64,000 nucleotides of DNA, taken from contig JAVJQW010000003.1 in assembly GCA_040218735.1 (NCBI GenBank), positions 1 through 64,000 of the forward strand, read 5' to 3'. The notes under the pieces were generated by a model. That model was not told where the DNA came from, ran no database searches, and was given only the letters and a program-made list of their open reading frames with translations. This document shows positions 1 through 64,000 of this stretch, one piece after another. Numbering within the stretch: position 1 is the first letter of the stretch; every line of letters starts with the position of its first letter. The DNA comes from Deltaproteobacteria bacterium. GTDB taxonomy: Bacteria > Myxococcota > Kuafuiibacteriia > Kuafuiibacteriales > Kuafuiibacteriaceae. Made by a program: the position numbers and the translations under genes.

Positions 1-1
1 C

Positions 2-229
2 GATCACGTGGGCGGGCGTACGCTGGGCGCCAGGAGCGTAGTCGGCGAGCTCCGCTTGCTGTGTCGCGCGCACAACCTTCACGCGGCGCGGGAGGTGTTG
101 GGTCACGCCCTCATCGATCGGAGGATTCACGAGCGCCGCTCCACCCGGACCAGGCCAGGCTCGATTCCGGAGCCTACTCGGCCTGAACCGCATCCGACGC
201 CACCGGCACGCGCGGAGGGCAGTTCGTGA
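2..229 (+). CDS. 3' end of HNH endonuclease-like protein (partial, runs off the left edge)
   Basis: Frame 2 reads DHVGGRTLGARSVVGELRLLCRAHNLHAAREVLG, matching the DH..P...GG.....NLRLLCRxHN HNH pattern, with E in place of the usual N. Confidence 0.6.
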   Translation, partial: DHVGGRTLGARSVVGELRLLCRAHNLHAAREVLGHALIDRRIHERRSTRTRPGSIPEPTRPEPHPTPPARAEGSS

Positions 230-478
230 GAGCAATACCAGCCGGTGTTCGAGAGTGCTGCCCTCCTTCGGAGCACTGCGCTCCGCGGACCCCCGCCTTC
301 ACCCGCCCGGCGAAACGGCGGCCGAGGGACGAGTCGCTCCGCGGCGCCGGCGCGCTGCCCTACGTCGAGGCGCCCCGCGCCGCCTGATGGGAGCTCGAGC
401 CAGGCCCACCGGCGAGGTGAACGACATTCAACCCAGCCCTCACCCGAGCCCTTGCCCTGAGAGGGCTGGGGCCAGGGT

Positions 479-1129
479 CTAGAAGAAGTCCACGCACCGG
501 TCCTCCGGCGGGGCCGGCATCACGCCCGGGGTCTGCACGAACCGGATGTCCGCCATCGCGTCGGCGTTCGACAACCGCACGCGGTCCTTCGACTCCGAGC
601 CGCAGACCCCCTCCACCAGGTGGTAGCCGGGCGCGACGGCGCTCGTCCCTTCGAGCTGCAGCGACAGGCCGTCCTCGGCGTCGGGGACGTCGTCGTGCAC
701 GAACATGATCAGGTGCGACCACGACACGCCGATCAGCACGTCGTCGGGGCCCATCTCGCCGTCGCGATCGCGGTCGTCGAACACCAGCGGGCACGCGAAG
801 TCCGCGACCATCGATCCGTCGCTCGTCGCGTAGCGGTTCGGGAGGCGCGTCGGCGGCGCGTCGTAGACCGGCACCGTGAAGTACGAAGGGTAGGAGGTCG
901 GCGCTAGCGCGGACACGACGTCGAGCGTCTCGGCGACCCGGTCGTGCTCGCGCCACTTCCAGTACAGACCGACCGTCGGCTGCACGAGGTCCGCGGGGAC
1001 GTCGTCGCCGCACAGGATCCCTTCGAGCTCGAGGCGCGACTCGCCGAGGTAGTCACCGGGCGCGACCGGGTCGCCGCAGGCAACGAGGCAGAGCGACGCG
1101 ATCAGCGCCGCACGAGCTGCGATCTGCAT
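479..1129 (-). CDS. Lipoprotein, hypothetical
   Basis: ATG at 1129; signal peptide with lipobox LVAC; acidic, Cys-containing mature region. Confidence 0.75.
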   Translation of the reverse strand: MQIAARAALIASLCLVACGDPVAPGDYLGESRLELEGILCGDDVPADLVQPTVGLYWKWREHDRVAETLDVVSALAPTSYPSYFTVPVYDAPPTRLPNRYATSDGSMVADFACPLVFDDRDRDGEMGPDDVLIGVSWSHLIMFVHDDVPDAEDGLSLQLEGTSAVAPGYHLVEGVCGSESKDRVRLSNADAMADIRFVQTPGVMPAPPEDRCVDFF

Positions 1130-1157
1130 ACCGGCAAGGTAGCAGATCCGGAGCCCA

Positions 1158-2702
1158 TCAGAAGACCGTCCCCACGCCGAGCCCCGCCCGGAACGTGAAC
1201 GTCGCCGTGGCGGACGCGTCATCCGGCGACGCCCCCGCCCGCAACACGTACGCCGGCACGGCGGTCTCCAACCGGAAGAACAGCCGCCCCACCGGCAGCT
1301 CGGCCATCAAGAGGGGCCCCGCGGCGAGCCCAAACGACGTCCTCCGGGGCGTCGTCGCGTCGTCGAACCGCTGCAGAAGGCAGATCCCCGCGAGCTCCAG
1401 ACCCGCCGAGAACGTCAGCGGCCCCACGTCGAGCGCCCGCAGAACCGCCCCCCCGACGCCCAGCTCCGACGACCCGATCGAGACCCGCGCGTTGGTCGTG
1501 TCTGCAGCTCCTGCAGACATCCGCAGCTCGAACGACAACACCGCCGTGTCGTAGCGCCCACCGAACGTCGCGAGCCACGCACTCCCCCCGCCGAGGATGC
1601 TCCCCCGCACCCCGCCGGTCACGAACGCCGAGGTCGCCGAGGTCACGTCCGTGCCCCCCTTGCGCACCACGCGCGCAAACGCGAGCCGCGACATGTCGTC
1701 CGAAGAGACGGTGCGCGACGCCCGCGCCGGGACGTCGAAGTCGCCCTGCATCAGGTGGTCGTCGCCGCGACGCGTCACCCGGTACGGCCCCGCCGCGACG
1801 GCGATCGCGCGACGGCCCCGCTCGAGCGCGACCTCCGCCACCGTGACGTCGCGATCGCGCTCCTGCACGAGGTAGCGACCGCGCTCGACGAACTCCAGCA
1901 CGCCGATGCCGGCACGCGCCGCGCGGACGTCGGTGAGCGCGAGATCGTCGCGACCCTCCAGATCGATCTTGTACGTCGGGTGCTGCGGTCCCGCGATCGT
2001 CACGTTGGTCGCCGCGAGCGTGCGGTGCGACGCGTACGCAAACGACTCCTGCAACGTGACGATCCCATCCTCGTCGTGGTCCCCCGCGCCGCGCATCGCC
2101 GACGCGAAGAAGTGCGTGAAGAACGAAGCGCCAAGCTCGTCGGACTCCTGCGCGTCCTCCCCGGCGGCGCTCGACGCGATGATCGCGACGCCGCGCGCCT
2201 CCAACGTGCGCACGACGTTCACCGGGAACGCCGCGCCGTGCACGCCGCCCTTCACACGCGTGAGGACGCCCGATCGACAGGCGTCGAGCACCAACACCCG
2301 CGCACCCGCCGGTGAGGAGACGACACGATCGCGGAGCTCGGTGAGGGGGAGGCGGGTGTCGCCGAGGTGCAGCGCCTCGGCGTCGGCGTGGCCGGAGTAG
2401 TAGACGAACACCAGCGCGCCGTCGCCGTGTGCGGCCGCGCGTCGATCGATGTCGTCGAGCGCGGCCGTGAACCGCGCGGCGGTCGGCGCGACGAGGGAGA
2501 CGACGTCTTCGCGTTCGAAGCCGCCGATGGACGTGAGGATGTCCGTGATGCGGGCGGCGTCGGTCTCGGCGTAGCGGAGCAGCTCGTCACCGGGCGCGCC
2601 GCGGTTCGCGCCGACGACGAGCGCGATGCGTGTCCCCGCTTCGGCCTCCGCGGCGAACGACGCGAGCGCCGCGAGCACCCCGAGCTGGAGCGCGCGTTTC
2701 AT
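1158..2702 (-). CDS. Secreted caspase-family (peptidase C14) protein with C-terminal beta-rich region
   Basis: Signal peptide MKRALQLGVLAALASFAAEAEA; RIALVVGAN, YYSGHA (catalytic His), LDACRSG (catalytic Cys), SFFTHF; ends in amphipathic strands and a terminal Phe; start overlaps the upstream stop (ATGA). Confidence 0.85.
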   Translation of the reverse strand: MKRALQLGVLAALASFAAEAEAGTRIALVVGANRGAPGDELLRYAETDAARITDILTSIGGFEREDVVSLVAPTAARFTAALDDIDRRAAAHGDGALVFVYYSGHADAEALHLGDTRLPLTELRDRVVSSPAGARVLVLDACRSGVLTRVKGGVHGAAFPVNVVRTLEARGVAIIASSAAGEDAQESDELGASFFTHFFASAMRGAGDHDEDGIVTLQESFAYASHRTLAATNVTIAGPQHPTYKIDLEGRDDLALTDVRAARAGIGVLEFVERGRYLVQERDRDVTVAEVALERGRRAIAVAAGPYRVTRRGDDHLMQGDFDVPARASRTVSSDDMSRLAFARVVRKGGTDVTSATSAFVTGGVRGSILGGGSAWLATFGGRYDTAVLSFELRMSAGAADTTNARVSIGSSELGVGGAVLRALDVGPLTFSAGLELAGICLLQRFDDATTPRRTSFGLAAGPLLMAELPVGRLFFRLETAVPAYVLRAGASPDDASATATFTFRAGLGVGTVF

Positions 2703-3424
2703 GGCGCCGCGATCTTCTCGATCAAGAACGCCGACTGGAGGCAGTCCGTGCCCAGCGGCTTCATCCGCGCGGGATCTCCGCCGGCCGCATCGAGCGCCGC
2801 GCGAAGCTCGCGTTCGAGCTTCGCAGCCGAGGGCGGCGCGTCGCAGACGACGGCGACCAGGCGCTCGGCGCCCAACGTGTCGTCCAGCGTGATGCTCCCG
2901 TCGAGGAGCAGCGGGTCGTGGGCTTCGATGCGCAACGCGTCGGCCTCGTGGGGATAGTACACCGTGACGTTCGGCGCCGCGTCGGCCGAGAGCACCGCGG
3001 CGTAGCCCGCGCGCGGGGTCTTCAGCCGGAACCGAATCGCCTCGCCGGGCGAGAGCTTCGCGCCGGGTAGCAGCGTGTCGACGCGACCGTCCCGGTGCTT
3101 CGCCACGATCTCGAAGCCGAGCGCGCCCTTGGTGCGGGTGGTCGGCGATCGGCTCACCCCCACGGCGACCACCGCGACCGCGGCGACCATCGCGAGCGCG
3201 TACGGCCAACGACGCGGCGGGAGCGTACGGTCGATGCTCGCTTGCACCCACGGCGCGCGCATGAAGTCGTGCTGCGCGTCGAGGAGCTGATCGCGGCGAT
3301 GCGCGCAGGCGCCGCACGCGGCGAGGTGCCTGAGGGTCGTGCCGTCGGACTCGCCGGCGACGTGCTGGTCGAGCGCGAGATCCGACAGGCAGTCCGCGCT
3401 GCGCTGGAAGCGTTCTTCGCTCAT
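2699..3424 (-). CDS. Zinc-finger anti-sigma factor-like membrane protein with DUF4384-like C-terminal domain
   Basis: HLAACGAC (HxxxCxxC) motif, one TM helix, then RTKG and LSPGEAIRF; directly downstream of the ECF sigma gene. Confidence 0.75.
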   Translation of the reverse strand: MSEERFQRSADCLSDLALDQHVAGESDGTTLRHLAACGACAHRRDQLLDAQHDFMRAPWVQASIDRTLPPRRWPYALAMVAAVAVVAVGVSRSPTTRTKGALGFEIVAKHRDGRVDTLLPGAKLSPGEAIRFRLKTPRAGYAAVLSADAAPNVTVYYPHEADALRIEAHDPLLLDGSITLDDTLGAERLVAVVCDAPPSAAKLERELRAALDAAGGDPARMKPLGTDCLQSAFLIEKIAAP

Positions 3425-3918
3425 CGTGAGCCCCCTTCGGCGGCGCGCGCGGCGTGTTCGCGGAACGCCTCCAGTCGGTTGCCGATCGTCCGGCGCGAGA
3501 CCCCCAACAGGTCCGCGATCTCCGACTGCTTCATCTGGTCGAGGTAGTAGTAGACGGCGACCTGCGCGAGGTCCTCCGGGACGCGGCGCATCACCTCGCG
3601 CAGGAACACGCGATCCTCGAGCACGTTCGTCGTGCCCTCGCGACGTGGGTGATGGAGGTCGAGCAGCTCCAGCCGTCGGCGCTCGTTGCGCGTGACGTTG
3701 AGACAGTAGTTCGTCGTCACGCGGTACAGCCACGTGGTCGGCGAGACGTCGTCCCAGATTTCGACGCCGGATCGCAGCGCCCGCACGAACACCTCCTGGA
3801 CCGCGTCACGCGCGGCCGCTTCGTTTCCGAGGATCGCGGACGCACGGCGATACACCATCGAGCCATGGGCTCGATACAGGGCCTCCATCGATCCGCGATC
3901 CATCCTCGCCGTGGCCAT
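3421..3918 (-). CDS. ECF RNA polymerase sigma factor
   Basis: Region 2 AARDAVQEVF..WLYRVTTNYCLN; region 4 QSEIADLLGVSRRTI; start could be 3918 or 3903. Confidence 0.9.
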   Translation of the reverse strand: MATARMDRGSMEALYRAHGSMVYRRASAILGNEAAARDAVQEVFVRALRSGVEIWDDVSPTTWLYRVTTNYCLNVTRNERRRLELLDLHHPRREGTTNVLEDRVFLREVMRRVPEDLAQVAVYYYLDQMKQSEIADLLGVSRRTIGNRLEAFREHAARAAEGGSR

Positions 3919-3969
3919 GCATTGAACCCGCGAACACCGATCGAGGGCACGTTTTTTTCGGCCCGGTGT

Positions 3970-5073
3970 TCAGGGTTCGAGGTAGAGGCGCCGCGCGAAG
4001 CTGTTCGACTGGTCCGCGACGAGCAGCGAGTCGCCATCGAGCGCCACGCGAGAGAGGAAACCGAACTGGGCGTCGAGCGCGTCGCCGCCCACGCCCTCCG
4101 TGCCGTTGGTGCCCGTGCCGGCGATCGTGGTGATGACCCCGCTCGGGTCGATGCGGCGCACGCGGAAGTTGGCGCCGTCGGTGATGTACATCGTGCCGTC
4201 CTCCGCGATCGCGATCCCGTCCGGCCAGTTGAGCTGCGCCGAGGTCGCCGGTCCGCCGTCGCCCGAAAATCCCGACACCCCGGTGCCGACGACGGTGGAG
4301 ATCGTCCCGTCCGGCGCGAGCTTGCGCACGACGCAGCCCACGCGCTCCGCGATGAAGAGGTTGCCGTCGGCGTCGAGGGTGATCGCGGTCGGCCAATCGA
4401 GCTGCGCTTCGTCGCCCGGTCCGCCGTCGCCGGAGGTGCCGGGCTCGCCGGTGCCGGCGACGGTGGTCACGACGCCGTCGCGGATGCGCCGCACACGATT
4501 GGCGCGGCTGTCGCTCACGTAGATCGTCCCGTCCGGCGCGATGGCGATCCCGTCCAGCTGGTTGAACTCCGCTTCGAGCGCGGGGCCGCCGTCGCCGGAG
4601 TCACCGACGGTGGAGGTCCCGGCGATCGTCTCGAGGCGACCGTCGTCGGCGAGCACGAGCACGCGGGGGTCGTGGTACGAGACGATCACGACGCGCCCGT
4701 CCGGCAGGTAGTCGAAGTCGATCGGGTTCTCGAGCGGGGAGTCGAGCGCGTCGGTCTCGGTGTCGGCGAAGCCGTGCACGCCGCTGCCCACGGCGGTGCG
4801 GATCCTCCCGTCCTCGTCGATGCGACGCAGGCGGAAGTTGTTGAAGTCCATCAAATAGATCAACCCGTCCGGCGCGCGGCGGACGCGGGACAGGAGGTTG
4901 AGCTTCGTCTCTTCGGCGGGGAGCCCCTCGCCGTTGTAGCCGATGCCGCCGACGCCGGCGACGGGGCACAGCGTCCCCGGGGTCCGCTCCAGGCAGCGAT
5001 CCGCTCCGCAGCCGATCGCTCCGACCGCCCCGAACGCGACGAACGCGACCACGATGAGGTGCGCGCGGATCAT
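3970..5073 (-). CDS. NHL-repeat beta-propeller lipoprotein
   Basis: Lipobox AIGC; repeated GDGGPA..AQL.WP.GIA.A.DG..YI.D motifs. Confidence 0.85.
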   Translation of the reverse strand: MIRAHLIVVAFVAFGAVGAIGCGADRCLERTPGTLCPVAGVGGIGYNGEGLPAEETKLNLLSRVRRAPDGLIYLMDFNNFRLRRIDEDGRIRTAVGSGVHGFADTETDALDSPLENPIDFDYLPDGRVVIVSYHDPRVLVLADDGRLETIAGTSTVGDSGDGGPALEAEFNQLDGIAIAPDGTIYVSDSRANRVRRIRDGVVTTVAGTGEPGTSGDGGPGDEAQLDWPTAITLDADGNLFIAERVGCVVRKLAPDGTISTVVGTGVSGFSGDGGPATSAQLNWPDGIAIAEDGTMYITDGANFRVRRIDPSGVITTIAGTGTNGTEGVGGDALDAQFGFLSRVALDGDSLLVADQSNSFARRLYLEP

Positions 5074-5600
5074 TCGGTCACCGGACAGTCTGCCATCACC
5101 GACAGCTCGATGAGGTTCCAGCTGTTGTCGCCGTGGTTGTCGACGTGCCACCGGATCGGCGTCGCGGCGGCGGCGGCGCTCGGGACGACGACGTCGGTTT
5201 CGAAGAGCTCACCCTCCGAGGGGATGTCGACGTCCTGCGTCCACAGCGAGTCGTCGCCGAGCGCGAGCTCCAGGTGCCCGACGCCGGTCACCGAGCTCGT
5301 CAGGGCGTAGTGATACACGCGCAGATGGATCGCCGCGCCAGCCGCGACGGGGATCATCGTCGGTTGCTCCAGCGTCGCGGCGGAGCAGTCGGTCGTGATC
5401 ACGGAGACCGAAGGCTCCGCGCCGAAGAACTCCGAGGTCACGTCGTTGCGGCCGCAAGGCCCCTTGCGCCCGACCTCCCCCGTCTCCGGGACGATCGACC
5501 AGCGGTAGTGATCGACCAACGTCGTCGGGCACTGCGTCACCTCCGGAGAGGGACCGCACCCGGCGATCAGCGCGACGAGGAGGATCAGGGGTGCGCGCAC
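5070..5600 (-). CDS. Lipoprotein, hypothetical
   Basis: GTG start, lipobox IAGC; C-terminal WHVDNHGDNSW; coupled to both neighbours. Confidence 0.7.
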   Translation of the reverse strand: MRAPLILLVALIAGCGPSPEVTQCPTTLVDHYRWSIVPETGEVGRKGPCGRNDVTSEFFGAEPSVSVITTDCSAATLEQPTMIPVAAGAAIHLRVYHYALTSSVTGVGHLELALGDDSLWTQDVDIPSEGELFETDVVVPSAAAAATPIRWHVDNHGDNSWNLIELSVMADCPVTE

Positions 5601-6052
5601 GTCCCTTCGTAACCTCCCTCGGATTCGACGCCGCACCCGGTGTGGCAACCGTAGCAGCGCGGCGTGTCGACGCCGACGACGTTGCGGTCCGCGTCGACGC
5701 GCTGCCAGCGCCAGTCGAGCGCGGCCGGCGCCGTCCCGTCGGCGAGGCGGGTCATCACCGTCCACTGCTTGATCGCGCCCGAGCAGTCCGTGTCCGTGAA
5801 GTCGTACTCCTCCTTGAGCACCACCGCCCCGACCGGGAACGGCGCGTCGCGGTTTTGGTACGGGGAGAGCGCGACCGGATCGGCGAGCATGCGGACGTAG
5901 TTCAGGTCGTGGTCGCCGCTCGTCCGGCAGTCGCGGACCTCGACGTAGGTCGCCGCGTAGTCCGCCGGGAAGTCCGGCGCGGGACCGTCGTCGTCTCCCG
6001 TGCCGTTGCACGCGGCGAGGCACAGGAGCGTGAAGAGCGCTCGACGCATCAT
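5585..6052 (-). CDS. Cytochrome P460 family lipoprotein
   Basis: Lipobox LAAC; FPVGAVVLKE (Lys at the cross-link position), WTVM..., DWRW and a C-terminal CYGCH heme motif, the typical P460/c'-beta layout. Confidence 0.75.
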   Translation of the reverse strand: MMRRALFTLLCLAACNGTGDDDGPAPDFPADYAATYVEVRDCRTSGDHDLNYVRMLADPVALSPYQNRDAPFPVGAVVLKEEYDFTDTDCSGAIKQWTVMTRLADGTAPAALDWRWQRVDADRNVVGVDTPRCYGCHTGCGVESEGGYEGTCAHP

Positions 6053-7329
6053 CTCAACCGAAGCGCTCGTATCACATGGTTGCCCGTGTCGGCGATGTAG
6101 AGCACGCCGTCCGCGTAGGAGAGCCCGTACGGGATCTTCAGCAGCGCATCGAGCGCGGCCACGCCGTCGCCTTCGTCCCCCTTCTCTCCGCACTGCCCCG
6201 CGACGCGATCGATCGTGCCGTTCGGCGCGATCTTCCGGACGCAGTGGTTGTAGACGTCCGAGAAGTAGAGCGTGCCGTCGTCGCCGAACACGAGGTCGAC
6301 GGGGGCGTTGAGGAGCGCGTCCGTCGCCGGTCCGCCGTCGCCCGCGTAACCCTGCTGCGCGACGCCGTCGACCGGCGCCTGGCCCGCGATGCGGTGGACG
6401 ACGCCGTCGGTGTCGATCATGCGGATGATGTTGTTCGAGGTGTCGGCGAAGTACAGGTTGCCGGCGTCGTCGAAGACGATTCGCCCGGCCGGGATCGCCG
6501 ACTGCCCGAACGGTTGCGCCATCCGCATCTCCATGGCCGGCCCTTCGTCGCCGCTGTACGCGGGGGTGCAAGGCAGCTTGCAAGACTCCACGGGATCTCC
6601 GCAGACGAACTTCCCCGACGGGCGCCCCGCGGCGTCGTCCGGGCACTGCACGGGGGTCTCACACGGCCCGGGGCCTCCGGGCGGCGGGTTGTCGACGATG
6701 CACTGGCCGGCGATCCGCTCGATGGTCCCGTCGGCGTTGATCCGGCGGAGGACCTGGTTCGCTTCGTCCATGATCACGAGGCGCCCCATCGGATCGAGCG
6801 CGATGCTCGCGGGGAGATCGAGCGAGGAGGTCAGCGCGGCCTCGCCGTCGCCGAAGTACGCGCGTTTGCCGTCGCCGCCCATGTCTTCCACTTCGCGCGT
6901 CGCGAGATCGATCGTGCGGATCTTGCTGTTGTGCCACGCGGCGATGATCAGCTTGTTACCCGTCGCGTCGAAGATCATGTTCGGCGGGTGGTTGAAGTCG
7001 TTGTTCGCCGGGTCGTCGAGCGTGCCGCCGAGCTCACCGCGGCCCGCGACCCACTTCAGCAGACCGTCGGAGTCGAGGTGCCGGATGCGGTGGTTGTTCC
7101 AGTCCGGGATGTACAGCGTGCCGTCCGGCGCGGGGAGTGAGTCCTGCGGCAGGCTCATGCGCGCTTCGAGCGCGGGGATGTCGCGGTCGTCGGCGCCCGT
7201 GTCGTAGCCGTTCTCGCCGTTGCCGGCGATCGTGCAGATGTTCCCGACGATGCTCCGATCGCAGGGCTCGGGCTCGTCTTCGCCGCTGCACGCGAACAAC
7301 GGGAGCGCGATCCAGATCCAACGCTTCAT
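6049..7329 (-). CDS. NHL-repeat beta-propeller lipoprotein with Cys-rich insert
   Basis: Lipobox LFAC; NHL repeats; insert containing six Cys. Confidence 0.85.
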   Translation of the reverse strand: MKRWIWIALPLFACSGEDEPEPCDRSIVGNICTIAGNGENGYDTGADDRDIPALEARMSLPQDSLPAPDGTLYIPDWNNHRIRHLDSDGLLKWVAGRGELGGTLDDPANNDFNHPPNMIFDATGNKLIIAAWHNSKIRTIDLATREVEDMGGDGKRAYFGDGEAALTSSLDLPASIALDPMGRLVIMDEANQVLRRINADGTIERIAGQCIVDNPPPGGPGPCETPVQCPDDAAGRPSGKFVCGDPVESCKLPCTPAYSGDEGPAMEMRMAQPFGQSAIPAGRIVFDDAGNLYFADTSNNIIRMIDTDGVVHRIAGQAPVDGVAQQGYAGDGGPATDALLNAPVDLVFGDDGTLYFSDVYNHCVRKIAPNGTIDRVAGQCGEKGDEGDGVAALDALLKIPYGLSYADGVLYIADTGNHVIRALRLR

Positions 7330-8498
7330 CGCATCACCTTTACGATTCGATTGTTGAGGGAGTCCATGACGTAGAGGTCACCGGCGGGGTCGAACGCGAT
7401 CCCGAACGGCCGGCGCAAGTGCGTCGCCTCCGCGGCGAGCTGCTCCTCCTCGTCGAGGCCGAGCTCCCCGGTGCCGACGACGGTGCGGATCGTGTCGTCG
7501 TCGAGATCGATCGCGCGCACCGCGCCGTTGTCGGTGTCGGCGAAGTACAGGTCGCCGTCGGGGCCGATCTCCAAGTCGCGCGGTCCGGAGAGCATCGCGT
7601 CGGCCGCGGGCCCGCCGTCGCCGCCGAAGCCCTTGTCGCCGGTGCCCGCGAACGTCGCGACGGTGTCGGCGTCGAGGTCCATCACGCGGATGCGGTTGCC
7701 GATGGTGTCGGCGATGTAGAGCTTGCGCTCGTGGTAGACGAGGCAGCCGCTCGGGTTCGGGTTGGAGCCGCGCTCCCAATTGAACTGCGCTTCGAGCGCC
7801 GGGCCGTCTGCGAAGCCGGGCTCACCGGTGCCCGCGATGGTGTCGATCATCCCGTCGGTGTCGATCATGCGGATGCGTTGGTTCTGCTGGTCGAGGATGT
7901 AGAGGTTGCCGGCCTCGTCGTACGTGGCGTCGTTCGGTTGGATGAAGCGCGCCCCCGTCGCCGGGCCGCCGTCGCCCGCGAAGCCCGCCCCGGCGCCGGC
8001 GATGACGGTGACGAAGCCCGTGTCGGAGTCGACCTCGAGGATCTTGTGGTTGTGCCACGCGACGAGGACGACGTTGCCGTTGGGGTGCATCAGCAGGTTC
8101 GTCGGGTGATTGAGCTGCCAGTCGTCGCCCGGCCCGCCGCCGGGCGGGATGCCGCCGAGCGGCCCGTCGCCCGGGAACACCGGGTCGGTCCAACCCACGA
8201 CGCTCTGCACCGTCTGATCCGGGAGGATCTTGCGGACGAGGTAGTTGTTGAAGTCGGTCAGCCACATCGTCCCGTCCGGGTGGAACAACAGGTCCTGCAC
8301 CTGGTTGAACTGTGTCTGCCAGCGCGGCTTGCCGTCGCCGTTGAACCCTTCGAAACCCTTGAGCCCCGCCCAGGTGCACGCGGTGCCGGCGGTCTGGCCG
8401 ATGCACGCGTCGACGGGCTCGGCGGTGTCGTCGTCATCGCCGCTGCACGCGCTACATACGAGCAGCGCCGCGCCCAGCAGGCTTCCCCAACCTTTCAT
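7326..8498 (-). CDS. NHL-repeat beta-propeller lipoprotein
   Basis: ATG at 8498, lipobox CSAC, NHL/GDGGPA repeats; close paralog of 9594-10736. Confidence 0.85.
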   Translation of the reverse strand: MKGWGSLLGAALLVCSACSGDDDDTAEPVDACIGQTAGTACTWAGLKGFEGFNGDGKPRWQTQFNQVQDLLFHPDGTMWLTDFNNYLVRKILPDQTVQSVVGWTDPVFPGDGPLGGIPPGGGPGDDWQLNHPTNLLMHPNGNVVLVAWHNHKILEVDSDTGFVTVIAGAGAGFAGDGGPATGARFIQPNDATYDEAGNLYILDQQNQRIRMIDTDGMIDTIAGTGEPGFADGPALEAQFNWERGSNPNPSGCLVYHERKLYIADTIGNRIRVMDLDADTVATFAGTGDKGFGGDGGPAADAMLSGPRDLEIGPDGDLYFADTDNGAVRAIDLDDDTIRTVVGTGELGLDEEEQLAAEATHLRRPFGIAFDPAGDLYVMDSLNNRIVKVMR

Positions 8499-9523
8499 CA
8501 CAAACCTCCGGCGGGCACGTCGCGCGCGCCCTTGTAGATCATCACGCCGTTCACCAACGGCAGCGCGGCCGTGCGGCCGCCGACGGACCACACGCCGCCT
8601 TCGTCGTCCATCCACACCGCGTGCAGGTTCTCGGCGGTGAGCACGGTGGGCTCTTCGTGCCAGCCACCGGCGTCACGTCGGAACACCGACCCGAACTGCC
8701 CGACCGTGTAACCCACCTCGTTGGCGCCGAGCACGACGCCCGAGAGGCCGCTGATCACGGAAGGCGGGGTCACGTCCTGCCAAGTGTTACCGTCGTACTC
8801 GACGATCACGCCGCTCCCGAGCCCGCCGACCGCGGCGTAACGCCCGCCGCGTCCGTGCACGGTGAACAGCGATCCTCCGACGCCGGTCTGGCCTTCGGTG
8901 AGCGTCGTCCCGTTCCACTGAAACGAAACCGATCCGCTCCCGACCAACCACACGTCGTCGGCGCGCGTACCGAACACCTTCCACACCGCCGCGGTGCTCG
9001 CGGTCTCGACGGGGAGCGAGGGCTCCGGCGTCCAGGTGTTCGAGCCGTCGTTGCGCCACGCGAAGCCTCCGCGCGTGCCCAGCTCGCCGCCGACGGCCCA
9101 CACGTCGGTCGGGCTCGAGCCCCACAGCCCGAACACCGTCGCGGCGGAGGGGGTGTCCATCGTCGTGAACGTGCCGCCGTCGTACTTCAGGATGCGGCCG
9201 CCGGTGCCCCCCATGAAGATGGGCCCGCCTTCGAAGCCGAAGACCCACCACAGGTCGCCCCCGTCGACACCGGTCGGGACGCGGGACCAGGACGCGCCGT
9301 CGTAGTGCACGACGAGCGGCCCCGTCCCGTCGCGAAGGTCGCCCCCGACGGCCCAGACGTCGTCCGGTCCGGCCCCCCATACCGACAACAGGGCCGCCGG
9401 GAGCTCTGAATCGATCAAGCGCCACTCGACGGTCGTCGCGTCGTCGTCGTCGGCCCCGTCGTCGCCGTTGCAGGCGGCGGTCAGGAGCGCGAGGGATGCG
9501 GCTGCGACGAGGACGCGAGACAT
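8498..9523 (-). CDS. Beta-propeller lipoprotein (VWG..xxDVWAVG repeats)
   Basis: ATG at 9523, lipobox TAAC; repeated L..VWG.GP.DVWAVG...YDG..W blades. Confidence 0.8.
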   Translation of the reverse strand: MSRVLVAAASLALLTAACNGDDGADDDDATTVEWRLIDSELPAALLSVWGAGPDDVWAVGGDLRDGTGPLVVHYDGASWSRVPTGVDGGDLWWVFGFEGGPIFMGGTGGRILKYDGGTFTTMDTPSAATVFGLWGSSPTDVWAVGGELGTRGGFAWRNDGSNTWTPEPSLPVETASTAAVWKVFGTRADDVWLVGSGSVSFQWNGTTLTEGQTGVGGSLFTVHGRGGRYAAVGGLGSGVIVEYDGNTWQDVTPPSVISGLSGVVLGANEVGYTVGQFGSVFRRDAGGWHEEPTVLTAENLHAVWMDDEGGVWSVGGRTAALPLVNGVMIYKGARDVPAGGL

Positions 9524-9593
9524 GCGGCACCCCTTGAACCCGCGACCGGGCTTCGGGGGCAGAACTTTTGTCTCGGTGGTAGCTTGAGTCGTC

Positions 9594-10736
9594 ATGAGGG
9601 CTCGATGGGTGCTCTGTGCGGTCGCGCTGACGGCCTGCGGCGAGGACGCGGACCCCTGCGTCGATGCCGAGCCGGGCACGGTGTGCACCTGGCTGGGGCT
9701 GCCCGGCGAGGCGGGGTTCAACGGGGACGGCCTCCCGCGTTGGGAGACCCAAGTGAACGAGGTCCAGGACCTCGTGTTCCTCGCGGACGGCACCGCCCTC
9801 TATAGTGACCTCAACAACCACCTGGTGCGAAGGGTTACGACCGACGGACGGGTCGAGACCGTCGTCGGCTGGACCGACCCGGTGTTCCCGGGCGACGGGC
9901 CGCTCGGCGGGATCCCCGCGGGCGGCGCGGCCGGGACCGACTGGCAGCTCACCCACCCGACCGCGCTGCTCTTGCGCGACGACGGCACCGTGCTGCTCGC
10001 GGCGTGGCACAACTACAAGGTCCTCCGGATCGATCCGACCGGTCGCGTCGAGGTGGTCGCGGGCGGCGACGTGGGGTTCGAGGGCGACGGCGGGCCGGCG
10101 ACGGACGCACGGTTCGCACGTCCCAACGACCTCGCCTACGACGCGGAGGGGCGACTGTTCGTGGTCGACCAGCAGAACGAACGTCTGCGGCGCATCGATC
10201 CCGACGGGACGATCACGACGGTCGCGGGGGACGGGACGTTCGGCTCCACGGGCGACGGCGGCCCCGCGGCCGACGCGACGCTGTCGTGGGCGGACTCGTC
10301 GAGCCCCAACCCGAGCGGCAACGTCGAGATCGTAGACGGGTCGCTGTACGTCGCGGACACCGAGGCCCACCGCATCCGTCGCATCGATCTGGCGACGGGG
10401 ATCATCGAGGCGTTCGCCGGCACCGGCGAGGGCGGGTTCGCGGGGGACGGCGGCCCGGCGATCGATTCCAAGCTGCGCGGGCCCCGCGACATGGAGCTCG
10501 GCCCCGACGGCGACCTGTACTTCGCCGACACCGACAACGGCGCGGTGCGTGCGATCGATCTCTCGAGTGGAACGATCCGCACCGTCGTCGGCACCGGCGA
10601 GCTGGGGCGCGACGAGGACGGGCGCGACGCGACCGCGTCGAGGTTGGGCCGGGCGTTCGGGATCGCGTTCGACGCGGCGGGTGCGCTCTACGTGATGGAC
10701 AGCGTCGGGCAGCGCATCGTGAAGGTCACGCGCTGA
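9594..10736 (+). CDS. NHL-repeat beta-propeller lipoprotein
   Basis: Lipobox LTAC; NHL repeats; divergently oriented paralog of 7326-8498. Confidence 0.85.
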   Translation: MRARWVLCAVALTACGEDADPCVDAEPGTVCTWLGLPGEAGFNGDGLPRWETQVNEVQDLVFLADGTALYSDLNNHLVRRVTTDGRVETVVGWTDPVFPGDGPLGGIPAGGAAGTDWQLTHPTALLLRDDGTVLLAAWHNYKVLRIDPTGRVEVVAGGDVGFEGDGGPATDARFARPNDLAYDAEGRLFVVDQQNERLRRIDPDGTITTVAGDGTFGSTGDGGPAADATLSWADSSSPNPSGNVEIVDGSLYVADTEAHRIRRIDLATGIIEAFAGTGEGGFAGDGGPAIDSKLRGPRDMELGPDGDLYFADTDNGAVRAIDLSSGTIRTVVGTGELGRDEDGRDATASRLGRAFGIAFDAAGALYVMDSVGQRIVKVTR

Positions 10737-11937
10737 GGAACTGCTGGAGCAGGTCGTTGGCGGCCTTCGGCGCCTCCTCGGTGACGTTCTCCTTGCCGCC
10801 CTGCAGGTAGCCGTCGCGACGCTCGATGCCGCCGGAGTGGGCCGCGAGCTGCTCGAGGAGCTCGGTGATCTCCGTGACGAACTCCGCCTGACGAACGAAC
10901 GCGCGTGCCTGCACGCCGAGGGCGCGACCGGTGATGCGGAGGTCGTCGCTGACGACGTAGGCGCGCTCGATGTGGTCGATCAGCGTGAGCTCGAGGTGCC
11001 GCGAGATCTTGTACGCACAGAAGGCGTACTTCGTGTCCTCGGCGCCCTTCGGGGTCTGCCACTTGGATCGGACGGAGGGGTCGGGGTTGTAGAGCTTCGC
11101 GACCGGCTTGTTGTGCTTCGCGACGACCCAGCGGCGGCCGTAGGAGAGGCTCTTCGGATCACTCGGCGAACCGAACACCAGCGCGCCGTGGCCGTTCACG
11201 TGCGTGGCGTCGAGGAAGTACAGCTCGAGGCCGCGGCCGTGGAGGAAGTCGCGCAGGTGGTTGGCCTGCGCGGCGGCCGGCATCGACGCGAAGCGACGGT
11301 CGCGGGTGAGTCGGAGCAGCGCCGAGCGGCGGCCGTTCCAGAACAGCTGGATGCGCTGGCGACGCATCGGCGCGGCGTTCGCGGCGAGGTTCGGACCGGC
11401 GACGTAGCGCAGCAAGTCGACTTGCTCTTCCGTGCGCATCACGGCGAACGCTTCGAGGTTGAAGACCACCGCGAGGTCGCGGCGTGCGTTCGGCGTCTCG
11501 GCGACGCGCTGGAACTCGGCGATGACGACTTCGCGCAGGCGGTGCGACGCGCTCGCGAGGTGTTCGGCGCGCAGGATCGACGTGAGGTCGGCGATCAGGC
11601 GGGCGCTCAGCGCGTTCGTGGGGAGGGACTCGAGGAGACGACGCTGCTGATTGGACGTGAGGTGTCCGAAGCCGGGCTCGCGGCACAGCGCGAGGAGGCC
11701 GCGGTGCGCGGCGCGGTCCTTCACCTTCGCGACGGTCTTGAAGAGGCTGCGGCGCGTGCCTTCGGCGAGCGCGGAGAGGATGGCGTCGTCGGCGACGGCG
11801 ATACGGAGCGCGCTGCCCACGTCGGGCTCGGCGCGCGACACGACACGATCGTGGAGGCTCTGCGAGAGGGCGAAGACCGAGAGGGCCTCTTCCATGCGGC
11901 GACGGTGGTAGTGCGTGTGCGGAGCCAGGGTCGTCAT
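10726..11937 (-). CDS. Hypothetical protein (helical N-terminus, possible permuted papain-like C-terminal domain)
   Basis: Long ORF with natural composition; ATG at 11937 preceded by AGAGGGG; C-terminal GHGALVFG..SYG segment. Confidence 0.65.
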   Translation of the reverse strand: MTTLAPHTHYHRRRMEEALSVFALSQSLHDRVVSRAEPDVGSALRIAVADDAILSALAEGTRRSLFKTVAKVKDRAAHRGLLALCREPGFGHLTSNQQRRLLESLPTNALSARLIADLTSILRAEHLASASHRLREVVIAEFQRVAETPNARRDLAVVFNLEAFAVMRTEEQVDLLRYVAGPNLAANAAPMRRQRIQLFWNGRRSALLRLTRDRRFASMPAAAQANHLRDFLHGRGLELYFLDATHVNGHGALVFGSPSDPKSLSYGRRWVVAKHNKPVAKLYNPDPSVRSKWQTPKGAEDTKYAFCAYKISRHLELTLIDHIERAYVVSDDLRITGRALGVQARAFVRQAEFVTEITELLEQLAAHSGGIERRDGYLQGGKENVTEEAPKAANDLLQQFLSA

Positions 11938-11953
11938 CTCGGGACCCCTCTTT

Positions 11954-11969
11954 CGCAACGAGCGCGCCA
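11954..11969 (-). promoter_or_regulatory. sigma54 (-24/-12)-like promoter
   Basis: Minus strand reads TGGCGCGCTCGTTGCG versus consensus TGGCACGNNNNTTGCW; GG-N10-GC spacing is exact. Confidence 0.55.
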
Positions 11970-12159
11970 ACGTGGATCCGGGGGCCTCGTTCCTGATGAC
12001 CGTGCTCTAACGAGCTAATTTCATTGGGATCTCGATCGAGGGGGCGGGCCGAGGCGGCGTCCGGGTCGATCGTGTGCAGCGAAATTCAGTGCCGCAACGC
12101 GAGCGGTGCACCGCTTCGGGAGTGCACACGATCGACCCCGCTGGACCCCGCCAAATCGC

Positions 12160-12175
12160 TGGCACGGCGGGTGCT
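12160..12175 (+). promoter_or_regulatory. sigma54 (-24/-12)-like promoter
   Basis: TGGCACGGCGGGTGCT, about 40 nt upstream of ATG 12218, with RBS AAGGAGA in between. Confidence 0.7.
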
Positions 12176-12217
12176 CTAGGTCCCCCCGGAACCGAAACCA
12201 CCCAAGGAGATTTTGAG

Positions 12218-13156
12218 ATGACCATCGTCAACAACAACCGCGCGTCCGACTTCCAGTTCGAAACCTTCAGCGACCTCGTGGGCGCCGGCGAGTACGGCGG
12301 CGGCCTGTCGGCTTCGCTCCGCCGCAAGTTCGGGAACCTTCCGCCCGAGCTGATGATCCTCCTCATGCGCATCCTCGAGGACGGCCAGATCAACGGCGGC
12401 CCCGATGGCGACGACACCAAGGACATCGCGAAGCTCAAGAAGGAAGCGTGCATCAGCACCTCCGAGCTCCACCAGATCAACTCCGCGTTCCAGGGTTTCT
12501 TGTCGAACTGGTCCACGGGCCACGGGAGCGTCGAGGCGTACATGTCGATCCTCGGCCTCGACGAGCTGCAGGACGAGACCCTCAAGTCCCAGATCGCGCA
12601 GATGCTGATGGACGGCTACGTCACCAGCGACGAGGCGATGAAGCTCGCGGAGCTCGGCGTCATCGACAAGGCCGACGCGGACGCGTTCGCGGAGTCCGCG
12701 AACTGGGTGATGGCCGACGGCAACAAGCCGACCAGCAGCCTGAGCCGGGAAGCCAAGGAGTACATGTTCGGCATCGGGATCACCGGCCAGTACTCGTTCG
12801 GCGACACGATGCTGATGCTGATGCTGCTCATGATGCAGCTCTTCCAGAAGCGCATCGAGGACATGTCCAGCGCCGTCGCGGAAGCGCAGCTGAAGGCCGA
12901 CGTCTCCGCCGCGAAGTACCGCGCGCTCCTCGCGAACGCGCCGGCCGACCGCGAGAGCGACGACTACGCGGCGTGGTCGCGGGAGAAGGAAGCGCTCAAG
13001 ATGGACATGGACCACGACGACGACGAGGTCCAGCAGCTCATGGCCGAGCTCAAGCGCGTCATGGACAAGTACGACACGCTCGAGAAGATGTTCCAGGGCA
13101 TCCTCGACCAGATCGGCGCGAGCGAGCGCGCCATGGCCCAGAAGATGGATTCCTAA
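12218..13156 (+). CDS. Met-rich helical hypothetical protein, possible secretion-system filament/translocator-like
   Basis: Strong RBS AAGGAGA; almost all codons end in G/C; no Sec signal; hydrophobic TMLMLMLLMMQLF segment and a C-terminal coiled coil. Confidence 0.75.
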   Translation: MTIVNNNRASDFQFETFSDLVGAGEYGGGLSASLRRKFGNLPPELMILLMRILEDGQINGGPDGDDTKDIAKLKKEACISTSELHQINSAFQGFLSNWSTGHGSVEAYMSILGLDELQDETLKSQIAQMLMDGYVTSDEAMKLAELGVIDKADADAFAESANWVMADGNKPTSSLSREAKEYMFGIGITGQYSFGDTMLMLMLLMMQLFQKRIEDMSSAVAEAQLKADVSAAKYRALLANAPADRESDDYAAWSREKEALKMDMDHDDDEVQQLMAELKRVMDKYDTLEKMFQGILDQIGASERAMAQKMDS

Positions 13157-13194
13157 TCCACTGAAGCGAACGCACGAGAGCGAGGAGCAAGACG

Positions 13195-13539
13195 ATGATC
13201 GGCCAGAACCTACAGAAGAAACTCCCCGAAGACCTCCAGGGCGCCGTCGGGCAGTACATGGAGCAGGCCACCGACGACAGCATCGACGAGGTCGCGGTCG
13301 AGATCGCCCAGCAGGCGACCGGCTTCATCGACCGGGTCAACGAGACGCTGCAGCGTTACGAGTCATCGGACGGCACGGAGCGCGACGAGGCCCGTGCCGA
13401 GCTCTTCGCTCGACTGCGGGACATCCGAAACTTCAAGGCCAACGCCCAGCAGGTCCTCGCGGTGATGCCCGACCTCAAGAAGCGCTGCGCGACGGTGCTC
13501 GCGAAGTCAGACCGCAAGCGGAAGCGCCCGGCGGCCTGA
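13195..13539 (+). CDS. Hypothetical helical protein
   Basis: GAGGAG RBS; follows the 12218 gene after a 38-nt gap. Confidence 0.7.
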   Translation: MIGQNLQKKLPEDLQGAVGQYMEQATDDSIDEVAVEIAQQATGFIDRVNETLQRYESSDGTERDEARAELFARLRDIRNFKANAQQVLAVMPDLKKRCATVLAKSDRKRKRPAA

Positions 13540-13607
13540 GCTCCTGGGCGCACCTCGCGATTCGGAAATCCGTCTGAATCCGGGGCATCGTGGTAAGTTC
13601 GCGCCCG

Positions 13608-15863
13608 ATGTACCTCGGGTTCGCGAACCCCACGCCGGAGGCGCCCGTGCCGTGCGGGCGCTACGAGCTGCTGGAGCGGATCGGCTACGGGGGCATGGCG
13701 GAGATCTTCCGCGCGCGGCTCGCCGGGCCCTCGGGGTTCAGCAAGACGGTCGTCATCAAGCGCATCCTCCCGCGGCTCGCGCACGACAACCTCGTCGTTC
13801 GGATGTTCGTGGAGGAGGCGAAGATCGCCGCCGCCGCGGATCACGACAACATCGCCACCGTGTTCGAGCTCGGCGTCGCCGACGACGGCAAGTTCTTCAT
13901 GGTGATGGAATACATTCAAGGGATCGACCTGGAGCTGCTCCTCGGCTCCGCGTCGAAGCGCTCCCTCCGCGTGCCGACCTGGTTCGCGGTCCACACCGTG
14001 TGTCAGGTGCTCGAAGCGCTCTCCTACGTCCACGGCCTCACCGACGAGGAGGGCAACCCGCGCAACGTCATCCACCGCGACGCCACGCCCTCGAACATCT
14101 TCATCTCGCAGCTGGGGCAGGTGAAGCTGTCGGACTTCGGCGTCGCGGACTACGAAGGCAAGTCGCCGACGACGCAGGCCGGGCAGCTCAAGGGCAAGCT
14201 CGCGTACATGTCGCCCGAGCAGCTCAACAACAAGCCGCTCGACCAGCGCGCGGACCTGTTCACGATCGGGGTCGTGCTGTGGGAGGCGCTGACGCACCGG
14301 CGCCTGTTCGGCTCCCTCTCCGAGGTGCAGGCGATGCTCGCGATCTGCGATCCGGAGCGGCGCCGCGCGCCGTCGGACGTGGCGACGGATCTGCCGAAGG
14401 CGCTCGACGAGATCGTTCTGAAGGCCCTCGCCGTCGACCGCGACGAACGTTACGCGACCGCGGAGGACTTCCAGTCGGACCTCCTCGCGGTGCTCCACGA
14501 CCTCCACGGTCCGGTGCGGCGCCGGGACGTTCGGGACGTCGTCGCGGTGGTCACCGGACGTCAGGCGCCGAGCGCCGACACCACCGGCTCGATGGCGGCG
14601 CTGTCGATCGTCGACACGGACTCCGCGTTCTTGGAGGTCCCGGAGGAGCGCAGCGAGAGCCAGGACATCCCGCGTGAGGACTTCGACGAGTTGATCACGG
14701 GGTCCGAGGCGACCATCGATCACACCCAACAACCCGGCGCGCTCCGGATCGGCACCGACGACATCGCGGGCGTGCAGGCGATGGTCGACTACGGACCGGT
14801 CGACTACTCGTCGGACCCGATGGACCAGACGCTGCGCGACGAGCACTACGTGACGTCGCCGATCGCGCCGACGCCCACGATCGTCCCGGACGACCCGCCG
14901 CCCGTGCCGCAGGGCGACACGGATCCGTACGCGGGGCCCTACGCGTTCTTCACGCGCCGCGCCGGCGAGGCCTCGGAGGGCCCGCTCGACTTCTCCGCCG
15001 CGCACCGCCGCCTCGCGGACGCCGCGGAGGTCGGGCGCACGATCTCCATCTCCGCCGACGATCGCTACTGGATCGAAGCCTCGGAGTACGCCGAGCTGAC
15101 CGGGCAGGATCTCCTCGCCGAGCTCGGCGCGCCGCCGACCAACGTGACCGTCGTCGGGTCCGCGGCGCAGCGACGCATCCCGACGCTCCTCGCGGTGCTC
15201 GCACGCGACCGCTCCACGGGGACCCTCTCCGTCGCCAAGGCCGACCTCACCGAAGAGCTCTGGTACGAGCTGCTGATCGCCGACGGGAAACCGACGCGCG
15301 TGCGGACGAACGTGCCGTCGATGCAGCTCCCGAACGTGCTCGTGGACGGCGGGTGGGTCTCCGCCGACGCGATGCCGCGGTTGCTCCACACCGTGGTGGA
15401 GGATCGTCAGGCGCTGGATCGCATCGCGCGCAACGACGGTTTCGCGACGCCTTCGCCACTCGACGTGATGCGCGCGCGCTCGACCGCGATGTTCCAGTGG
15501 AGCGAGGCGGACTACACGTTCAACGCGGACCCGACGCTCCATTACGGCGCTCCCGTGGCCGGCTCGGTGCTCGCGTTACTGCCGACCCTCGTCAAACATT
15601 CGCTGACCGGCGCTCAGATCTTGGAGCGACTGATGCCGCGCATCGACACCGAGCACGAGCCGTCGTGGCGCTTCGCCGAGGCCGTCGAGGAGATGCAGCT
15701 CGACACCGCGGACCGCGACGCCGCCGAGTGCTTCGCGGTCGCGCAGACGCTCCGCAAGGCGATCGAAGGACGCATCCACGAGCGCGAGCGCATGATGGCG
15801 ATGGCGCTGCTGCTGATCGAAGCGGACCTGTTGATCGAAGTCCCGTCGCGTCTGCGAACCTGA
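13608..15863 (+). CDS. Ser/Thr protein kinase, cytoplasmic, with C-terminal DUF4388-like region
   Basis: IGYGGMAEIF, VVIKR, HRDATPSN, DFG, YMSPE; C-terminal STGTLSV..ELLIADGKP; no TM helix. Confidence 0.9.
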   Translation: MYLGFANPTPEAPVPCGRYELLERIGYGGMAEIFRARLAGPSGFSKTVVIKRILPRLAHDNLVVRMFVEEAKIAAAADHDNIATVFELGVADDGKFFMVMEYIQGIDLELLLGSASKRSLRVPTWFAVHTVCQVLEALSYVHGLTDEEGNPRNVIHRDATPSNIFISQLGQVKLSDFGVADYEGKSPTTQAGQLKGKLAYMSPEQLNNKPLDQRADLFTIGVVLWEALTHRRLFGSLSEVQAMLAICDPERRRAPSDVATDLPKALDEIVLKALAVDRDERYATAEDFQSDLLAVLHDLHGPVRRRDVRDVVAVVTGRQAPSADTTGSMAALSIVDTDSAFLEVPEERSESQDIPREDFDELITGSEATIDHTQQPGALRIGTDDIAGVQAMVDYGPVDYSSDPMDQTLRDEHYVTSPIAPTPTIVPDDPPPVPQGDTDPYAGPYAFFTRRAGEASEGPLDFSAAHRRLADAAEVGRTISISADDRYWIEASEYAELTGQDLLAELGAPPTNVTVVGSAAQRRIPTLLAVLARDRSTGTLSVAKADLTEELWYELLIADGKPTRVRTNVPSMQLPNVLVDGGWVSADAMPRLLHTVVEDRQALDRIARNDGFATPSPLDVMRARSTAMFQWSEADYTFNADPTLHYGAPVAGSVLALLPTLVKHSLTGAQILERLMPRIDTEHEPSWRFAEAVEEMQLDTADRDAAECFAVAQTLRKAIEGRIHERERMMAMALLLIEADLLIEVPSRLRT

Positions 15864-15929
15864 CTCACGACAGGTGCATTGCAACCGGCGGCGCGTCGGA
15901 TCGCGTCGGCCGACGCCGCGATCTCGCGC

Positions 15930-15945
15930 TGGTACGCGCGGTGCA
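15930..15945 (+). promoter_or_regulatory. sigma54 (-24/-12)-like promoter
   Basis: TGGTACGCGCGGTGCA, GG-N10-GC; predicted +1 lies about 3 nt before ATG 15959. Confidence 0.55.
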
Positions 15946-15958
15946 TTTCGGCGCCACC

Positions 15959-17461
15959 ATGGTGAAGCCTGCCGCACCCGCTCGCCCCGCTCCGAAGCCC
16001 GTGAAGCGCGCGCCCGCACGGCGGCCGGCGGGTAAGAAGCTCGGCGCCAAGCGACCGGCGAAGCCGCTCGCGAAGAAGAAGCCGACCTCCAAGAAACCGA
16101 CCGCCAAGAGGACGGCCGCGAAGAAGCCGGGCGTCGACAAAAACACCAACAAACAGTCCATTCAAAAGAACACGCCGGCGCGTCCGGCGCGCGATAAACG
16201 TGACCCGCACCTCGGGGCTGCGCCCGGGGTGTTGCAGGGGCCCGCCGCGCATGCGGCGCGCGGGGAGCTGTCGCCCCGGCCGTACGCGAAGCTGACGGCG
16301 GATCAGCTCAGCGGGCCGGACGACCTGCGGCTCGACAAGGTGCACCGGCAGGCCACGACGAAGAACGTCGAGATGACGCGAAAGCTCGCGAAGACCCTCG
16401 ACGAAGCGGGCGTCGAGGGCGCGCACGTGTACGGCCGCGCGAAGGACAAGGTGTCGCTGTTCAACAAACTCCGCGAGACGCCGGGGATGAAGCTCGGCGA
16501 CGTGAAGGACGTGTCGGGCGTGCGCGCCGACATCACGCCGACCAAACCTGCGTTCGGCGACGTGAAGCAGGCGCAGAAGGCCGTGACCGAGACGTTCGGC
16601 GACGCTGCGAAGCTCAAGGGTGACTACATCACCAACCCGAACAAGTGGGGGTACACGGGTCGCATCCACGACATCGTCGACAACGGCGGGATGCCGCACG
16701 AGGTGCAGCTCGGGTCGAAGGACATCTCGAAGTTCATCGACCAGAAGCTCACCACGAAGGGCGGCCACCAGATCTCGCTGCACGACACGACGTTCTACAA
16801 GGGCGACACCAACGGGGCGCGCCTGCCGCAGCACCTGGAGAAGGAGTACACGTCGCTGATGGGTCGCATCCGCGACGCCAACGCTGCGGGCAAGTCGGCC
16901 GACGAAGTCCCCGAGCTCGCGCGCGACCTGAAGAAGTTCAAGGACGCCGCGGAGGAGGCGCTGCCTGCAAAGCTCCTCGCCAAACCGGATCCGAAGCTGT
17001 CCACGAAGGCGAAGGTCGGTCGCGCCGCGGGGAAGGTGCTCGGCGTGGCCGGCGTGGTCGGCGGCGCGATGCAGACCGCCGACGGCGTGCAGGAGCTCCG
17101 CGACGGGAAGTACGTCGAAGGCGGCGCGGACGTCGTCGCGGGGGGCGGCAGCATCGCGTCCTCCGCCGCGCTGATGGCGGGGCGCGTCGGCCTCGGAACC
17201 ACGACCGGCGGCGCGGTTGCGGTGGTCGACGGCGCGAAGGACATCTACGTCGGCATCCGCGACGGCAACGTCGAGAAGGGCGTCACCGGCGCGGTGAAGT
17301 CGGGGGCCGGCGCGGCGATGATCGCGGGCGTCGCCACCGCCAACCCCGTGCTCATCGCGGGCGGCGCGGTCGCGTACGGCGGCGCGGTCGTCTACGAGAA
17401 TCGAAAGGCCATCGCCGGCGCGGCGAAGAAGGCATGGAACTGGGTGAAGTCATGGTGGTGA
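15959..17461 (+). CDS. RelA/SpoT-family small alarmone synthetase-like domain protein with K/P/A-rich N-terminus and Gly-rich hydrophobic C-terminus (putative toxin/effector)
   Basis: GRAKDKVSLFNK, DVKDVSGVR, DYITNPNKWGYTGRIH and HEVQL match the synthetase motifs Syn1-4; the tail has several GxxxG hydrophobic helices. Confidence 0.8.
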   Translation: MVKPAAPARPAPKPVKRAPARRPAGKKLGAKRPAKPLAKKKPTSKKPTAKRTAAKKPGVDKNTNKQSIQKNTPARPARDKRDPHLGAAPGVLQGPAAHAARGELSPRPYAKLTADQLSGPDDLRLDKVHRQATTKNVEMTRKLAKTLDEAGVEGAHVYGRAKDKVSLFNKLRETPGMKLGDVKDVSGVRADITPTKPAFGDVKQAQKAVTETFGDAAKLKGDYITNPNKWGYTGRIHDIVDNGGMPHEVQLGSKDISKFIDQKLTTKGGHQISLHDTTFYKGDTNGARLPQHLEKEYTSLMGRIRDANAAGKSADEVPELARDLKKFKDAAEEALPAKLLAKPDPKLSTKAKVGRAAGKVLGVAGVVGGAMQTADGVQELRDGKYVEGGADVVAGGGSIASSAALMAGRVGLGTTTGGAVAVVDGAKDIYVGIRDGNVEKGVTGAVKSGAGAAMIAGVATANPVLIAGGAVAYGGAVVYENRKAIAGAAKKAWNWVKSWW

Positions 17462-18384
17462 AACTCGCGAAACCGTCCGACGTCGCCGGGTTCGTCGTCA
17501 CGGACCCGAAGGGCCGCACCGTGCACCGCGAGTCGTTCCCGTCCGGGCACCTCCCCGCGAACACGTTGGCCGCCCGAATGAACCGGCACGAAGCGAAGCT
17601 CGCGCGCACCTACGGCGCTGGGTTCTCGGTGGAGGCCGGGCTCTTCAACTCCGCGGCGGCGTTCGATCACTTCTTCCCACCGGAGAACACCACGCCGCTC
17701 GGTTCGCACGCGCTCCCGGATCCGACGCACATCCCCGTCGCGGCGCAGCTCGTACGCCGCGGCGTCCCCGCGCGCGTGGTGGCGTGGGTCGAAGCGGACC
17801 TGCGCGTGGAGGAGAACCGAACGCAGCTCATCGAGCAGGTCGCGAAACGCTTCGCGCCGCAACAGCGGGATCGAATCCTCTCCGCGCTGCGCCTCGCCGA
17901 GACCGCGCACGCCGGGCAGACGCAGATCGACCTGCCCGACGTGCCGTACACGAACCACGTCATCAACTGCGCGCGCCTCGTGTCGTCGTCGGGGGGATCG
18001 GCCGATGCGATCGCCGCGGCGCTGCTGCACGACGCCGTCGAGGACTCCGACGTCACGCCCGATCAGATCGAAGACCTGTGCGGGAGCGCCGTGGCCCGGA
18101 TCGTCGAGCGACTCACGCGGGGCACGGAGTCCCGCGCGGCGTACCTCGAGCACTGCCAGCACCTGGAGGGCGACGCGCTCCTGGTGAAGGGCGCCGACCG
18201 GGTGCACAACCTCCTGCGCAGCTTCACGCGTGAGGACACCGACGCGGCCTTCGCGTACCTCGACGAGACCCGCCGAACGTTCGACGCGCTCTTCGCGAAC
18301 CGCGCCGAGCTCGCGGCGCTGCGACCGCTCTACGCCGAGCTCGCCGCGGCGCTCACTGCAGCAACCAAACCACCAGCCCGATGA
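17452..18384 (+). CDS. HD-domain small alarmone hydrolase (SpoT/MESH1-like) with extra N-terminal domain; putative antitoxin/immunity protein
   Basis: AETAHAGQ, PYTNHV, AAALLHDAVED, VKGADRVHNL; start overlaps the end of the synthetase gene by 10 nt. Confidence 0.85.
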   Translation: MVVKLAKPSDVAGFVVTDPKGRTVHRESFPSGHLPANTLAARMNRHEAKLARTYGAGFSVEAGLFNSAAAFDHFFPPENTTPLGSHALPDPTHIPVAAQLVRRGVPARVVAWVEADLRVEENRTQLIEQVAKRFAPQQRDRILSALRLAETAHAGQTQIDLPDVPYTNHVINCARLVSSSGGSADAIAAALLHDAVEDSDVTPDQIEDLCGSAVARIVERLTRGTESRAAYLEHCQHLEGDALLVKGADRVHNLLRSFTREDTDAAFAYLDETRRTFDALFANRAELAALRPLYAELAAALTAATKPPAR

Positions 18385-19573
18385 TCGCGAGCGCCAACCC
18401 GCCCCACACCCAGGGCGTGGTGTTCGACTTCTGCAGCGCCGGCGGCAGCGCCGAGACCTCCAGCTCCGGCTCGACGTGCGGCTCCGGGATCCTCTCGGGC
18501 ACGACGTGCCCGGCCGACTCGGTCGCGAGCTCGTCGTACGGCGCGTCCATGACTTGGACGTCGGGCGGGACCGACATCTCGTTGTCGGCGTCGGTCAGCG
18601 TCGCCGACTCGTGGTCGACCAGCGTCGGCACCGCGCTGTCCTCGATCGAAGGGCCCGCCAACAACGCCGTGCGCAGCGCGACCGCGAACTCCGTCACGGA
18701 CGCGTAGCGATCGTCCGCGTTGATCGACATCGCGCGGTGCAGCACCTCGTCGACGGCCGGTGAGAGGTCCGGACGGTACGGCAGGACGCTCGGCCGCGGG
18801 CCGCGCGCGATTCGTTTCAGTACCGCGACGTGGGAGTTGTTCTCGCCGCCGGAGATCGCGATGTGGAAGGGGTGCGGATCACCCTCGGCGTCGACCGCCC
18901 ACGCGCGCCTCAACGCGATGAGCTCGAACATGATCGTCGCGATGGAGAAGATGTCCGCCCGGTGGTCGAGCTTCTTGCTGAGCACCTGCTCCGGCGAGAT
19001 GTACAGCACCGAACCGAGGACCCGCCCCGCCGTCGTGGGATCGATCTGACTCCCCACGAGCATCTTCGCGATGCCGAAGTCGAGCACCTTCAACATCGGG
19101 GGCTCGCCGCGCCGATTCACCATCACGTTCTTCGGCTTCATGTCGCGGTGGACGACGTCGTTGTCGTGCGCGAACTGGACGGCTTCGCAGAGGCGATCAC
19201 ACAGCCACGCCACACCCTGCGCGGGGACGGGCACACCCTCCGATGCGTTGTTGGCGAAGCGGACGTCGAGCGTCTCGCCGTCGATGAACTCCATCGCGAG
19301 GTACGCGATGTCGCCTTCGCCGCTCCACGCGATCGGGGCGGCGATGCCAGGGTGCGCGAGCTTCTCGAGGATGTGCGCCTCCTGCTTGAAGCGCCCGAGC
19401 ATCTTCTCGTTCGTGCGGTAGCGATCGTAGAGCACCTTCACCGCGACGGGGGCTTGGTCCTGGTGGTGATCGAGGCCGCGCCAGACCGCGCCGAACGCAC
19501 CCTTACCGAGCGGCTTCACCAGCTCGAAGCGATCGTCGATGTAGTCGCCGGGGAAGAGGTGCCCGTCGGCCAT
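18353..19573 (-). CDS. Ser/Thr protein kinase with C-terminal membrane anchor
   Basis: LGKGAFGAVW, VAVK, HRDMKPKN, DFG, YISPE; terminal TM helix. Confidence 0.9.
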   Translation of the reverse strand: MADGHLFPGDYIDDRFELVKPLGKGAFGAVWRGLDHHQDQAPVAVKVLYDRYRTNEKMLGRFKQEAHILEKLAHPGIAAPIAWSGEGDIAYLAMEFIDGETLDVRFANNASEGVPVPAQGVAWLCDRLCEAVQFAHDNDVVHRDMKPKNVMVNRRGEPPMLKVLDFGIAKMLVGSQIDPTTAGRVLGSVLYISPEQVLSKKLDHRADIFSIATIMFELIALRRAWAVDAEGDPHPFHIAISGGENNSHVAVLKRIARGPRPSVLPYRPDLSPAVDEVLHRAMSINADDRYASVTEFAVALRTALLAGPSIEDSAVPTLVDHESATLTDADNEMSVPPDVQVMDAPYDELATESAGHVVPERIPEPHVEPELEVSALPPALQKSNTTPWVWGGLALAIIGLVVWLLQ

Positions 19574-19588
19574 CGGGCGCGGATGCTA

Positions 19589-20023
19589 TCACGCAGGGGG
19601 CAGCGAGAAGACGAAGTCTTGGAGGGTGTCGCGCGGACGACGACGACCGCCGATCAGCTGGGTCTGGACGCTGGGGATTCCGGGCAAGCTCGCCGTCGGC
19701 GACTCACTCGTGAAGACGCGACGGCTCGGCGACAGATCCGCGTCGCTCCCCATCGCCCAGGCGGCGAGGATCGCGAGGTCGATGTCGCAGTGCATACGGA
19801 CCCCGACCGCATCGACGCCCGCGTGCACGATCGCTCCGGTCATCCCGAGGCTCGGGCCCCCCTCGATGCGAAACGTGAGACGCGCGAGGGAGCCGGCCGG
19901 GAGGTACTCGTCACCGGCGACGTGAACCCAGACGTGCCTGTCGTCGACGGCCTCGACGTACGCGCCGAACCGGTAGCCGGACACCTCCACCGCAACGCGC
20001 GTCGGGACTGGGTAGGACTTCAC
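19589..20023 (-). CDS. PilZ-like beta-barrel protein (degenerate)
   Basis: GTG after CAGGAG; GSLARLTFRI..GAIVH..VGVR pattern; canonical RxxxR and DxSxxG motifs absent. Confidence 0.5.
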   Translation of the reverse strand: MKSYPVPTRVAVEVSGYRFGAYVEAVDDRHVWVHVAGDEYLPAGSLARLTFRIEGGPSLGMTGAIVHAGVDAVGVRMHCDIDLAILAAWAMGSDADLSPSRRVFTSESPTASLPGIPSVQTQLIGGRRRPRDTLQDFVFSLPPA

Positions 20024-20091
20024 GGGCGACTCCTGTCCCTGATGTCGGCACATCCCGGCACCGACTGAAGTCGATTTGCACGTGATCTACG

Positions 20092-20511
20092 TCAGGTCCC
20101 GGTGGACGATCCGGCCCGGTCGAGGGCCTCCAACGAACGCTCGTCGATCGCCCGTTTCCGGCGGCGCAGCGTGATCCACACCGTGGCCGTGACCAGCACC
20201 GTGACGACCGGGGAGGCCCACATCAGGAACCGCAGCCACTTCGGGAACACCGGCGCCGAGTACCGCCCCACGCCCAGCCGGTCCTGGAGCGCGGAGACCT
20301 TCGGCTCGAGCCCCGCGAGGGCTTGGAGCGCGGCCTGCGTCCCGCCCTCCTCCTCGATGCGGACCGCGTCGACCGCCTGACGCAAGTTCGTCACTTCGAT
20401 CGACGCGGCGGCGTCGCCGTTCTCGAGCGCGACCTTGGCGACCATCGAAAGACGCACCTGCAGCCGATACCGCTGAGCGGCGGCGTCCTGCTTGGCACGG
20501 GTCGAATCCAC
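20092..20511 (-). CDS. Hypothetical membrane protein (start uncertain)
   Basis: Helical region, then a TM helix and an RRRKR stop-transfer sequence; GTG 20511 chosen to avoid overlapping the zwf start. Confidence 0.5.
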   Translation of the reverse strand: MDSTRAKQDAAAQRYRLQVRLSMVAKVALENGDAAASIEVTNLRQAVDAVRIEEEGGTQAALQALAGLEPKVSALQDRLGVGRYSAPVFPKWLRFLMWASPVVTVLVTATVWITLRRRKRAIDERSLEALDRAGSSTGT

Positions 20512-20599
20512 GCGGCGCGCAGTATCGTCCGACCTCGACGTACCGTCGATGGCCGATTTGACTGAAATACCGAGCCGACCGAGATTCCTGGACTCCGCC

Positions 20600-22114
20600 A
20601 TGAACCCGTTCCGAGCCGATACACCCTCCGACCGGACCCCCGAGCCCGCCACCGTCGTGATCTTCGGCGCGAGCGGTGACCTCACGCAGCGAAAGCTGAT
20701 CCCCGCCATCTACAACCTGATCGTCGAGCGCCACCTGACCCGCGTCGCGATCGTGGGGACTTCACGCTCCGAGATCTCGGACGACGCGTTCCGCGAACGC
20801 GCGCGGAACGGCGTCGAGCAACACTCGCGCGGGACGTTCGCCGAGGACGTCTGGGAGCACTTCGCGCCCGGCCTGTACTACCAGCAGGGGGGCTTCGACG
20901 ATCCCGAGGCGTACCAGGCGCTCAAGGCCCGCATCGAGGAGGTCGAGAAGGAACACAACCTCCCGGGGAATCGCCTCTTCTACCTGTCCACGCCGCCGTC
21001 GGTGTTTGCGACGATCATTCGGCGCCTCGGCGAGGCCGGGCTGGTGGACCCGAAGGAAGAACCCTTCGCGCGCGTCATCGTCGAGAAGCCCTTCGGCAAG
21101 GACCTCGCGTCGGCGAAGCAGCTCAACGCGGAGGTGCACGAGGTCCTGAAGGAGGACCAGGTCTTCCGCATCGATCACTACCTCGGGAAGGAGACGGTGC
21201 AGAACCTGTTGGTGTTCCGCTTCGCCAACGGGATCTTCGAGCCGCTCTGGAACTCGAAGTACGTCGACCACGTGCAGATCACCGGCGCCGAGACGCTCGG
21301 CGTGGAGGGGCGCGGTGGCTACTTCGAGAAGGCCGGCATCCTGCGCGACATGGTGCAGAACCACCTCTTCCAGGTGCTGTCCCTCGCGGCGATGGAGCCG
21401 CCGGTGTCGTTCGACGCGAACGCGGTGCGCTCGGAGAAGACGAAGGTGCTGCAGGCGCTCCGGCCGATCGATCCGCACCGCGTCACGGAGCGCGTCGTTC
21501 GCGGGCAGTACGCGGCGGGGAGTGTGCTCGGCGCCGACGTACCCGGGTACCGCGAGGAGGACGGCACGGATCCGAAGTCACGCACCGAGACGTTCGTGGC
21601 GATGAAGCTGTTCGTCGACAACTGGCGCTGGGCTGGGGTGCCGTTCTACCTGCGCAGCGCGAAGCGCATGCCGAAGAAGGTCACGGAGATCGCCATCCAC
21701 TTCAAGTCGGCGCCGCTCCCGTTGTTCGGTCGTGAACAGATGGCGGACCTCGGCGGCAACGTGCTCGCCGTGCGCATCCAACCCGACGAAGGCATCACGC
21801 TCGGCCTCGGATCGAAGGTGCCGGGGCAGTCGATCGAGATCGCGCCGGTGACGATGGAGTTCCGGTACGCGTCGAGCTTCGGCGTCGAGGCCCCCGAGGC
21901 GTACGAACGCCTGCTCCTCGACGCGCTGAACGGTGACGGCACGCTCTTCACACGCGGCGACGAAGTTGAGGCGAGCTGGCGATTCATCACGCCGATCCAC
22001 GAAGCGTGGGAGACGCAGAAGGTCGAACCGGAGCTCTACGAAGCGGGCTCGTGGGGCCCCGACGACGCCCACCAGCTGTTGGCGGCGGACGGGCGTCGCT
22101 GGAGGCGGCCGTGA
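20600..22114 (+). CDS. zwf: Glucose-6-phosphate 1-dehydrogenase
   Basis: IFGASGDL, EKPFG, RIDHYLGKE, RDMVQNH, NWRWAGVPFYLR. Confidence 0.97.
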   Translation: MNPFRADTPSDRTPEPATVVIFGASGDLTQRKLIPAIYNLIVERHLTRVAIVGTSRSEISDDAFRERARNGVEQHSRGTFAEDVWEHFAPGLYYQQGGFDDPEAYQALKARIEEVEKEHNLPGNRLFYLSTPPSVFATIIRRLGEAGLVDPKEEPFARVIVEKPFGKDLASAKQLNAEVHEVLKEDQVFRIDHYLGKETVQNLLVFRFANGIFEPLWNSKYVDHVQITGAETLGVEGRGGYFEKAGILRDMVQNHLFQVLSLAAMEPPVSFDANAVRSEKTKVLQALRPIDPHRVTERVVRGQYAAGSVLGADVPGYREEDGTDPKSRTETFVAMKLFVDNWRWAGVPFYLRSAKRMPKKVTEIAIHFKSAPLPLFGREQMADLGGNVLAVRIQPDEGITLGLGSKVPGQSIEIAPVTMEFRYASSFGVEAPEAYERLLLDALNGDGTLFTRGDEVEASWRFITPIHEAWETQKVEPELYEAGSWGPDDAHQLLAADGRRWRRP

Positions 22115-23178
22115 CCCGCACCGAGGACATCCGGCTGGAGTCCTTCTCCGCGGGCGAACACTTCGCGGTGGATCCGGACTCGATCGAACGCGAGCTCGCG
22201 GCGCTCTGGCGGAGCGCCGGCAAGTCGACGAACGGCCAACAACCGGTCACGCGGGCGTGCCTGTGGAACGTGGTCGTGCACGTCGAAGAGCGCGACGACC
22301 GCGAAGGCGTCGGGTCCGCGGAGGCGATGGTCGAGATGGTGAACGCGATGCCGCGTTACCTCGCGGCGCGTGCGCTCGTGCTGAAGACGCAGAGCGGTGA
22401 CGCCTCGCTGGACGCGTGGATCTCGGCGAACTGCATCCTCTCCGGCGACGGCGGCAAGCTCGTCTGCTCGGAGGAGATCACGCTGCTGTCGAAGGGTGCG
22501 GCGGATCGTCGTCTGCCGAGCCTCGTGCGCGCGCTGTTGGTGCCTGCGATGCCGACGGCGGTGGTGTTCGACGGCGTGCCGGACCGCGACGATCCGATGG
22601 TGGCGGCGCTCATTCGGATCGCGGATCGGATCATCGTGAACGTGGAGCGGTCGCGCTGGGACGCGCCGCTCGAACGGGCGTCCGGGCTGGTCGACGCGGT
22701 GCCCGCGGCGGCGATGGATCTCGGCTGGCTCGCCGGGCGTCACCTGCGGCAGGAGGTCGCGGCGCTGTTCGATCCGCCGCGGACGGAGGCTTCGGTGCGC
22801 TCGATCGATCGCATCGTGGTGCGCGCGCCGAAGTCCAAGCGATGGACCGCGCGGTTGCTGCTCGGCTGGTTCGCGAGTGTGCTCGGGGTTCACGTGTCGG
22901 GCGGCGACGGCGCGTGGACGGACGGCCGCGTGAAGCTGATTCACGAAGAGCGGGACTCCGAAGATCTGGAGGTCGCGATCTCTGTGCCGTGGGACGGCTG
23001 CGCGGTCACGGTCTGCGCGGAGCACACGGGGCGCGTCGAGGTCACCGACGACGTGCACGTCGTGCACCGCCCCCACGAAGACACGGAGCGCGCGGCCTTC
23101 CTCGCGCGCGCGCTGACCTCGCGCGGCCAGGACGACGCCTTCCGGCGAGCGCTCGCCGCGGCCGGGAGGCTGACGTGA
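22111..23178 (+). CDS. opcA: G6PDH assembly protein OpcA
   Basis: IERELAALW, RACLWN, VCSEEITL, LPSLVRALLVP, DLGW; GTGA overlap with zwf. Confidence 0.85.
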   Translation: MTRTEDIRLESFSAGEHFAVDPDSIERELAALWRSAGKSTNGQQPVTRACLWNVVVHVEERDDREGVGSAEAMVEMVNAMPRYLAARALVLKTQSGDASLDAWISANCILSGDGGKLVCSEEITLLSKGAADRRLPSLVRALLVPAMPTAVVFDGVPDRDDPMVAALIRIADRIIVNVERSRWDAPLERASGLVDAVPAAAMDLGWLAGRHLRQEVAALFDPPRTEASVRSIDRIVVRAPKSKRWTARLLLGWFASVLGVHVSGGDGAWTDGRVKLIHEERDSEDLEVAISVPWDGCAVTVCAEHTGRVEVTDDVHVVHRPHEDTERAAFLARALTSRGQDDAFRRALAAAGRLT

Positions 23179-23882
23179 TCTCGATCCAGGAAGACAAAGC
23201 CAGCGTCGCGGCGTTCGCCGCAAGTCACGTTGCAAAGCTCATCGAGGCGTCGGCGGGGCGGTTCGTCCTCGCCCTGTCGGGCGGCTCGACGCCGAAGTTG
23301 TTCCACCGCGTGCTCGTCGAGGACTTCGCGGGGCTGCCGTGGGATCGCGTGAACGTGTTCGTCTCCGACGAACGCGCGGTCGAGCCGACGGACGAGAACA
23401 GCAACGTGCGCATGGCGCGCGAGACCCTCGTCGATCCGCTGGGGCTGAAGCTGCTCGCGCCGGACGGCGTCGCGGCGAATCCGGCGAAGGCCGCCACCGC
23501 CTACGAAGCGGCGCTGCTCGGCGCCACGAACGGCACCGGCGCGGCGGACGTCGTCATGCTGGGGATGGGCGACGACGGCCACACGGCGAGCCTCTTCCCG
23601 GACTACGACCCGCCGAACGGCCTCGTGGCGGCGGCGCAGGCGCCGAAGGAGACGGTGGCGGCGCGACGGCTCACGTTCACCTTCGAAGCGATCCGACGCG
23701 CGAAGGAAGTCGTGGTGTTGGTCGCGGGTGAATCGAAGGCCGCGGCGCTGCACCGCGTGATCGACGAGCGCGACACGGCGCTCCCGCTCACGCGTGTGTT
23801 CCTGGAGCGCAACGGCAAAGTCACACTGATCGCGGACGCTGCGGCGGCCAAGGACCTCGTTCCCATGGGAGTACATCGATGA
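23175..23882 (+). CDS. pgl: 6-phosphogluconolactonase
   Basis: LALSGGSTP, DER.V..SN..M, LGMGDDGHTASLFP. Confidence 0.95.
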   Translation: MISIQEDKASVAAFAASHVAKLIEASAGRFVLALSGGSTPKLFHRVLVEDFAGLPWDRVNVFVSDERAVEPTDENSNVRMARETLVDPLGLKLLAPDGVAANPAKAATAYEAALLGATNGTGAADVVMLGMGDDGHTASLFPDYDPPNGLVAAAQAPKETVAARRLTFTFEAIRRAKEVVVLVAGESKAAALHRVIDERDTALPLTRVFLERNGKVTLIADAAAAKDLVPMGVHR

Positions 23883-25282
23883 CGGAAACAGCACAGTTTG
23901 GCGTGGTGGGGATCGGCGTGATGGGCGCGAACCTCGCCCTGAACGTCCAGGACAAGGGCTTCTCGGTCGCGGTGAACGACCTGTCGCGCGACAAGATCGA
24001 CGCGTTCGTGAAGGAGGCCCCGAACGCCCTCCCCGCGTACACGCCCGAGGAGCTCGCGGCGAAGCTCGAGCGCCCGCGGCGCATCCTGCTGATGGTGCCG
24101 GCGGGCAAGCCGGTCGACGGCGCGGTGGCATCGTTGCTGCCGCACCTCGACCGCGGCGACGTGATCATCGACGGCGGCAACGAGTTCTACACCCGCACCG
24201 ACCGACGCATGAGTGAGCTCGCCGAGAAGGGGATCGAGTTCATCGGCATGGGCGTGAGCGGCGGCGCCGAGGGCGCGCGACACGGGCCGAGCATGATGCC
24301 CGGCGGCTCGCGCGAGGCGTACGGTCGCATCGAGCCGATCGTCACGAAGATCGCGGCGCAGGTCGCGGACGGCGCTTGTGTCACTTACATCGGGCCGGGC
24401 GGCGCCGGGCACTACGTGAAGATGGTGCACAACGGCATCGAGTACGGCGACATGCAGCTCATCGCGGAGACGTACGATCTGCTGAAGTACGTCGGCGGTC
24501 TGAGCAACGCGCAGCTCGCGGACGTGTTCGCGGAGTGGAACGGCGCCGAGCTCGAGAGCTTCCTGATCGAGATCACCGCGGAGATCTTCCGACAGAAGGA
24601 CACCGAGACCGACGCGGACCTCATCGACGTCATCCTCGACACCGCGAAGATGAAGGGCACCGGGAGCTGGACGGTGAAGGAGGGCGCCGAGCTCGCCGCT
24701 CCGATCCCCACGATCGCCGGCTCCGTCGACGCGCGTCTACTGAGTGGAATGCGCCCCCTTCGGCTCGTGGGCGAAAAGACGCTGAAGGGCCCCACGCCAT
24801 CGCCGTCCGGGGACCAGGCCGAGATGATCGCCGACGCCCGCGCGGCGCTCTACGCATCGAAGATGTGCAGCTACGCGCAGGGCCTCGGGCTCCTGCAGAA
24901 GGCCTCCGAGGAGCGCGACTGGAACCTACAGCTCGGTGAGATCGCGCGAATCTGGAAGGGCGGGTGCATCATCCGCGCGGCGTTCCTCGGGCGAATCCAG
25001 GAGGCGTACGGCCGCGACGCCAACCTCGCAAACCTGCTCTTCGACCCCGGTTTCACCGATGAGCTCGCGACCCGGCAGGACGGCTGGCGCCGCACCGTGA
25101 AGCGCGCGATCGACAACGGCGTCGCGGTGCCCACGCTGACCGCGTCGCTGTCGTACTACGACAGCCTGCGCCGCGGACGCCTCCCCGCGAACCTCACACA
25201 GGCCCAACGCGACTTCTTCGGATCCCACACCTACCAGCGCCTCGACCGGGAGGGCGCGTTCCACACCGAGTGGGGCGCCTGA
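23879..25282 (+). CDS. gnd: NADP-dependent 6-phosphogluconate dehydrogenase
   Basis: GIGVMGANLA, IIDGGN, VKMVHNGIEYGDMQ, QAQRDFFGSH. Confidence 0.97.
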   Translation: MTETAQFGVVGIGVMGANLALNVQDKGFSVAVNDLSRDKIDAFVKEAPNALPAYTPEELAAKLERPRRILLMVPAGKPVDGAVASLLPHLDRGDVIIDGGNEFYTRTDRRMSELAEKGIEFIGMGVSGGAEGARHGPSMMPGGSREAYGRIEPIVTKIAAQVADGACVTYIGPGGAGHYVKMVHNGIEYGDMQLIAETYDLLKYVGGLSNAQLADVFAEWNGAELESFLIEITAEIFRQKDTETDADLIDVILDTAKMKGTGSWTVKEGAELAAPIPTIAGSVDARLLSGMRPLRLVGEKTLKGPTPSPSGDQAEMIADARAALYASKMCSYAQGLGLLQKASEERDWNLQLGEIARIWKGGCIIRAAFLGRIQEAYGRDANLANLLFDPGFTDELATRQDGWRRTVKRAIDNGVAVPTLTASLSYYDSLRRGRLPANLTQAQRDFFGSHTYQRLDREGAFHTEWGA

Positions 25283-25285
25283 CCG

Positions 25286-26386
25286 TCAGGGCACGACCGC
25301 CGGAACGAGCCACCCGACCGCACCCGCTGCGACGGCGAGGCCGATCTCCAACCACGGGAACCGCTCGTTCTCCGCGAGCAACCAGTTCGACACCGCCGCG
25401 GTCACCCCCAGCGCGCTCAACCCGACCGCGACGCTCGAGTACCGCACCTTCCCCGTGAGGTAGTACGGCTTGGCGCTCAGGTCCGGGCAGCCCGCGCCCT
25501 CGTCGAGACACACGTTGTGGTCGGGGGCGCTGACCACCGCGTAGATTCCGATCGCCGCACCCGTCACACCCGCCGCGACGCCCGTCCAACGTACGACCTG
25601 ATTCGCGACGACCGCGCTTTGGTCGCGCGGCACGAGCTCCGGGCGCCACTGCACGACACCCCCCTCTTCGACGACGAGTGTCTTCGTCACCGGCATCATC
25701 GCGGGGTGTTGCACGTCGACCTGTCGACGGCCGGGCGGGACGCGAACGATGCGGGTGACCGGCGCGTCACCGAGGCCGCCGAGCGTCTGGCCGTCGAGGC
25801 GAAGCTCACAACCGGAGCGTTCGAGCAGCAGCTCCACGACGCCGTACGGGGCCTGGCGGAAACGCGCGCTCAAGGTGTCGGTGAACAGCCGCGACACGAA
25901 CAGCTGGACGTCGTCGGGGATGCGCGCTTCGAGCGGCGGCGAGCGCGCCACGATCGCACGGCGACGCAGCGCGGAGCCGACCTTCTCGCGCTCGGTCTCC
26001 GTGACCAGCTGATTCGTCACGCGCCAGTCGAGGAGCAGCGCGCTGAAACGTTCGCCGGCGTCCGTCTGCGCGACCGAGATGATCAACACCTCGTCCGTGA
26101 GTGACTTCCGTTCGTCGCGCCCGGCCTGCGCCGCGATGCACGTGAACCGCTCGGCCGTGCTGTCGAGCTTGGTGCAGGGATCGGCGGTGGGCATCAGCTC
26201 GGCCGACAGATCCGCCTCGGCCTGCGCGACGTCGTCCAACCGTCGCAACAGATCGGTACGACTCGTCAGCCGCAGCGTGTCGGTCACCGTGAAGAGCACG
26301 ACCGGCAGCACACGACGATCCGTGGCCGGCACCTCGTGCGGCGCCGACGACGCGAGCAGGAGCGTGAGGGCTACTGCAGCCTGCAT
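25286..26386 (-). CDS. Secreted PEGA-domain protein
   Basis: Signal peptide; GCELRLDG..G..P..VPPGRRQVDV PEGA pattern; hydrophobic C-terminus. Confidence 0.65.
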   Translation of the reverse strand: MQAAVALTLLLASSAPHEVPATDRRVLPVVLFTVTDTLRLTSRTDLLRRLDDVAQAEADLSAELMPTADPCTKLDSTAERFTCIAAQAGRDERKSLTDEVLIISVAQTDAGERFSALLLDWRVTNQLVTETEREKVGSALRRRAIVARSPPLEARIPDDVQLFVSRLFTDTLSARFRQAPYGVVELLLERSGCELRLDGQTLGGLGDAPVTRIVRVPPGRRQVDVQHPAMMPVTKTLVVEEGGVVQWRPELVPRDQSAVVANQVVRWTGVAAGVTGAAIGIYAVVSAPDHNVCLDEGAGCPDLSAKPYYLTGKVRYSSVAVGLSALGVTAAVSNWLLAENERFPWLEIGLAVAAGAVGWLVPAVVP

Positions 26387-28821
26387 TCTTCGCCTTCGTC
26401 GTCGGGGTCCAGATCGTGTAGGCAGATCGACGCGTCCGCATCGGCTCGAAAACCGCTGACCGGTAGCTCGAACATCTTCGGCGCGCAGTAGCCACAGACG
26501 GCGTCGGACGCCACGAAGGGCGCTTCGATCGAGATCTCGGGATCACCCGTGAACGCAAACGACGAGCCCCACCCGCGCGCCGTGGCGTCGGCGATTCGAA
26601 TCGTCGGCGCGCGGTCCGCGAGGAACGCGATGCCGTCCGGACCGCTCCCTTCCAAGGCGACGTCCTCCACGGAGACGGCCCCCCGTGTCAGGAGCCCGCG
26701 GGAGAGATCGGTGGGGGCGGTCTGCGTGACCTCGAGCCGCTGAATGACGGTGTCGCTGGTAGCGGCGACGTCGACGCCGACGCCGCGCACGATGTCGATG
26801 TCCGCGTCCAAGAGCTCGATGTGGCCGGACGCGATTCGGAGACCGCCGCCTTCGGTCTGGCTGCCGCGGATCATGACACGCTGGACTTCGACCTCCGGAT
26901 CTACGGCGCCTTGAAGCGTCCGCAGCACCACCGTTCGAATGTTCGCGCCGACGTTGGCGACGTCTTCGACCAGGACATCGTGCAGGGTCACTTGCCCGCC
27001 TTCGAGCTCGAGCGCGGTCCCTTCACCGCCGACGACATGGACGCCGCGGACGTCGATGGTCGGCGCAGTCATGCCGATGTGGAGCGTCCCCGACTGGTGT
27101 GCGGTCGCGGCCGCGACGAGGCCGTTCACGGTGGTGGAGCCTGTTGCGGAGGCACGAAGGAGCGTCGAAGTGGGTGCCTCGATCTCGAGGCCCGCGAGCT
27201 CGATTCGGTCCGCTCCTTCGACGACGACCAACGGGTTGATCGCGACGTCCGATCGGACGCGAACGTCGGACAACGAGACATCACCTCCGACGACAGTCAC
27301 GCCCGCCGATGCGACGTCTGCGTCGACCGAGGTCGATGTGACGGTCCCTCGTTGCGCGGAGAGCATGATGCCGCCGACGAACCGGGTTCGCGCCAACCCG
27401 ATCGCGCTGTCCGTGGCGTCCACGCCCCGCTGCGCGGCGAGGTCGACGTCGCTCGCGTCCAGCGTCGAGCCGGTCAGGTCCAGGGCACGTGAGGCACCTT
27501 CGATGGCGACCGTCCGCATGGTCACGCGCGAGCCCTCGAGCCGGAGTGCGGGGCGCGACGACGTGATGGACACGCGGGTCAGCGAGAGCTCCGAGCCGGC
27601 GCCGCCGGTGACGATCGGAGTCGGCGGGGACATCGGTGATGCGATCGCCACCCCCTCCAACGTCGCTCGACCACCCGCGCGCACGTCGATCGCCGTCGGG
27701 TCGAGGAACCCCACGCCTTCGAGGGTCGCGGTCCCCGCGATCACCAGCGGCGGCGCGAGCGCGGTGCTCAGGAACACGGTTCGATCGAAAGCCGCCGCGC
27801 CCATCACGTCGAACTGCGAATCGACGAACACACTCTCGGCCACGTCGAGGCTCGCCGTGTCTCGAACGTCGACGTCCACCGAGAGGAGCTCCACTCGGAA
27901 CATCGTCAGCGACGCCCCCGCACGCACGTCGACGTCGGACTGAAGCTGGACCCGTTCGATCGTGGCGTTCCCGTCGATGGCGATGCTGCCCTGCAGAGTC
28001 ACGCGCGAAGCACACGACCCGACGAGGGTGCGCCCGTCGAGCGTCACGTCGAGGACGTACGTCCCGTCGGCGAGCGCGATGGTCGGAGCCACATTCGCGG
28101 CCTGCAACGCCGCGCCGACGTCTCCGTACGGCGCGCCCATCGAGCCGTCGCCGTTCGTCGCGCCGTCGCGAACGTACGTGACGGCTCCCATGAGTCCGGC
28201 CGGCCACTCCGTTCCCGGACACGGCGCGTACCGAACACACTCCGAGCGCTCGACGTCCCATCGCAGCGTCGCGGCGCAGGCCTCGGGCGTGGGGAAGACA
28301 CACGTCCCGTCCTCGCGGCCGAATGGGCACTCGGGCGCGACGACCTCGACGCGACCGGGTACGTTGGGGGCGGTCGGGGAGGCGACCTGGGGATCGTCGA
28401 CACAGCCCGCCGCGCCGGCGGCGCCCGCCTTGCACTCGATGCGAACGTCTCCTAGCTCGTCGAGTGAACCAAGGTCGTCCCAGTCGCCATCGCCGGCGAA
28501 GCGGCGCGAGAACGCCCGGGCCGGCGCCGGTATCGAGCGCCCCTGTTCATCGGTCTCGACGATCCTCGAGGTCTCCTCCGTCAGCTCGAGGCCGACCGCT
28601 TCCAGCCCATCGTAGGCGAGAAAGAACACCCGCTCGGTGCCGGCCGTTTCGAGGTTCGGCGCAAACGCGCTGTCCGCCCGCATCAGGTAGACCTGCGTTT
28701 CCGTGCCCCGGAAGACGACGAGCGCGACCTCGTCACCGGTGAGCTCGGGCGCCGATATCGTCCGCGGCGGGATGCACCCGGCGAACGCCGCGAAGCCCAC
28801 GATCCACAACAACGTTCGCAT
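26371..28821 (-). CDS. Lipoprotein with right-handed parallel beta-helix (pectin-lyase-like) repeats
   Basis: ATG at 28821, lipobox FAGC; Cys-rich linker; YV..GA..GDGS..APY..V.AAL..IALADGTY followed by beta-helix repeats. Confidence 0.75.
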   Translation of the reverse strand: MRTLLWIVGFAAFAGCIPPRTISAPELTGDEVALVVFRGTETQVYLMRADSAFAPNLETAGTERVFFLAYDGLEAVGLELTEETSRIVETDEQGRSIPAPARAFSRRFAGDGDWDDLGSLDELGDVRIECKAGAAGAAGCVDDPQVASPTAPNVPGRVEVVAPECPFGREDGTCVFPTPEACAATLRWDVERSECVRYAPCPGTEWPAGLMGAVTYVRDGATNGDGSMGAPYGDVGAALQAANVAPTIALADGTYVLDVTLDGRTLVGSCASRVTLQGSIAIDGNATIERVQLQSDVDVRAGASLTMFRVELLSVDVDVRDTASLDVAESVFVDSQFDVMGAAAFDRTVFLSTALAPPLVIAGTATLEGVGFLDPTAIDVRAGGRATLEGVAIASPMSPPTPIVTGGAGSELSLTRVSITSSRPALRLEGSRVTMRTVAIEGASRALDLTGSTLDASDVDLAAQRGVDATDSAIGLARTRFVGGIMLSAQRGTVTSTSVDADVASAGVTVVGGDVSLSDVRVRSDVAINPLVVVEGADRIELAGLEIEAPTSTLLRASATGSTTVNGLVAAATAHQSGTLHIGMTAPTIDVRGVHVVGGEGTALELEGGQVTLHDVLVEDVANVGANIRTVVLRTLQGAVDPEVEVQRVMIRGSQTEGGGLRIASGHIELLDADIDIVRGVGVDVAATSDTVIQRLEVTQTAPTDLSRGLLTRGAVSVEDVALEGSGPDGIAFLADRAPTIRIADATARGWGSSFAFTGDPEISIEAPFVASDAVCGYCAPKMFELPVSGFRADADASICLHDLDPDDEGEECRLQ

Positions 28822-28826
28822 CGCGT

Positions 28827-31043
28827 TCAAACCGGGCGCGACCGCGCGAGCATGGTGGTGACGATCATCTCGGAGAGGTGCCGGTCGATCTCCAGCGGAT
28901 GTTCGGTCAGCAGCGCCTGGTGCACGGCTTCGTAGAACAGACCGGGGTGTTGCTCGCGGACGTCTTCGAGCGAGTACACCTTCACGAACTCGACCTCCTC
29001 GTACTGCGCGCCGAGCGCGAGGCGGATCTTGCCGGGGCCCTTCACCTGGTCGGCGAGGAGGATGTCGGCGATGTGCCGGAGGAAACCGAGGACGTCGAGC
29101 GGCTCGTCGTCGGAGAGGTTGTTGTCCTCCCGAACGATCGCGAGGACGTCGTGCAGCTCGAGGCGCTTCATCGCCATCACACACGTCGCCACGGAGATCA
29201 CGGCGTCGCGGATACGCAGCTTCACGACCGGACCGGTGAACGTGTCGGTCGCCGACGCGACGTGGTCCACGCCGTCGATGCGCAGCTTCAGGAAGAACGA
29301 CGAGCGCCGCTCGAGGACCTCCACCGGCATGCTGCGATCCGGGAGCACCAGCCGAAGGATGTTCCCCTCGTAGAGATCCTTCAGCGTCACGAGCTCGTTT
29401 TCGTCCGTCCACAGGTAGTCGGCGATGTCGATGACGTCGGCGACGGACAGCTCCGGGTTGGCGCGGGTCTCGACGTACGACTCACGCGCTGCCGCGAGGA
29501 TGCGCTCGGGGAGCGGCTCCGGCGCCTCCGTGTTCGCGAGCGCCTGCATGAAGTGGCCGACGATCCCGCCGCCGTCCTCGCGCCGCCAGCCAACCGCCTG
29601 TTGAATCCGCGAGAGACCGGCGCGCGTGCGCGTCGCGCCGGCGCTGTTGAGATCACTCCACGCGAAGTGCAGCCGGTCCTTCTCGATCGAGATGCCGTAG
29701 AACTCGTCGCCGAGGTCGAAGCCTCCGACGTAGTCGTTCTGCCCCTCGGGCGTGGGGTGGTTCTCGAGGAAGCGCGTGATCAACCGCTCCCCCGCAATGC
29801 GCATCGCCGTGGTGCCCTGCCAGAACCCGTCGCGCGCGATCGCCTTGTGGATCAACGCGTGGACGTCGCCCTCCACCGCCATCCCCTCGAGGTCGGCGGG
29901 GACGAGCTCGTGCAAGTAGTCTTGCATCTCGGCCATCACCTCGGCGGGACCCTCGTCCATCTGCGCGGCGATCTCCTCGAGCTCGTCCTCGGACGCGCGA
30001 ATCCACTGCGCGACCGTCGACCGGTAGTCCGTCTTCGCGAGCTGAATCGACGTGTGCCCTCGGAGCTGGCCGAGCTTCGCGGCGCGGTAGGCGTCATCGT
30101 TGAGGCGCTGCGCGAGGGTCTCGTGGTCGGAGACCTTGCGCTCGCTCGGACGCGCCATCGCGATGCCGATGTAGAAGTTCACTTCTTCGGGGTGGGTGCG
30201 TTTGTCCTGCCCCCAGACGCGCTCGACGATCCACTGACGCGTCTCTTGGGTGACGATCGTCTCGACGAGCTTCTGGACGGCGGCCGCGGAACGATCCGCG
30301 ACGATGAGCCGGAACGACTTCCCCGCCTTGTGGCACGCGTGCACCTTCGACTCCCCCTCGAAGAGCATCGCGAGGCGCTCGCCGAGCGCGCGGACGAACG
30401 CGGCGCCAATCCGGTGCCCGTGCCGAATCGCGAACCGCTTGAACGCTTGGTACTCGACCGCGACGACGCCGAGCCGCTGAATCTGGCCGGCGAGGTACGC
30501 GGCCGCCTCGTCGAGGAGGAGATCGCGGTACGCCTGCAACCCGCGCACGGGGAGGCCCGGCTGGTCGGACGAGGCGGCGAGCCGGTACGCGGACCGCACC
30601 TCCTGCTCACCCTCGGGGGCCATCGCGGCTTCCATCTCCTGGGTGATGCTCGCGACGATCAGGCCGAGCTCACGCTCGGTCGGGCGGCGGCGACGACCCG
30701 CGACGACGACGTACCAGCCTTCGCGATCCTCGCGTTGTTCGAAGGTCAGCCGGCGCCCGTGGGGAGTGAGGCCGGAGATCATGAGTGTGTTGCCGCGGCG
30801 TACGAAGCGGACGAGCTGCAGTGATTCGCCGAGCGCGACCTTGTGCTGCGGACCGCTCTCGGCCGAGCCGATCACGCTGTCGAACCGCACCGGCGTGGTG
30901 CTGACGATCACCGAGTCCTCGTCGAACGGATCGGCGCCGAGGTCCGCGCTGATGGGCGTCGCCGAGGGGACGATCTGGATCTGCATGGTCTCGGACAGGG
31001 GGCGGTCGCTGCCTTCGTCCTTCTTGTCGCCGTCGCCGGACAC
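28827..31043 (-). CDS. Protein with degenerate GGDEF-like domain
   Basis: FKRFAIRHGHRIGAAFVRALGERL, HKAGKSF at the GGDEF position, FYIGIA, DDAYRAAKLG. Confidence 0.65.
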   Translation of the reverse strand: MSGDGDKKDEGSDRPLSETMQIQIVPSATPISADLGADPFDEDSVIVSTTPVRFDSVIGSAESGPQHKVALGESLQLVRFVRRGNTLMISGLTPHGRRLTFEQREDREGWYVVVAGRRRRPTERELGLIVASITQEMEAAMAPEGEQEVRSAYRLAASSDQPGLPVRGLQAYRDLLLDEAAAYLAGQIQRLGVVAVEYQAFKRFAIRHGHRIGAAFVRALGERLAMLFEGESKVHACHKAGKSFRLIVADRSAAAVQKLVETIVTQETRQWIVERVWGQDKRTHPEEVNFYIGIAMARPSERKVSDHETLAQRLNDDAYRAAKLGQLRGHTSIQLAKTDYRSTVAQWIRASEDELEEIAAQMDEGPAEVMAEMQDYLHELVPADLEGMAVEGDVHALIHKAIARDGFWQGTTAMRIAGERLITRFLENHPTPEGQNDYVGGFDLGDEFYGISIEKDRLHFAWSDLNSAGATRTRAGLSRIQQAVGWRREDGGGIVGHFMQALANTEAPEPLPERILAAARESYVETRANPELSVADVIDIADYLWTDENELVTLKDLYEGNILRLVLPDRSMPVEVLERRSSFFLKLRIDGVDHVASATDTFTGPVVKLRIRDAVISVATCVMAMKRLELHDVLAIVREDNNLSDDEPLDVLGFLRHIADILLADQVKGPGKIRLALGAQYEEVEFVKVYSLEDVREQHPGLFYEAVHQALLTEHPLEIDRHLSEMIVTTMLARSRPV

Positions 31044-31148
31044 GGAGCTGGGATTTTGTCCCCGAGCGAAGTTTCAGTCCAACTTGCGAGCGCGCGCCGA
31101 CACTCACACAATGGATGGGCAGCGGCGCACGAACCGTTGTCTTCGAAG

Positions 31149-32261
31149 ATGCACGTCGTCCTCCTGCTCACGGTCCTCGGCGCTACGCCGCCCACGCTCC
31201 ACACGGACCGCGCGCTGAAGGTCCTCCCCACCCCGAAGAACGACGCCGCCCGGCGCCGCGCGCTGCGACGCGCCGCCAACCTCATGAAGCGACGCGAGGT
31301 CGAGGTGGAGATCGGGGGCGCCCTCATCGCGGGGCGCGACCTCGGGGCGGTCCTCGCGAAGAAGGACGAACCCCTCCTCCGCGCGCTGCGCGAGCACACC
31401 AAGCGGGCCATCGACGTCGACGACCTGATCTACTTCCTCGATGACGTCATCGGACGCGGCTACAGGAAGCAGCGCCTCATCCTCACGCCCAGCCGCGCTC
31501 GCAAGACAGGCATCCTCGTGCACCCCCGGGACGTCTTCCGGAACGACCCTCGCGAGTACGGCAAACCGCGCCTGCGTCTGGCGCTCGACGCCCCCCCGGA
31601 GCAGCTCGGCCTCGACCCCGCCGAGGACGGCGCGCTCCTCGGGCCCGCGTGGGCCGCGCGTTACCAACAACCCCAGAGTGAAGACGGCCGGCTGAAGGCG
31701 CTCGACGCGGCCAACGCCTCCTTCGGACGACGCGTCCGCTCCCTCCGCGACCAGCTCCTGCGTCAGGGCGCGCTCGTGCACGTCGAAGCGACGGTGCGCC
31801 CCCGGCCGCGGGGATACCTGATGTACGGCGCCCACCTCATCCGCAAGAGCCGGTCGCGCCGGCAGCTGTGGCGCCGCGTGAAACACATCGAGCGCCTCAA
31901 CACGAAGTGGGACCTCGACGTCCCCATCAAGTGGCGACACCCGAAGGGTTGGCGTGCGACGCGGGAGGCCGCGCGTCGGATGGCCGAGACCTACGGCGTC
32001 GACTACGCGACCCAGGCCGGCGCGGAGCGCTCGGACCACTACGACGGCGGCGCCGTGGACCTGTGGGCGGTGGGGCTCCCCCGCACCGTCGAGCTGGTCG
32101 CCCCGGACGGCGCGCGCGCGCGGTTCGACCTGGCGGACGCCGAGCAAACCCGCGATCTCAACCTCACCCCGGCGATGGTGGACTGGATCGAGGAGCACTT
32201 TCGTTTCCGCAAGATTCGCACGGATTACCCACACTGGGGCGATGCAGATTTGAAGTCTTGA
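31149..32261 (+). CDS. Secreted protein with M15-like (DD-peptidase/Hedgehog fold) zinc peptidase motifs
   Basis: Signal peptide; TVR, SDHYDGGAVD (HxxxxxxD) and DYPHW motifs. Confidence 0.6.
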   Translation: MHVVLLLTVLGATPPTLHTDRALKVLPTPKNDAARRRALRRAANLMKRREVEVEIGGALIAGRDLGAVLAKKDEPLLRALREHTKRAIDVDDLIYFLDDVIGRGYRKQRLILTPSRARKTGILVHPRDVFRNDPREYGKPRLRLALDAPPEQLGLDPAEDGALLGPAWAARYQQPQSEDGRLKALDAANASFGRRVRSLRDQLLRQGALVHVEATVRPRPRGYLMYGAHLIRKSRSRRQLWRRVKHIERLNTKWDLDVPIKWRHPKGWRATREAARRMAETYGVDYATQAGAERSDHYDGGAVDLWAVGLPRTVELVAPDGARARFDLADAEQTRDLNLTPAMVDWIEEHFRFRKIRTDYPHWGDADLKS

Positions 32262-32296
32262 CGTCTTATCTGAAATAGCTCAGATCACTTCTGCAG

Positions 32297-32368
32297 ATGC
32301 GGACGCACCTCTTCACTCTGACGCTCCTCGCCCTCGTGGCTGCGGGCCTCGTCTGGTACCCGGTCTAA
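32297..32368 (+). CDS. Possible 23-aa hydrophobic small protein MRTHLFTLTLLALVAAGLVWYPV
   Basis: ATG..TAA ORF filling the gap between convergent genes; single-TM composition; upstream TTGACG and an inverted repeat. Confidence 0.35.
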   Translation: MRTHLFTLTLLALVAAGLVWYPV

Positions 32369-32371
32369 GGA

Positions 32372-35300
32372 TCAGCGCGCCGCGCGCACGGCGAGCCACC
32401 CGGCGGCGGTGACGCCCCGACGCCCCTGGGCGCCGGACGCGACGACCGCGGGCGCCGAGAACGACCCCACCGCGATCGCCCGCGCCGTGTAATACGCGTG
32501 CGCGACTTCCCGCTCGCTGAGATCCAGCTCGTAGATGACGCGGCTCGTCGTAGCCTCGCTCCGCGGGCGTGACGCGCCGAGCTCCAGCCAGCCCAACCCC
32601 GTGAGGTTCGAGTCCTCGATCTCGAGCCCGGCCGGCATGCGGGCGTCGACGCGGACACGTCCGCAGTCGTCGGTCGCCGTGCAGCGCACCGTGACGCGTC
32701 CGACGACCAGCTCTCCGTACGGCACCGGCCCGTCGATCGGCGCGCCCGCGATCGTCGACAGCGTGTGTTCGAGCGCCAACCCGTCGGCGCGCGGTTTGGG
32801 ATCGCCGGTCGCCACGCCCCGGACCGAGAGACCGACGTAGGCCGTCCCGGCGCCGGTGACCTCGAAGGCGAGCGTTCGGTTCCGCCACGCGTCGAGGGGG
32901 GCGTCGACGATCGCCGAGCGCTTGGTGTTGAAGCGCTTCTCCACCTCGCCGTCGATCAACAGCGACCCCCAGTACTGCGGATCGGGCGCGGCGCGGCGGC
33001 TGAACTTCCCGACCGCCGCGAGCGCCAGCGCGTTCTCTTCGCGGCTCGCCCAGTAACCGTTCGGCGCGCGCTTTCGGAGCGCCGCGAGGAACCCGTCGAC
33101 CTGCGGATGGAACGGGTAGACGTCGGCGAGGATCGCGAGGAGCAACGCCGAGCGTCCGCGCGCGATCGGGATCGGGTCGGCCAACATCCGACGGCCCCGC
33201 GTGAGCATCCCGGCCCGCATCAACGCACCGGCGAGCATCGCGCGGACGATCGGATCCACGGCGGCGTCCGCCTGGTCCCACGCGTCGGCGAGCTCGATGA
33301 GCCCTCGACGGTCGGGGCGATTCGCGAGCGCGAGGACGAAGTGCGCCACCGCCCGAGTCCGTGGCTCCACCTCGGCCGACGGGGAGGTCACGATCGCGTA
33401 GAGGCGCTGGTACGCACGCTCCGTCGCCGCGCGGTCCACGGCGCGAATGCGCGCCGCCTCGAACAGCGCGAGCCCGTAGAGGGTCGTCGCCCACTCGTCA
33501 CGCCCGCCGGTCGAAGCCGTGAGCCGCGCGAGCGCGTCGCGGAGGCGAACGTCGCCGTCCTCGATCAACCGATACGCAAACGTCAGCGCGAGCACCTCGT
33601 AGGTCGCGGACAACTTCGACTCGCGGCTCGGCGCGAGCACCGCATCGAGCGCAGCGCGGTGGGCCCACAATACCGTCGGCCCTACGGTGATCGACGCGTT
33701 TGCGCTGCCGCGCACGAACGACTTCGGCAGCGCGAGCGTCAGCGGCGACGCACGCGACACCTCCAACGACGCCCCGGTGATCGTGCTGGTCCGCGCCGGT
33801 GCCACGACGAAGCGCCGTTCGACGGAGGAAGACGAGGTCCCCGCCGTCCCGCGCAACGCGACGCGCGCATCACCCACCGCGTCGTCGACCTTCAACCGAA
33901 CGACGACGTTGTTCGACGAGTCCGCGGGGATCGACAGACGCTTCGTTCGCTCCGCGACAGCGAGGGGTCCACGAGTGTCGACGACGAGGTCCACCGCGAT
34001 CGAACGGTCCAACCCGTTTTCGATCTCGAGCGGCATCTCGAGCTCATCACCGGGGCGGAGGAGCTGGGGCGCGTGGGTGCGCAGACGCAGCGGGTCCTTC
34101 ACCGTGGTGTCCCGCGACGCCGCGCCGAACCGGTCGCGCGCGAACACCACCGCGGCGACGCGCGCCTCACCGTGCATCGAGGGGACGCGGAGCGGGATCT
34201 TCGCGGCGCCCTCCACGGTCACGATCTTCGACCAGGACGATCCGGCGTCGCTCCACTCCACCCGCGGACGGCGCTGCCGCGGTGGCTTCGACATGTGGGT
34301 CTGCACGCCGTCGTAGAGCGTCGAGAGATCGTGCGTGACGAGTGAGAGCGGCTGCAGCCCGACGAAGTGCTCCACCGGATCCGCCGGTGCATCGAAGCGC
34401 GGATCGGTTCGACGTTTGTCGACGATCCAAACCAGCGCGTGCGCGGTGACCGGTTTGCCGTCCTCGTCCTCGACCCGCAGCCCGACTTCGATGTCGCGCT
34501 GCGCGGTGAGGCGGGCCGGTACGTCGAGCGCGGTGCGGAGACGATGCCGCCGCGTGTTCACCACCAGCGGCGCCTGCGCGAACGCCGCGCGACGACCGCT
34601 CACGATGCGCGCGACCGCAAACGCGTTCGGCGCGAACGACGGAAGGATGGGCACCTCGACCCGCGACACGTTGGCGTCGAGCTCCACCTTCGTCCGCCAC
34701 AGCACACGGTCGCGCTCGATCGTGAGCTCGAGCTGCCCTTCGTAGGGCGCCCACACCAACAGCGACGCGGAGTCGCCGACCTGCACGTCCGCGCCCGGCG
34801 CGACGACCACCAGCTCGTCGCCCGGCGCGGGGACGTTGCTGCCCACGTCCGGAATCACCCAGAAGAGCGTCGATGTCGACGCGCCCTCCGTCGTCTCGAC
34901 GTCGACACGGTGACGACCGGGCTCTCGGGTCACGTACGGGATCGCGACCGGCTCGGCGCCGCTCGTGAGCTTCACCTCGACCGGCGCCGCGGAGCCGTCG
35001 AGCGAACGGATCGTGGCGACCACCGCGATCCCCGACACCGCTTCGCCGTCCGGACCGACGACGATCGCTTCGAGCGCCGCGTCCTTGCCGACCTCCGAAG
35101 GCCCAGCGTCGAGGCGCCGACGCACTCCCACGGCGTGCGGCGTAGGGCGGTGCACGACCGAAGCATCGTCCCGAACCACGCGGCCGCCGGGCTCGACCAC
35201 CGCCGCCTCCAGCGTGATGCGCACCGGCCCCGCCGCACCCGCGGAGCGCACCGCGGGACACCAGCGGCGGCCCTCTCCCGAAGTGTCGAGGCGCGTCTCG

Positions 35301-37438
35301 ACCTCCCGCTCGATGATCTCGAGTCGGCTCGCGCCCTCGTGGCGAAACGCAAACCCGGCGTGCCGCTCGAACGCGACCGGCTGCTCGACGTAACGGCAAC
35401 GCGTCCGCAGCACGAGCCCGCTCGCGGGCTTCTGGCCGAGGCGGTACCCGCCGCGCACCACGAACGCAGGCGCGCGCGGGCCCGTCGTGCCCTCGTCGAC
35501 GCGCACGTCGACCGCGAGGCGCGGGGGCTTCGACGCATCGACCCAGAACAGCGCGCGACCGACCGCCCACCCGTTGCCGTCGAGCGCGCGGACCTCGTAG
35601 CGACCGCGCGGCGCGCTCACCGGCAGCGCGATCGTGTGGACCGACGCACCATCGATCGTGCGCTCCACGCGCTCGACCTTCAAACGCTCCCCGAGCGGGT
35701 TCTTCACCTCGAGTGAGGGGGTCCAGGTCGCACTCTTCAGCGCGTCGTCACGGACGAGCATCCCGAGCCGCACCGTCTCCCCGGCGCGGAAGGTCGAACG
35801 GTCGAGGAAGAGGTGCGCGCGACCGCGGACGTCTTCACCGTCGTCGACCTCCGGGACGGCGCGGGTGGCGGGGAGCGGGAGATACGCGAAGCTGGTGCCG
35901 CGACGCGCGATGACCCACGCGGGCGGATCCTCGGCGCTCCAGTCGACACCGATCTGCGCCACCCCGTTCGGCTGCGTACGCGACGTGCCGAGGGTCCGGT
36001 TCGTCCGGCTCACGACCCGCACCTCCGCGGCGTAGACCGGGCGCAAGTTGGATTGCGAGAGCACCTCGGCGCGCACCGCAGACGCGCCCACCTTGGCGGT
36101 GAGCGTCAGGCCGTCGTCGAACACCCACGTGTTCGCGCGAACCCAGAGGCGCTCGGTGTCGACGACCTCCACGAGGTAGAGCCCCGCGCGGCGCCGGTGC
36201 GGGTCGACGTACGGGACGATGGTGCTGACGACCTCGTCGATGCGCCCCGCCGTCTCGAGGTCACTCCGATACACGACGGTGCCGAACGTCTCGGCGTCGG
36301 GGAGCGTCCCGCTCGCGAGGTGCGGGAGGAGGTGCGCGACGTTGTCGTCCCAGATCTTCGTCACGCGCACGTCGACGCGCGAGACGTTCACACTCCGTAG
36401 CTCGACGGGCCCGGTCTCACGCACCAGACGAAGCGCCGGCGCCAACGACGGCATCTTCACCGTGAACGTCGCGCGCTCCGCGAGCCTAAAACCGTCGGCG
36501 GAACGCACGCCGGCGTCGAGGCTCATCGTGTACGTCTGGCCCGACTTGAACGCGCCGCGGATCTCGAACGTGTGGTGCCACGACTCCACGTCCACCACGA
36601 CGGGCGGATTGATCGTCAGCACGTTGCGAATCGCGGGTGCGTCCACGGCTCGATTCAAGCGAACGCGCACCCCCAGTCGTTCGTTGGTCTGGAACGCATC
36701 GGCGCCCACCACCTTCAGCACCGGCTCCGGCACCAGCGCCACGGGGCGCACGATCGTCTTCTCCAGGGGCCTCCCACCGGTCACCGCCCGCAGCGACGCA
36801 TCGACGCGGACGTCGGCGGAGACATTCTCGAACGGCTGACGCATCGGCCCGATCAGAAACGTCATCAACCTCCCGACGCCGGCCGTCAGGATCCGCGACC
36901 TGATGGTCCGCCCGTCGTGGTGCGAGAAGGACACCGCCGCGCTCGCCTCCGCGGGGCGCACCGGGTGGGTGAACTCCAGGACGACGCGCGCCGTCTGCGC
37001 CTCCGCGCGCGGGCGCACTTCGATCGAAGCGAGCGTGAACATGCGCGTCGGGAACTCGAACACCCCCGAACCCGCGAGCACCCGCCCCTCGCCGACCACG
37101 CCGGGCCGGAGCGTCACGCGGTACCGCGCCCCGTCCGCGAACGACTCCTCCGGAATGAACCGCAAGGTGTCTTGCGCGGTCCAGCGAGCGCGCCCGGCGA
37201 TCGCCGGGGAGATCACGAGCAGGTTCTCGGCGGGGACGTCGATCCCCACTTCGCTCGGTCCCACGAGCTGTGTCGAGAACGTGACGTCGATCGGCCGCGT
37301 CACCAACGCCGCGCTCTGCGGCTCGAAGCGCGTGACACGCACACGCTCCGGCTCGACCTCGCGGAGCGGATCTTCTTCCTTCTCACCGCACGCCAACAGC
37401 GCCGCGGCGAGCACTAGGTAAGTCGCGAGGCGATTCAT
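32372..37438 (-). CDS. Bacterial alpha-2-macroglobulin family lipoprotein (no thioester motif)
   Basis: Lipobox LLAC; FLDRSTFRAGETV (MG2), APRGRY, FAPNAF, LRPGDE, W.S..ENALAL and PAGLEIE; no CxEQ. Confidence 0.85.
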   Translation of the reverse strand: MNRLATYLVLAAALLACGEKEEDPLREVEPERVRVTRFEPQSAALVTRPIDVTFSTQLVGPSEVGIDVPAENLLVISPAIAGRARWTAQDTLRFIPEESFADGARYRVTLRPGVVGEGRVLAGSGVFEFPTRMFTLASIEVRPRAEAQTARVVLEFTHPVRPAEASAAVSFSHHDGRTIRSRILTAGVGRLMTFLIGPMRQPFENVSADVRVDASLRAVTGGRPLEKTIVRPVALVPEPVLKVVGADAFQTNERLGVRVRLNRAVDAPAIRNVLTINPPVVVDVESWHHTFEIRGAFKSGQTYTMSLDAGVRSADGFRLAERATFTVKMPSLAPALRLVRETGPVELRSVNVSRVDVRVTKIWDDNVAHLLPHLASGTLPDAETFGTVVYRSDLETAGRIDEVVSTIVPYVDPHRRRAGLYLVEVVDTERLWVRANTWVFDDGLTLTAKVGASAVRAEVLSQSNLRPVYAAEVRVVSRTNRTLGTSRTQPNGVAQIGVDWSAEDPPAWVIARRGTSFAYLPLPATRAVPEVDDGEDVRGRAHLFLDRSTFRAGETVRLGMLVRDDALKSATWTPSLEVKNPLGERLKVERVERTIDGASVHTIALPVSAPRGRYEVRALDGNGWAVGRALFWVDASKPPRLAVDVRVDEGTTGPRAPAFVVRGGYRLGQKPASGLVLRTRCRYVEQPVAFERHAGFAFRHEGASRLEIIEREVETRLDTSGEGRRWCPAVRSAGAAGPVRITLEAAVVEPGGRVVRDDASVVHRPTPHAVGVRRRLDAGPSEVGKDAALEAIVVGPDGEAVSGIAVVATIRSLDGSAAPVEVKLTSGAEPVAIPYVTREPGRHRVDVETTEGASTSTLFWVIPDVGSNVPAPGDELVVVAPGADVQVGDSASLLVWAPYEGQLELTIERDRVLWRTKVELDANVSRVEVPILPSFAPNAFAVARIVSGRRAAFAQAPLVVNTRRHRLRTALDVPARLTAQRDIEVGLRVEDEDGKPVTAHALVWIVDKRRTDPRFDAPADPVEHFVGLQPLSLVTHDLSTLYDGVQTHMSKPPRQRRPRVEWSDAGSSWSKIVTVEGAAKIPLRVPSMHGEARVAAVVFARDRFGAASRDTTVKDPLRLRTHAPQLLRPGDELEMPLEIENGLDRSIAVDLVVDTRGPLAVAERTKRLSIPADSSNNVVVRLKVDDAVGDARVALRGTAGTSSSSVERRFVVAPARTSTITGASLEVSRASPLTLALPKSFVRGSANASITVGPTVLWAHRAALDAVLAPSRESKLSATYEVLALTFAYRLIEDGDVRLRDALARLTASTGGRDEWATTLYGLALFEAARIRAVDRAATERAYQRLYAIVTSPSAEVEPRTRAVAHFVLALANRPDRRGLIELADAWDQADAAVDPIVRAMLAGALMRAGMLTRGRRMLADPIPIARGRSALLLAILADVYPFHPQVDGFLAALRKRAPNGYWASREENALALAAVGKFSRRAAPDPQYWGSLLIDGEVEKRFNTKRSAIVDAPLDAWRNRTLAFEVTGAGTAYVGLSVRGVATGDPKPRADGLALEHTLSTIAGAPIDGPVPYGELVVGRVTVRCTATDDCGRVRVDARMPAGLEIEDSNLTGLGWLELGASRPRSEATTSRVIYELDLSEREVAHAYYTARAIAVGSFSAPAVVASGAQGRRGVTAAGWLAVRAAR

Positions 37439-38340
37439 CCGAGCAGGCGACAGAGAAGGGCCTTCTGAACGTGCAGGCGGTTCTCCGCCTGCTGCCAGAT
37501 CGCCGAGTGCTTTCCGTACATGAGGTCGCGATCGATCTCCTCGCCGCGGACCGCGGGGAGACAGTGCATCACGATGGCGTGGGAGGCGGCCTCGTCGAGG
37601 AGACCCGCGGTGATCTTGTACGCCGCGAAGATCTTCCGGCGCTCCACCGCCTCCTCCTCCTGGCCCATCGAGATCCAAGTGTCGGTGTAGAGCACGTCCG
37701 CGTCCTTGGCTGCGCCGAGCGCGTCGTCGGTCTGCGTGAGCGAGCCCGCGAGCCCCTTGGCCTCCGCGAGGCGCTCCGCGGGCAGCCCGTAACCCTCGGG
37801 CGAAGCGATGACCACCTCCGCGCCGAGGCTCGCGGCGAGCAGGCCCGTCGAAGTCGCGACGTTGTTTCCCTCGCCGACGAACACCACCTTCACCCCTTCG
37901 ATGCGCCCGGTGCGTTCGAGGATCGTGAGCACGTCCGCCAACGCCTGACACGGGTGGCGGTCGTCGGAGAGCGCGTTGACGACCGGTATCCCCGCGTAAC
38001 GCGACATCGCGTGCAGCGCCGACTGGTCGAAGACCCGCGCGACGAGCGCGTGGACGTAGCGCCCGATCACCGACGCGAAGTCTTCGACGTGCTCGCCCTT
38101 GCCGAGCTTGGTGTTCGTCGCGGACAGCTCCACGACCTGGCCGCCGAGCTCCTGTACGCCGACGGTGAACGACACGCGCGTCCGCACCGAAGGTTTCTCG
38201 AAGTAGAGCGCGATGTGTTTGCCGCGGAGTGTGTCGCGGAACGCGTGCCCGCGCTCGAGTTTGAGCGTGCGCGCGAGCTCCAACACTTCACGCGTCTCGG
38301 ACGGCTCGAAGTCGAGCTCGCTGAGGTAGTGCTGCACCAT
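37435..38340 (-). CDS. argF: Ornithine carbamoyltransferase
   Basis: FEKPSVRTRVSF, HPCQALAD, DTWISMG, MHCLP. Confidence 0.95.
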   Translation of the reverse strand: MVQHYLSELDFEPSETREVLELARTLKLERGHAFRDTLRGKHIALYFEKPSVRTRVSFTVGVQELGGQVVELSATNTKLGKGEHVEDFASVIGRYVHALVARVFDQSALHAMSRYAGIPVVNALSDDRHPCQALADVLTILERTGRIEGVKVVFVGEGNNVATSTGLLAASLGAEVVIASPEGYGLPAERLAEAKGLAGSLTQTDDALGAAKDADVLYTDTWISMGQEEEAVERRKIFAAYKITAGLLDEAASHAIVMHCLPAVRGEEIDRDLMYGKHSAIWQQAENRLHVQKALLCRLLG

Positions 38341-38342
38341 GA

Positions 38343-40430
38343 TTAGGCCCTCCGGATCAGCGTCCCGACACCGCGGTCCGTGAACAGCTCGGCGATCAGG
38401 TTGTGCTGAACGCGCCCGTCGACGAGGTGGACGGACGAGCACCCGGCCGCGAGCGCGCGTAGCGCCGACGCGAGCTTCGGCTTCATGCCGCCCGTGACCG
38501 TTCCGTCTTCGAGCTTCAGCTTGAGCTGATCACTCGTCAGCTCGGACACGACGTCCTCCCCCTCCAGGAGGCCGGGGACGTCGGAAAGGAAGATGAGTTT
38601 TTCGGCCTTCAGCGCCGCCGCGAGCTCCGACGCGACGACGTCGGCGTTGACGTTGTACGCGCCGCCGCCCTCGCCGAGCCCAATCGGCGAAACGACCGGC
38701 ACGTAGCCGTCCTTCTCGAGCATGTCGAGGAGCCGCGGATCGATCCGCTCCACCTCGCCCACGAGCCCGAGGTCCGGCTCGGACACCCGCTTCCGCGCGC
38801 GGATCAACCCGCCGTCCTTGCCGGACAACCCGACCGCGCGGGAGCCGGTGCGGTTGAGGGTCGCGACCAGACGCTGGTTCACCTGCCCGGTGAGGACCAT
38901 CTCGACGATGCGCATCGACGCTTCGTCGGTCACGCGGAGGCCGTCGATGAACTCCGGCTCGTGCCCGAGTTTTTTCATCGTGCGCGAGATCTCGGGCCCG
39001 CCGCCGTGCACGACGATCGGGAGGAGCCCGACCGAGCGGAGCAACAACACGTTCTCCGCGAACTGCTCCTCGAGCGCCGGATCGATCATCGCCGCGCCGC
39101 CGAGTTTGATGACCGCGCGGATGCCGCGGAACTTGTCGATGTACCGCAGCGCCTCGACGAGGAGCCGGCGCTTGAACACCGGGCCGAGGTTCTCCAGCCG
39201 ATCGTCGACGCCGACGCGACCGTCCGCCGAGGTCTGCGTCACCGCCGCGTAGTCGGCGTTGATCTTCACGTAGTCGTACGTGAGGTCACAGCCCCAGGCC
39301 TGCGCGGACGCGTCGCCGCCACCGAGGTCCATCTCCACCGTGACGACCGACTCCTGAAGGCGGTGCCGAAACGAAGCCCCCGGTCGCTGATGCACACCGT
39401 TGGCGAAGGTCTCCTCGCTCTGCAGCCGAAGCGTGAGTCGCTCCAGATCCAGATCGATCTTCCGCCGCGCGGCGCACGCGCCCGCCGCTGCGACGAGGCG
39501 ACCGCCCGCGTTCGGGTCGCCGCCGAACACCGCGGCCTTCACCAACGTGGACCCCGCGAGGGCCCGCGCCACGGCGCGCGCATCTTCGACGTTCGGCGCG
39601 CCGGTCACCGTGACGTCGATGCGCCGCGTGGCGCCCTCCCCGTCCGAGGCGATCGCGCGCGACAAACACTCGAAGATGTCGCGCACGGCGTCGACGAACA
39701 CCTCGTAGCGTTCGCCGTCTTCGATCTTCGCGTTGTTCGCCGCGCCGTTCGCGAGCGCGACCACCGCGTCGTTCGTCGACATCTCGCCGTCGACCGTGAG
39801 CTGGTTGAACGTGTCCGGGATGGCGTCGTCCAGCGCGCGCTGGAGCGCGCCGCGCGAGATCGCCGCGTCCGTGGTGACGAAACACAGCATCGTCGCGAGC
39901 GACGGCGCGATCATTCCGGAGCCCTTCGCCACCGCGTGCACCGTGACCTGCGTGCCGTCGATGAAGATCTTCCGCGACTCCACCTTCCGCGTGCGGTCGG
40001 TGGTGTGGATCGCGTCCGCGAAGTCGTCGGGGTCCGAGGACAGCTCCGTGAGCGTCTTTGCGATCCCCGGCTCCATCCGATCCAGAGGGAGCCGGTAGCC
40101 GACGATCCCCGTGCACGCCGTGAGGACGCGCTCGGGACCCACGCCGATCTCGTCCGCGACGATCTGCGCGAGGCGCTCGTCGTCGGCGCGCCCCTCCGCG
40201 CCAGTGAGCGCGTTGGCGTTCCCGCTCACCGCGACGATCGCGCGGACCTCTTCCCCGGCCGCCCGCAGCCGATCGATACGCGCGACGCAGTGCGCTCTGC
40301 TCTTGTTCTCGGTGACCCGCGCCGCCCACACGGCGGGGCTCCGCGACAGGAGCACCCCGGCGTCACGCTTGCTGTTCTTGATGCCGACGTTGCGCCCCGC
40401 AGCGACGAACCCCTTCGGAAAATCGCTCAT
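38343..40430 (-). CDS. argJ-argB: Fused ornithine acetyltransferase ArgJ / acetylglutamate kinase ArgB
   Basis: N-terminal KGSGMIAPSLATML, DGEMSTND, DGEGAT, GCDLTYDYVKINADY; C-terminal VIKLGG, VHGGGPEI, NVNAD, GGMKPK; no stop codon between the two. Confidence 0.92.
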   Translation of the reverse strand: MSDFPKGFVAAGRNVGIKNSKRDAGVLLSRSPAVWAARVTENKSRAHCVARIDRLRAAGEEVRAIVAVSGNANALTGAEGRADDERLAQIVADEIGVGPERVLTACTGIVGYRLPLDRMEPGIAKTLTELSSDPDDFADAIHTTDRTRKVESRKIFIDGTQVTVHAVAKGSGMIAPSLATMLCFVTTDAAISRGALQRALDDAIPDTFNQLTVDGEMSTNDAVVALANGAANNAKIEDGERYEVFVDAVRDIFECLSRAIASDGEGATRRIDVTVTGAPNVEDARAVARALAGSTLVKAAVFGGDPNAGGRLVAAAGACAARRKIDLDLERLTLRLQSEETFANGVHQRPGASFRHRLQESVVTVEMDLGGGDASAQAWGCDLTYDYVKINADYAAVTQTSADGRVGVDDRLENLGPVFKRRLLVEALRYIDKFRGIRAVIKLGGAAMIDPALEEQFAENVLLLRSVGLLPIVVHGGGPEISRTMKKLGHEPEFIDGLRVTDEASMRIVEMVLTGQVNQRLVATLNRTGSRAVGLSGKDGGLIRARKRVSEPDLGLVGEVERIDPRLLDMLEKDGYVPVVSPIGLGEGGGAYNVNADVVASELAAALKAEKLIFLSDVPGLLEGEDVVSELTSDQLKLKLEDGTVTGGMKPKLASALRALAAGCSSVHLVDGRVQHNLIAELFTDRGVGTLIRRA

Positions 40431-41419
40431 CGCGCCTCCAGCAGCGCTTCGACGTTCTGAATCGCCTGCCCCGCCGCGCCCTTCACGAGGTTGTCGATCG
40501 CCGCGAACGCGAGGATGTGATCGATCCTCGGATCCACGCGCGCGTGAACCTCGACGTGGTTGGTGAACTGCACGTGCCCGGTCTCGGGCGGCGTTCTACT
40601 GAAACGAACGAAACCGTTGGGGTCGTACGTGGAGCGGTACGCCTCCTCGAGCTTCGCGTCCGTGACCCCCTCGGCCGCCGGCAGGTACGCCGACACCAGG
40701 ATGCCCCGTCGCATCGGCACGAGGTGCGCGACGAACCCGACCCGCACGTCCTTCCCCGAGAGCGTCGTGAGGGCCCGCTCGATCTCCGGCGTGTGCTGGT
40801 GCTTCGTCAGGCGATACGGCCGCAGGTTCTCGCCGACCTCGGAGAACAGCAGCGCTTCGCTCGCCTTCTTCCCAGCGCCGGTCGTCCCGCTCTTCCCGTC
40901 GATCACGATGGGACCGGACGCCGCGAGCCCGTTCGTCAGCAGCGGCGCCACCGCGAGGATCGCCGCCGTGGCGTAACACCCGGGGTTCGCGACCAGGCGC
41001 GCCCCGGCGGGGATCGGGAGCAGCTCCGGCAGCCCGTAGGCGGCCTCCTCGACCAGCTCGGGGCAAGGGTGCTCGAAGCCGTACCACTGGGCGAACGACG
41101 CCAGGTCCGTCAGTCGGAACGCACCCGAAAGGTCCACGACCCGGGCGCCACGCTCCAGGAGCCGGGGCGCGAGCTCGGCGCTGGTCTCCGCCGGCGTCGC
41201 CAGACACACGATGGCTTCGTCGGTGACCGCCTCCATCACGGCGTCGTGCCGGGAGAAGGACAGCGCCGGGTCGGCCTCGGGGACCAGGTCGGACACCGGG
41301 GTCCCGGCCGCACGGTCGGAGCTGGCGTGGGTGACCTTCAGGCGCGGGTGGCCGGCCAGGCGGCGGACCAACTCGAGGCCGGAATAACCTCCGGCGCCGA
41401 AGATGACGACGGGCTGCAC
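40427..41419 (-). CDS. argC: N-acetyl-gamma-glutamyl-phosphate reductase
   Basis: GAGGYSG, DLSGAFR, ANPGCY, DNLVKGAAGQAIQN. Confidence 0.96.
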   Translation of the reverse strand: MQPVVIFGAGGYSGLELVRRLAGHPRLKVTHASSDRAAGTPVSDLVPEADPALSFSRHDAVMEAVTDEAIVCLATPAETSAELAPRLLERGARVVDLSGAFRLTDLASFAQWYGFEHPCPELVEEAAYGLPELLPIPAGARLVANPGCYATAAILAVAPLLTNGLAASGPIVIDGKSGTTGAGKKASEALLFSEVGENLRPYRLTKHQHTPEIERALTTLSGKDVRVGFVAHLVPMRRGILVSAYLPAAEGVTDAKLEEAYRSTYDPNGFVRFSRTPPETGHVQFTNHVEVHARVDPRIDHILAFAAIDNLVKGAAGQAIQNVEALLEAR

Positions 41420-41429
41420 GCGCGAACGT

Positions 41430-42056
41430 CTAACCCGTCGGGGTGGATGCGTCGAGATCGGCGAGCATCAAGTCCACGAGCCAGTGCATGTGCGCGCGGC
41501 GCTCCTCGAAGCTCTCCGGCGCGAGCGGGTCGTCGCCCCACGCGCTCGCGAGCGCCGGCGCGTACACCATGTAGTTCAGGACCGCGCCCGCGATCGTCAC
41601 GAAGATCTGCCGCGTCGACTTCGGGCCCGTCGTCGGCGCGATCGCGGCGAGTGAGGTCTTCGTCCACTCGAACAGGGTACCGATACCGCGACTCACCAAC
41701 GGCACCTCACCTGGACTCGAGAGCAGCAGCCCCTGAACGAGCCGCGGGTAGCGATCGTTGGCGATGATGAAGTCGAGGTACCCGTCGACGAGGTGGTGCA
41801 GCCGCGCCTCGATCGTCCCCTCGACGGCGAAGGCGTCCTCGAGCGCGCGGCGGTGCGCGTCGTAGTAACGCGTCATCACCCGCTCGAAGAGCTTCTCCTT
41901 CGTGCTGAAGTAGTAGAAGACCGAGGCCTTGTTCACACCCGCGGCCCGCGCGACGTCACGGACGCTCACGCCGTCGTAACCCTGCTGCGCAAAAAGGGCG
42001 TCCGCCGCCTCTAGGATACGTTGCGCCGGGTCGGCGTCATCCCTCGGTCCCTCCAT
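41430..42056 (-). CDS. TetR/AcrR family transcriptional regulator
   Basis: ILEAA..LFAQQGY..VSVRDVARAAGVNKASVFYYFSTKEKL HTH. Confidence 0.93.
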   Translation of the reverse strand: MEGPRDDADPAQRILEAADALFAQQGYDGVSVRDVARAAGVNKASVFYYFSTKEKLFERVMTRYYDAHRRALEDAFAVEGTIEARLHHLVDGYLDFIIANDRYPRLVQGLLLSSPGEVPLVSRGIGTLFEWTKTSLAAIAPTTGPKSTRQIFVTIAGAVLNYMVYAPALASAWGDDPLAPESFEERRAHMHWLVDLMLADLDASTPTG

Positions 42057-42104
42057 CGTCCCGGCGCCACCCTAACCATGGTCCGGCCGCGTCACCAAGG
42101 GTAT

Positions 42105-44090
42105 TCAGGACTTTGCAAGGTCGAGGCTACGCCGACGACGGCGTCCCCACCACAGCAGCAAGCCACCGACGAGGAGCGGCGCACCGGGTTCGGGCGCAGC
42201 CGTGGTGCACTGACACCCGTCGGAGCCCCCCGCGCCCGAGCTCGTGGCCCGCGCGCTGAGCACGAATACAGCCTCGCGCCGACGTCCCGCGCCGTCCACG
42301 ACACGGAGGATGAACGGCTGATCCGTCTCCCTAAACGCCACGCCGTAGAGCCGAAGCGTCCCAACCGGCGCCGCTTCGCCGTCTCCCGCCTCGAGGAAGA
42401 AGCCGTCCGGCGTCTGCGACCCGGGCGCGAGCCGCCACGTCAGCGGCTCGACGCCGCCCTCCGCCTCGAACACCACCTCGTAGCGCGCGCGCACCGTCGC
42501 CGGCTCCAGCGGCCCGTTCACGATCCGGAACGCCGGGTCGTCCTCGACGATCACCGTGAGCAGCGCCGAATCCGTCGACGGGTCCATCGTCGAGTCCGCC
42601 GCGCGGACGCGCATCTTGAACTCCCCGACCTGCGTCGGCGTCCCGGACAACATGCCCTCGCGGGACAGCTCCAATCCGGGCGGCTCCGGCGTCAACGCGC
42701 TCCAGGTGTACGGCCCGACGCCACCGATCGCCTGCAGCTCGACTTCGACGCTCCCCCCGAAGGGCACCAGCTCCGGCTCACGCGTGAGCACCAAGACCTG
42801 CGACGCGAAGATGACGTCGACGGAGAAGGACGCGGTGGTCGTGTTGTCGCGGAAGTCGACGACGCGGACCTCGAAGTCGTACGTGCCGATGTCCGTCGGC
42901 GTCCCCGAGAGGATCCCGTCTTCGTCGAACGTCATGCCCTGCGGCAGATCGCCCCCCTCCAGGCTCCAGACGTACGGCCCCTCGCCGCCGCCCGCGACGA
43001 AGCGCTGCTCGTACGGCAACCCACGAAACGCGGGCAACACGTCGAGCTGCACGATCTCGATCGGCGCGTTGGTCGGGTGCACCTGCACCGAGAAGCTGTT
43101 GGTGTCCGTGCGCCCGTCGGACGTCACCTCCACGTCGAAGCTGAACGTCCCGGTGCGTACCGGCTGCCCGGACAGGACGCCCGCGGTGGAGAGCGTCAGC
43201 CCGTCCGGCAACGACCCGGCCGTCACCGCGAAGTCGTAGGCGCCGTCTCCGCCGCGCGCGACGAAGTACAGCTCGTAGAACACCAGCAGCGTCGGGTCCG
43301 GCGCGATCGTCGTGTCGAGCGTGAGGGTGTCCCAACGAACGGTGAGGGGGTCCGGCGCGATCGCCGTGTTGTCGGTCTCGACGCCCTCGACGATCGCGCC
43401 GTCGGGGTCGATCACCACGCCGACGGTGTACACGCCGGCGGGGGTCGCCGCGGGGATCGTGGCGGAGATCGTCGGGGTCGACTCGGCGCCGGGCGCGAGG
43501 GTCACCGAGCTTCGCGCGATCTCGATGTCGCGGGTGTCGACGACGTCGTCTCGGCTCAGCACCACCGCGAAGTCGATCGGCCCGCCCAGCTCACCGCCGT
43601 TGCGGACGGTGACGTCCACCTCGAGGGTGCCTCCGCTCGTCACCGTGTTGGACGCGGGCGCGATCGCCACCGCGACGCCGTCGACCGCGGGCGCACGCAC
43701 CGTGAGGTAGGTGTCCTTCGCGACGAAGTTGTCGAACTCGTTCGATTCCGTCACCGCGCCCGCCGGGTCGAGGCGCATCGCGATCTGGTAGGCGCCGTCG
43801 ATCCCCGCCGGCACCGTCCGGCTGAAGGTCAGCTCCTGGCGCAGGCCGGCGGGCGCCGTGATCGGCCCGAACGGCGCGAGGGTCACGGCGGTCGACAGCT
43901 GCGCGTTGCGAACCAGCAGCAGCTCCCCCGAAAACGCGGGGGTGGTGCCGTCGCTGATCAGCACCACGTCGAAGTCCGCGGCGCGGCCCGCGACGAGCAC
44001 CGGCGGCGCGTCGACGTCGAGCGCGACGAGGTTCTGCGCGGAGGCCACCGACGGAACGGCCAGCAGCAACAAGACGGACGCGCGCAGCAT
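42105..44090 (-). CDS. MYXO-CTERM surface protein with CARDB and putative Ig (He_PIG) repeats
   Basis: Signal peptide ending ASA-Q; DP..AV.E..E.DN CARDB motifs; LP.GLTL...G.LSG.P repeats; terminal GCQC-TM-RRRRR. Confidence 0.85.
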   Translation of the reverse strand: MLRASVLLLLAVPSVASAQNLVALDVDAPPVLVAGRAADFDVVLISDGTTPAFSGELLLVRNAQLSTAVTLAPFGPITAPAGLRQELTFSRTVPAGIDGAYQIAMRLDPAGAVTESNEFDNFVAKDTYLTVRAPAVDGVAVAIAPASNTVTSGGTLEVDVTVRNGGELGGPIDFAVVLSRDDVVDTRDIEIARSSVTLAPGAESTPTISATIPAATPAGVYTVGVVIDPDGAIVEGVETDNTAIAPDPLTVRWDTLTLDTTIAPDPTLLVFYELYFVARGGDGAYDFAVTAGSLPDGLTLSTAGVLSGQPVRTGTFSFDVEVTSDGRTDTNSFSVQVHPTNAPIEIVQLDVLPAFRGLPYEQRFVAGGGEGPYVWSLEGGDLPQGMTFDEDGILSGTPTDIGTYDFEVRVVDFRDNTTTASFSVDVIFASQVLVLTREPELVPFGGSVEVELQAIGGVGPYTWSALTPEPPGLELSREGMLSGTPTQVGEFKMRVRAADSTMDPSTDSALLTVIVEDDPAFRIVNGPLEPATVRARYEVVFEAEGGVEPLTWRLAPGSQTPDGFFLEAGDGEAAPVGTLRLYGVAFRETDQPFILRVVDGAGRRREAVFVLSARATSSGAGGSDGCQCTTAAPEPGAPLLVGGLLLWWGRRRRRSLDLAKS

Positions 44091-44147
44091 CGACGCGAGG
44101 CTAGTACGGGCGAACGCAAACGACACGGAGTTTTAGGGCCGTATCGG

Positions 44148-45689
44148 TCACTCGTTCGGGTCGGGGCACAACAGCCCGCGGAAGTACCCCTGCGAGGGCG
44201 TCAGCGTTCCGGAGGGCCAGCTCAGCGTGCCGACCTCCCACAGGTCGTTGTCCTGCTCGAGCTTGCGCGACACCTCGGCCGCGAGCAGCCCGTAGACGAA
44301 CACCCGAACCGTGGCGTTCGACTCGTTCGTCGGCCACGAGGACACCGCCTCGTTGCTCGCGTAGTAGTGCACCGCGATACGGTATTCGCCGTCCGGGATG
44401 TACCGGTCGGTGCCGTCGCCGTCGAGGTTGATGTTCTCCGGCCCGAAGCCGCTGCGGTCGTCGACGTCCAGCCTCGGGTTGGCGCCCGGGAACTGCGGGA
44501 ACCAGATCGGCTCGCGCGCGCAGTCCCGGTAGTGGACGTCCGTGATGCAGCTGCAGAAATCGTACGTCGGCCGGAGGAAGTGCAGGTCGAGGTCCGAGTC
44601 CGGGTGGTCCCAGGTCAGCTCGATGCGAATCGCGTTCGTCGGCAGCGCCTCGATCAGCACCACCTTCGGCTCGCTCTCCAGCCCGAGGCTGTCGATGACC
44701 ACCAGCTCGACCTCGTACACCCCGGTCAGGTCCGCCCAGAAGCTCGGCCGCACCGTGCGCGCGCGCTCCAGCGCGGTCGTGCTCCCGTCCGGCTTCGCCA
44801 CCAGGCGCCACCGGTAGGTGAGCGGCTCGTCCGGCGGGATGTCCTGGTCGTAGCTCTCGGAGCCGTCGAGCGTGACGCGCGACCACGGCTCCACCGTGAG
44901 GTCGTCCCCGGGCACCGCCACCGGCGGGCGGTTCGCGAGACCGCCGATTGGGATCTGCACGACCCCGGGCTGCCCCGGCACGTTCTTCTCCTCGAGCACG
45001 TTCGTCTCGACGTAGATCGTCGCGGTGATCGTTCCCGTCCCGGACTCCGGGACCTCCGCGCGCAGGCTGACGCTCGCTTGCGCCCCCGGCTCGAGCACCC
45101 CGGGCATCTCGGGCGTCGGCGTGGAGGTCGTGATGCGGAACGGCGCGCTCGGCGGGTCGATACGGATGCGGTCGACGAGCAGGTCGTTCGTCCCGGTCGA
45201 TCGCACGACGAACGAAGCGAGCGCGATCCCGCCGGCCGGGATGAAGCCGAAGTCGATACGCTCGGGGAGCACCTCGACGTCCGGGCGCCGCATGTCGCTG
45301 CCGCGCCCGACCAGGAACACCTTCAGCTCGGGCGCGTTGGGGTCGTCGGTCGCGATGGTCACCGTGCCGGTCGAGGCCGCGAGGCGCTGGGCGCGGTAAC
45401 GGATCTCGAGGTCGTGGAAGCCGAAGCCGATCAGGTTCTCGACCGGGTTCTGGACGACGAAGCACCCGTCGCAGTCGTCCTCCACCTCGATGCCGGAGAC
45501 GACCGCCGGCACCGTCTCGAGGTTCTGGATGCGCACGGTCTTCACGACCTGCTGCGTCAACTCGACGGTGCCGAAGTCGAGCTCCTGCGGATCCACGGTC
45601 AGGATCGGGTCGATCGTTCCGACGATCGTGTCCTCGCAGGCGACGAACGCCAGGAGCGCGAGGGACCCGGTGAGCAGGCTTCGACGCAT
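44148..45689 (-). CDS. Lipoprotein with ASH/choice-of-anchor D-like Ig domains, a PKD-like domain and a YfaP-like C-terminal domain
   Basis: Lipobox FVAC; P..LDFG.V repeats; NRPPVA..LDGS.SYD; IELTWD..DLDLH, GFGPENI. Confidence 0.8.
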   Translation of the reverse strand: MRRSLLTGSLALLAFVACEDTIVGTIDPILTVDPQELDFGTVELTQQVVKTVRIQNLETVPAVVSGIEVEDDCDGCFVVQNPVENLIGFGFHDLEIRYRAQRLAASTGTVTIATDDPNAPELKVFLVGRGSDMRRPDVEVLPERIDFGFIPAGGIALASFVVRSTGTNDLLVDRIRIDPPSAPFRITTSTPTPEMPGVLEPGAQASVSLRAEVPESGTGTITATIYVETNVLEEKNVPGQPGVVQIPIGGLANRPPVAVPGDDLTVEPWSRVTLDGSESYDQDIPPDEPLTYRWRLVAKPDGSTTALERARTVRPSFWADLTGVYEVELVVIDSLGLESEPKVVLIEALPTNAIRIELTWDHPDSDLDLHFLRPTYDFCSCITDVHYRDCAREPIWFPQFPGANPRLDVDDRSGFGPENINLDGDGTDRYIPDGEYRIAVHYYASNEAVSSWPTNESNATVRVFVYGLLAAEVSRKLEQDNDLWEVGTLSWPSGTLTPSQGYFRGLLCPDPNE

Positions 45690-45803
45690 GAGCGTGAGGA
45701 GTCTACCCTGCTCCGTAGGCTGGTGGCCCCGAAATATCCCCGGCGTCGCTCCGCGCCGGGGAGGGGGTGACCGAAGCCGTCCGATCTTGGGTATAGAGGC
45801 GGC

Positions 45804-47393
45804 ATGCGACGCGCCCCCTGGCTCCTGCTCTGGCTGCTGCAAACCGCGTGTCCCTCCAGCGGCGGCGCCGACCCGATGCAGGACCCGCCCTTCGACGCCG
45901 GACTCCTCGACGCTGGTTTCTACGACGGCGGGCGCCCGACGGATCCCCAGGACGGCGGCCCGGACGGCGGCTCGGACGACGCAGGCCCCGGCCCGGACGC
46001 CGGCGAGCGCGACGCCGGCCCGCGCGACGCCGGCCCGCCCACGAACCCCTGCAACTTCGTGCGCGGCGACGACGTCGCGCAGTACGCGGCGGTCCTCGCC
46101 TGCCTCGCCGACCCCGACGCGCCCGAGGGCGACAAACGCGGCTTCGTGCAGGACTTCGTCGCGGCGGTCGAGACGCAGGGCGGCTTCCCGATCGCGACCG
46201 ACGACGGCTTCATCTTCGTCTACGTCCGCACCGCGGCGCTCGACGTGGAAGACGACGCCAACGCCGCCGAGGACTTCACTGCGAGCCGGCGCCGCACGCC
46301 GATCTCCGTCACCGGCGACTTCGACATGTGGACCCCCGGCACCCACGTGCTGACCGACCACGACTACGACTTCTTCTCCGCCGAGGTCCCGGTGGATCCG
46401 GTGCTCTTCGAACGCGCGCGCTACAAGTTCGTCGCGCAGGACGACAACGGCGCGGACGTGTGGTTCTCGGATCCGCTCTCCCGCCGCTTCGACTTCGACG
46501 AAAACGGCCGCATCTCGATCGTCCGCGGCGGGCCCGCGCAGGGGCACCTCGAGTGGATCCGCGACGTCGAGGCGACGATGCTCGGCAACGTCCGCCCGAT
46601 CTATTTGTACGTCCCGCCCGGCTACGACACCACGGCCGGCGAGCGTTACGCCGTCCTGTACATGCACGACGGCAACAACCTCTTCGACGCCCAACAGCCG
46701 CGCGCCGCGCCGGTGAGCTGGGAGGTCGACGCGGTGCTCGAAGCAGAGATCGCCGCGAACACGTCGCGCGCGGGGATCGTCGTCGGCATCCCGAACAACG
46801 CAAACCGCATCGGCGAGTACACACACATCGCGGACGACTTCGGCGACGGGCTGCTCGGCGGCGACGGCGACCTGTACGCGCACTTCGTCGCGGAACAGCT
46901 CAAGCCGCTCGTCGACACGCGCTACCGCACGTTCACCGACCGCGCGAACACCGGCGTCTTCGGGTCGAGCCTCGGCGGCCTCGTTTCGTTCCACATCGGG
47001 CTGCAGTACCCGGGGGTGTTCCGGTTCGTCGGGGGCATGTCGTCGACGTTCAACTGGGGCCGCTTCGGCGCGATGGGCCCGAACATGGTGGAGGTCTACG
47101 AGGCGGACACCAACCTCGGGACCCGAAACCAGATCTTCTACCTCGACAGCGGCGGCGGCGCCGGCACCGGGTGCTCGGCGGGCAGCGGATCCGACAACTA
47201 CTGCGAGACCCTCGAGATGCGCGCCGCCCTCGTCGCCGCGGGCATCAGCACGTTCCCGGACGACCCGGACGCCGTGCCGCTCACCCCGGCGGACCTCGAC
47301 GTCTTCCACTACTGGGAACCCGACGCGCCGCACGCCGAGGCGAGCTGGAACGCGCGTCTGCACCGACCGCTGAGGATGTTCTTCCGCCGCTGA
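45804..47393 (+). CDS. Alpha/beta-hydrolase (esterase family) lipoprotein with N-terminal CBM48-like domain
   Basis: Lipobox QTAC; DAG-rich linker; VTGDF..W, YKFV; VLYMHDG.N, GSSLGG nucleophile, C-terminal H.E..W. Confidence 0.85.
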   Translation: MRRAPWLLLWLLQTACPSSGGADPMQDPPFDAGLLDAGFYDGGRPTDPQDGGPDGGSDDAGPGPDAGERDAGPRDAGPPTNPCNFVRGDDVAQYAAVLACLADPDAPEGDKRGFVQDFVAAVETQGGFPIATDDGFIFVYVRTAALDVEDDANAAEDFTASRRRTPISVTGDFDMWTPGTHVLTDHDYDFFSAEVPVDPVLFERARYKFVAQDDNGADVWFSDPLSRRFDFDENGRISIVRGGPAQGHLEWIRDVEATMLGNVRPIYLYVPPGYDTTAGERYAVLYMHDGNNLFDAQQPRAAPVSWEVDAVLEAEIAANTSRAGIVVGIPNNANRIGEYTHIADDFGDGLLGGDGDLYAHFVAEQLKPLVDTRYRTFTDRANTGVFGSSLGGLVSFHIGLQYPGVFRFVGGMSSTFNWGRFGAMGPNMVEVYEADTNLGTRNQIFYLDSGGGAGTGCSAGSGSDNYCETLEMRAALVAAGISTFPDDPDAVPLTPADLDVFHYWEPDAPHAEASWNARLHRPLRMFFRR

Positions 47394-47459
47394 GTTGCAG
47401 CGCGTGCAACCCAGCTTGCCTCTAACGGCTTCGACGCGCCGAACCCTACCGACGCGGGT

Positions 47460-47475
47460 CGGAACACCTCTTGCT
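47460..47475 (+). promoter_or_regulatory. sigma54-like promoter
   Basis: CGGAACACCTCTTGCT, GG-N10-GC with TTGCT; start codon 12-15 nt downstream. Confidence 0.45.
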
Positions 47476-47486
47476 CTGGTACGAGG

Positions 47487-47729
47487 GTGATGCGCATCCA
47501 GGCCGAAGCCGCCGTCACCTATACCCGCGTCGAGGACCAACGCGCCGAGACGCTCACCCACGCCGAGCAGGTCGACTTCGTCGCCCGCGAGGTCGAGGGG
47601 GTCTTCCAGGCGATCGTGGAATCGTCGATCCAGCAGATGGAGGCGTACGCCGATCTGCTCGCGTCGGTCACGAAGACGGTCGACGAGTTCCGCCGAGACG
47701 AGGTCGACGACGACGACGACGATCCGTGA
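47487..47729 (+). CDS. Small acidic helical hypothetical protein
   Basis: 80 aa with natural codon bias; VDF..EGVFQAIVESSIQQMEAYADLL amphipathic helix; poly-Asp tail. Confidence 0.65.
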   Translation: MMRIQAEAAVTYTRVEDQRAETLTHAEQVDFVAREVEGVFQAIVESSIQQMEAYADLLASVTKTVDEFRRDEVDDDDDDP

Positions 47730-47778
47730 GCCCGCCCACGTCTTCGCGCCCGTCGCGAACATCGGCGATGATGGCGAC

Positions 47779-48480
47779 GTGCCCCGCCTCCGACTGCTCC
47801 TGACCACGGCGCTCCTCGGCGCCGCCAGCCTCCACTGCGCCTTCCCCGTGGGATCCCGCGCCCGCCCCGCCGAGGCGATGGCCAAGGACCGCATCGCGGT
47901 CGGGGCCGGCGGGCTGGTCCCGCTCGGGTTCGTCGGGCAGCTCGACTTCCCGGGCGACGACAAGGAAGCGACCGACGTCAGCCAGGCCGACGTCGGTGAC
48001 TTCGTCCCGGTGGGTTCTTTCGACTGGGCGATCGGCGACGGTGAGTACGCCGGCGTCGACATCTCCTACACGAAGTTCGGAGCCGGTTACTTCGACCTCG
48101 TCGTCATCAACCCGCGCTTCGAATATCCGTTCGGCGGCAAGGACCGAAACTTCTCGCTCACGTTCGACGCGAACTTCATGTACGCGAACGGCAACAACGA
48201 GGACTTCTCGTTCGCGGCGCCGTTCATGCAACCCATGATGGGTGTGCGCTACTACCTCGACCTGTACCACGTCGGCTTTGTCATCTCGCAGTCGATCGGC
48301 ACGTCGATCATCTCGTTCTACGCACCCGGCGGCATCTCGATCGACGTCCCGATCCGCTTCGGCGAGGGCCTCCCGACGCTGCACTTCATGCCGGAGTTCC
48401 GCTGGGACCCCACCATCTTCGTCGCGGTCGCGCGCTTCGTGATGTTCTCGGCGGGCGGCGTCGTGATGTTGGAGTTCTGA
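47779..48480 (+). CDS. Putative outer-membrane beta-barrel (lipo)protein
   Basis: Signal peptide with Cys; alternating aromatic/hydrophobic strands; terminal Phe. Confidence 0.6.
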   Translation: MPRLRLLLTTALLGAASLHCAFPVGSRARPAEAMAKDRIAVGAGGLVPLGFVGQLDFPGDDKEATDVSQADVGDFVPVGSFDWAIGDGEYAGVDISYTKFGAGYFDLVVINPRFEYPFGGKDRNFSLTFDANFMYANGNNEDFSFAAPFMQPMMGVRYYLDLYHVGFVISQSIGTSIISFYAPGGISIDVPIRFGEGLPTLHFMPEFRWDPTIFVAVARFVMFSAGGVVMLEF

Positions 48481-48487
48481 CCTTCGC

Positions 48488-49276
48488 TCACTTCGTCGGC
48501 GTGAACGGCGTCCGCGGCGGGCGCTTGGGCGCCGCGGGCTTCTTCTCTTCCTCGCGCGACGCCGTCATCGGCGCCTTGACCTTCGGCTCCGTCGGGATCG
48601 CGAGGCGCTTGGCCAACCGCGTCGCCGCGTCGCGCAGGCCGCGGTCCTCACACGGCGCCTTCGCGGTCGCCGCCCAGTCGCCGGTCTCGGTCTTCAGATC
48701 GTAGAGCGTCAGCGCGACGACGCAGCCGTCGTCCGATCCGAACACGCGCGGGACGAGGACGCGCTCCGCCGCGAGCGCGCGGCCGATCTCGATCGCACAC
48801 CGCGCGTCCACACACGCCGCGAGCGACGCCGCCTTCACCTCGCGGTTCGCCTCTTCGATCGCGCGCCGCGGGACGAACCGGAAGCGATCCATCGCGGTGA
48901 GCTCCAGGAACAGCAACGCGTCGAGCGCGTCGACCGTGTTCGGCTCGAGCCCATGCGCCTCGATCGGGAGGAGCGCCACGACCTCGCCGTAGCCGAGCGG
49001 GCTCTCCTTCGCGAGCTGCGCCGCGACCTCGACCTTCAGCGACGCTTCGATCTCTTGACGTCGCGCCGTGCGCTTCTTCCGAAGGGCCGCGGTCTCCACG
49101 TCGCGCTCGTGCGCGCGCAACCTGGCGTCGCGTCCCTCGCGCACCAGCCGCGCGTGCTCCGCGCGCACCTTCGCGCTGCGCCGCGTGCGACCGCTGTTCG
49201 CCTCGCCCACCGCCTGCAAGAAGGTGACGCACCCGGTCTGGCCGACGAGGAGGAGGGCGATCGCCAATCGATTCAT
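48488..49276 (-). CDS. Lipoprotein with TolB-N/CsgG-like domain
   Basis: Lipobox QTGC; VALLP.., C.D..CAIEIGRALAA, LTLYDLKT. Confidence 0.65.
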   Translation of the reverse strand: MNRLAIALLLVGQTGCVTFLQAVGEANSGRTRRSAKVRAEHARLVREGRDARLRAHERDVETAALRKKRTARRQEIEASLKVEVAAQLAKESPLGYGEVVALLPIEAHGLEPNTVDALDALLFLELTAMDRFRFVPRRAIEEANREVKAASLAACVDARCAIEIGRALAAERVLVPRVFGSDDGCVVALTLYDLKTETGDWAATAKAPCEDRGLRDAATRLAKRLAIPTEPKVKAPMTASREEEKKPAAPKRPPRTPFTPTK

Positions 49277-49923
49277 CGCGCGTCCGTCTTCTCCGCCAGC
49301 GAGCGCGCCAAGCGCTCCGAGGCCACGAAGAGATCCATGAGCCGGCACGTGGTGGTCGTCGACGAAGCCCACAGGGTCGTCTCCGTCGCGAGGTCGTAGA
49401 GCGTCGCGCCGAGCTGACACCCGTCCTCCCGGACGAACAGCCCGGGCTCGACGGTGTGGTCCGCGGCGAGGCGACGGCCGAGCTCGATCTGACAGGCCTC
49501 GTCGTAACAAGCGCGGTACGACTGCGTCTTCGCGTCGACCAGCGCCGCGCGCATCCGATCCGGCGGCACCACGCGGTGCGTGGTCCGCTCGAGGAGGGCC
49601 GTCGCGAAGTACGCGGAGAGCTGCTGCGCATCGGCGTGCGACAGCACCGCGTCGTGATCCTCGACGTCGAACACCGCGACGATCGCCCCGTCCCTCGTGG
49701 GACGTTCCTTCTTCATCGCCGCGAGCAACGTCTGCTTACGCCGTGCGCGGTAGCGAGGTTCGTTCGAGAGGTCTTTGGAGACCACGTTGCGCCGCTTCAG
49801 CGCGCGGTAGCTGCTCCTCTTCGCGGCGCGCGTCGCGACGCGCTGGCGCTCGAGCGCATAGTCGGATCGATACGTCGAGGCACACGCCGCGGTCGTCAGC
49901 AGCAACAGCAGGCACCAACGCAC
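49273..49923 (-). CDS. Lipoprotein with TolB-N/CsgG-like domain (paralog of the downstream gene)
   Basis: Lipobox TAAC; VAVFDVE, CYDEACQIELGRRLAA, ATLYDLAT. Confidence 0.65.
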   Translation of the reverse strand: MRWCLLLLLTTAACASTYRSDYALERQRVATRAAKRSSYRALKRRNVVSKDLSNEPRYRARRKQTLLAAMKKERPTRDGAIVAVFDVEDHDAVLSHADAQQLSAYFATALLERTTHRVVPPDRMRAALVDAKTQSYRACYDEACQIELGRRLAADHTVEPGLFVREDGCQLGATLYDLATETTLWASSTTTTCRLMDLFVASERLARSLAEKTDAR

Positions 49924-49984
49924 CGGATCAGCTTAGACGCGCGTCGTACCGGCGGACCACCCCGGGGGGCCGATGCGATGGTCG

Positions 49985-52900
49985 TCACACCCGACGACGG
50001 AACAAGAGCGGCAACACGAGGAGCAACAACGTCCACCCGCGCCCGCGCCCGCGCACACAGCGGCACCCCTGCTCGATCGGCGGCACCGGCGGCGGCGCGT
50101 TCACGAGCAGCGAGAACGGCGCCTGGGCGTAGCGGCCGCGGTCGTCGGTCACCGTCACGAGCACACTCACCACGCCGGTCTGCTGCGGCGTCCCGGCGAT
50201 GGTCAGGATCGGTGCGCCGGCGTTGGGATCGACCGTCCACATGACCCCCTGGTGGAACGCGGGGCCGAGCACGCGCCACGTCAGCGGCGGCTCGCCGCTG
50301 CGCGTCCTCAGCTCGACGGAGTACGGCTCGCCCGCGACGCCGAGCGGCAACGTGCTCGGCGTGATGCTGAAGCCCCCTTCGTGGAGGATCGTCAGCCGGA
50401 ACGTCGCGGTGTCGCTCGTCGCGCCCGCGCCGTTCTCCACCGCGTTCACGAGGAACTCACGCGTGCCCACGCCCTGCGGGATGCCGACGAGGCGCCCGCC
50501 CGGGGAGAGGACGATGCCGTCGGGCAGCGGCCCCGGCGAAGTGAACGTGACGCTCGACGTCGGCGTCTGTCCGATCACCTGCAGCTGATACGTGTACTCG
50601 TCGCCGAGCCGACCGTCCGGGAGGAGCGCCGCGACGATCGTGAGGCGTCCGGGCTCACCGACCGTGAGCACCAGATCCGCGCGCGCGGTATCGGTGCCGT
50701 CGGTGACCTCGACCGTCAGCTCGAAGATGCCGTCCTGACGCGGCACCCCCGTGAGGAGCCCCGACGGATCCATCTCGAGCCCGGGCGGCGGCGTGGTCAC
50801 CAGCGAGAACTGATAGCCGCCGGTCCCCCCCACCGCGACGATGCGCTGTAGCTGATCACTCGTCGCCCCCGCCGGCGCGGGCGGGTACGCGGCGCCGACC
50901 ACGCCGGGGAGCAGGTCGCGCGTGACGATCGCGATCCCCGCGCGCGGGTTCGCGACCTCCAGCGAGAACGTGCGCGTCGCCGAGACGCCGGCGCTGTCGA
51001 CCTGCAGCGTGACGTCCGACGTCACCTCCATCGTCGCGCGGCCGGAGATCTCGCCCGTCGCTGCGTCGAGGGTCAGGCCGTCGGGGAGCGCGCCGCCCGC
51101 GACGGACCAGGTGAAGCGCCCGTCGCCCCCCGCCGCGAAGACAAACGTCGTGTAGTCGACGCCGAGGTACGCACGCGGGAGCGACGCGGTGAGGACTTCG
51201 AGCTGACCGGTGCGAACGGTGAACGGCGCCGCGGCGACGCCGGTGTTCGCGAGGTCGTCGATCTCCAGGTGGTCGTTCGCAGGGTCGACGATCGCGCCGA
51301 GCTCGTAGCGCCCGGGGCGGACGTCGTTCGGGAGCGTGATGCTCCGGGTGATCGTCGCGGTGGCGGAGGGATCGAGCATCACGGTCCCCGCGTCGATCTC
51401 CAAGTCGTCGGCCGTGATGACGACGTTCTCGGACAGCCGCACCGACCACCCGGTGGTCTGACCGATGTTGCCGGTGTTCGCGAGGCGCAGCGTCACGTCG
51501 ATCGTCTCGCCGGGCGCGGCATCGGTCGGGGTGCTCTCGATGGAGACGACCTCGAAGTCGGGGCGGCGCGACGCGATCGTGAACGCGTCCAGCGTGACGG
51601 CGGTGTTGTTGGCTTCGTCGATCTCCGCGACGTCGTCGTCCGCGTCGACCACGAGGATCAGCCGGTAGTCCCCCGGCGGGGTCGGGAGTGGGACGGCGGT
51701 GGTCGCGGTGCGCACCCCCAGCTCGAACGGCGCGAGCGTCGTCGGCGCGGAGCGGTAGACGACGTGGCCGGTCTGCGTGGAGCCCTCGGGCACGAGGTGA
51801 AGCTCGTAGCGGAACGGGCCGAGCACCTGCGACGACAGCGAGTTGATCCGCACGTCGACGTCGAACGGCACCCCCTCGAACACCTGGTCGGGCGCGGTCA
51901 CCGCGGCGGCGACGAGCTCCGGGCCGACGTCCAGACGCGCGCGGAAGAACGCGTTCTCCAAGGCGGCGATATCGGTGCCCGAGCAGTTCGGCGTACACGG
52001 CGCGAGCGTGGCGCCGTTCGATCCCGTCGCGTCCTCGAACCCGATCGACGCCGACCACGCGAGCGGATCCGTCATGCTCAGCACCGGCCCGTAGTGGATC
52101 TCGAAGCGCCCCTCGCGCCCCTCGTACAGGCGCAACTGAACTTGCGGGCGCCCGCTCGTCGCGTTCCCGAGCACGTGCGCGTCGGTGTACTGCAGCACGA
52201 GCACACGGTTCGGCGCGACACCGTCCACACCGAAGTCGATCACCGTCGCGCGGAGGTCGTCCCAGATCGGCGCGATCACCGCGTCCGGCGCGATGCTGCT
52301 GGGGAAGAGGGTGTTGTTGAAGCCAACCGGCCCCGCACCGAACGTGATGTACCCGTTCGTCGTCGCGCGAAGCTGCGTGTACGAGCCACCGAAGTACGTA
52401 AACGCGAACGGGATCGGGATGATGACCTCCTCGTCGTCGTACAGCGGCGGCGGGAACGTCACCTGCGTCAGGTCGCTGCGCGCGACGTACGGCGCGGCGA
52501 TCGTCTCGGTGAAGTACGCCTGCGCCGACGCCTCGTTGGTCACGAGCAGCATCAGCAAGACCCACGGCCACCGCCGCCTCCGGCGCAGCAGCAGCGCACC
52601 GAGCAGCAACCAGGCCCACGCGACGCCGCGGCCCGACGAAGCCTGGCACCCGCACCCGTCGTCGCCGCCACCGTTGGTCGGCGTGATGCGCTCCGACACC
52701 GAGATGCCGAACGCCCGCACGCTCTGCTGACCGAGGTCGTCCTGCGCGAGCACGACGAAGCTGAAGACCCCCACCGAGCGCGGCTCGCCGGTGATCTTGC
52801 CCAGGCCGTCCATCGCGAGCCCCGGCGGCAGGTTGCCGGAGAGGATCGACAGCGTCGGTCGCGCCTGCGCGTTCGCGGCGACCACGTCGATCTGCACCTC

Positions 52901-55900
52901 GGCGCCGTCCTCCTCGACGTACGCTTCGCCGACGAATGCGTCCGGCAGCCCGTTGGTCGAAAAGATCACGCCGTCCTGTTCGCGGATCGTGACGACGAAG
53001 CGGTTCACGTCGAAGTCGCCGCGCCCGTCCGTCACGCGCATCGTGAACGAGTACTCACCGACGCGCGATGGCGTCCCGTAGATCCGCCCGCGCTCGTGGA
53101 GCAGGCCCTCGGGCAACGTCCCCGACACGAGTCCGAACGTGAACGGCGAGACGCCGGACCCCATCGCGGCGCGGACCGTCTCGTCGTACACCGAGCCGAT
53201 CCGTCCGTCCGGGAGGAGCTCGGAGGAGAACCGCACCGTGTCCTGCGACGTCACCACGCGGAGCGCGAGCTCGGCCTCCGCGAAGCCGCCCGTCGCGTCC
53301 TCGACGCGCACCACGAGGTTCGACAGCGCCGTCGCCCCCGGCGTCCCCGAGATGACACCGTCGGCGTCGAGCGTGAGCCCCGGCGGCAAGCCGTCCGCGC
53401 CGACCTCCGACCAGACGAACGGCGGCACCCCGCCGAACGCGGTGAGCGGGTAGCGGTACGGCCGACCGAGGAAGCCAGGCGGCAGCGCGCGCGTGATCAC
53501 CGAGACCTCGACGGCGGTCGGGGCGACGAGCAGGTTGTAGCGGCGCTCCGCGATCAACACGCCGTCGGTGACACGCACCGTGACGTCGAAGAGGCCCTCG
53601 ACCTCGGGGGTGCCGGCGAGCCGGCCACTCGCGTCGAGCGCGAGGCCGGTCGGCAACGCACCGTCCGCGACCGACCACATGAGCGGCCCCGTGCCGCCGC
53701 GCGCGGCGAGCACCACGTCGTACTCGACGGCGAGCGTCGCGAGCGGGAGCGCGTCGGTGAGGATCGTCAGCCCGCTCGGGAGCACCTCGACGGTCGTGGC
53801 CGAGACGGCGACGTTGTTCGACTCCACCAGCTCCGCGACGAGGTCGTCCGGATCCGCAACGACCCCCACGTAGTACGGGCCGGGCGCGAGCGTGGACGGG
53901 ACGACGAACACGTCCACGCGGGTGTGCGCCGTCCCGGCGGAGACGGTGACGGTGCGGCGGCCGGCGCGCACGTCGTTGGCGTCGATCGTGTCGTCGACGG
54001 AGAAGACCACCTCGTACTCCGCGGCGGCGTCCGCGTTGCCGCCGTTGTTGATCATGCGCGCGATCGACATCGACTCCCCGGCGGCCGCGAGCGGCGGCAG
54101 CTCGACGCGCGTCGGCGCGAGGTCCGCGGCGGGGTCGCGCACCTGCACCGGGTCCATGGTGCGCGCGATGTTGTTGTTCGGATTGTCCTCGGCGACGGTA
54201 CTGAGTGTATTCGTGATGACACCGACGTAGTACGGCCCGACCGCGAGCATCGCGGGCACGACGACGTTGTGCACGAACGTCCGACGCTCGCCGGGCGCGA
54301 GGCTGACGGGGCCGAACGAAGCCAGCTCGATGTCCGAGATCGCGCTGATGAGCTGGTTGTCGGAGAGGTAGATCGCGTACGAGAAGCCGTTGGCGTCGGC
54401 GCCGCCGCCGTTTTCGATGTCGACCGACACCTCGAGCACCTCCGCGCGGAACGCAAACGGACCAGGCACGGTGAGCGAGCGCGCGATGATGTCGGCGAGG
54501 CGCACCTCGATCGTCGTGGTGCTCACGCCGACGTTGTTCGTCTCGTCGGCCTCCACGATCGTGTCGTTCGGATCCACTTCGACGATCACGTAGAAGTGAC
54601 CGCCCGTGATGTCGGCCGGCACCGTGAACGTGGTGTCGAAGCGCGTCGCCGGCGTCGCCGGGACCGCGACGGTCGCCGACGCGACGAGGCGATCCTGGGC
54701 GTCGAGCGTCGTGTCCGCCGAGAAGTAGATCGCGTACGGCACGGCGGGGTGCTCACCGCCAAAGTTGAGGAGGTCGACGGGGACGGTGAGCGATTGGTCG
54801 GGGCCGGTCTCGGCCGGCGCGGACACCGAAGCGCCGAAGTCGAGGCCGACCAGGAAGCGGTCCGTGAAGCGCGACGTGTTGTTGGTCTCGATCGTCTCGG
54901 CGACGACGTCGTTCGGGTCGACGATCGCGCCGATCGAATAGTACCCGGACGCCACCACCGGGACGGTCGTCGCGAGGGTCTGCGACGCGGCGGCTCCTGC
55001 GCCGAGGTTGGCGAACGACACGGTCCCGAGGAGCGTGTCGCTCGCTTCGATCGTCCCGTCGGTCGAGAAGTAGACGTTGGCGTCGAACCCCGCGCCGGTC
55101 GGTGCGTTGCCGAGGTTGCGTGCGGTGACGGACACCGAGATCGCGGCGCCGGGCGCGCCGCCGCTCGGCGGTGCGCCGTTGACGGTCAGCTCGGGGCCGA
55201 CGGGGATGACGAACTGAATCACCTGGTCGGTGAGGGACTGGAGTGTGGTGTACGGGCAGAAGTCCGGCGCGACGTCCGCGCACGGTTCGCCGACGAGGCC
55301 GAGGCCGCCCGTGTGGTCCTCGATGCCCATCGTGCCGCTCCACTCGCTGTCGCCGTTGGTGTTCGACACGTACGGGCCGTAGTGCATCGTCACGGCGCCG
55401 GTGAGCTCTTCGAGCCGCACTTGGAACGTCCCGGTCGCGGCGGTCGTCGCCGGGAAGTGCTTCACGTTGCTGTACTCGACGACGAACGAGCGCTGGCCCG
55501 CCGTCCCCTGCGTGGCGTAGCGGACCTGGCCGCCGTCGAGGTGCAGGTCGTCCCACCACAGCGCGATGATGCGATCCGGATCCGCGGTGGCCGGGAGGCC
55601 CCCCGCGCCCGCGCCGACGTTCGGGTAGTCGACGCAGCGGTTGTTGGAGCACTGGGTGCCGAAGGTCAGCGAGCAGTCGAGGAGTGAGTTGCAGGAGGAC
55701 GCGAGGATCAACGCGCCGTTCGTGCTGATGGTGACGTGGGTATACGTCTGGCCGAAGTACTCGAACGTGAAGCCGAGCGGGACCTGCAGGACGTCGTCGT
55801 CCGGCGTCGGGAAGTTGGCGACGGTCGCGCCGGTGAGCGGCACGTAGGGGGCCGCGTACTGCGTCCGAATGTAGCCGCCGGTCTGCGCGACGGCGTGGGT

Positions 55901-55957
55901 CGTCACGACCGAGAGGACGAGCCCGACGAGGGCGCTCAGAGTTCGTTGCGCGCGCAC
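49985..55957 (-). CDS. 1990-aa two-module surface polyprotein: [signal peptide, N-domain, CARDB, Ig repeats, MYXO-CTERM] x2
   Basis: Single ORF; internal GCGC-TM-RRRRR-WPWVLLMLLVTNEASA-QAY at about aa 1100-1146; terminal GCRC-TM-RRRV. Confidence 0.88.
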   Translation of the reverse strand: MRAQRTLSALVGLVLSVVTTHAVAQTGGYIRTQYAAPYVPLTGATVANFPTPDDDVLQVPLGFTFEYFGQTYTHVTISTNGALILASSCNSLLDCSLTFGTQCSNNRCVDYPNVGAGAGGLPATADPDRIIALWWDDLHLDGGQVRYATQGTAGQRSFVVEYSNVKHFPATTAATGTFQVRLEELTGAVTMHYGPYVSNTNGDSEWSGTMGIEDHTGGLGLVGEPCADVAPDFCPYTTLQSLTDQVIQFVIPVGPELTVNGAPPSGGAPGAAISVSVTARNLGNAPTGAGFDANVYFSTDGTIEASDTLLGTVSFANLGAGAAASQTLATTVPVVASGYYSIGAIVDPNDVVAETIETNNTSRFTDRFLVGLDFGASVSAPAETGPDQSLTVPVDLLNFGGEHPAVPYAIYFSADTTLDAQDRLVASATVAVPATPATRFDTTFTVPADITGGHFYVIVEVDPNDTIVEADETNNVGVSTTTIEVRLADIIARSLTVPGPFAFRAEVLEVSVDIENGGGADANGFSYAIYLSDNQLISAISDIELASFGPVSLAPGERRTFVHNVVVPAMLAVGPYYVGVITNTLSTVAEDNPNNNIARTMDPVQVRDPAADLAPTRVELPPLAAAGESMSIARMINNGGNADAAAEYEVVFSVDDTIDANDVRAGRRTVTVSAGTAHTRVDVFVVPSTLAPGPYYVGVVADPDDLVAELVESNNVAVSATTVEVLPSGLTILTDALPLATLAVEYDVVLAARGGTGPLMWSVADGALPTGLALDASGRLAGTPEVEGLFDVTVRVTDGVLIAERRYNLLVAPTAVEVSVITRALPPGFLGRPYRYPLTAFGGVPPFVWSEVGADGLPPGLTLDADGVISGTPGATALSNLVVRVEDATGGFAEAELALRVVTSQDTVRFSSELLPDGRIGSVYDETVRAAMGSGVSPFTFGLVSGTLPEGLLHERGRIYGTPSRVGEYSFTMRVTDGRGDFDVNRFVVTIREQDGVIFSTNGLPDAFVGEAYVEEDGAEVQIDVVAANAQARPTLSILSGNLPPGLAMDGLGKITGEPRSVGVFSFVVLAQDDLGQQSVRAFGISVSERITPTNGGGDDGCGCQASSGRGVAWAWLLLGALLLRRRRRWPWVLLMLLVTNEASAQAYFTETIAAPYVARSDLTQVTFPPPLYDDEEVIIPIPFAFTYFGGSYTQLRATTNGYITFGAGPVGFNNTLFPSSIAPDAVIAPIWDDLRATVIDFGVDGVAPNRVLVLQYTDAHVLGNATSGRPQVQLRLYEGREGRFEIHYGPVLSMTDPLAWSASIGFEDATGSNGATLAPCTPNCSGTDIAALENAFFRARLDVGPELVAAAVTAPDQVFEGVPFDVDVRINSLSSQVLGPFRYELHLVPEGSTQTGHVVYRSAPTTLAPFELGVRTATTAVPLPTPPGDYRLILVVDADDDVAEIDEANNTAVTLDAFTIASRRPDFEVVSIESTPTDAAPGETIDVTLRLANTGNIGQTTGWSVRLSENVVITADDLEIDAGTVMLDPSATATITRSITLPNDVRPGRYELGAIVDPANDHLEIDDLANTGVAAAPFTVRTGQLEVLTASLPRAYLGVDYTTFVFAAGGDGRFTWSVAGGALPDGLTLDAATGEISGRATMEVTSDVTLQVDSAGVSATRTFSLEVANPRAGIAIVTRDLLPGVVGAAYPPAPAGATSDQLQRIVAVGGTGGYQFSLVTTPPPGLEMDPSGLLTGVPRQDGIFELTVEVTDGTDTARADLVLTVGEPGRLTIVAALLPDGRLGDEYTYQLQVIGQTPTSSVTFTSPGPLPDGIVLSPGGRLVGIPQGVGTREFLVNAVENGAGATSDTATFRLTILHEGGFSITPSTLPLGVAGEPYSVELRTRSGEPPLTWRVLGPAFHQGVMWTVDPNAGAPILTIAGTPQQTGVVSVLVTVTDDRGRYAQAPFSLLVNAPPPVPPIEQGCRCVRGRGRGWTLLLLVLPLLFRRRV

Positions 55958-56015
55958 GAGAGCTGGGAGCGTAAGCCCGCCGACACACGACCGTCGAGGG
56001 CGGATCGGCCGGTGC

Positions 56016-58484
56016 TCAACGAACGCGGCGCGGACGAACGGGGATCAGGAGGAGCAGGAGCAACAGGCTCCAGGCGGCCCCGCGCCGTGACGTCGTGGTG
56101 CACCCGCAGCCGCCCTCCTCCTCCACGGGCGGCGGCGGGTCGACCACCACGAGCGGGAACACCGCCTCCGCGACGCGGAGGTTCTTGTCGGTACAGCGCA
56201 CCGTGAACGGCCACGTCCCGCGCGCTTCGGGGACGCCACGAATGAAGAGCGCGTTCGTGGTCTCGTCGCCGTCCTTCTGCGTCGACGTGAGGCCGGGCGG
56301 CAGGAACCCTTCGCTGCGCACGACCTCGCAGAGGAACGGACGCGCGCCGCCGTTGACCTCGATCGTCACGTCGTAGTCCGCACCGAGGACGGCTTCGGGG
56401 ATCCGGTCGGTCGTGATGCGCAACAGGCCGTCGGAGCGCACCACGAGCTCGAGCAGCGAGGTGTCGGTCTGTCCCGCCGCGTCCGTCGCCTGCACCAGGA
56501 ACCGCTGCGGGCCGGCGAGCTCCGGGATGCCGTTCACGAGCCCCTCCTCCGCCACGACGATCCCCGGCGGCAGCTCCGTGAGCACGCGCCACCTGAGCGG
56601 CGGCGTCCCACCCGACGCAAACAGCGTCTGGGTGTAGGGCTCCTGGAGCGTCGCGTCGGGGAGCGCGCCGCTCACGACGGTGAGGTTCCCGGGCGCGCGC
56701 ACCTCGAGGCTGTACGCGACGGTCGCCGTGTTTGCGTCTTCGTCGCTGACCTCGACCGTGAACACCGCGATCCCGGAGGCCCCGGGGACGCCGACGACGT
56801 GCCCGTCGGTGCGCAGCTCGAGGCCGTCCGTCGGGCGCCCCGCGATCGTGCGGAAGCGGTACGGCGGGCGTCCGCCGACGGCGCGCAGCGCGACGTCGTA
56901 GTCCGCGCCGACGTAGCCGTCGGGGAGGTCGCGGGTGACGAGTCGGAGGGGGTAGTCGGGGTCGAGCACGGTGAGCGTGAAGTCGGCAGTGCTCGTCACG
57001 TCACCGCTGCGCACGCGGACGGAGATCGGGTGGTCGCCGACGCCGAGGGGCACGCCGTAGATGCGCCCTCCTTGGAACGCCACGCCGGGCGGGACCGTTC
57101 CACTGGATAGACTCCACACAAAAGAACCATCGCCGCCGGCGGCTTCGAGGGTCACGTCGTAGGGGACGCCGAGGACGGCCACGGGGAGCGACGGAGTCAG
57201 GACCGCGACGTCGTCGGAGATCACCGTCACGGTTTGGCCTGACGCGAGGATGTTGTTCCGTTCGTCGAGCTCCGCGACCGCAAACGCAGGGTCGACGACG
57301 AGGCCGAGGCGGTAGCGGCCGGTCGGGAGCTCGGGGAGCGTCGGGGTGATCGTGGCGGAGCTCGATTCGAGTGAGTCGAGCGTGTACGTCGCGACCGGCC
57401 CGAGGCGGTGGTCCCAGAGGGAGATGGTGTCGTTCTTCGAGAGCACGACCTGCGCGTCGAACGTCGCGGGGACGTTGCCGAAGTTGTCGACGGTGTACGT
57501 CAGCTCGAGCGTCCCACCCGGCGCCGCCGTGGAGGCGCGCGGGACGATGCGTCGCGCCCGAAGGTCCGGGCCGCGCCCGTCGATCGACACCACCCCCGAG
57601 AAGGCGACGTTGTTCGTCTCGTCGATCTCCGCGATCACGTCGGCGGCGTCGATGGTGATCGCGACGCGGTAGTCACCGTCCTGCGTGGCGATCGGTACGA
57701 GCAGATCGAACGACGCCTCCTGCGTCGCGAACCCCGGGAGCGTGACGGGGCCCGACGTGTAGAGCACCGGCGCTCCGACCGTCGACGTCGCCGCAGGGTC
57801 GAGCAGCTGCGCCTGGAACGTGAACGGCCCGAGCGGCATCCCGTGGCGGCTCGCGAGGCGCACCGTGACGGGCAGCGGCCGGCCCGCGACGGTGGTCTCG
57901 TCGGTGCTCACCGCGGTGACGGTGAGATCCTCGCCGATGTCCTCCAGGATCGTGATCTTCGTGTCCTGCAGCGACTGCACCTGCCCGGTGGAGCACGGCG
58001 TCGCGCCGACACACGGCCCGACGAACATCCCCTGGCTCGGGCTCGGCGCTTCGATCCCGATGCGCGCCATGAAGTCAGTGAAGTTGCCGGGCACGTTGAT
58101 CCCCGGGCGCGCCTCGCCGTAGCGCATCTCGATCGTGGAGCGGGCGCCTTCGTAGAGCGTCACCGAGAAATCGACGTCACTCGCCATCGTGTCGTCGGCG
58201 AAGTGCCGAACGTTGCGCCACTCGATCGTGACGCGCCCCGCACCCGGCGTGACGTCGACCTCGTAGTAGATGCCGACGCCCGCGTTCACGAAGCCGACGC
58301 ACCCGTTCACGCTCGAGCACCAGTCGGCCCACAGCGGCGCGACGTAGCCGTTCGGAAAGTCGGTGCTGGGGTTCGTCGCCGGCGGCAGGTGGTAGCCGTT
58401 GGCGTTGTCGAGGACGGAGACCCAGCCGTTTGCGTTGACCCAGATCGTGCTGTACGCCCCGCCGTACAGCGTCACCGAAAAGGG
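56016..58484 (-). CDS. Module B of the second polyprotein (continuation in the -1 frame; no credible start of its own)
   Basis: Begins mid-domain at PFSVTLYGGAYSTIWVNANGWVS, homologous to PFAFTYFGGSY..TNGYI of the paralog; CARDB and Ig repeats; terminal GCGC-TM-RPRRVR. Confidence 0.8.
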   Translation of the reverse strand, partial: PFSVTLYGGAYSTIWVNANGWVSVLDNANGYHLPPATNPSTDFPNGYVAPLWADWCSSVNGCVGFVNAGVGIYYEVDVTPGAGRVTIEWRNVRHFADDTMASDVDFSVTLYEGARSTIEMRYGEARPGINVPGNFTDFMARIGIEAPSPSQGMFVGPCVGATPCSTGQVQSLQDTKITILEDIGEDLTVTAVSTDETTVAGRPLPVTVRLASRHGMPLGPFTFQAQLLDPAATSTVGAPVLYTSGPVTLPGFATQEASFDLLVPIATQDGDYRVAITIDAADVIAEIDETNNVAFSGVVSIDGRGPDLRARRIVPRASTAAPGGTLELTYTVDNFGNVPATFDAQVVLSKNDTISLWDHRLGPVATYTLDSLESSSATITPTLPELPTGRYRLGLVVDPAFAVAELDERNNILASGQTVTVISDDVAVLTPSLPVAVLGVPYDVTLEAAGGDGSFVWSLSSGTVPPGVAFQGGRIYGVPLGVGDHPISVRVRSGDVTSTADFTLTVLDPDYPLRLVTRDLPDGYVGADYDVALRAVGGRPPYRFRTIAGRPTDGLELRTDGHVVGVPGASGIAVFTVEVSDEDANTATVAYSLEVRAPGNLTVVSGALPDATLQEPYTQTLFASGGTPPLRWRVLTELPPGIVVAEEGLVNGIPELAGPQRFLVQATDAAGQTDTSLLELVVRSDGLLRITTDRIPEAVLGADYDVTIEVNGGARPFLCEVVRSEGFLPPGLTSTQKDGDETTNALFIRGVPEARGTWPFTVRCTDKNLRVAEAVFPLVVVDPPPPVEEEGGCGCTTTSRRGAAWSLLLLLLLIPVRPRRVR

Positions 58485-58499
58485 AGCTGGATGGGCTCC
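58449..58499 (-). other. Candidate -1 programmed frameshift signal (or 1-nt indel site)
   Basis: GGAG, 11 nt, C_CCT_TTT, 7 nt, hairpin GCTGTACG-gcgggg-CGTACAGC; 0-frame TGA two codons after the heptamer. Confidence 0.45.
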
Positions 58500-61400
58500 G
58501 TCTGACCGTCGCCGAGCCCCGGCACCATCTCGACCGCACCCGGGCCGAGGTGGACGTAGGGCTCCGGCTCCGTGAGCACCTGGTACGGCGTCTGCGCCGA
58601 CGCCGTGGAGGTGAACAAGACGAAGAGCAGACCAAGCCACGAGCGTCGACGGATCAGCGGGACGAGGAGGAGCAGCAGCCCCCAAGCCGCCGCGCCGCTG
58701 CGACGCGAGGTCGTGCACCCGCACCCGTCGCCGCCGGGGCCGGTGGTGTCGGCGTTGGGATCGCGTACGACGATCGCGAGCGCCTGGCGGCGGGTGTCGT
58801 TGGCGTCGGTGCGCGCGAACGCGACGAACGCGTAGGAGCCGGCTTCGGTCGGCGTGCCGCCGATGATGCCGGTCGACGCTTCGAGTGTGAGCCCCGGCGG
58901 GAGCTCACCCAGCACGACGGACCAGGTGACGTCGGTGGCGGAGGCACGAAGGCGAACCGCCTCGCCGCCCTCCGCCGCGTACGGCTGGTTGAGCGTGGCC
59001 TCGGGGAGCGCGGAGTCCGCGTCCGTGCCCGTGACGATCCTGAGCACCCCCTCGGGCGAGACCTCGAGCACGTACGCGTTGCGATCGATGAGCCCCGCGG
59101 TGTCACGAACCTCGACGAGCAGCGGATAGTCTCCCGCGGTGGTCGGCGTGCCGGTGAAGAGCGCGCCGTTGTCGTCGAAAGTCAGGCCGGGCACCTCGCC
59201 ATCGATGCGCCAGGTGTACGGCGTGCCGCCGCCGACCGCGGTGAACTCGAACGTGTACGGCATCCCGACGATCCCGCCCGCGACGTCCGCCTGCTGAATG
59301 CTCACGGAGGTCCGTGCGTCGACGACGTCGAGCGAGAGCGTCCCCCGCACCGTGGTGCCGTTCGCGTCGGTCACGGAGATCTCGAAGTTGAACGCGTTGA
59401 TCAGCTGCGGCTCGCCACCGAGGATGCCGTCGGAGTCGAGCGCGAGCCCGAAGGGCAGCGGATCGATCGACCGCCACACGTAGGGCGGGTTGCCGCCCAC
59501 CGCGACGAGCTCGACGAAGTACCGCTCCAGCGCGAGCGCCGGCGGGAGCCGCGACGACACCAGCGTCAGCGGGATCGTCGGACCCGAGACGATCAGCGTG
59601 TAACTTCGCGTCGCGAACAAGTCGCCGCTGGTCACCGTGATGTCGAACGGGTGCGAACCCTCCGCGCTCATCGCGGGGGTGCCGCTGATCTCGGCGGTCG
59701 CGGCTTCGAACGTGAGGCCAGCCGGCGGCTGCCCGCCGCCCCAATCGATCGACCACGTGTACGGATCGGACCCGCCGACCGCTGCGAAGCGTCGCGCGTA
59801 GGGCACTCCGAACACCGCGTTCGGCGGCGGGGCGGAGACGACGGCGAGGTCGGTCCCCTCGATGACGATCGACGCCGACGCCAGGGTGTTGTTCTGCTCG
59901 AACGTCTCGTCCGCGACGTCGTCCGGGTCGACGATCGCGCCGATGTAATACGTGCCCGACGGTGTGTCGGCGGGGAGCGGGATCCACTCCGCGACGGTGT
60001 CGATGTCCGACGGGTCCAGCGTCACGGGCATCGCCGTCTCGAAGAGCGTGAGGTCGTCGGTGGTGATGCCGGGGTTGGTCGACAGCACGATGCGCAGCGT
60101 CGCGTCGCCGGAAGCGTTGCCGAGGTTCGCGTAGGTGACCGACACCGGCGTGGTCTCTCCGGCGACGGCGCTCGACACCGTGTCGACGGTGAGCGGCACG
60201 AGGTCGGGCGAAGGATCGCGCACCTCGATCGTCTGCGGGCGGACCTCGGTGTTGTTGGTCTCGAGCGACTCGGGCACCGAGTCCTGACAGTCGTAGACGG
60301 CCGCGATGTACCAAGTGCCGGGCGTCGTCCCCGGCGGGATCGTCGGCTCGAGGAGGAGCGTGCGGCGCTCGTTCGCCTGGAGCGTCATCGGCGCGGTCTC
60401 GAGGATCAGGTCGTCGGTGGCCACCGAGATGACCTGGTTGTCCGAGAGGAAGACACACACCGTGAAGTTGGTCGCGCGCGCGCCGCCGGCGTTTCGGAAC
60501 TCGGTGGAGAGCGGGTACGTCTCGCCGCGGAAGCCGAAGTCCCCGCCCACGAAATCGACGCCGACGAGGTCGGGGCCGCGCACGGAGACGGTGGTCGCGG
60601 AGACGAGGACGTTGTTCCCCTCGTCGAGCTCGATCTGTACGTCCTGATCGTCGAGCACCGCGACCGCGTAGTAACTCGGCGGGCTCGGCGGGATGTTCAG
60701 GGGCATCGTCACCGTGACGGTGCCGTTGAAGCGGAAGCCGTTCGGGAGCGTGACGGACGCGGGTCCCAGCGGGAGCGCCGTCATCATGTCGAAGCTCTGC
60801 GTCGGCGACAGATAGAGCTGCACGCCGATCGGTCCGGTGACCGGCGCGCCGTCGGAGCGCACCGAGAAGTTCACGTTGAACGGCTCGCCGGGGCCGCTGT
60901 CCATCGGCGGGAGGATCGTGCCGGTCAGGTCGGGCGCCGTGCCGAACGGGCCGTCGAAGGAGCGGTTGTTGTCCTCGAGCGCCTCCGTCACGGTGTTGCC
61001 GATGTCGACCTTCAGCGCGATGTAGAACTCGCCGAGCGCCGTCCCGGCGGGGACGGTGAGCGTGCGGGTCTGCTGTACCGAAGAGGCCGCCGCGAGGCCC
61101 GCGACGCCGAACGTTCCGAGGACCGCGCTGCCCGCCGTGCTCGTGTTCGTCGGCGCGAGGTAGATGCCGTACTGGAACGGGCCGACCGGCTGCTGGCCGC
61201 TGTTGAAGATCGTGACCTGCACGTCGAACATCTGGTTGGGACGTGCGCCGGCGGGCGCGGTGATCGTGCCGGTGAGCTCCGGCGCGACCGGGAGCTGGAT
61301 GTCGATCGTCTGCCCCTCGACCCAGTTCGGCGTCCCGCACCGCGAGGGGAGGCAGGCGCAGGCCGCGCCGCAGGTCGGGGACATCGACATGAGGTTGATG

Positions 61401-62020
61401 CCGTCGTTGCCGGTGGCGTTCTCGATCGCGGTGGTCCCGCCGTTCTGCGGGTTCCAGCCGCTGTTGGGCCCGAACTGGATCTGCACCGCGTTGGTGCCCT
61501 CGTAGAGGCGCACTTGGAAGTTCACCTGCGCCGCCGACGCGGAGAAACCGACGAAGTCCTCGTACTGAATCTCCATCACGCGCGACCCGGCGGTGCCGGT
61601 GACGCGCGATCGAATGACGCCGTTCGGCTGCGCGGTGAGGTCGTGCCACATCACGCCGATGAAGTTGTGCACGAGGTTGCCGGGGCTCGGCACGACGGAG
61701 GGCTGTCGCAGCGGTCCGAGCAACGTGCCGGGCGGCGGCGAGAAGCTCAGCAGCCCGTTCGTGTACGCGTGCACCGTGTTGTAGGTCTGGCCGTAGAAAA
61801 TGAACGGGAACGGCAGCGCGATCGCGACCGAGCCTTCGTCCTCGGCGCCGAACGATCCGTACGCGACGGGCGTGTGCGTCGTCCCGCCCGTGAACGCGAC
61901 GTACGTGCCGGTGGAGTGCGAGACTTGGTAGGGGGTCTGGGCGAGCGCGTTCGCGCTCAGCGTGAGGGTCGCGAGGCCCGCCAGCGCGAGGCGGGCCATC
62001 CAGTGCGTTTCGAGGCTCAT
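58472..62020 (-). CDS. Module A of the second polyprotein (signal peptide, N-domain, CARDB, Ig repeats, internal MYXO-CTERM, second signal peptide, start of module B)
   Basis: ANALA-QTPYQV N-terminus; internal GCGCTT-TM-RRR-SWLGLLFVLFTSTASA-QTPYQV. Confidence 0.88.
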   Translation of the reverse strand: MSLETHWMARLALAGLATLTLSANALAQTPYQVSHSTGTYVAFTGGTTHTPVAYGSFGAEDEGSVAIALPFPFIFYGQTYNTVHAYTNGLLSFSPPPGTLLGPLRQPSVVPSPGNLVHNFIGVMWHDLTAQPNGVIRSRVTGTAGSRVMEIQYEDFVGFSASAAQVNFQVRLYEGTNAVQIQFGPNSGWNPQNGGTTAIENATGNDGINLMSMSPTCGAACACLPSRCGTPNWVEGQTIDIQLPVAPELTGTITAPAGARPNQMFDVQVTIFNSGQQPVGPFQYGIYLAPTNTSTAGSAVLGTFGVAGLAAASSVQQTRTLTVPAGTALGEFYIALKVDIGNTVTEALEDNNRSFDGPFGTAPDLTGTILPPMDSGPGEPFNVNFSVRSDGAPVTGPIGVQLYLSPTQSFDMMTALPLGPASVTLPNGFRFNGTVTVTMPLNIPPSPPSYYAVAVLDDQDVQIELDEGNNVLVSATTVSVRGPDLVGVDFVGGDFGFRGETYPLSTEFRNAGGARATNFTVCVFLSDNQVISVATDDLILETAPMTLQANERRTLLLEPTIPPGTTPGTWYIAAVYDCQDSVPESLETNNTEVRPQTIEVRDPSPDLVPLTVDTVSSAVAGETTPVSVTYANLGNASGDATLRIVLSTNPGITTDDLTLFETAMPVTLDPSDIDTVAEWIPLPADTPSGTYYIGAIVDPDDVADETFEQNNTLASASIVIEGTDLAVVSAPPPNAVFGVPYARRFAAVGGSDPYTWSIDWGGGQPPAGLTFEAATAEISGTPAMSAEGSHPFDITVTSGDLFATRSYTLIVSGPTIPLTLVSSRLPPALALERYFVELVAVGGNPPYVWRSIDPLPFGLALDSDGILGGEPQLINAFNFEISVTDANGTTVRGTLSLDVVDARTSVSIQQADVAGGIVGMPYTFEFTAVGGGTPYTWRIDGEVPGLTFDDNGALFTGTPTTAGDYPLLVEVRDTAGLIDRNAYVLEVSPEGVLRIVTGTDADSALPEATLNQPYAAEGGEAVRLRASATDVTWSVVLGELPPGLTLEASTGIIGGTPTEAGSYAFVAFARTDANDTRRQALAIVVRDPNADTTGPGGDGCGCTTSRRSGAAAWGLLLLLVPLIRRRSWLGLLFVLFTSTASAQTPYQVLTEPEPYVHLGPGAVEMVPGLGDGQTEPIQLPFR

Positions 62021-62043
62021 CGGGGTGTCTCTTCGTTTCGCGG

Positions 62044-63999
62044 CTACAAACACTCGGCGCGGTAGGTGATGACGATCTCGGAACCGGGTTCGGGGATCGC
62101 GAGCGGCGCGAAGTTCAGGCTGTTGGTCATGTCGTCGTAGGTCCAGCGGACCTGCCCGGTCATCGAGGTCGCCGCGACGGGCACGCCGTCGATCAGCACC
62201 TGCACCGACGCGGGGATCGGTTGGTTGGAGAGGAAGAAGCGCGACTTGTAGCCGAAGACGGACAGGCCGAGGTTCTCCAGCGCGACCGCCCAGTCCGTCG
62301 TGCAGATCGACTCGACGACGCCGCCGGTCTGCTGCGCGGTGTCGACGTACCGGAAGCCGGGGTCACCGCTGGCGCACCCGTTGGGGACGTCGCCGACGAT
62401 CGCCGAGGCCGAGAACAGGTTGGTGTTCCTGAAGCCCTTGATGGCGCGGAAGTAGTTCACGAAGAAGTCGACGGTGTTCAGCGACTGGTCGTCCTCGTCG
62501 GCGATGAAGATCAGCGCGAGGTACGCGTCGGGGCGGAGGAAGCCGGCGTTCCACCCGGTGATGCGCGGGCTCGACAGTGCGTTGTACGCCGCCTGCAACC
62601 CGCGCTCGGCACCCGAGCCGTTGATGCCCTGCGTGGCGATCGCCCGGAACGCCGCCGCGGGGGACGGCTGCTCGTCCGGCGTGATCAGGCGCCAGTCGGG
62701 ATCGGTCTGCCCGGACGCGCTGCCGTCCGCGAAGTAACCGCAGCGGCCCTGCGCCATCCCCGGCGGCCGGTCGGCCGGCGGCGGGTTCGGGCAGGCGTCG
62801 CCGTCGGTCGAGACCACGGCGATGCGGTAGTCGAGCGCCTGCGCTTCGGCGAACGCGATGAAGCTGTCGAAGTTCTGCGTGAGGCTCGCCTGCTCCGCAG
62901 ACATCGAGCAGGAGTTGTCGATGACGAAGAGGATGTCGACCTCCGGCGTCTCGAGCTGCTCGAAGTGATCCTCGTTCGTCGCGACCTTCGCGCCTTCGCC
63001 GAACAGCGGGACGACGTAGGGCGTCGTCGCGCCCGACTCGTAGAGGTGGAAGTAACCGGTGTCGGCGCCGATCGCGCTCGGCGCGTAGCGCACCGACAGC
63101 TCGATCGAAGCGCCCGGCGCGATGGGCGCCCCCGGCGGGCCCGGCACGCCGGCCGGGATGTTCTCGATGATGAACTCACTCGTGACGCCGGGCGGGAGCT
63201 CGATGCGATCGATGTACGTGTTGGTCGCGCCGGTGTTGTAGACCGTGACGGTGCGCGCGCGCGTGGAGCAGCCGGGCTCGACGAGGCCGAAGTCGATCTC
63301 GTTGGGCGAGATCAGCAGCACGGACTCGGCGCCCTCTCCACTCAAGGCAACGCGCGGGTTCGAGTCGTTCGGGTCCGAGATGTAGAAGCCGAGCTCCCCG
63401 GTGTGATTGCCGACGTCGCGCGGCGTGTAGTCGACGAGCACCGTGAGCGTCTCGCCCGCGGCGAGCGTGAGGCTCGCGGGCGGTGCTTCGATCAGCGAGA
63501 AGGAGCGGTCCGAACCGGCGAGGACCTCGACGTCGCTGACCAGGCAGTCGTCGGTCCCGACGTTCTGCACGCGGAGCCCCTGCGGGATGCTGCGGAGCAC
63601 CTCCACGACACCGAACCCGAGCTGCGTCGGCGCGACGGTGTACTGACACGGCGGGAGCACGACGCCCTCCCCGCTCAGTGGGATGGTGACGACCGGCTCG
63701 TCGGCGTCGTCGCTCTCGATCACGAGCTCGGAGTCGATCACCCCTGCGTCCGTGACGGTGAGCGTGACCTCGACGAACTCGGCGCCGCCCGGCGGGATGG
63801 TGAGCGTGGTCTGGTCGGCGACGAAGAGGCCCGTTCCGGACGCGTCGGGATCGATGCGCGACACCGAGAGGTCGTCGAAGCCGAGGTTGGTCACGAGCAC
63901 GCGGCGTTTCTTCGCGGTGCCGACGGCGACCTGTCCGAACGCGAGGGTGTCCGGCGTGACGACGATGTTCGGACCGCCCGCCTCGCCGACCAGCGTGAC
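62044..63999 (-). CDS. ASH/choice-of-anchor D-like Ig-repeat protein with C-terminal vWA domain (partial, runs off the right edge)
   Basis: Repeated P..L.FG.V..N.G; MIDAS DILFVIDNSCSM, ERGLQAA, FIADEDDQS; the frame stays open to the window edge. Confidence 0.85.
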   Translation of the reverse strand, partial: VTLVGEAGGPNIVVTPDTLAFGQVAVGTAKKRRVLVTNLGFDDLSVSRIDPDASGTGLFVADQTTLTIPPGGAEFVEVTLTVTDAGVIDSELVIESDDADEPVVTIPLSGEGVVLPPCQYTVAPTQLGFGVVEVLRSIPQGLRVQNVGTDDCLVSDVEVLAGSDRSFSLIEAPPASLTLAAGETLTVLVDYTPRDVGNHTGELGFYISDPNDSNPRVALSGEGAESVLLISPNEIDFGLVEPGCSTRARTVTVYNTGATNTYIDRIELPPGVTSEFIIENIPAGVPGPPGAPIAPGASIELSVRYAPSAIGADTGYFHLYESGATTPYVVPLFGEGAKVATNEDHFEQLETPEVDILFVIDNSCSMSAEQASLTQNFDSFIAFAEAQALDYRIAVVSTDGDACPNPPPADRPPGMAQGRCGYFADGSASGQTDPDWRLITPDEQPSPAAAFRAIATQGINGSGAERGLQAAYNALSSPRITGWNAGFLRPDAYLALIFIADEDDQSLNTVDFFVNYFRAIKGFRNTNLFSASAIVGDVPNGCASGDPGFRYVDTAQQTGGVVESICTTDWAVALENLGLSVFGYKSRFFLSNQPIPASVQVLIDGVPVAATSMTGQVRWTYDDMTNSLNFAPLAIPEPGSEIVITYRAECL

Positions 64000-64000
64000 G

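Follow-up and report, generated by a model that had tools for sequence, protein, structure and literature searches.

A marine myxobacterium carries a rare module of two genes, here called gene 1 and gene 2, in the window, that is, the whole stretch of 64,000 nucleotides that was analysed. Two Ser/Thr kinases flank the gene pair and this synteny is kept within the genus. The features of the locus are as follows:

15959..17461, + strand: gene 1 (500 aa), with a disordered N-terminus, a toxSAS-like RSH synthetase domain and a Gly/Ala-rich helical tail
15959..16240, + strand: gene 1 residues 1–94, K/P/A/R-rich disordered region, net charge +25 (from composition and AlphaFold2 pLDDT)
16280..16963, + strand: gene 1 residues ~108–335, putative pyrophosphokinase (RSH synthetase) toxin domain (from motifs, fold model and Foldseek)
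16994..17458, + strand: gene 1 residues 346–500, helical Gly/Ala/Val-rich tail of 155 aa
17288..17398, + strand: gene 1 residues 444–480, tail core G.VK.GAG.AM.AGVATANPVLIAGGA..Y.GA, a putative membrane hairpin
17452..17461, + strand: 10 nt in which the start of gene 2 overlaps the stop of gene 1, ATGGTGGTGA
17452..18384, + strand: gene 2 (310 aa), with a partner domain, a linker and a MESH1-type SAH hydrolase
17479..17694, + strand: gene 2 residues 10–81, conserved partner domain that no Pfam family covers, a predicted binder of gene 1
17884..18306, + strand: gene 2 residues 145–285, HD_4 domain (small alarmone hydrolase), metal/catalytic H..HD..ED..D present

The ATG at 15959 as start of gene 1 is backed by orthologs which likewise open MV.PA. 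The overlap of the two genes shrinks to 4 nt if gene 2 begins at the GTG at 17458; the identical 10-nt overlap occurs at a further locus, L016. Codon GC is host-like in both genes (GC3 of 0.91 in gene 1 and 0.90 in gene 2). An initial annotation, made from the letters alone, had described this overlap, and in gene 1 a disordered K/P/A-rich N-terminus, the lack of a Sec signal, a RelA/SpoT synthetase domain with two deviating motifs and a Gly/Ala/Val-rich helical tail of about 150 aa ending KKAWNWVKSWW, all of which were recovered in the analyses that follow.

The domains of gene 1

Residues 1–94 are rich in Lys (20%), Ala (18%), Pro (17%) and Arg (10%), and have a pLDDT below 50 over most of their length in the AlphaFold2 model. 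Conservation is lacking here: in other family members the region is Ser/Thr/Asn-rich or missing altogether, and family-wide the N-termini are variable, polar or Ser-rich, disordered and devoid of a signal peptide. The Pfam match to HC2 remained below threshold (20.6 bits against a cut-off of 40). The first hydrophobic segment with KD19 > 1.2 occurs no earlier than residue 353, and gene 1 is on this ground considered to lack a Sec-type signal.

The synthetase domain possesses the motifs GRAKDKVSLFNK (R160, K162, S166, K170), DVSGVR (D184, R189), DYITNPNKWGYTGRIH, HEVQLGS (E248, Q250) and LHDTTFYKG (H275, D276, Y280, K281). The catalytic and ATP-binding motifs of RSH enzymes, which we take to be R.K...S...K, D..G.R, the GY..H loop, E.Q and H..YK, are all present. 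Two of these are deviant, GYTGRIH at 231–237 and EVQLGS at 248–253, and the residues G231, Y232, G234, R235, H237, E248, Q250 and G252 within them are invariant in 36 aligned family members, as are R160, K162, S166, K170, D184, R189, H275 and K281; Y280 is kept in 90% or more of these sequences.

A search with Pfam RelA_SpoT (PF04607), one of the checks proposed at the outset, matched residues 159–255 with 27.0 bits, a score that sits exactly on the gathering cut-off of 27 and makes the call from sequence alone borderline. In the whole-genome scan gene 1 scored 30.5 bits, and other family members score 31–43 bits. The AlphaFold2 model has a pLDDT > 90 over residues ~105–340 and displays the nucleotidyltransferase-type α/β fold of Rel/SAS enzymes. 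Foldseek gave 21 matches to the PDB at E ≤ 0.001, and all matches listed are RSH synthetases, the best being CapRel [7ztb, 6.2e-5] followed by RelP [6ewz, 7.1e-5], with a probability of 1.00 to CapRel, RelP, RelQ, RelSeq and RelA. When the family profile was compared with the PDB the nearest chains were long-RSH synthetase domains [9s6k, 6.1e-16; RelA, 1.8e-11], and no match at E ≤ 10 was obtained to chains of Tas1/Apk1, FaRel2, CapRel or SaEAS (6OX6, 8PU3, 7ZTB and 8VX3 are absent from the 24 chains found). This profile comparison thus does not place the domain in any of the characterised subfamilies FaRel, FaRel2, PhRel, PhRel2, CapRel or Tas1/Apk1, and its likeness to CapRel and FaRel2 in Foldseek is at the level of the fold only. 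The host genome also encodes a long RSH and another SAS.

Beyond its own family, the synthetase domain is most closely related to toxin domains that sit at the C-terminus of PAAR and eCIS_core (DUF4157) proteins. The search yielded 47 representatives at E ≤ 1e-3 among 1.84 billion, and in the 20 that were scanned with Pfam eCIS_core was found on P0045, P0048 and P0058, and PAAR on P0047 and P0050. All five carry the toxin domain at the extreme C-terminus, followed by 0–6 residues; these versions show 36–41% identity to that of gene 1, stop at the equivalent of its residue ~330 and have the motifs PN.WGYTGR.H, E.Q.GS and LHD.TGYKG in common with it. A quick tree, which omitted rows covering no more than 165 query positions as well as 8 cluster members that were mostly near-duplicates, places the four PAAR and eCIS rows it included in a nine-row clade with an SH-aLRT of 96; this clade and two tail-bearing clades form a polytomy, at a great distance from a long RSH. 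Judged by sequence the gene 1 domain belongs to this toxin clade, which lends support to the original suggestion of a toxin-type RSH domain.

The tail is composed of 20% Ala, 20% Gly and 15% Val and is modelled as helices; AlphaFold2 on the tail alone (11-row alignment) gave a mean pLDDT of 51.6. It is the best-conserved part of gene 1, with 95% identity to the same-genus ortholog as against 81% for the synthetase domain. The core includes an invariant GVATANP and is the sole segment to reach a KD19 of 1.64; K447, G451, M454, G457, T460, A461, N462, P463, L465, G469, Y473 and G475 are invariant across phyla. The initial annotation had advised checking whether homologs of the tail carry other toxin domains. 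The tail is indeed a mobile module which occurs also on P0039, a zincin-like protein with an HEAGH motif and a weak match to Peptidase_Mx (1.8e-3), and on proteins without an enzyme domain from Burkholderiales, Armatimonadetes and Vulcanimicrobiota MAGs. These tail-only relatives bear LEA_4- or apolipoprotein-like amphipathic repeats which score below the cut-off (33.4 versus 51.1 bits). The tail, which is undescribed, most likely takes the enzyme to, or into, a membrane; it could hypothetically act as a translocation domain of its own.

Gene 2, its linkage and the predicted complex

The HD_4 domain of gene 2 (PF13328) was matched with 60 bits against a cut-off of 27.2, and the closest solved structure is that of human HDDC3/MESH1 [3nr1, 1.9e-14], to which H..HD..ED..D aligns. 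The N-terminal partner domain displays a conserved AF.HF motif (F71, H73, F74) and is without a Pfam family at E ≤ 0.1; its profile found no solved antitoxin, neither pZFD nor ATfaRel2, in the PDB at E ≤ 10. In other lineages the partner domain is free-standing (85–118 aa). Fusion to HD is confined to the host genus (three clusters carry HD, among proteins of 170–543 aa), and the hydrolase is absent from the partner in all five loci outside the genus in which a partner was detected. The conserved cognate partner is, then, the first ~80 aa of gene 2 and not the HD hydrolase; the binder is the ancestral partner, to which the hydrolase was fused later, in the host genus. The reading of gene 2 as a SpoT/MESH1-type HD hydrolase which neutralises gene 1 holds as to the hydrolase and as to a tightly linked neutraliser candidate, while the part assigned to the hydrolase passes to the small N-terminal domain, HD being genus-specific.

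A match to the partner HMM lies directly downstream of gene 1 in seven of eight distinct loci. The linkage rests on eight distinct loci because a metagenome scan gave just two. At L008 the partner position is occupied by two 93-aa ORFs which the partner HMM does not detect, and in G008 a further search located the partner on a separate contig, C425. Toxin and partner co-occur in the same three of 401 sampled genomes of the phylum; the toxin search matched four of them, the extra one with a weak 29 bits, and the other 398 sampled Myxococcota genomes yielded no orphan partner genes. The pair is present in 3 of 20 genomes of the host family, a rarity which argues against a housekeeping role. Several loci are decayed: at L011 a broken toxin is accompanied by two copies of the partner, L012 has lost the catalytic core by an in-frame deletion and kept the partner, and in L008 a decayed tail fragment is followed by a second copy of the small ORF.

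Modelling of the partner domain on gene 1 gave an ipSAE of 0.87 in each of three runs, with 0.01 for the best of three controls. The high score may in part owe to the model having memorised the solved folds of FaRel2:ATfaRel2 or CapRel. In calibration 58 of 80 solved complexes attained the ipSAE mark, as did 2 of 110 mismatched pairs, figures that hold only roughly since the alignments were author-made. At least 61% of contacts recur between runs, and the partner has a pLDDT of at least 80. In the models the interface involves helix 129–144, residues 155–165, 189 and 191, and the contact pairs 157:66, 158:65 and 159:64 point to strands that run antiparallel. On the synthetase the partner is predicted to bind strand β1 and to cover the ATP-donor site; it sits upon the enzyme domain and not upon the hydrophobic tail.

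Function and site of action

We take genes 1 and 2 to be a toxin–neutraliser pair of the toxSAS or exported-alarmone-synthetase kind, with a probability of roughly 0.65. This reading draws upon the domains, fold, motifs, linkage and phylogenetic neighbourhood described above together with the predicted binding mode; the toxicity of gene 1, the membrane role of the tail and the destination are inferences. Gene 1 would be an ATP-dependent 3'-pyrophosphokinase whose putative product is (p)ppApp/(p)ppGpp or 3'-pyrophosphorylated tRNA, and its mobile and strongly conserved tail would bring the enzyme to or into the membrane. Gene 2, translationally coupled to gene 1, is predicted to counter it in two ways. 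Its N-terminal ~80 aa would pair with β1 and cover the ATP (pyrophosphate-donor) site, R160 and R189 among its residues, and its MESH1-type hydrolase would strip the 3'-pyrophosphate from product which escapes. SAHs reverse alarmones and tRNA pyrophosphorylation alike, according to the accessible portion of one report (bioRxiv 10.1101/2021.04.30.441581).

As regards destination, we put export or delivery to other cells at slightly under even odds. Gene 1 would in that case be an interbacterial or predation effector which leaves by a Sec-independent route, perhaps one of the many type-III-like export systems of the genome or a route of another sort, its tail inserting into the target membrane so as to bring the enzyme across and gene 2 serving as immunity gene. 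The PAAR and eCIS polymorphic-toxin domains among its sister sequences suggest this, as do the tail's occurrence on P0039 and on enzyme-less proteins of several phyla, the variable, disordered N-termini without signal peptide, and the immunity-like loci L011, L012 and L008 where partner copies are kept and toxins have decayed. G000 has seven FHIPEP (SctV-type) matches, six of full length, and in G401, which holds L010, SctV and SctC genes are adjacent. Type-III-like systems exist in host genomes, therefore, but nothing links them to gene 1, and no secretion genes adjoin the pair in any locus examined. To our knowledge type III systems are not to be expected in some of the phyla that have tail-only proteins, which also speaks against this route, as do the predicted binding of the partner to the enzyme rather than the hydrophobic tail and the lack of orphan partner genes in the 398 other Myxococcota genomes. 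The T6SS sheath protein VipB/TssC gave no match in G000 (96.5% complete), G011, G401 or G402, and one match in G008. A precedent for a membrane-active motif that aids translocation is Tde1, as presented in the available part of its description (PMC10240207). On the other hand, the export determinants listed for exported alarmone synthetases (EAS) in the accessible text of PMC12691689, namely a Sec signal, LXG, XopAD, MuF, DUF4157 and Rhs/PAAR, were all lacking from gene 1 by Pfam at E ≤ 1 and a hydrophobicity scan, just as no Rhs, PAAR or LXG marker had been seen there initially. We regard it as doubtful that the tail with its GVATANP core constitutes a new portable C-terminal delivery or translocation module which takes varied cargoes (an RSH toxin, a zincin-like domain, non-enzymatic regions) out of the producer and over a target membrane with no known polymorphic-toxin trafficking domain, possibly working via one of the many needle-less type-III-like systems of these myxobacteria with gene 1 as a candidate effector.

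A toxin tethered to a membrane within the producer accounts for the data roughly as well as delivery does, and we entertain it tentatively, as a possibility clearly short of an even chance. The pair would then be a toxin–antitoxin (TA) or abortive-infection/dormancy module, anchored by the tail at the cell's own inner membrane, in which phage or envelope stress frees the toxin from its partner. It is bicistronic with overlapping reading frames, toxin and partner co-occur strictly, CapRel is the top Foldseek match, the PADLOC candidate-defence model PDC-S33 matches (1.7e-10; a literature search on PDC-S33 found nothing relevant), and the sub-cut-off repeats of the tail-only relatives hint at cytoplasmic membrane-associated proteins. 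TA toxins are usually compact, and the duplicated partners with decayed toxins resemble polymorphic-toxin loci; the nearest sequence relatives, moreover, are delivered toxins. Nor is a precedent for disordered N-termini of 90–130 aa together with a 155-aa tail stated in the accessible parts of the toxSAS TA literature. The predicted mode of neutralisation is that of the donor-site antitoxins ATfaRel2 and CapRel pZFD, as far as these are set out in the available text of PMC11782079, and this again favours action within the producer.

It is improbable that the two genes form a non-toxic regulatory pair, in which a membrane-localised small alarmone synthetase and a hydrolase tune (p)ppGpp locally. 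In the profile comparison long-RSH (p)ppGpp synthetase domains do come out nearest, the synthetase has the hydrolase encoded beside it, and the two flanking Ser/Thr kinases with their conserved synteny would suit such a role. Against this, the occurrence is sporadic (3/20 family genomes; 4/401 phylum genomes, one at a weak 29 bits), the host already has its long RSH and other SAS, the partner goes without a hydrolase in five loci outside the genus, and the signature motifs are those of the PAAR/eCIS toxin domains. A tight inhibitor on the ATP site, as the models predict, is what toxins need.

Comparison with known systems

Toxic RelA/SpoT enzymes (Tas1/Apk1, toxSAS, CapRel, exported alarmone synthetases) are a young field. 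To this the toxin–neutraliser pair would add an undescribed synthetase subfamily common to PAAR/eCIS toxins and stand-alone proteins, an undescribed small inhibitor family predicted to block the donor site as ATfaRel2 does without detectable sequence similarity, and a single polypeptide which unites inhibitor and product-erasing hydrolase. The tail is conserved as a module across several phyla, and to learn its role, be it anchor, export or translocation, would help to explain how toxins that lack known trafficking domains arrive at their targets.

Apk1/Tas1 with Tis1, a T6SS effector system of Pseudomonas aeruginosa, is an RSH-fold toxin used between bacteria, and the gene 1 domain resembles it in having PAAR-linked relatives; unlike it, gene 1 has no PAAR/Rhs, no TssC was found in its genome, and no Tas1 chain was matched at E ≤ 10. 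An SAH (PaSAH/Aph1) can partly protect against Apk1/Tas1, in the accessible portion of PMC12691689. The EAS of the same work (Ahmad et al. 2025) combine RSH synthetase domains with exchangeable export modules, among which are DUF4157 and PAAR forms such as occur in the sister clade of gene 1. Gene 1 differs in that it lacks the listed export domains and signals and that its constant module is C-terminal and undescribed; as far as the available text goes, the EAS set numbers 1,369 and could include the gene 1 family.

Gly-zipper membrane modules (the Tde1 N-terminus, the C-termini of TelE and EsxX, and CdzC/D) are likewise, in the portions of the literature available, Gly/Ala-rich hydrophobic helices on antibacterial proteins, and Tde1 depends on such a region to translocate into target cells (available part of PMC10240207). 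The gene 1 tail is much longer and has the invariant GVATANP core. Neither GxxxG (5 observed, 5.9 expected) nor the zipper pattern (G,A,S)xxxGxxxG (2 observed, 3.0 expected) is enriched in it over 2000 composition-preserving shuffles, and Pfam on 11 tails at E ≤ 5 gave only chance-level Moricin and ENOD93 and no Gly-zipper family. In the ESM Atlas the best score of the tail was 0.89, under the lead threshold of 0.9, and the sole named row was a glycine-zipper cluster (0.86).

In the Cellulomonas marina FaRel system, so far as it is described in the accessible sources, neutralisation is also by both a hydrolase (ATfaRel, an SAH) and a binder (AT2faRel), the two functions being on separate proteins and the binder, which is Tis1-like, at the acceptor site; gene 2 joins binder and hydrolase in one polypeptide, and its predicted site is the donor site. 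FaRel2–ATfaRel2 (Coprobacillus toxSAS, PDB 8PU3) and CapRel with its pZFD likewise set a small partner protein against an RSH synthetase toxin. ATfaRel2 blocks the donor site of FaRel2 through a β-sheet extension onto β1, and the predicted complex would share with these systems, as the available part of PMC11782079 presents them, an antiparallel β1 extension, contacts with the long N-terminal helix and a basic helix, and a covered ATP-donor site. According to a rule published there, donor-site block accompanies tRNA-targeting toxSAS; if it holds, the pair offers a direct test outside the classical toxin–antitoxin systems. Neither toxin nor partner has detectable sequence similarity to its counterpart in FaRel2–ATfaRel2 or CapRel, and unlike FaRel2–ATfaRel2 gene 1 has the disordered N-terminus and the 155-aa tail, and its partner continues into an SAH hydrolase. 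An aromatic-x-x-aromatic motif follows the pairing strand in each case, FDHF in gene 2 and YXXY in ATfaRel2 and pZFD.

The gene pair and its setting

We regard genes 1 and 2 as a toxin–neutraliser pair of the toxic small alarmone synthetase (toxSAS) or exported alarmone synthetase (EAS) kind; this reading is supported, and we infer the toxicity. Three of its features are undescribed: the synthetase subfamily, the tail module, and the fusion of a predicted binder to a hydrolase. The overall observation made on both genes in the initial annotation is confirmed. The pair and its neighbours are as follows:

6049–10736, cluster of three NHL/teneurin-type β-propeller repeat proteins, upstream of the pair
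12074–13156, + strand, gene without Pfam family, 360 aa
13195–13539, + strand, gene without Pfam family, 114 aa
13590–15863, + strand, Ser/Thr protein kinase with DUF4388 domain, upstream of the pair
15959–17461, + strand, gene 1, 500 aa
17452–18384, + strand, gene 2, 310 aa
18353–19573, − strand, second Ser/Thr protein kinase, on the other flank

The two genes overlap by 10 nt (ATGGTGGTGA) and both carry the host codon signature (GC3 of 0.91 for gene 1 and 0.90 for gene 2). Besides the kinases and NHL-repeat proteins, the flanking genes include the pentose-phosphate set zwf-opcA-gnd. The GC content is 69–72% throughout the window, which lies within contig C46 of a genome totalling 11.6 Mb. 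DNA runs containing this stretch originate from sponge, aquaculture and biofloc metagenomes, and one relative is labelled Myxococcota. The kinase–pair–kinase arrangement is kept in the same-genus relative, where approximately 2.3 kb of additional DNA lies between the 360/114-aa genes and the kinase. These two genes (12074–13539) show 45% and 58% identity, respectively, to their same-genus orthologs versus 78–88% for flanking genes, with a local GC of 0.65 versus ~0.70, and form a fast-evolving pair.

The synthetase subfamily

Residues 1–94 of gene 1 are rich in K, A, P and R (net charge +25) and disordered in the structure model. The Pfam RelA_SpoT match scored 27.0 bits, exactly the cut-off, so the sequence call alone is borderline, and it is the fold which settles the assignment: residues ~105–340 were modelled with pLDDT >90, and Foldseek returned RSH synthetases, including CapRel [7ztb, 6.2e-5] and RelP [6ewz, 7.1e-5], with 21 matches at E ≤ 0.001. 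The motifs for ATP binding and catalysis are retained, and 36 aligned family members conserve them. GYTGRIH and EVQLGS, initially singled out as deviant, were verified in gene 1 and are family signatures. The reported lack of a Sec signal also holds, as no hydrophobic N-terminal segment was found.

A word-indexed search recovered 37 proteins at E ≤ 0.001; the whole architecture is common to nearly all of them, at 39–81% identity. The family is rare: within the taxonomic family it was found in 3 of 20 genomes, and within the phylum in 4 of 401 sampled (one a weak 29-bit match). MAGs of Granulosicoccus and Thiodiazotropha contribute further members. When only the synthetase domain served as query, an exhaustive HMMER search of 1.84 billion representatives yielded 47. 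Pfam scanning of 20 of these revealed eCIS_core (DUF4157) in three and PAAR in two, and in all five the synthetase domain is the extreme C-terminal module, a polymorphic-toxin layout. These domains share with gene 1 the motifs PN.WGYTGR.H, E.Q.GS and LHD.TGYKG, and a C-terminal helical extension. In a quick maximum-likelihood tree of 57 rows, a nine-row clade (SH-aLRT 96) takes in the PAAR and eCIS forms; it joins the two tail-bearing clades in a polytomy, with a long RSH at a distance. Against solved structures the family profile lies nearest to long-RSH synthetase domains [9s6k, 6.1e-16], with no match to Tas1, FaRel2, CapRel or SaEAS at E ≤ 10; the family is thus a separate subfamily whose substrate is not readable from homology. 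The genome also encodes a long RSH (contig C61) and an additional small RelA_SpoT-domain gene (contig C28, 2086–2454, 60.8 bits, 341-aa frame).

The partner domain and its predicted binding

Gene 2 carries an HD_4 hydrolase domain (60 bits; MESH1 3nr1 at 1.9e-14) with its catalytic residues present. The toxin–neutraliser part of the initial proposal is supported, but not the hydrolase as the conserved partner: what recurs beside gene 1 is confined to the N-terminal ~80 residues of gene 2. Beyond the genus, complete small partner ORFs of 92–118 aa, none with an HD domain, occur at four loci (L016, L010, L011 and L012), and that of L016 likewise overlaps its gene 1 homolog by 10 nt. An HMM built from five partners matched directly downstream of the gene 1 homolog at 7 of 8 distinct loci: these four, the window (counted as an HMM input sequence, without renewed search), and relatives G011 and G008. 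The G008 match (E 3e-5) runs into a contig end; a separate search found a fuller copy on contig C425. L011 has two copies. At the eighth locus, L008, the HMM misses two near-identical 93-aa ORFs at the partner position. Among 5.8 billion clusters (proteins of 170–543 aa) the partner–HD_4 fusion occurs in only three, each sharing 80% identity or more with gene 2, which marks the hydrolase as a genus-specific fusion. The partner was found in exactly the three toxin-bearing genomes among the 401 sampled Myxococcota; it has no Pfam family and no solved relative by sequence.

Gene 1 residues 95–500 (36-row alignment) were modelled with gene 2 residues 1–85 (8-row alignment). All three runs gave an ipSAE of 0.87, and the highest-scoring of three controls 0.01; the former score may in part be the model's memory, since the FaRel2:ATfaRel2 complex is already solved. 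Among solved complexes 58 of 80 attain this ipSAE mark, as do 2 of 110 mismatched pairs; these counts are only rough here because custom alignments were used. Contact agreement between runs was at least 61% and partner pLDDT at least 80. The model places the partner against the synthetase domain rather than the tail. Modelled pairs 157:66, 158:65 and 159:64 (gene 1:gene 2) point to a partner strand that pairs with β1 in antiparallel orientation; other modelled contacts involve the long helix 129–144, the basic helix (163, 165), R160, R189 and residue 191. A conserved AF.HF motif after the pairing strand, found in partners of intact-toxin loci, is also in modelled contact. The predicted geometry resembles that of the solved FaRel2:ATfaRel2 complex, where, according to PMC11782079, the antitoxin extends the β-sheet onto β1 and its YXXY motif occupies the ATP-donor site.

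The same paper links block of the donor site to toxSAS that pyrophosphorylate tRNA, and block of the acceptor site to those that make (pp)pApp. Were the predicted binding right, gene 1 would lean towards a tRNA target; the proximity of the family to long-RSH synthetases leans away from one, and we give tRNA and other substrates even odds. The fused hydrolase is compatible with either, since small alarmone hydrolases undo both kinds of product, as stated in bioRxiv 10.1101/2021.04.30.441581.

The tail and the possible destination of the proposed toxin

The tail (residues 346–500; A 20%, G 20%, V 15%) is modelled as helical and ends in KKAWNWVKSWW. Transmembrane-like hydropathy (KD19 1.64) is confined to residues 448–479, around an invariant Asn-Pro. 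The tail is the best-conserved part of gene 1, with 95% identity to the same-genus ortholog versus 81% for the synthetase domain (family-wide, 57–76% versus 43–66%). It is also mobile: it recurs on P0039, a protein with an HEAGH motif that matches Peptidase_Mx weakly, on P0086–P0088, and on proteins without an enzyme domain from Burkholderiales, Armatimonadetes and Vulcanimicrobiota MAGs. Several of these have Ser-rich N-termini, and in two cases the next gene encodes a different, conserved protein of ~205 aa; genome G401 encodes a second, tail-only protein. Its core, G.VK.GAG.AM.AGVATANP.L..GGA..Y.GA, has 12 invariant positions across these phyla. The tail has no Pfam family, was modelled alone with low confidence, and shows no enrichment of GxxxG patterns over composition, so "glycine zipper" denotes resemblance, not membership.

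Whether the gene 1 product is exported or delivered into other cells is a close question, and we put delivery slightly below evens; the initially proposed self-translocation by the tail is likewise a candidate role. The sister clade of its toxin domain comprises delivered toxins (the PAAR/eCIS forms), the tail is modular and the N-termini are polar, without signal peptides. Three loci have an immunity-like look: in L011 the toxin is broken and the partner is present twice; in L008 a second small ORF comes after a decayed fragment of the tail; and in L012 the Granulosicoccus homolog (650–1687) has lost its catalytic core in frame (equivalent residues ~142–302) while retaining the N-terminal region, C-terminal helices, tail and downstream partner gene. 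Against this, gene 1 has none of the export determinants listed for EAS in PMC12691689, no secretion genes were found near the pair in the window, and TssC was not found in the genome. Nor were orphan partners found in the 401 genomes. The predicted mode of neutralisation would be that of toxin–antitoxin and defence systems, and a candidate-defence model was matched [PADLOC PDC-S33, 1.7e-10]. A type-III-like route is conceivable from seven genomic matches to FHIPEP, the SctV/FlhA-type export gate (full length on C23, C59, C41, C70, C38 and C9, partial on C16), though none is tied to gene 1. This export set is unusually large for one genome; an SctC search of the genome gave nothing above the curated cut-off, and several FHIPEP matches also occur in G011 and G008.

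At two further loci, L017 (5128–6660, 6891–7505 and 7738–8952) and L013 (7–933 and 986–1624), tail-only proteins with repeats like LKEPISEDMRLYVEAVR adjoin a conserved ~205-aa protein without Pfam family. A third L017 protein shares the N-terminal motif ..EE.S.YQ.Y.N.TLG.I..LR.P, and these genes may form a separate small system around the same tail.

Follow-up and report, generated by a model that had tools for sequence, protein, structure and literature searches.

The locus described here raises the question of how a bacterium might use a MYXO-CTERM sorting signal that stands in the middle of an open reading frame (ORF), directly ahead of what looks like a second signal peptide. The window, by which we mean the whole 64-kb stretch of DNA that was analyzed, contains two neighboring reverse-strand genes with such a junction. 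Judged by comparison of sequences, the locus belongs to a cluster, conserved in Myxococcota, that encodes adhesin-like surface proteins. Each module combines an N-domain with CARDB and He_PIG repeats and a MYXO-CTERM element, and all five MYXO-CTERM elements of the window fall within this one protein family. As in known MYXO-CTERM proteins, the tripartite order of Cys motif, helix, and Arg cluster is accompanied by a predicted N-terminal signal peptide, and several such proteins share one locus; unlike in those proteins, the element here is not C-terminal and its Arg tail is apparently common to the signal peptide that follows. The locus probably encodes a Sec-threaded polyprotein that is cut by signal peptidase I and myxosortase, with the second module of the upstream gene (B1) reached via a candidate programmed -1 frameshift.

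The downstream gene is a single 1990-aa ORF (positions 49985 to 55957, reverse strand) comprising module A2, an internal junction, and module B2, and the same protein is present whole in the protein collection. A stop-free passage from a mid-protein MYXO-CTERM element into a signal-peptide-like segment had been noted for this ORF, and we recovered it: the junction (aa 1099 to 1145; nt 52523 to 52663) has no stop codon and runs in the order Cys motif, hydrophobic helix, five Arg, second short hydrophobic stretch, small-x-small, Gln. Its MYXO-CTERM element (52571 to 52663, reverse strand; Cys motif, helix, and five Arg) scored 21.3 bits against TIGR03901 within the whole protein and 25.7 bits as a 54-aa piece (cutoff, 20), as well as 22.8 bits against TIGR03382 (cutoff, 15.85). 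There are 857 residues beyond the element and 861 beyond the Arg cluster, so the element is not C-terminal, and the signal-peptide-like segment that follows (52523 to 52570, reverse strand; predicted cleavage between 52523 and 52522) begins at residue 1130 and is therefore not at the N-terminus of the translation product, where A2 has its own heuristically called signal-peptide-like segment (55886 to 55957, reverse strand). The N-domain/CARDB/He_PIG series recurs after the junction and leads to a C-terminal tail of Cys, helix, and Arg (49988 to 50071, reverse strand), identified by pattern and by our own profile as a divergent MYXO-CTERM-like element. The claim that a second domain series ends in another MYXO-CTERM signal thus stands for the series and for the layout of the tail, but the tail scanned alone returned no TIGR03901 row at an E value of ≤0.01.

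The upstream gene carries the same junction, as had been proposed, in a different reading context. Its frame 0 (58472 to 62020, reverse strand; CARDB and He_PIG by Pfam) runs through module A1 and the internal junction into the first 40 codons of module B1 and closes at a TGA (58474 to 58472) 40 codons past the predicted cleavage site; P0188, a 1182-aa protein of 99% identity, uses the ATG at position 62020 and ends at the same point. The remainder of the second module lies in the -1 frame (B1, 56016 to 58478, reverse strand), with a MYXO-CTERM tail at 56019 to 56114 (28.2 bits against TIGR03901) and a stop at 56016 to 56018. The idea of two continuous polyproteins therefore fails for this gene, which continues beyond its Arg cluster for 56 residues in frame 0 and 819 in frame -1. 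Within the junction (aa 1108 to 1153 of the ORF numbered from 62053; nt 58595 to 58732), the MYXO-CTERM element (58643 to 58732, reverse strand; Cys motif, helix, and three Arg) scored 22.2 bits against TIGR03901 as a piece and 16.2 bits in the whole ORF, the latter below the cutoff of 20, and the signal-peptide-like segment (58595 to 58642, reverse strand; predicted cleavage between 58595 and 58594) begins at residue 1138 in the same numbering. As originally noted, the six residues that open the first predicted mature N-terminus recur at the start of the second; the first terminus follows a signal-peptide-like segment at 61940 to 62020 (reverse strand), with a predicted small-x-small|Gln cut by a heuristic combining an h-region with the -3/-1 rule. 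The internal elements of both genes have a Gly-Cys-Gly-Cys type motif and an uncharged helix, and both junctions show a basic n-region, a hydrophobic region in the usual range of about 7 to 15 residues, a polar c-region, and small residues at -3/-1, while both N-termini have a hydrophobic region and an Ala-x-Ala site by heuristic only. An AlphaFold model of a piece spanning the junction was poor at the junction itself, with pLDDT below 50 at residues 33 to 52 and 75 to 86 of the piece. By comparison, the terminal elements of B1 and of P0040 (23.6 bits) do sit at the C-terminus; P0040 (42105 to 44126, reverse strand) is a single-module relative in the same conserved cluster, with a signal peptide, CARDB, He_PIG, and a C-terminal MYXO-CTERM element.

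With a profile whose training set was limited to 62 C-terminal tails, we found 66 internal elements in 56 proteins, two belonging to the window genes, in a protein census that began from a junction-containing query and is thus biased toward fused forms. All but one of these elements (65 of 66) precede a hydrophobic stretch plus a small-x-small site or lipobox; the internal segment has signal peptidase I type anatomy after 61, in line with the anticipated succession of internal MYXO-CTERM, h-region, and small-x-small site in homologs, and 4 more were called as lipobox type. Residue +1 is Gln at 55 of the 61 internal sites and, in the same proteins, at 39 of 46 N-terminal sites; these calls come from a heuristic of ours that gives credit for Ala at -1/-3 and for Gln at +1. 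The motif A.AQ occurs within 45 aa after 53 of the 66 internal elements, compared to 1.45% of 101,641 background windows from the same proteins. That lipobox-type signals follow some junctions argues that the post-junction segments are real signal peptides. On inspection, P0053, among the four lipobox calls, has a signal peptidase I site further along.

The internal TIGR03901 hits that the original prediction led us to look for are present in both window genes, and among 21 of the 54 non-window junction-bearing homologs scanned, the best stretch was internal in 12 and C-terminal in 6, with no row at an E value of ≤0.01 in the other 3. The junction is retained in 10 of 10 homologs that cover at least half (55 to 100%) of the junction-region query, at 29 to 60% identity, and at least 50 of the best 150 representatives of 50%-identity clusters carry it. 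As many as three copies occur in a single ORF (P0043 and P0044), and some ORFs comprise four modules. In a 7-sequence alignment the Cys and Arg columns are invariant, and GC3 is 0.87 to 0.94. Comparison thus points to a conserved feature in which one Arg cluster would be common to the tail of the sorting signal and the n-region of the second signal peptide, and the proposed anatomy of sorting helix, shared Arg cluster, and cleavable-looking signal peptide is kept down to 29% identity.

The same gene cluster occurs in L002, L003, and L005, and its members differ in which modules are joined. A1 and B1 are fused in the window and in L002 and are split by an ATGA overlap in L003, where B1 has its own Met and signal peptide; B1 and A2 are split in the window, L001, and L003 and are fused in L002, P0043, and P0044. 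L002 is a long-contig MAG with frame breaks elsewhere in its gene. Stand-alone B-type proteins with their own signal peptide nest within clades of post-junction modules, which amounts to 7 changes of state for 7 rows (local supports, 84 to 99). These patterns support a junction that alternates, at orthologous positions, with split gene pairs coupled in translation.

Could the junctions nonetheless be accidents, that is, functionless products of recent stop-codon loss, assembly error, or pseudogene decay? The frame breaks in the L002 MAG and the frameshifted state of the upstream window gene are what such accidents would look like, but the junction persists as identity falls from 60% to 29%, and at least 50 of the best 150 representatives, from many assemblies, carry it, with invariant Cys and Arg columns, GC3 of 0.87 to 0.94, and a dN/dS of about 0.3. 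We strongly disfavor this explanation and give it almost no weight. The argument that chance stop-codon loss does not account for the junction is upheld because there are 66 internal elements in 56 proteins, 65 of them with a following signal-peptide-like or lipobox segment, because four-module ORFs exist, and because fused and split states are orthologous. What we observe is that the junction has a defined anatomy, that it is conserved, and that it alternates with split pairs of genes.

A separate issue is whether the fusion is merely apparent, with module B initiated at an internal start codon. Among eight junctions compared at the DNA level, three have an in-frame GTG or TTG no more than 8 codons before the Arg cluster, at which internal initiation is conceivable, L003 has a GTG directly ahead of it, and in the downstream gene of the window the Arg codons themselves give a Shine-Dalgarno-like GGAGG. 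That GGAGG is, however, at least 18 nt from the next in-frame start, and in the other five junctions start-type codons occur only within or past the hydrophobic region. The upstream-gene junction has no in-frame ATG or GTG between the Cys motif and the cleavage site, only a TTG near the hydrophobic end. Ribosomes arriving from upstream would in any case read through a stop-free junction, and separate translation of module B is very improbable.

Alternatively, the second hydrophobic stretch might be a permanent membrane helix, which would make each product one large inner-membrane protein with two periplasmic arms; in a variant of this idea the first arm may still be released by myxosortase. 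Two hydrophobic stretches joined by a short Arg loop do resemble a helical hairpin. The second stretch is short, though, and gives way to a polar c-region, and the small-x-small|Gln site is kept at 55 of 61 internal positions, much as these proteins keep it in their N-terminal signal peptides. In split orthologs, moreover, a genuine N-terminal signal peptide occupies the corresponding place with respect to the domain, and the lipobox variants are sensible only if processed. We regard an uncleaved hairpin as improbable, if less so than internal initiation.

For the processed polyprotein that we favor, we infer a topology, two cleavages (by signal peptidase I and by myxosortase), and surface sorting as follows. 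The N-terminal signal peptide would begin Sec export of module A, and the MYXO-CTERM helix would then halt transfer and leave its Arg cluster in the cytoplasm. With that same cluster as its n-region, the second hydrophobic stretch would re-enter the translocon, N-terminus cytoplasmic and C-terminus outside, and restart export. Signal peptidase I would cut after small-x-small to free the N-terminus of module B, mostly Gln; myxosortase (MrtX) would take off each MYXO-CTERM helix once its Cys is lipidated; and the type II secretion system would bring the modules to the cell surface, separately lipid-anchored, with a small two-helix peptide left over from processing. The steps of MrtX cleavage, Cys lipidation, and type II secretion-dependent surface display follow the model put forward in passages of PMC11980579. 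Pfam scans of the larger ORFs in the 64-kb window gave no CPBP (myxosortase) row.

The original prediction held this arrangement to be undescribed, which has to be withdrawn: passages of Guo, Haft and Wall (mBio 2025; PMC11980579) report rare internal MYXO-CTERM motifs, with MXAN_5598 of Myxococcus xanthus as an example. Those passages suggest a two-gene fusion, put forward processing and surface anchoring of the N-terminal part, and liken MXAN_5598 to the overlapping traA/traB ORFs. The locus is accordingly a variant of a known internal MYXO-CTERM arrangement. Compared by description rather than by sequence, MXAN_5598 likewise has its element mid-ORF behind a large adhesin-like region, but at the C-terminal end it has a beta-barrel of the outer membrane, with an OmpA domain, and not a second homologous MYXO-CTERM module; the Discussion and related passages of PMC11980579 mention no second signal peptide, tandem homologous modules, multi-module chains, or family-wide conservation. 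A further precedent, a Haloferax volcanii ArtA substrate with a non-C-terminal tripartite sorting signal (Abdul Halim et al. 2017, J Bacteriol, as cited in passages of PMC11980579), is a sortase-type signal processed inside a protein. The ArtA system differs in being archaeal and in its enzyme and motif. Its substrate is not known to carry a subsequent signal peptide or another exported module.

Viral glycoprotein polyproteins provide another comparison. In flavivirus prM/E, an internal signal sequence comes after a membrane anchor and is cleaved by the signal peptidase of the host. The Gn/Gc precursor of bunyaviruses (PMC5113920) is a glycoprotein polyprotein with the same succession of anchor and internal signal sequence, likewise cleaved by the host enzyme. 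The junctions proposed here would share with these systems a stop-transfer helix, a short cytoplasmic turn, an internal signal peptide, a signal peptidase cut, and several surface proteins per chain. The viral systems differ in operating at the eukaryotic endoplasmic reticulum, in being non-homologous, and in having no sortase-type second cleavage or lipid anchoring.

The frame break of the upstream gene is where the two window genes part. B1 can be joined to its export signal only via a -1 frame change at 58484 to 58478, where the gene has the heptamer C CCT TTT (RNA, C CCU UUU; 58478 to 58484, reverse strand), an X XXY YYZ sequence in frame-0 register with frame-0 codons at 58483 to 58481 and 58480 to 58478. 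Homology passes from frame 0 to frame -1 at this position, colinear with the in-frame relative P0071. A hairpin with an 8-bp stem and a 6-nt loop (58449 to 58470, reverse strand) follows 7 nt after the heptamer. Its folding energy is -15.1 kcal/mol (z, -1.95), 10 of 200 shuffles fold as well, and its support for frameshifting is modest; the 100-nt fold is not unusual (z, +1.14), an Rfam search gave no match, and the window holds 2 copies of the heptamer versus 0.85 expected. The frame-0 end is identical in P0188 (99% identical) and P0190 (79%), and the B1 start residue is identical in P0206, P0207, and P0208 (100, 84, and 76% identical), which are called from an overlapping GTG and form one clade (99*) sister to the in-frame fusion P0071. 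At the protein level, with ends called by gene finders, the frame break is thus conserved in relatives at 76 to 84% identity, and conservation of the heptamer in these relatives is read from the same protein ends. Purifying selection on B1 equals that on A2 (dN/dS of 0.31 over 798 codons against L001, versus 0.30; dS about 0.55). From the conserved frame break, the purifying selection downstream of it, and the heptamer with its hairpin, we read the site as a candidate programmed -1 ribosomal frameshift, by which B1 would be made in a lower amount than A1. This argues against the fixed stoichiometry that had been envisaged, as far as A1 and B1 are concerned. The candidate frameshift is the most novel part of the locus.

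The break in the upstream gene might instead be unprogrammed, B1 being either reinitiated at the overlapping GTG without an export signal or a dead remnant, so that only A1 matters. A GTG in the -1 frame does overlap the frame-0 stop (GTGA, 58475 to 58472), gene finders call B1 from this GTG in three genomes, and the hairpin statistics are weak. A B1 started there, however, would begin inside a beta-strand of a domain that is for the most part confidently modeled (block-mean pLDDT, 78 to 96) and would have no signal peptide, yet it retains a 28.2-bit MYXO-CTERM element. The selection on B1, equal to that on A2, the persistence of the break across lineages at 76 to 84% identity, and the in-frame state of the sister P0071 weigh against this explanation as well, and we consider it rather unlikely.

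A programmed frameshift, as we prefer to read the site, would extend the likeness to viruses. The slip-site heptamer is identical to that of West Nile virus, and as in the viral frameshift system used for comparison, the site lies inside a secretory polyprotein, and by our own count 45 residues separate its A-site codon from the final hydrophobic residue of the membrane-inserting segment before it; here, unlike there, a bacterial ribosome and the Sec system would be at work, with a plain hairpin of weak statistics. The equal 45-residue distance may be a coincidence because the domain fold fixes the spacing. It is possible, and we propose it tentatively, that this bacterium makes surface proteins as enveloped viruses make glycoproteins, in one membrane-threaded chain cut at anchor-plus-signal junctions; that in one gene a programmed -1 frameshift, conserved and placed exactly 45 residues beyond the hydrophobic core of the internal signal peptide, sets the frequency of the second module; and that the shift may be tuned by the force that membrane insertion exerts on the nascent chain.

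Upstream, the cluster is bordered by a gene for an Ig-like (HYDIN/VesB type) protein (62044 to 63999, reverse strand), open at the end of the window and syntenic in L002, L003, and L005 at 54 to 63% identity.

The downstream gene (49985-55957, minus strand) is a single ORF of 1990 aa, and it carries in mid-protein, as the original prediction held, a MYXO-CTERM element that runs with no stop codon into a signal-peptide-like stretch. A signal-peptide-like N terminus, an N-domain of ~250 aa, and CARDB and He_PIG repeats (Pfam) are followed by the internal MYXO-CTERM element (aa 1099-1129; Cys motif, hydrophobic helix and five Arg residues) and by a short hydrophobic stretch with a small-x-small end (aa 1130-1145), after which come a Gln, a second N-domain/CARDB/He_PIG series and a final Cys-helix-Arg tail. 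Scored with the curated MYXO-CTERM model TIGR03901 (cut-off 20 bits), the internal element reaches 21.3 bits within the whole protein and 25.7 bits in a 54-aa piece. We note that both internal elements of the window pass this cut-off, and that the Cys-helix-Arg tail at the C terminus of the downstream gene (49988-50071), scanned alone, gave no TIGR03901 row at E ≤ 0.01. Sortase, exosortase and myxosortase sorting signals are defined by their C-terminal position, and annotation pipelines apply that rule; the internal elements have every MYXO-CTERM sequence feature except this defining one.

The junction between the two modules recurs widely among homologs. A word-indexed protein search with the junction region, in which matches covering at least half of the region were kept, returned 10 proteins of 1988-2338 aa (55-100% coverage, 29-60% identity), and in each of the 10 a single ORF holds a Cys-helix-Arg element followed directly by a hydrophobic stretch with a small-x-small site. 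When 1.84 billion cluster representatives were searched exhaustively with HMMER, using the junction plus N-domain (361 aa) as query, there were 6885 matches at E ≤ 0.001, the best 150 of which were examined. With an element profile trained solely on 62 C-terminal tails (score ≥7), we identified 66 internal elements in 56 proteins, among them P0001 and P0002 of the window, and the junction is present in at least 50 of the best 150 representatives; as the query itself contained the junction, this census is biased to fused forms. Of the 66 elements, 65 lead into a hydrophobic region, which has a small-x-small site in 61 cases and a lipobox in 4 (one of these reads, when inspected, as an ordinary site further along); the exception lies near the terminus and has a long tail. 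One junction was found in 48 of these proteins, two in 6 and three in 2, and in P0043 (4011 aa) and P0044 (4029 aa) four modules form one chain that begins with a signal peptide and closes with a MYXO-CTERM. When TIGR03901 was run on 21 of the 54 non-window homologs bearing a junction, a subset fixed by a residue limit, the best-scoring stretch was internal in 12 and C-terminal in 6, with none at E ≤ 0.01 in 3. The junction had been predicted to be no chance loss of a stop codon, and its recurrence at this level of divergence marks it as a real, conserved sequence feature and no accident.

By its composition, the second hydrophobic stretch resembles a signal peptide that is cleaved. Gln is the predicted +1 residue at 55 of 61 internal sites and, in the same set of proteins, at 39 of 46 signal peptides at the N terminus, and the predicted -1 residue is Ala at 60 of 61 and 45 of 46, respectively. 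Our heuristic site picker rewards Ala and Gln at those positions, and we therefore also counted the bare motif A.AQ, which occurs within 45 aa after 53 of the 66 internal elements versus 1.45% of 101,641 background windows. In eight relatives (P0017, P0051, P0120, P0134, P0136, P0140, P0167 and P0169) a further junction ends its hydrophobic stretch in a lipobox-type Cys, such that a lipoprotein signal replaces the signal-peptidase-I signal; these variants would be hard to explain if the segments had no signal-peptide role, and a single ORF would here combine MYXO-CTERM-anchored and lipobox-anchored products. The module that follows the lipobox junction in these relatives is a third, unrelated one, often rich in Cys.

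Internal initiation, with the second module started separately at the junction, was considered against eight fused junctions inspected as nucleotide sequence: two from the window and, from homologous loci in other genomes, three of L002 and one apiece of L003, L004 and L005. A GTG or TTG lies within 8 codons ahead of the Arg cluster in three of them, directly ahead of it in L003, but in the other five an in-frame ATG, GTG or TTG occurs solely inside or past the hydrophobic stretch, and in the upstream junction of the window no ATG or GTG lies in frame between the Cys motif and the cleavage site. Internal initiation is thus unlikely as a general answer.

Comparison of loci shows how the same boundaries are handled elsewhere. 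A scan of one genome per species with a 7-row alignment of closer sequences found 79 loci, the closest of which, L001, is 77.5% identical over module A2, the first module of the downstream gene (best segment 78%). The order Ig-like protein, A1, B1, A2, B2, lipoprotein, single-module relative is conserved in the window, L002, L003 and L005, the last three being MAGs that carry delta-proteobacterial or myxococcal labels; in L005, B1 is missing and A1 is accompanied by a fused two-module ORF, and L004, a second locus of the L003 MAG, holds another fused two-module ORF. In the window this cluster spans 42105-63999 on the minus strand, its order being kept in the three MAG loci at 35-63% identity, and it includes a lipoprotein with HYDIN-type Ig and PKD domains (~44151-45650, minus) and ends in a single-module MYXO-CTERM protein (42105-44126, minus). 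Relative to L002 and L005, the window has additional genes between B2 and the lipoprotein (45771-49932): an esterase family gene (45771-47390, plus), an ORF with no assigned family (47491-48477, plus) and a small ORF with a lipobox-like N terminus (49273-49932, minus).

Within this order, the junction alternates freely with split, translationally coupled genes at orthologous positions. The A1/B1 boundary is fused in the window and L002 and split in L003, where the A1 stop TGA overlaps the B1 ATG (ATGA) and B1 carries a Met, a basic residue and a signal peptide of its own; B1/A2 is fused in L002, P0043 and P0044 and split in the window, L001 and L003; and A2/B2 is fused in the window, L002, L003 and L005, with no split case seen. 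A tree of 122 N-domains resolves A1, B1, A2 and B2 as orthology groups (starred supports of 99, 100, 95 and 99, respectively). Stand-alone B-type proteins with their own signal peptide (P0066, P0094, P0110, P0163, P0173 and P0176) fall singly within clades of post-junction modules in this tree, which gives seven state changes for seven rows with local supports of 84-99, part of them unstarred. Such a swap for a stop plus a start that keeps the mature N terminus would be expected if the fused chain were cut at the junction. The L002 frame at 6995-18709 (3905 aa stop to stop, with three junctions) starts within the N-domain of A1 and ends in out-of-frame sequence, and therefore this long-contig MAG has frame breaks at both gene ends; P0043 and P0044 are cleaner four-module examples.

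Taken on sequence evidence, the mechanism originally put forward is the best-supported reading of this arrangement. The MYXO-CTERM helix would halt transfer and leave the Arg cluster, which both signals would use, in the cytoplasm, and the following hydrophobic stretch would then serve as an internal signal peptide, engaging the translocon anew and being cut by signal peptidase I. The anatomy and conservation of the junction are observed, and the membrane topology and the two cleavages, by signal peptidase I and the myxosortase MrtX, are what we infer from them. Flavivirus polyproteins are likewise built with anchor-plus-internal-signal junctions. The junction would work like those of viral glycoprotein polyproteins such as bunyavirus Gn/Gc, as outlined in the available text of PMC5113920. 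Apart from the internal signal-peptide step, which we add, the proposed route is that of the published model for MYXO-CTERM proteins, which, as excerpted, comprises Sec export, anchoring by the helix, lipidation of the Cys, cleavage by MrtX and transport by the type II system (PMC11980579).

The arrangement had been thought undescribed, and within our literature search this holds for the tandem-module layout and not for internal MYXO-CTERM motifs as such. The available text of Guo, Haft and Wall 2025 (PMC11980579) reports rare cases of internal motifs within ORFs, among them MXAN_5598, in which an adhesin region is followed by an internal MYXO-CTERM and then by an outer-membrane barrel and an OmpA domain; it is proposed there to be a two-gene fusion, likened to the overlapping traA/traB ORFs, with processing of its N-terminal part, and the authors refer to a study on LPXTG and to an ArtA substrate of Haloferax whose signal is not terminal. 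Our literature search on MYXO-CTERM, myxosortase and internal signals or polyproteins returned no description of tandem homologous modules each with its own MYXO-CTERM, of a signal peptide abutting the Arg tail, of lipobox variants, of fused/split toggling or of a frameshift, and the supplement of PMC11980579 may list more internal cases. The MYXO-CTERM element can serve as routine internal punctuation in this surface-protein family. If the cleavages are real, two to four surface proteins, each with a lipid anchor of its own, would arise from one bacterial ORF, the annotation of such ORFs as single giant proteins would be wrong, and signal peptidase I would be naturally active at internal sites, as host signal peptidase is in viral polyproteins. 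The family also offers the myxosortase field natural substrates in which the helix that the enzyme must act on is not terminal.

The junction is also present in the upstream paralog (58595-58732; TIGR03901 16.2 bits in the whole ORF, 22.2 bits in a piece), and to that extent this paralog resembles the downstream polyprotein as predicted, but it is divided between two ORF frames. Frame 0 ends at a stop at 58474-58472, 40 codons past the predicted cleavage site, and the remainder of the second module, B1, lies in the -1 frame down to 56016, where its MYXO-CTERM tail scores 28.2 bits. The description of two intact polyproteins and the claims of fixed stoichiometry and of complete novelty were overstated. 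Homology switches from frame 0 to -1 at an X XXY YYZ heptamer (58484-58478), with no gap against the in-frame relative P0071, and the sole export signal of B1 lies upstream, in frame 0.

The break recurs in relatives. The frame-0 product of the window shares its last residue with P0188 (99% identity, 7 member sequences) and with P0190 (79% identity, from an NCBI source), and P0206, P0207 and P0208 (100, 84 and 76% identical) are all called from one residue of the -1 frame; the last three form one clade (starred support 99) in the tree of N-domains, with the in-frame fusion P0071 as sister (starred support 98). P0208 probably lies on one contig with P0004, both being listed with a longest contig of 205,334 bp. 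Past the break, the window and L001 differ over 798 B1 codons with a dS of 0.56, a dN/dS of 0.31 and zero stops, and therefore B1 is translated and constrained; the first module of the next gene, undoubtedly coding, gives a dN/dS of 0.30 in the same comparison. L001 spans from ~25 codons past the frameshift site to inside the downstream junction and therefore informs on neither. A homopolymer sequencing error was rejected as the cause of the break, given the conserved ends in relatives and the dN/dS of 0.31 downstream.

A programmed -1 frameshift is the leading reading of this break, one that we judge about equally probable to be right or wrong; reinitiation at a GTG overlapping the frame-0 stop and a tolerated frame break are the alternatives. 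An 8-bp hairpin starts 7 nt past the heptamer (-15.1 kcal/mol, z -1.95), with 10 of 200 shuffles folding equally well; the 100-nt fold at the site is unremarkable, the heptamer occurs twice in the window versus 0.85 expected, and an Rfam search around the site matched no family. The protein ends alone would suggest that heptamer and hairpin are conserved in relatives. According to the available text of a preprint, the heptamer is the slip site of West Nile virus. By a hand count, the hydrophobic stretch of the internal signal peptide has its last residue 45 residues before the A-site codon, a geometry like that of the force-stimulated alphavirus case: a preprint, as excerpted, gives this distance as close to the optimum for -1 frameshifting stimulated by force in Sindbis virus. 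The match may be a coincidence because the domain fold fixes the spacing. A conserved frameshift within the upstream gene was unexpected and is possibly more interesting than the junction, and the conserved break is a testable candidate for a programmed -1 frameshift in a cellular secretory gene.

An AlphaFold2 model of the junction and B-module N-domain (361 aa, 14-row alignment) had a mean pLDDT of 78.6, with the N-domain confident and the junction poor. A Foldseek search of the PDB with this model gave no match at E ≤ 0.001 (best E 0.021, TM ≤ 0.17), and Pfam returned for the N-domain a weak NIDO row alone (17 bits versus a cut-off of 25). This domain (~250 aa, e.g., window 51790-52519) is very widespread, as the 6885 matches indicate; it is also found in loci L010-L079, labelled Actinomycetota, Bacteroidota, Chloroflexota and others, and 167 of 327 domain matches are internal tandem repeats with no junction. 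Elsewhere in the window, a 695-aa ORF on the minus strand (38343-40430) joins an ArgJ domain to an amino-acid-kinase domain and adjoins a semialdehyde dehydrogenase gene (40427-41419), four adjacent paralogous NHL-repeat genes of the teneurin-NHL type lie on both strands at 3970-10736, and a large bacterial alpha-2-macroglobulin-like gene (32372-37951, minus) encodes MG2, bMG3, bMG5, bait-region, A2M and bMG10 domains.
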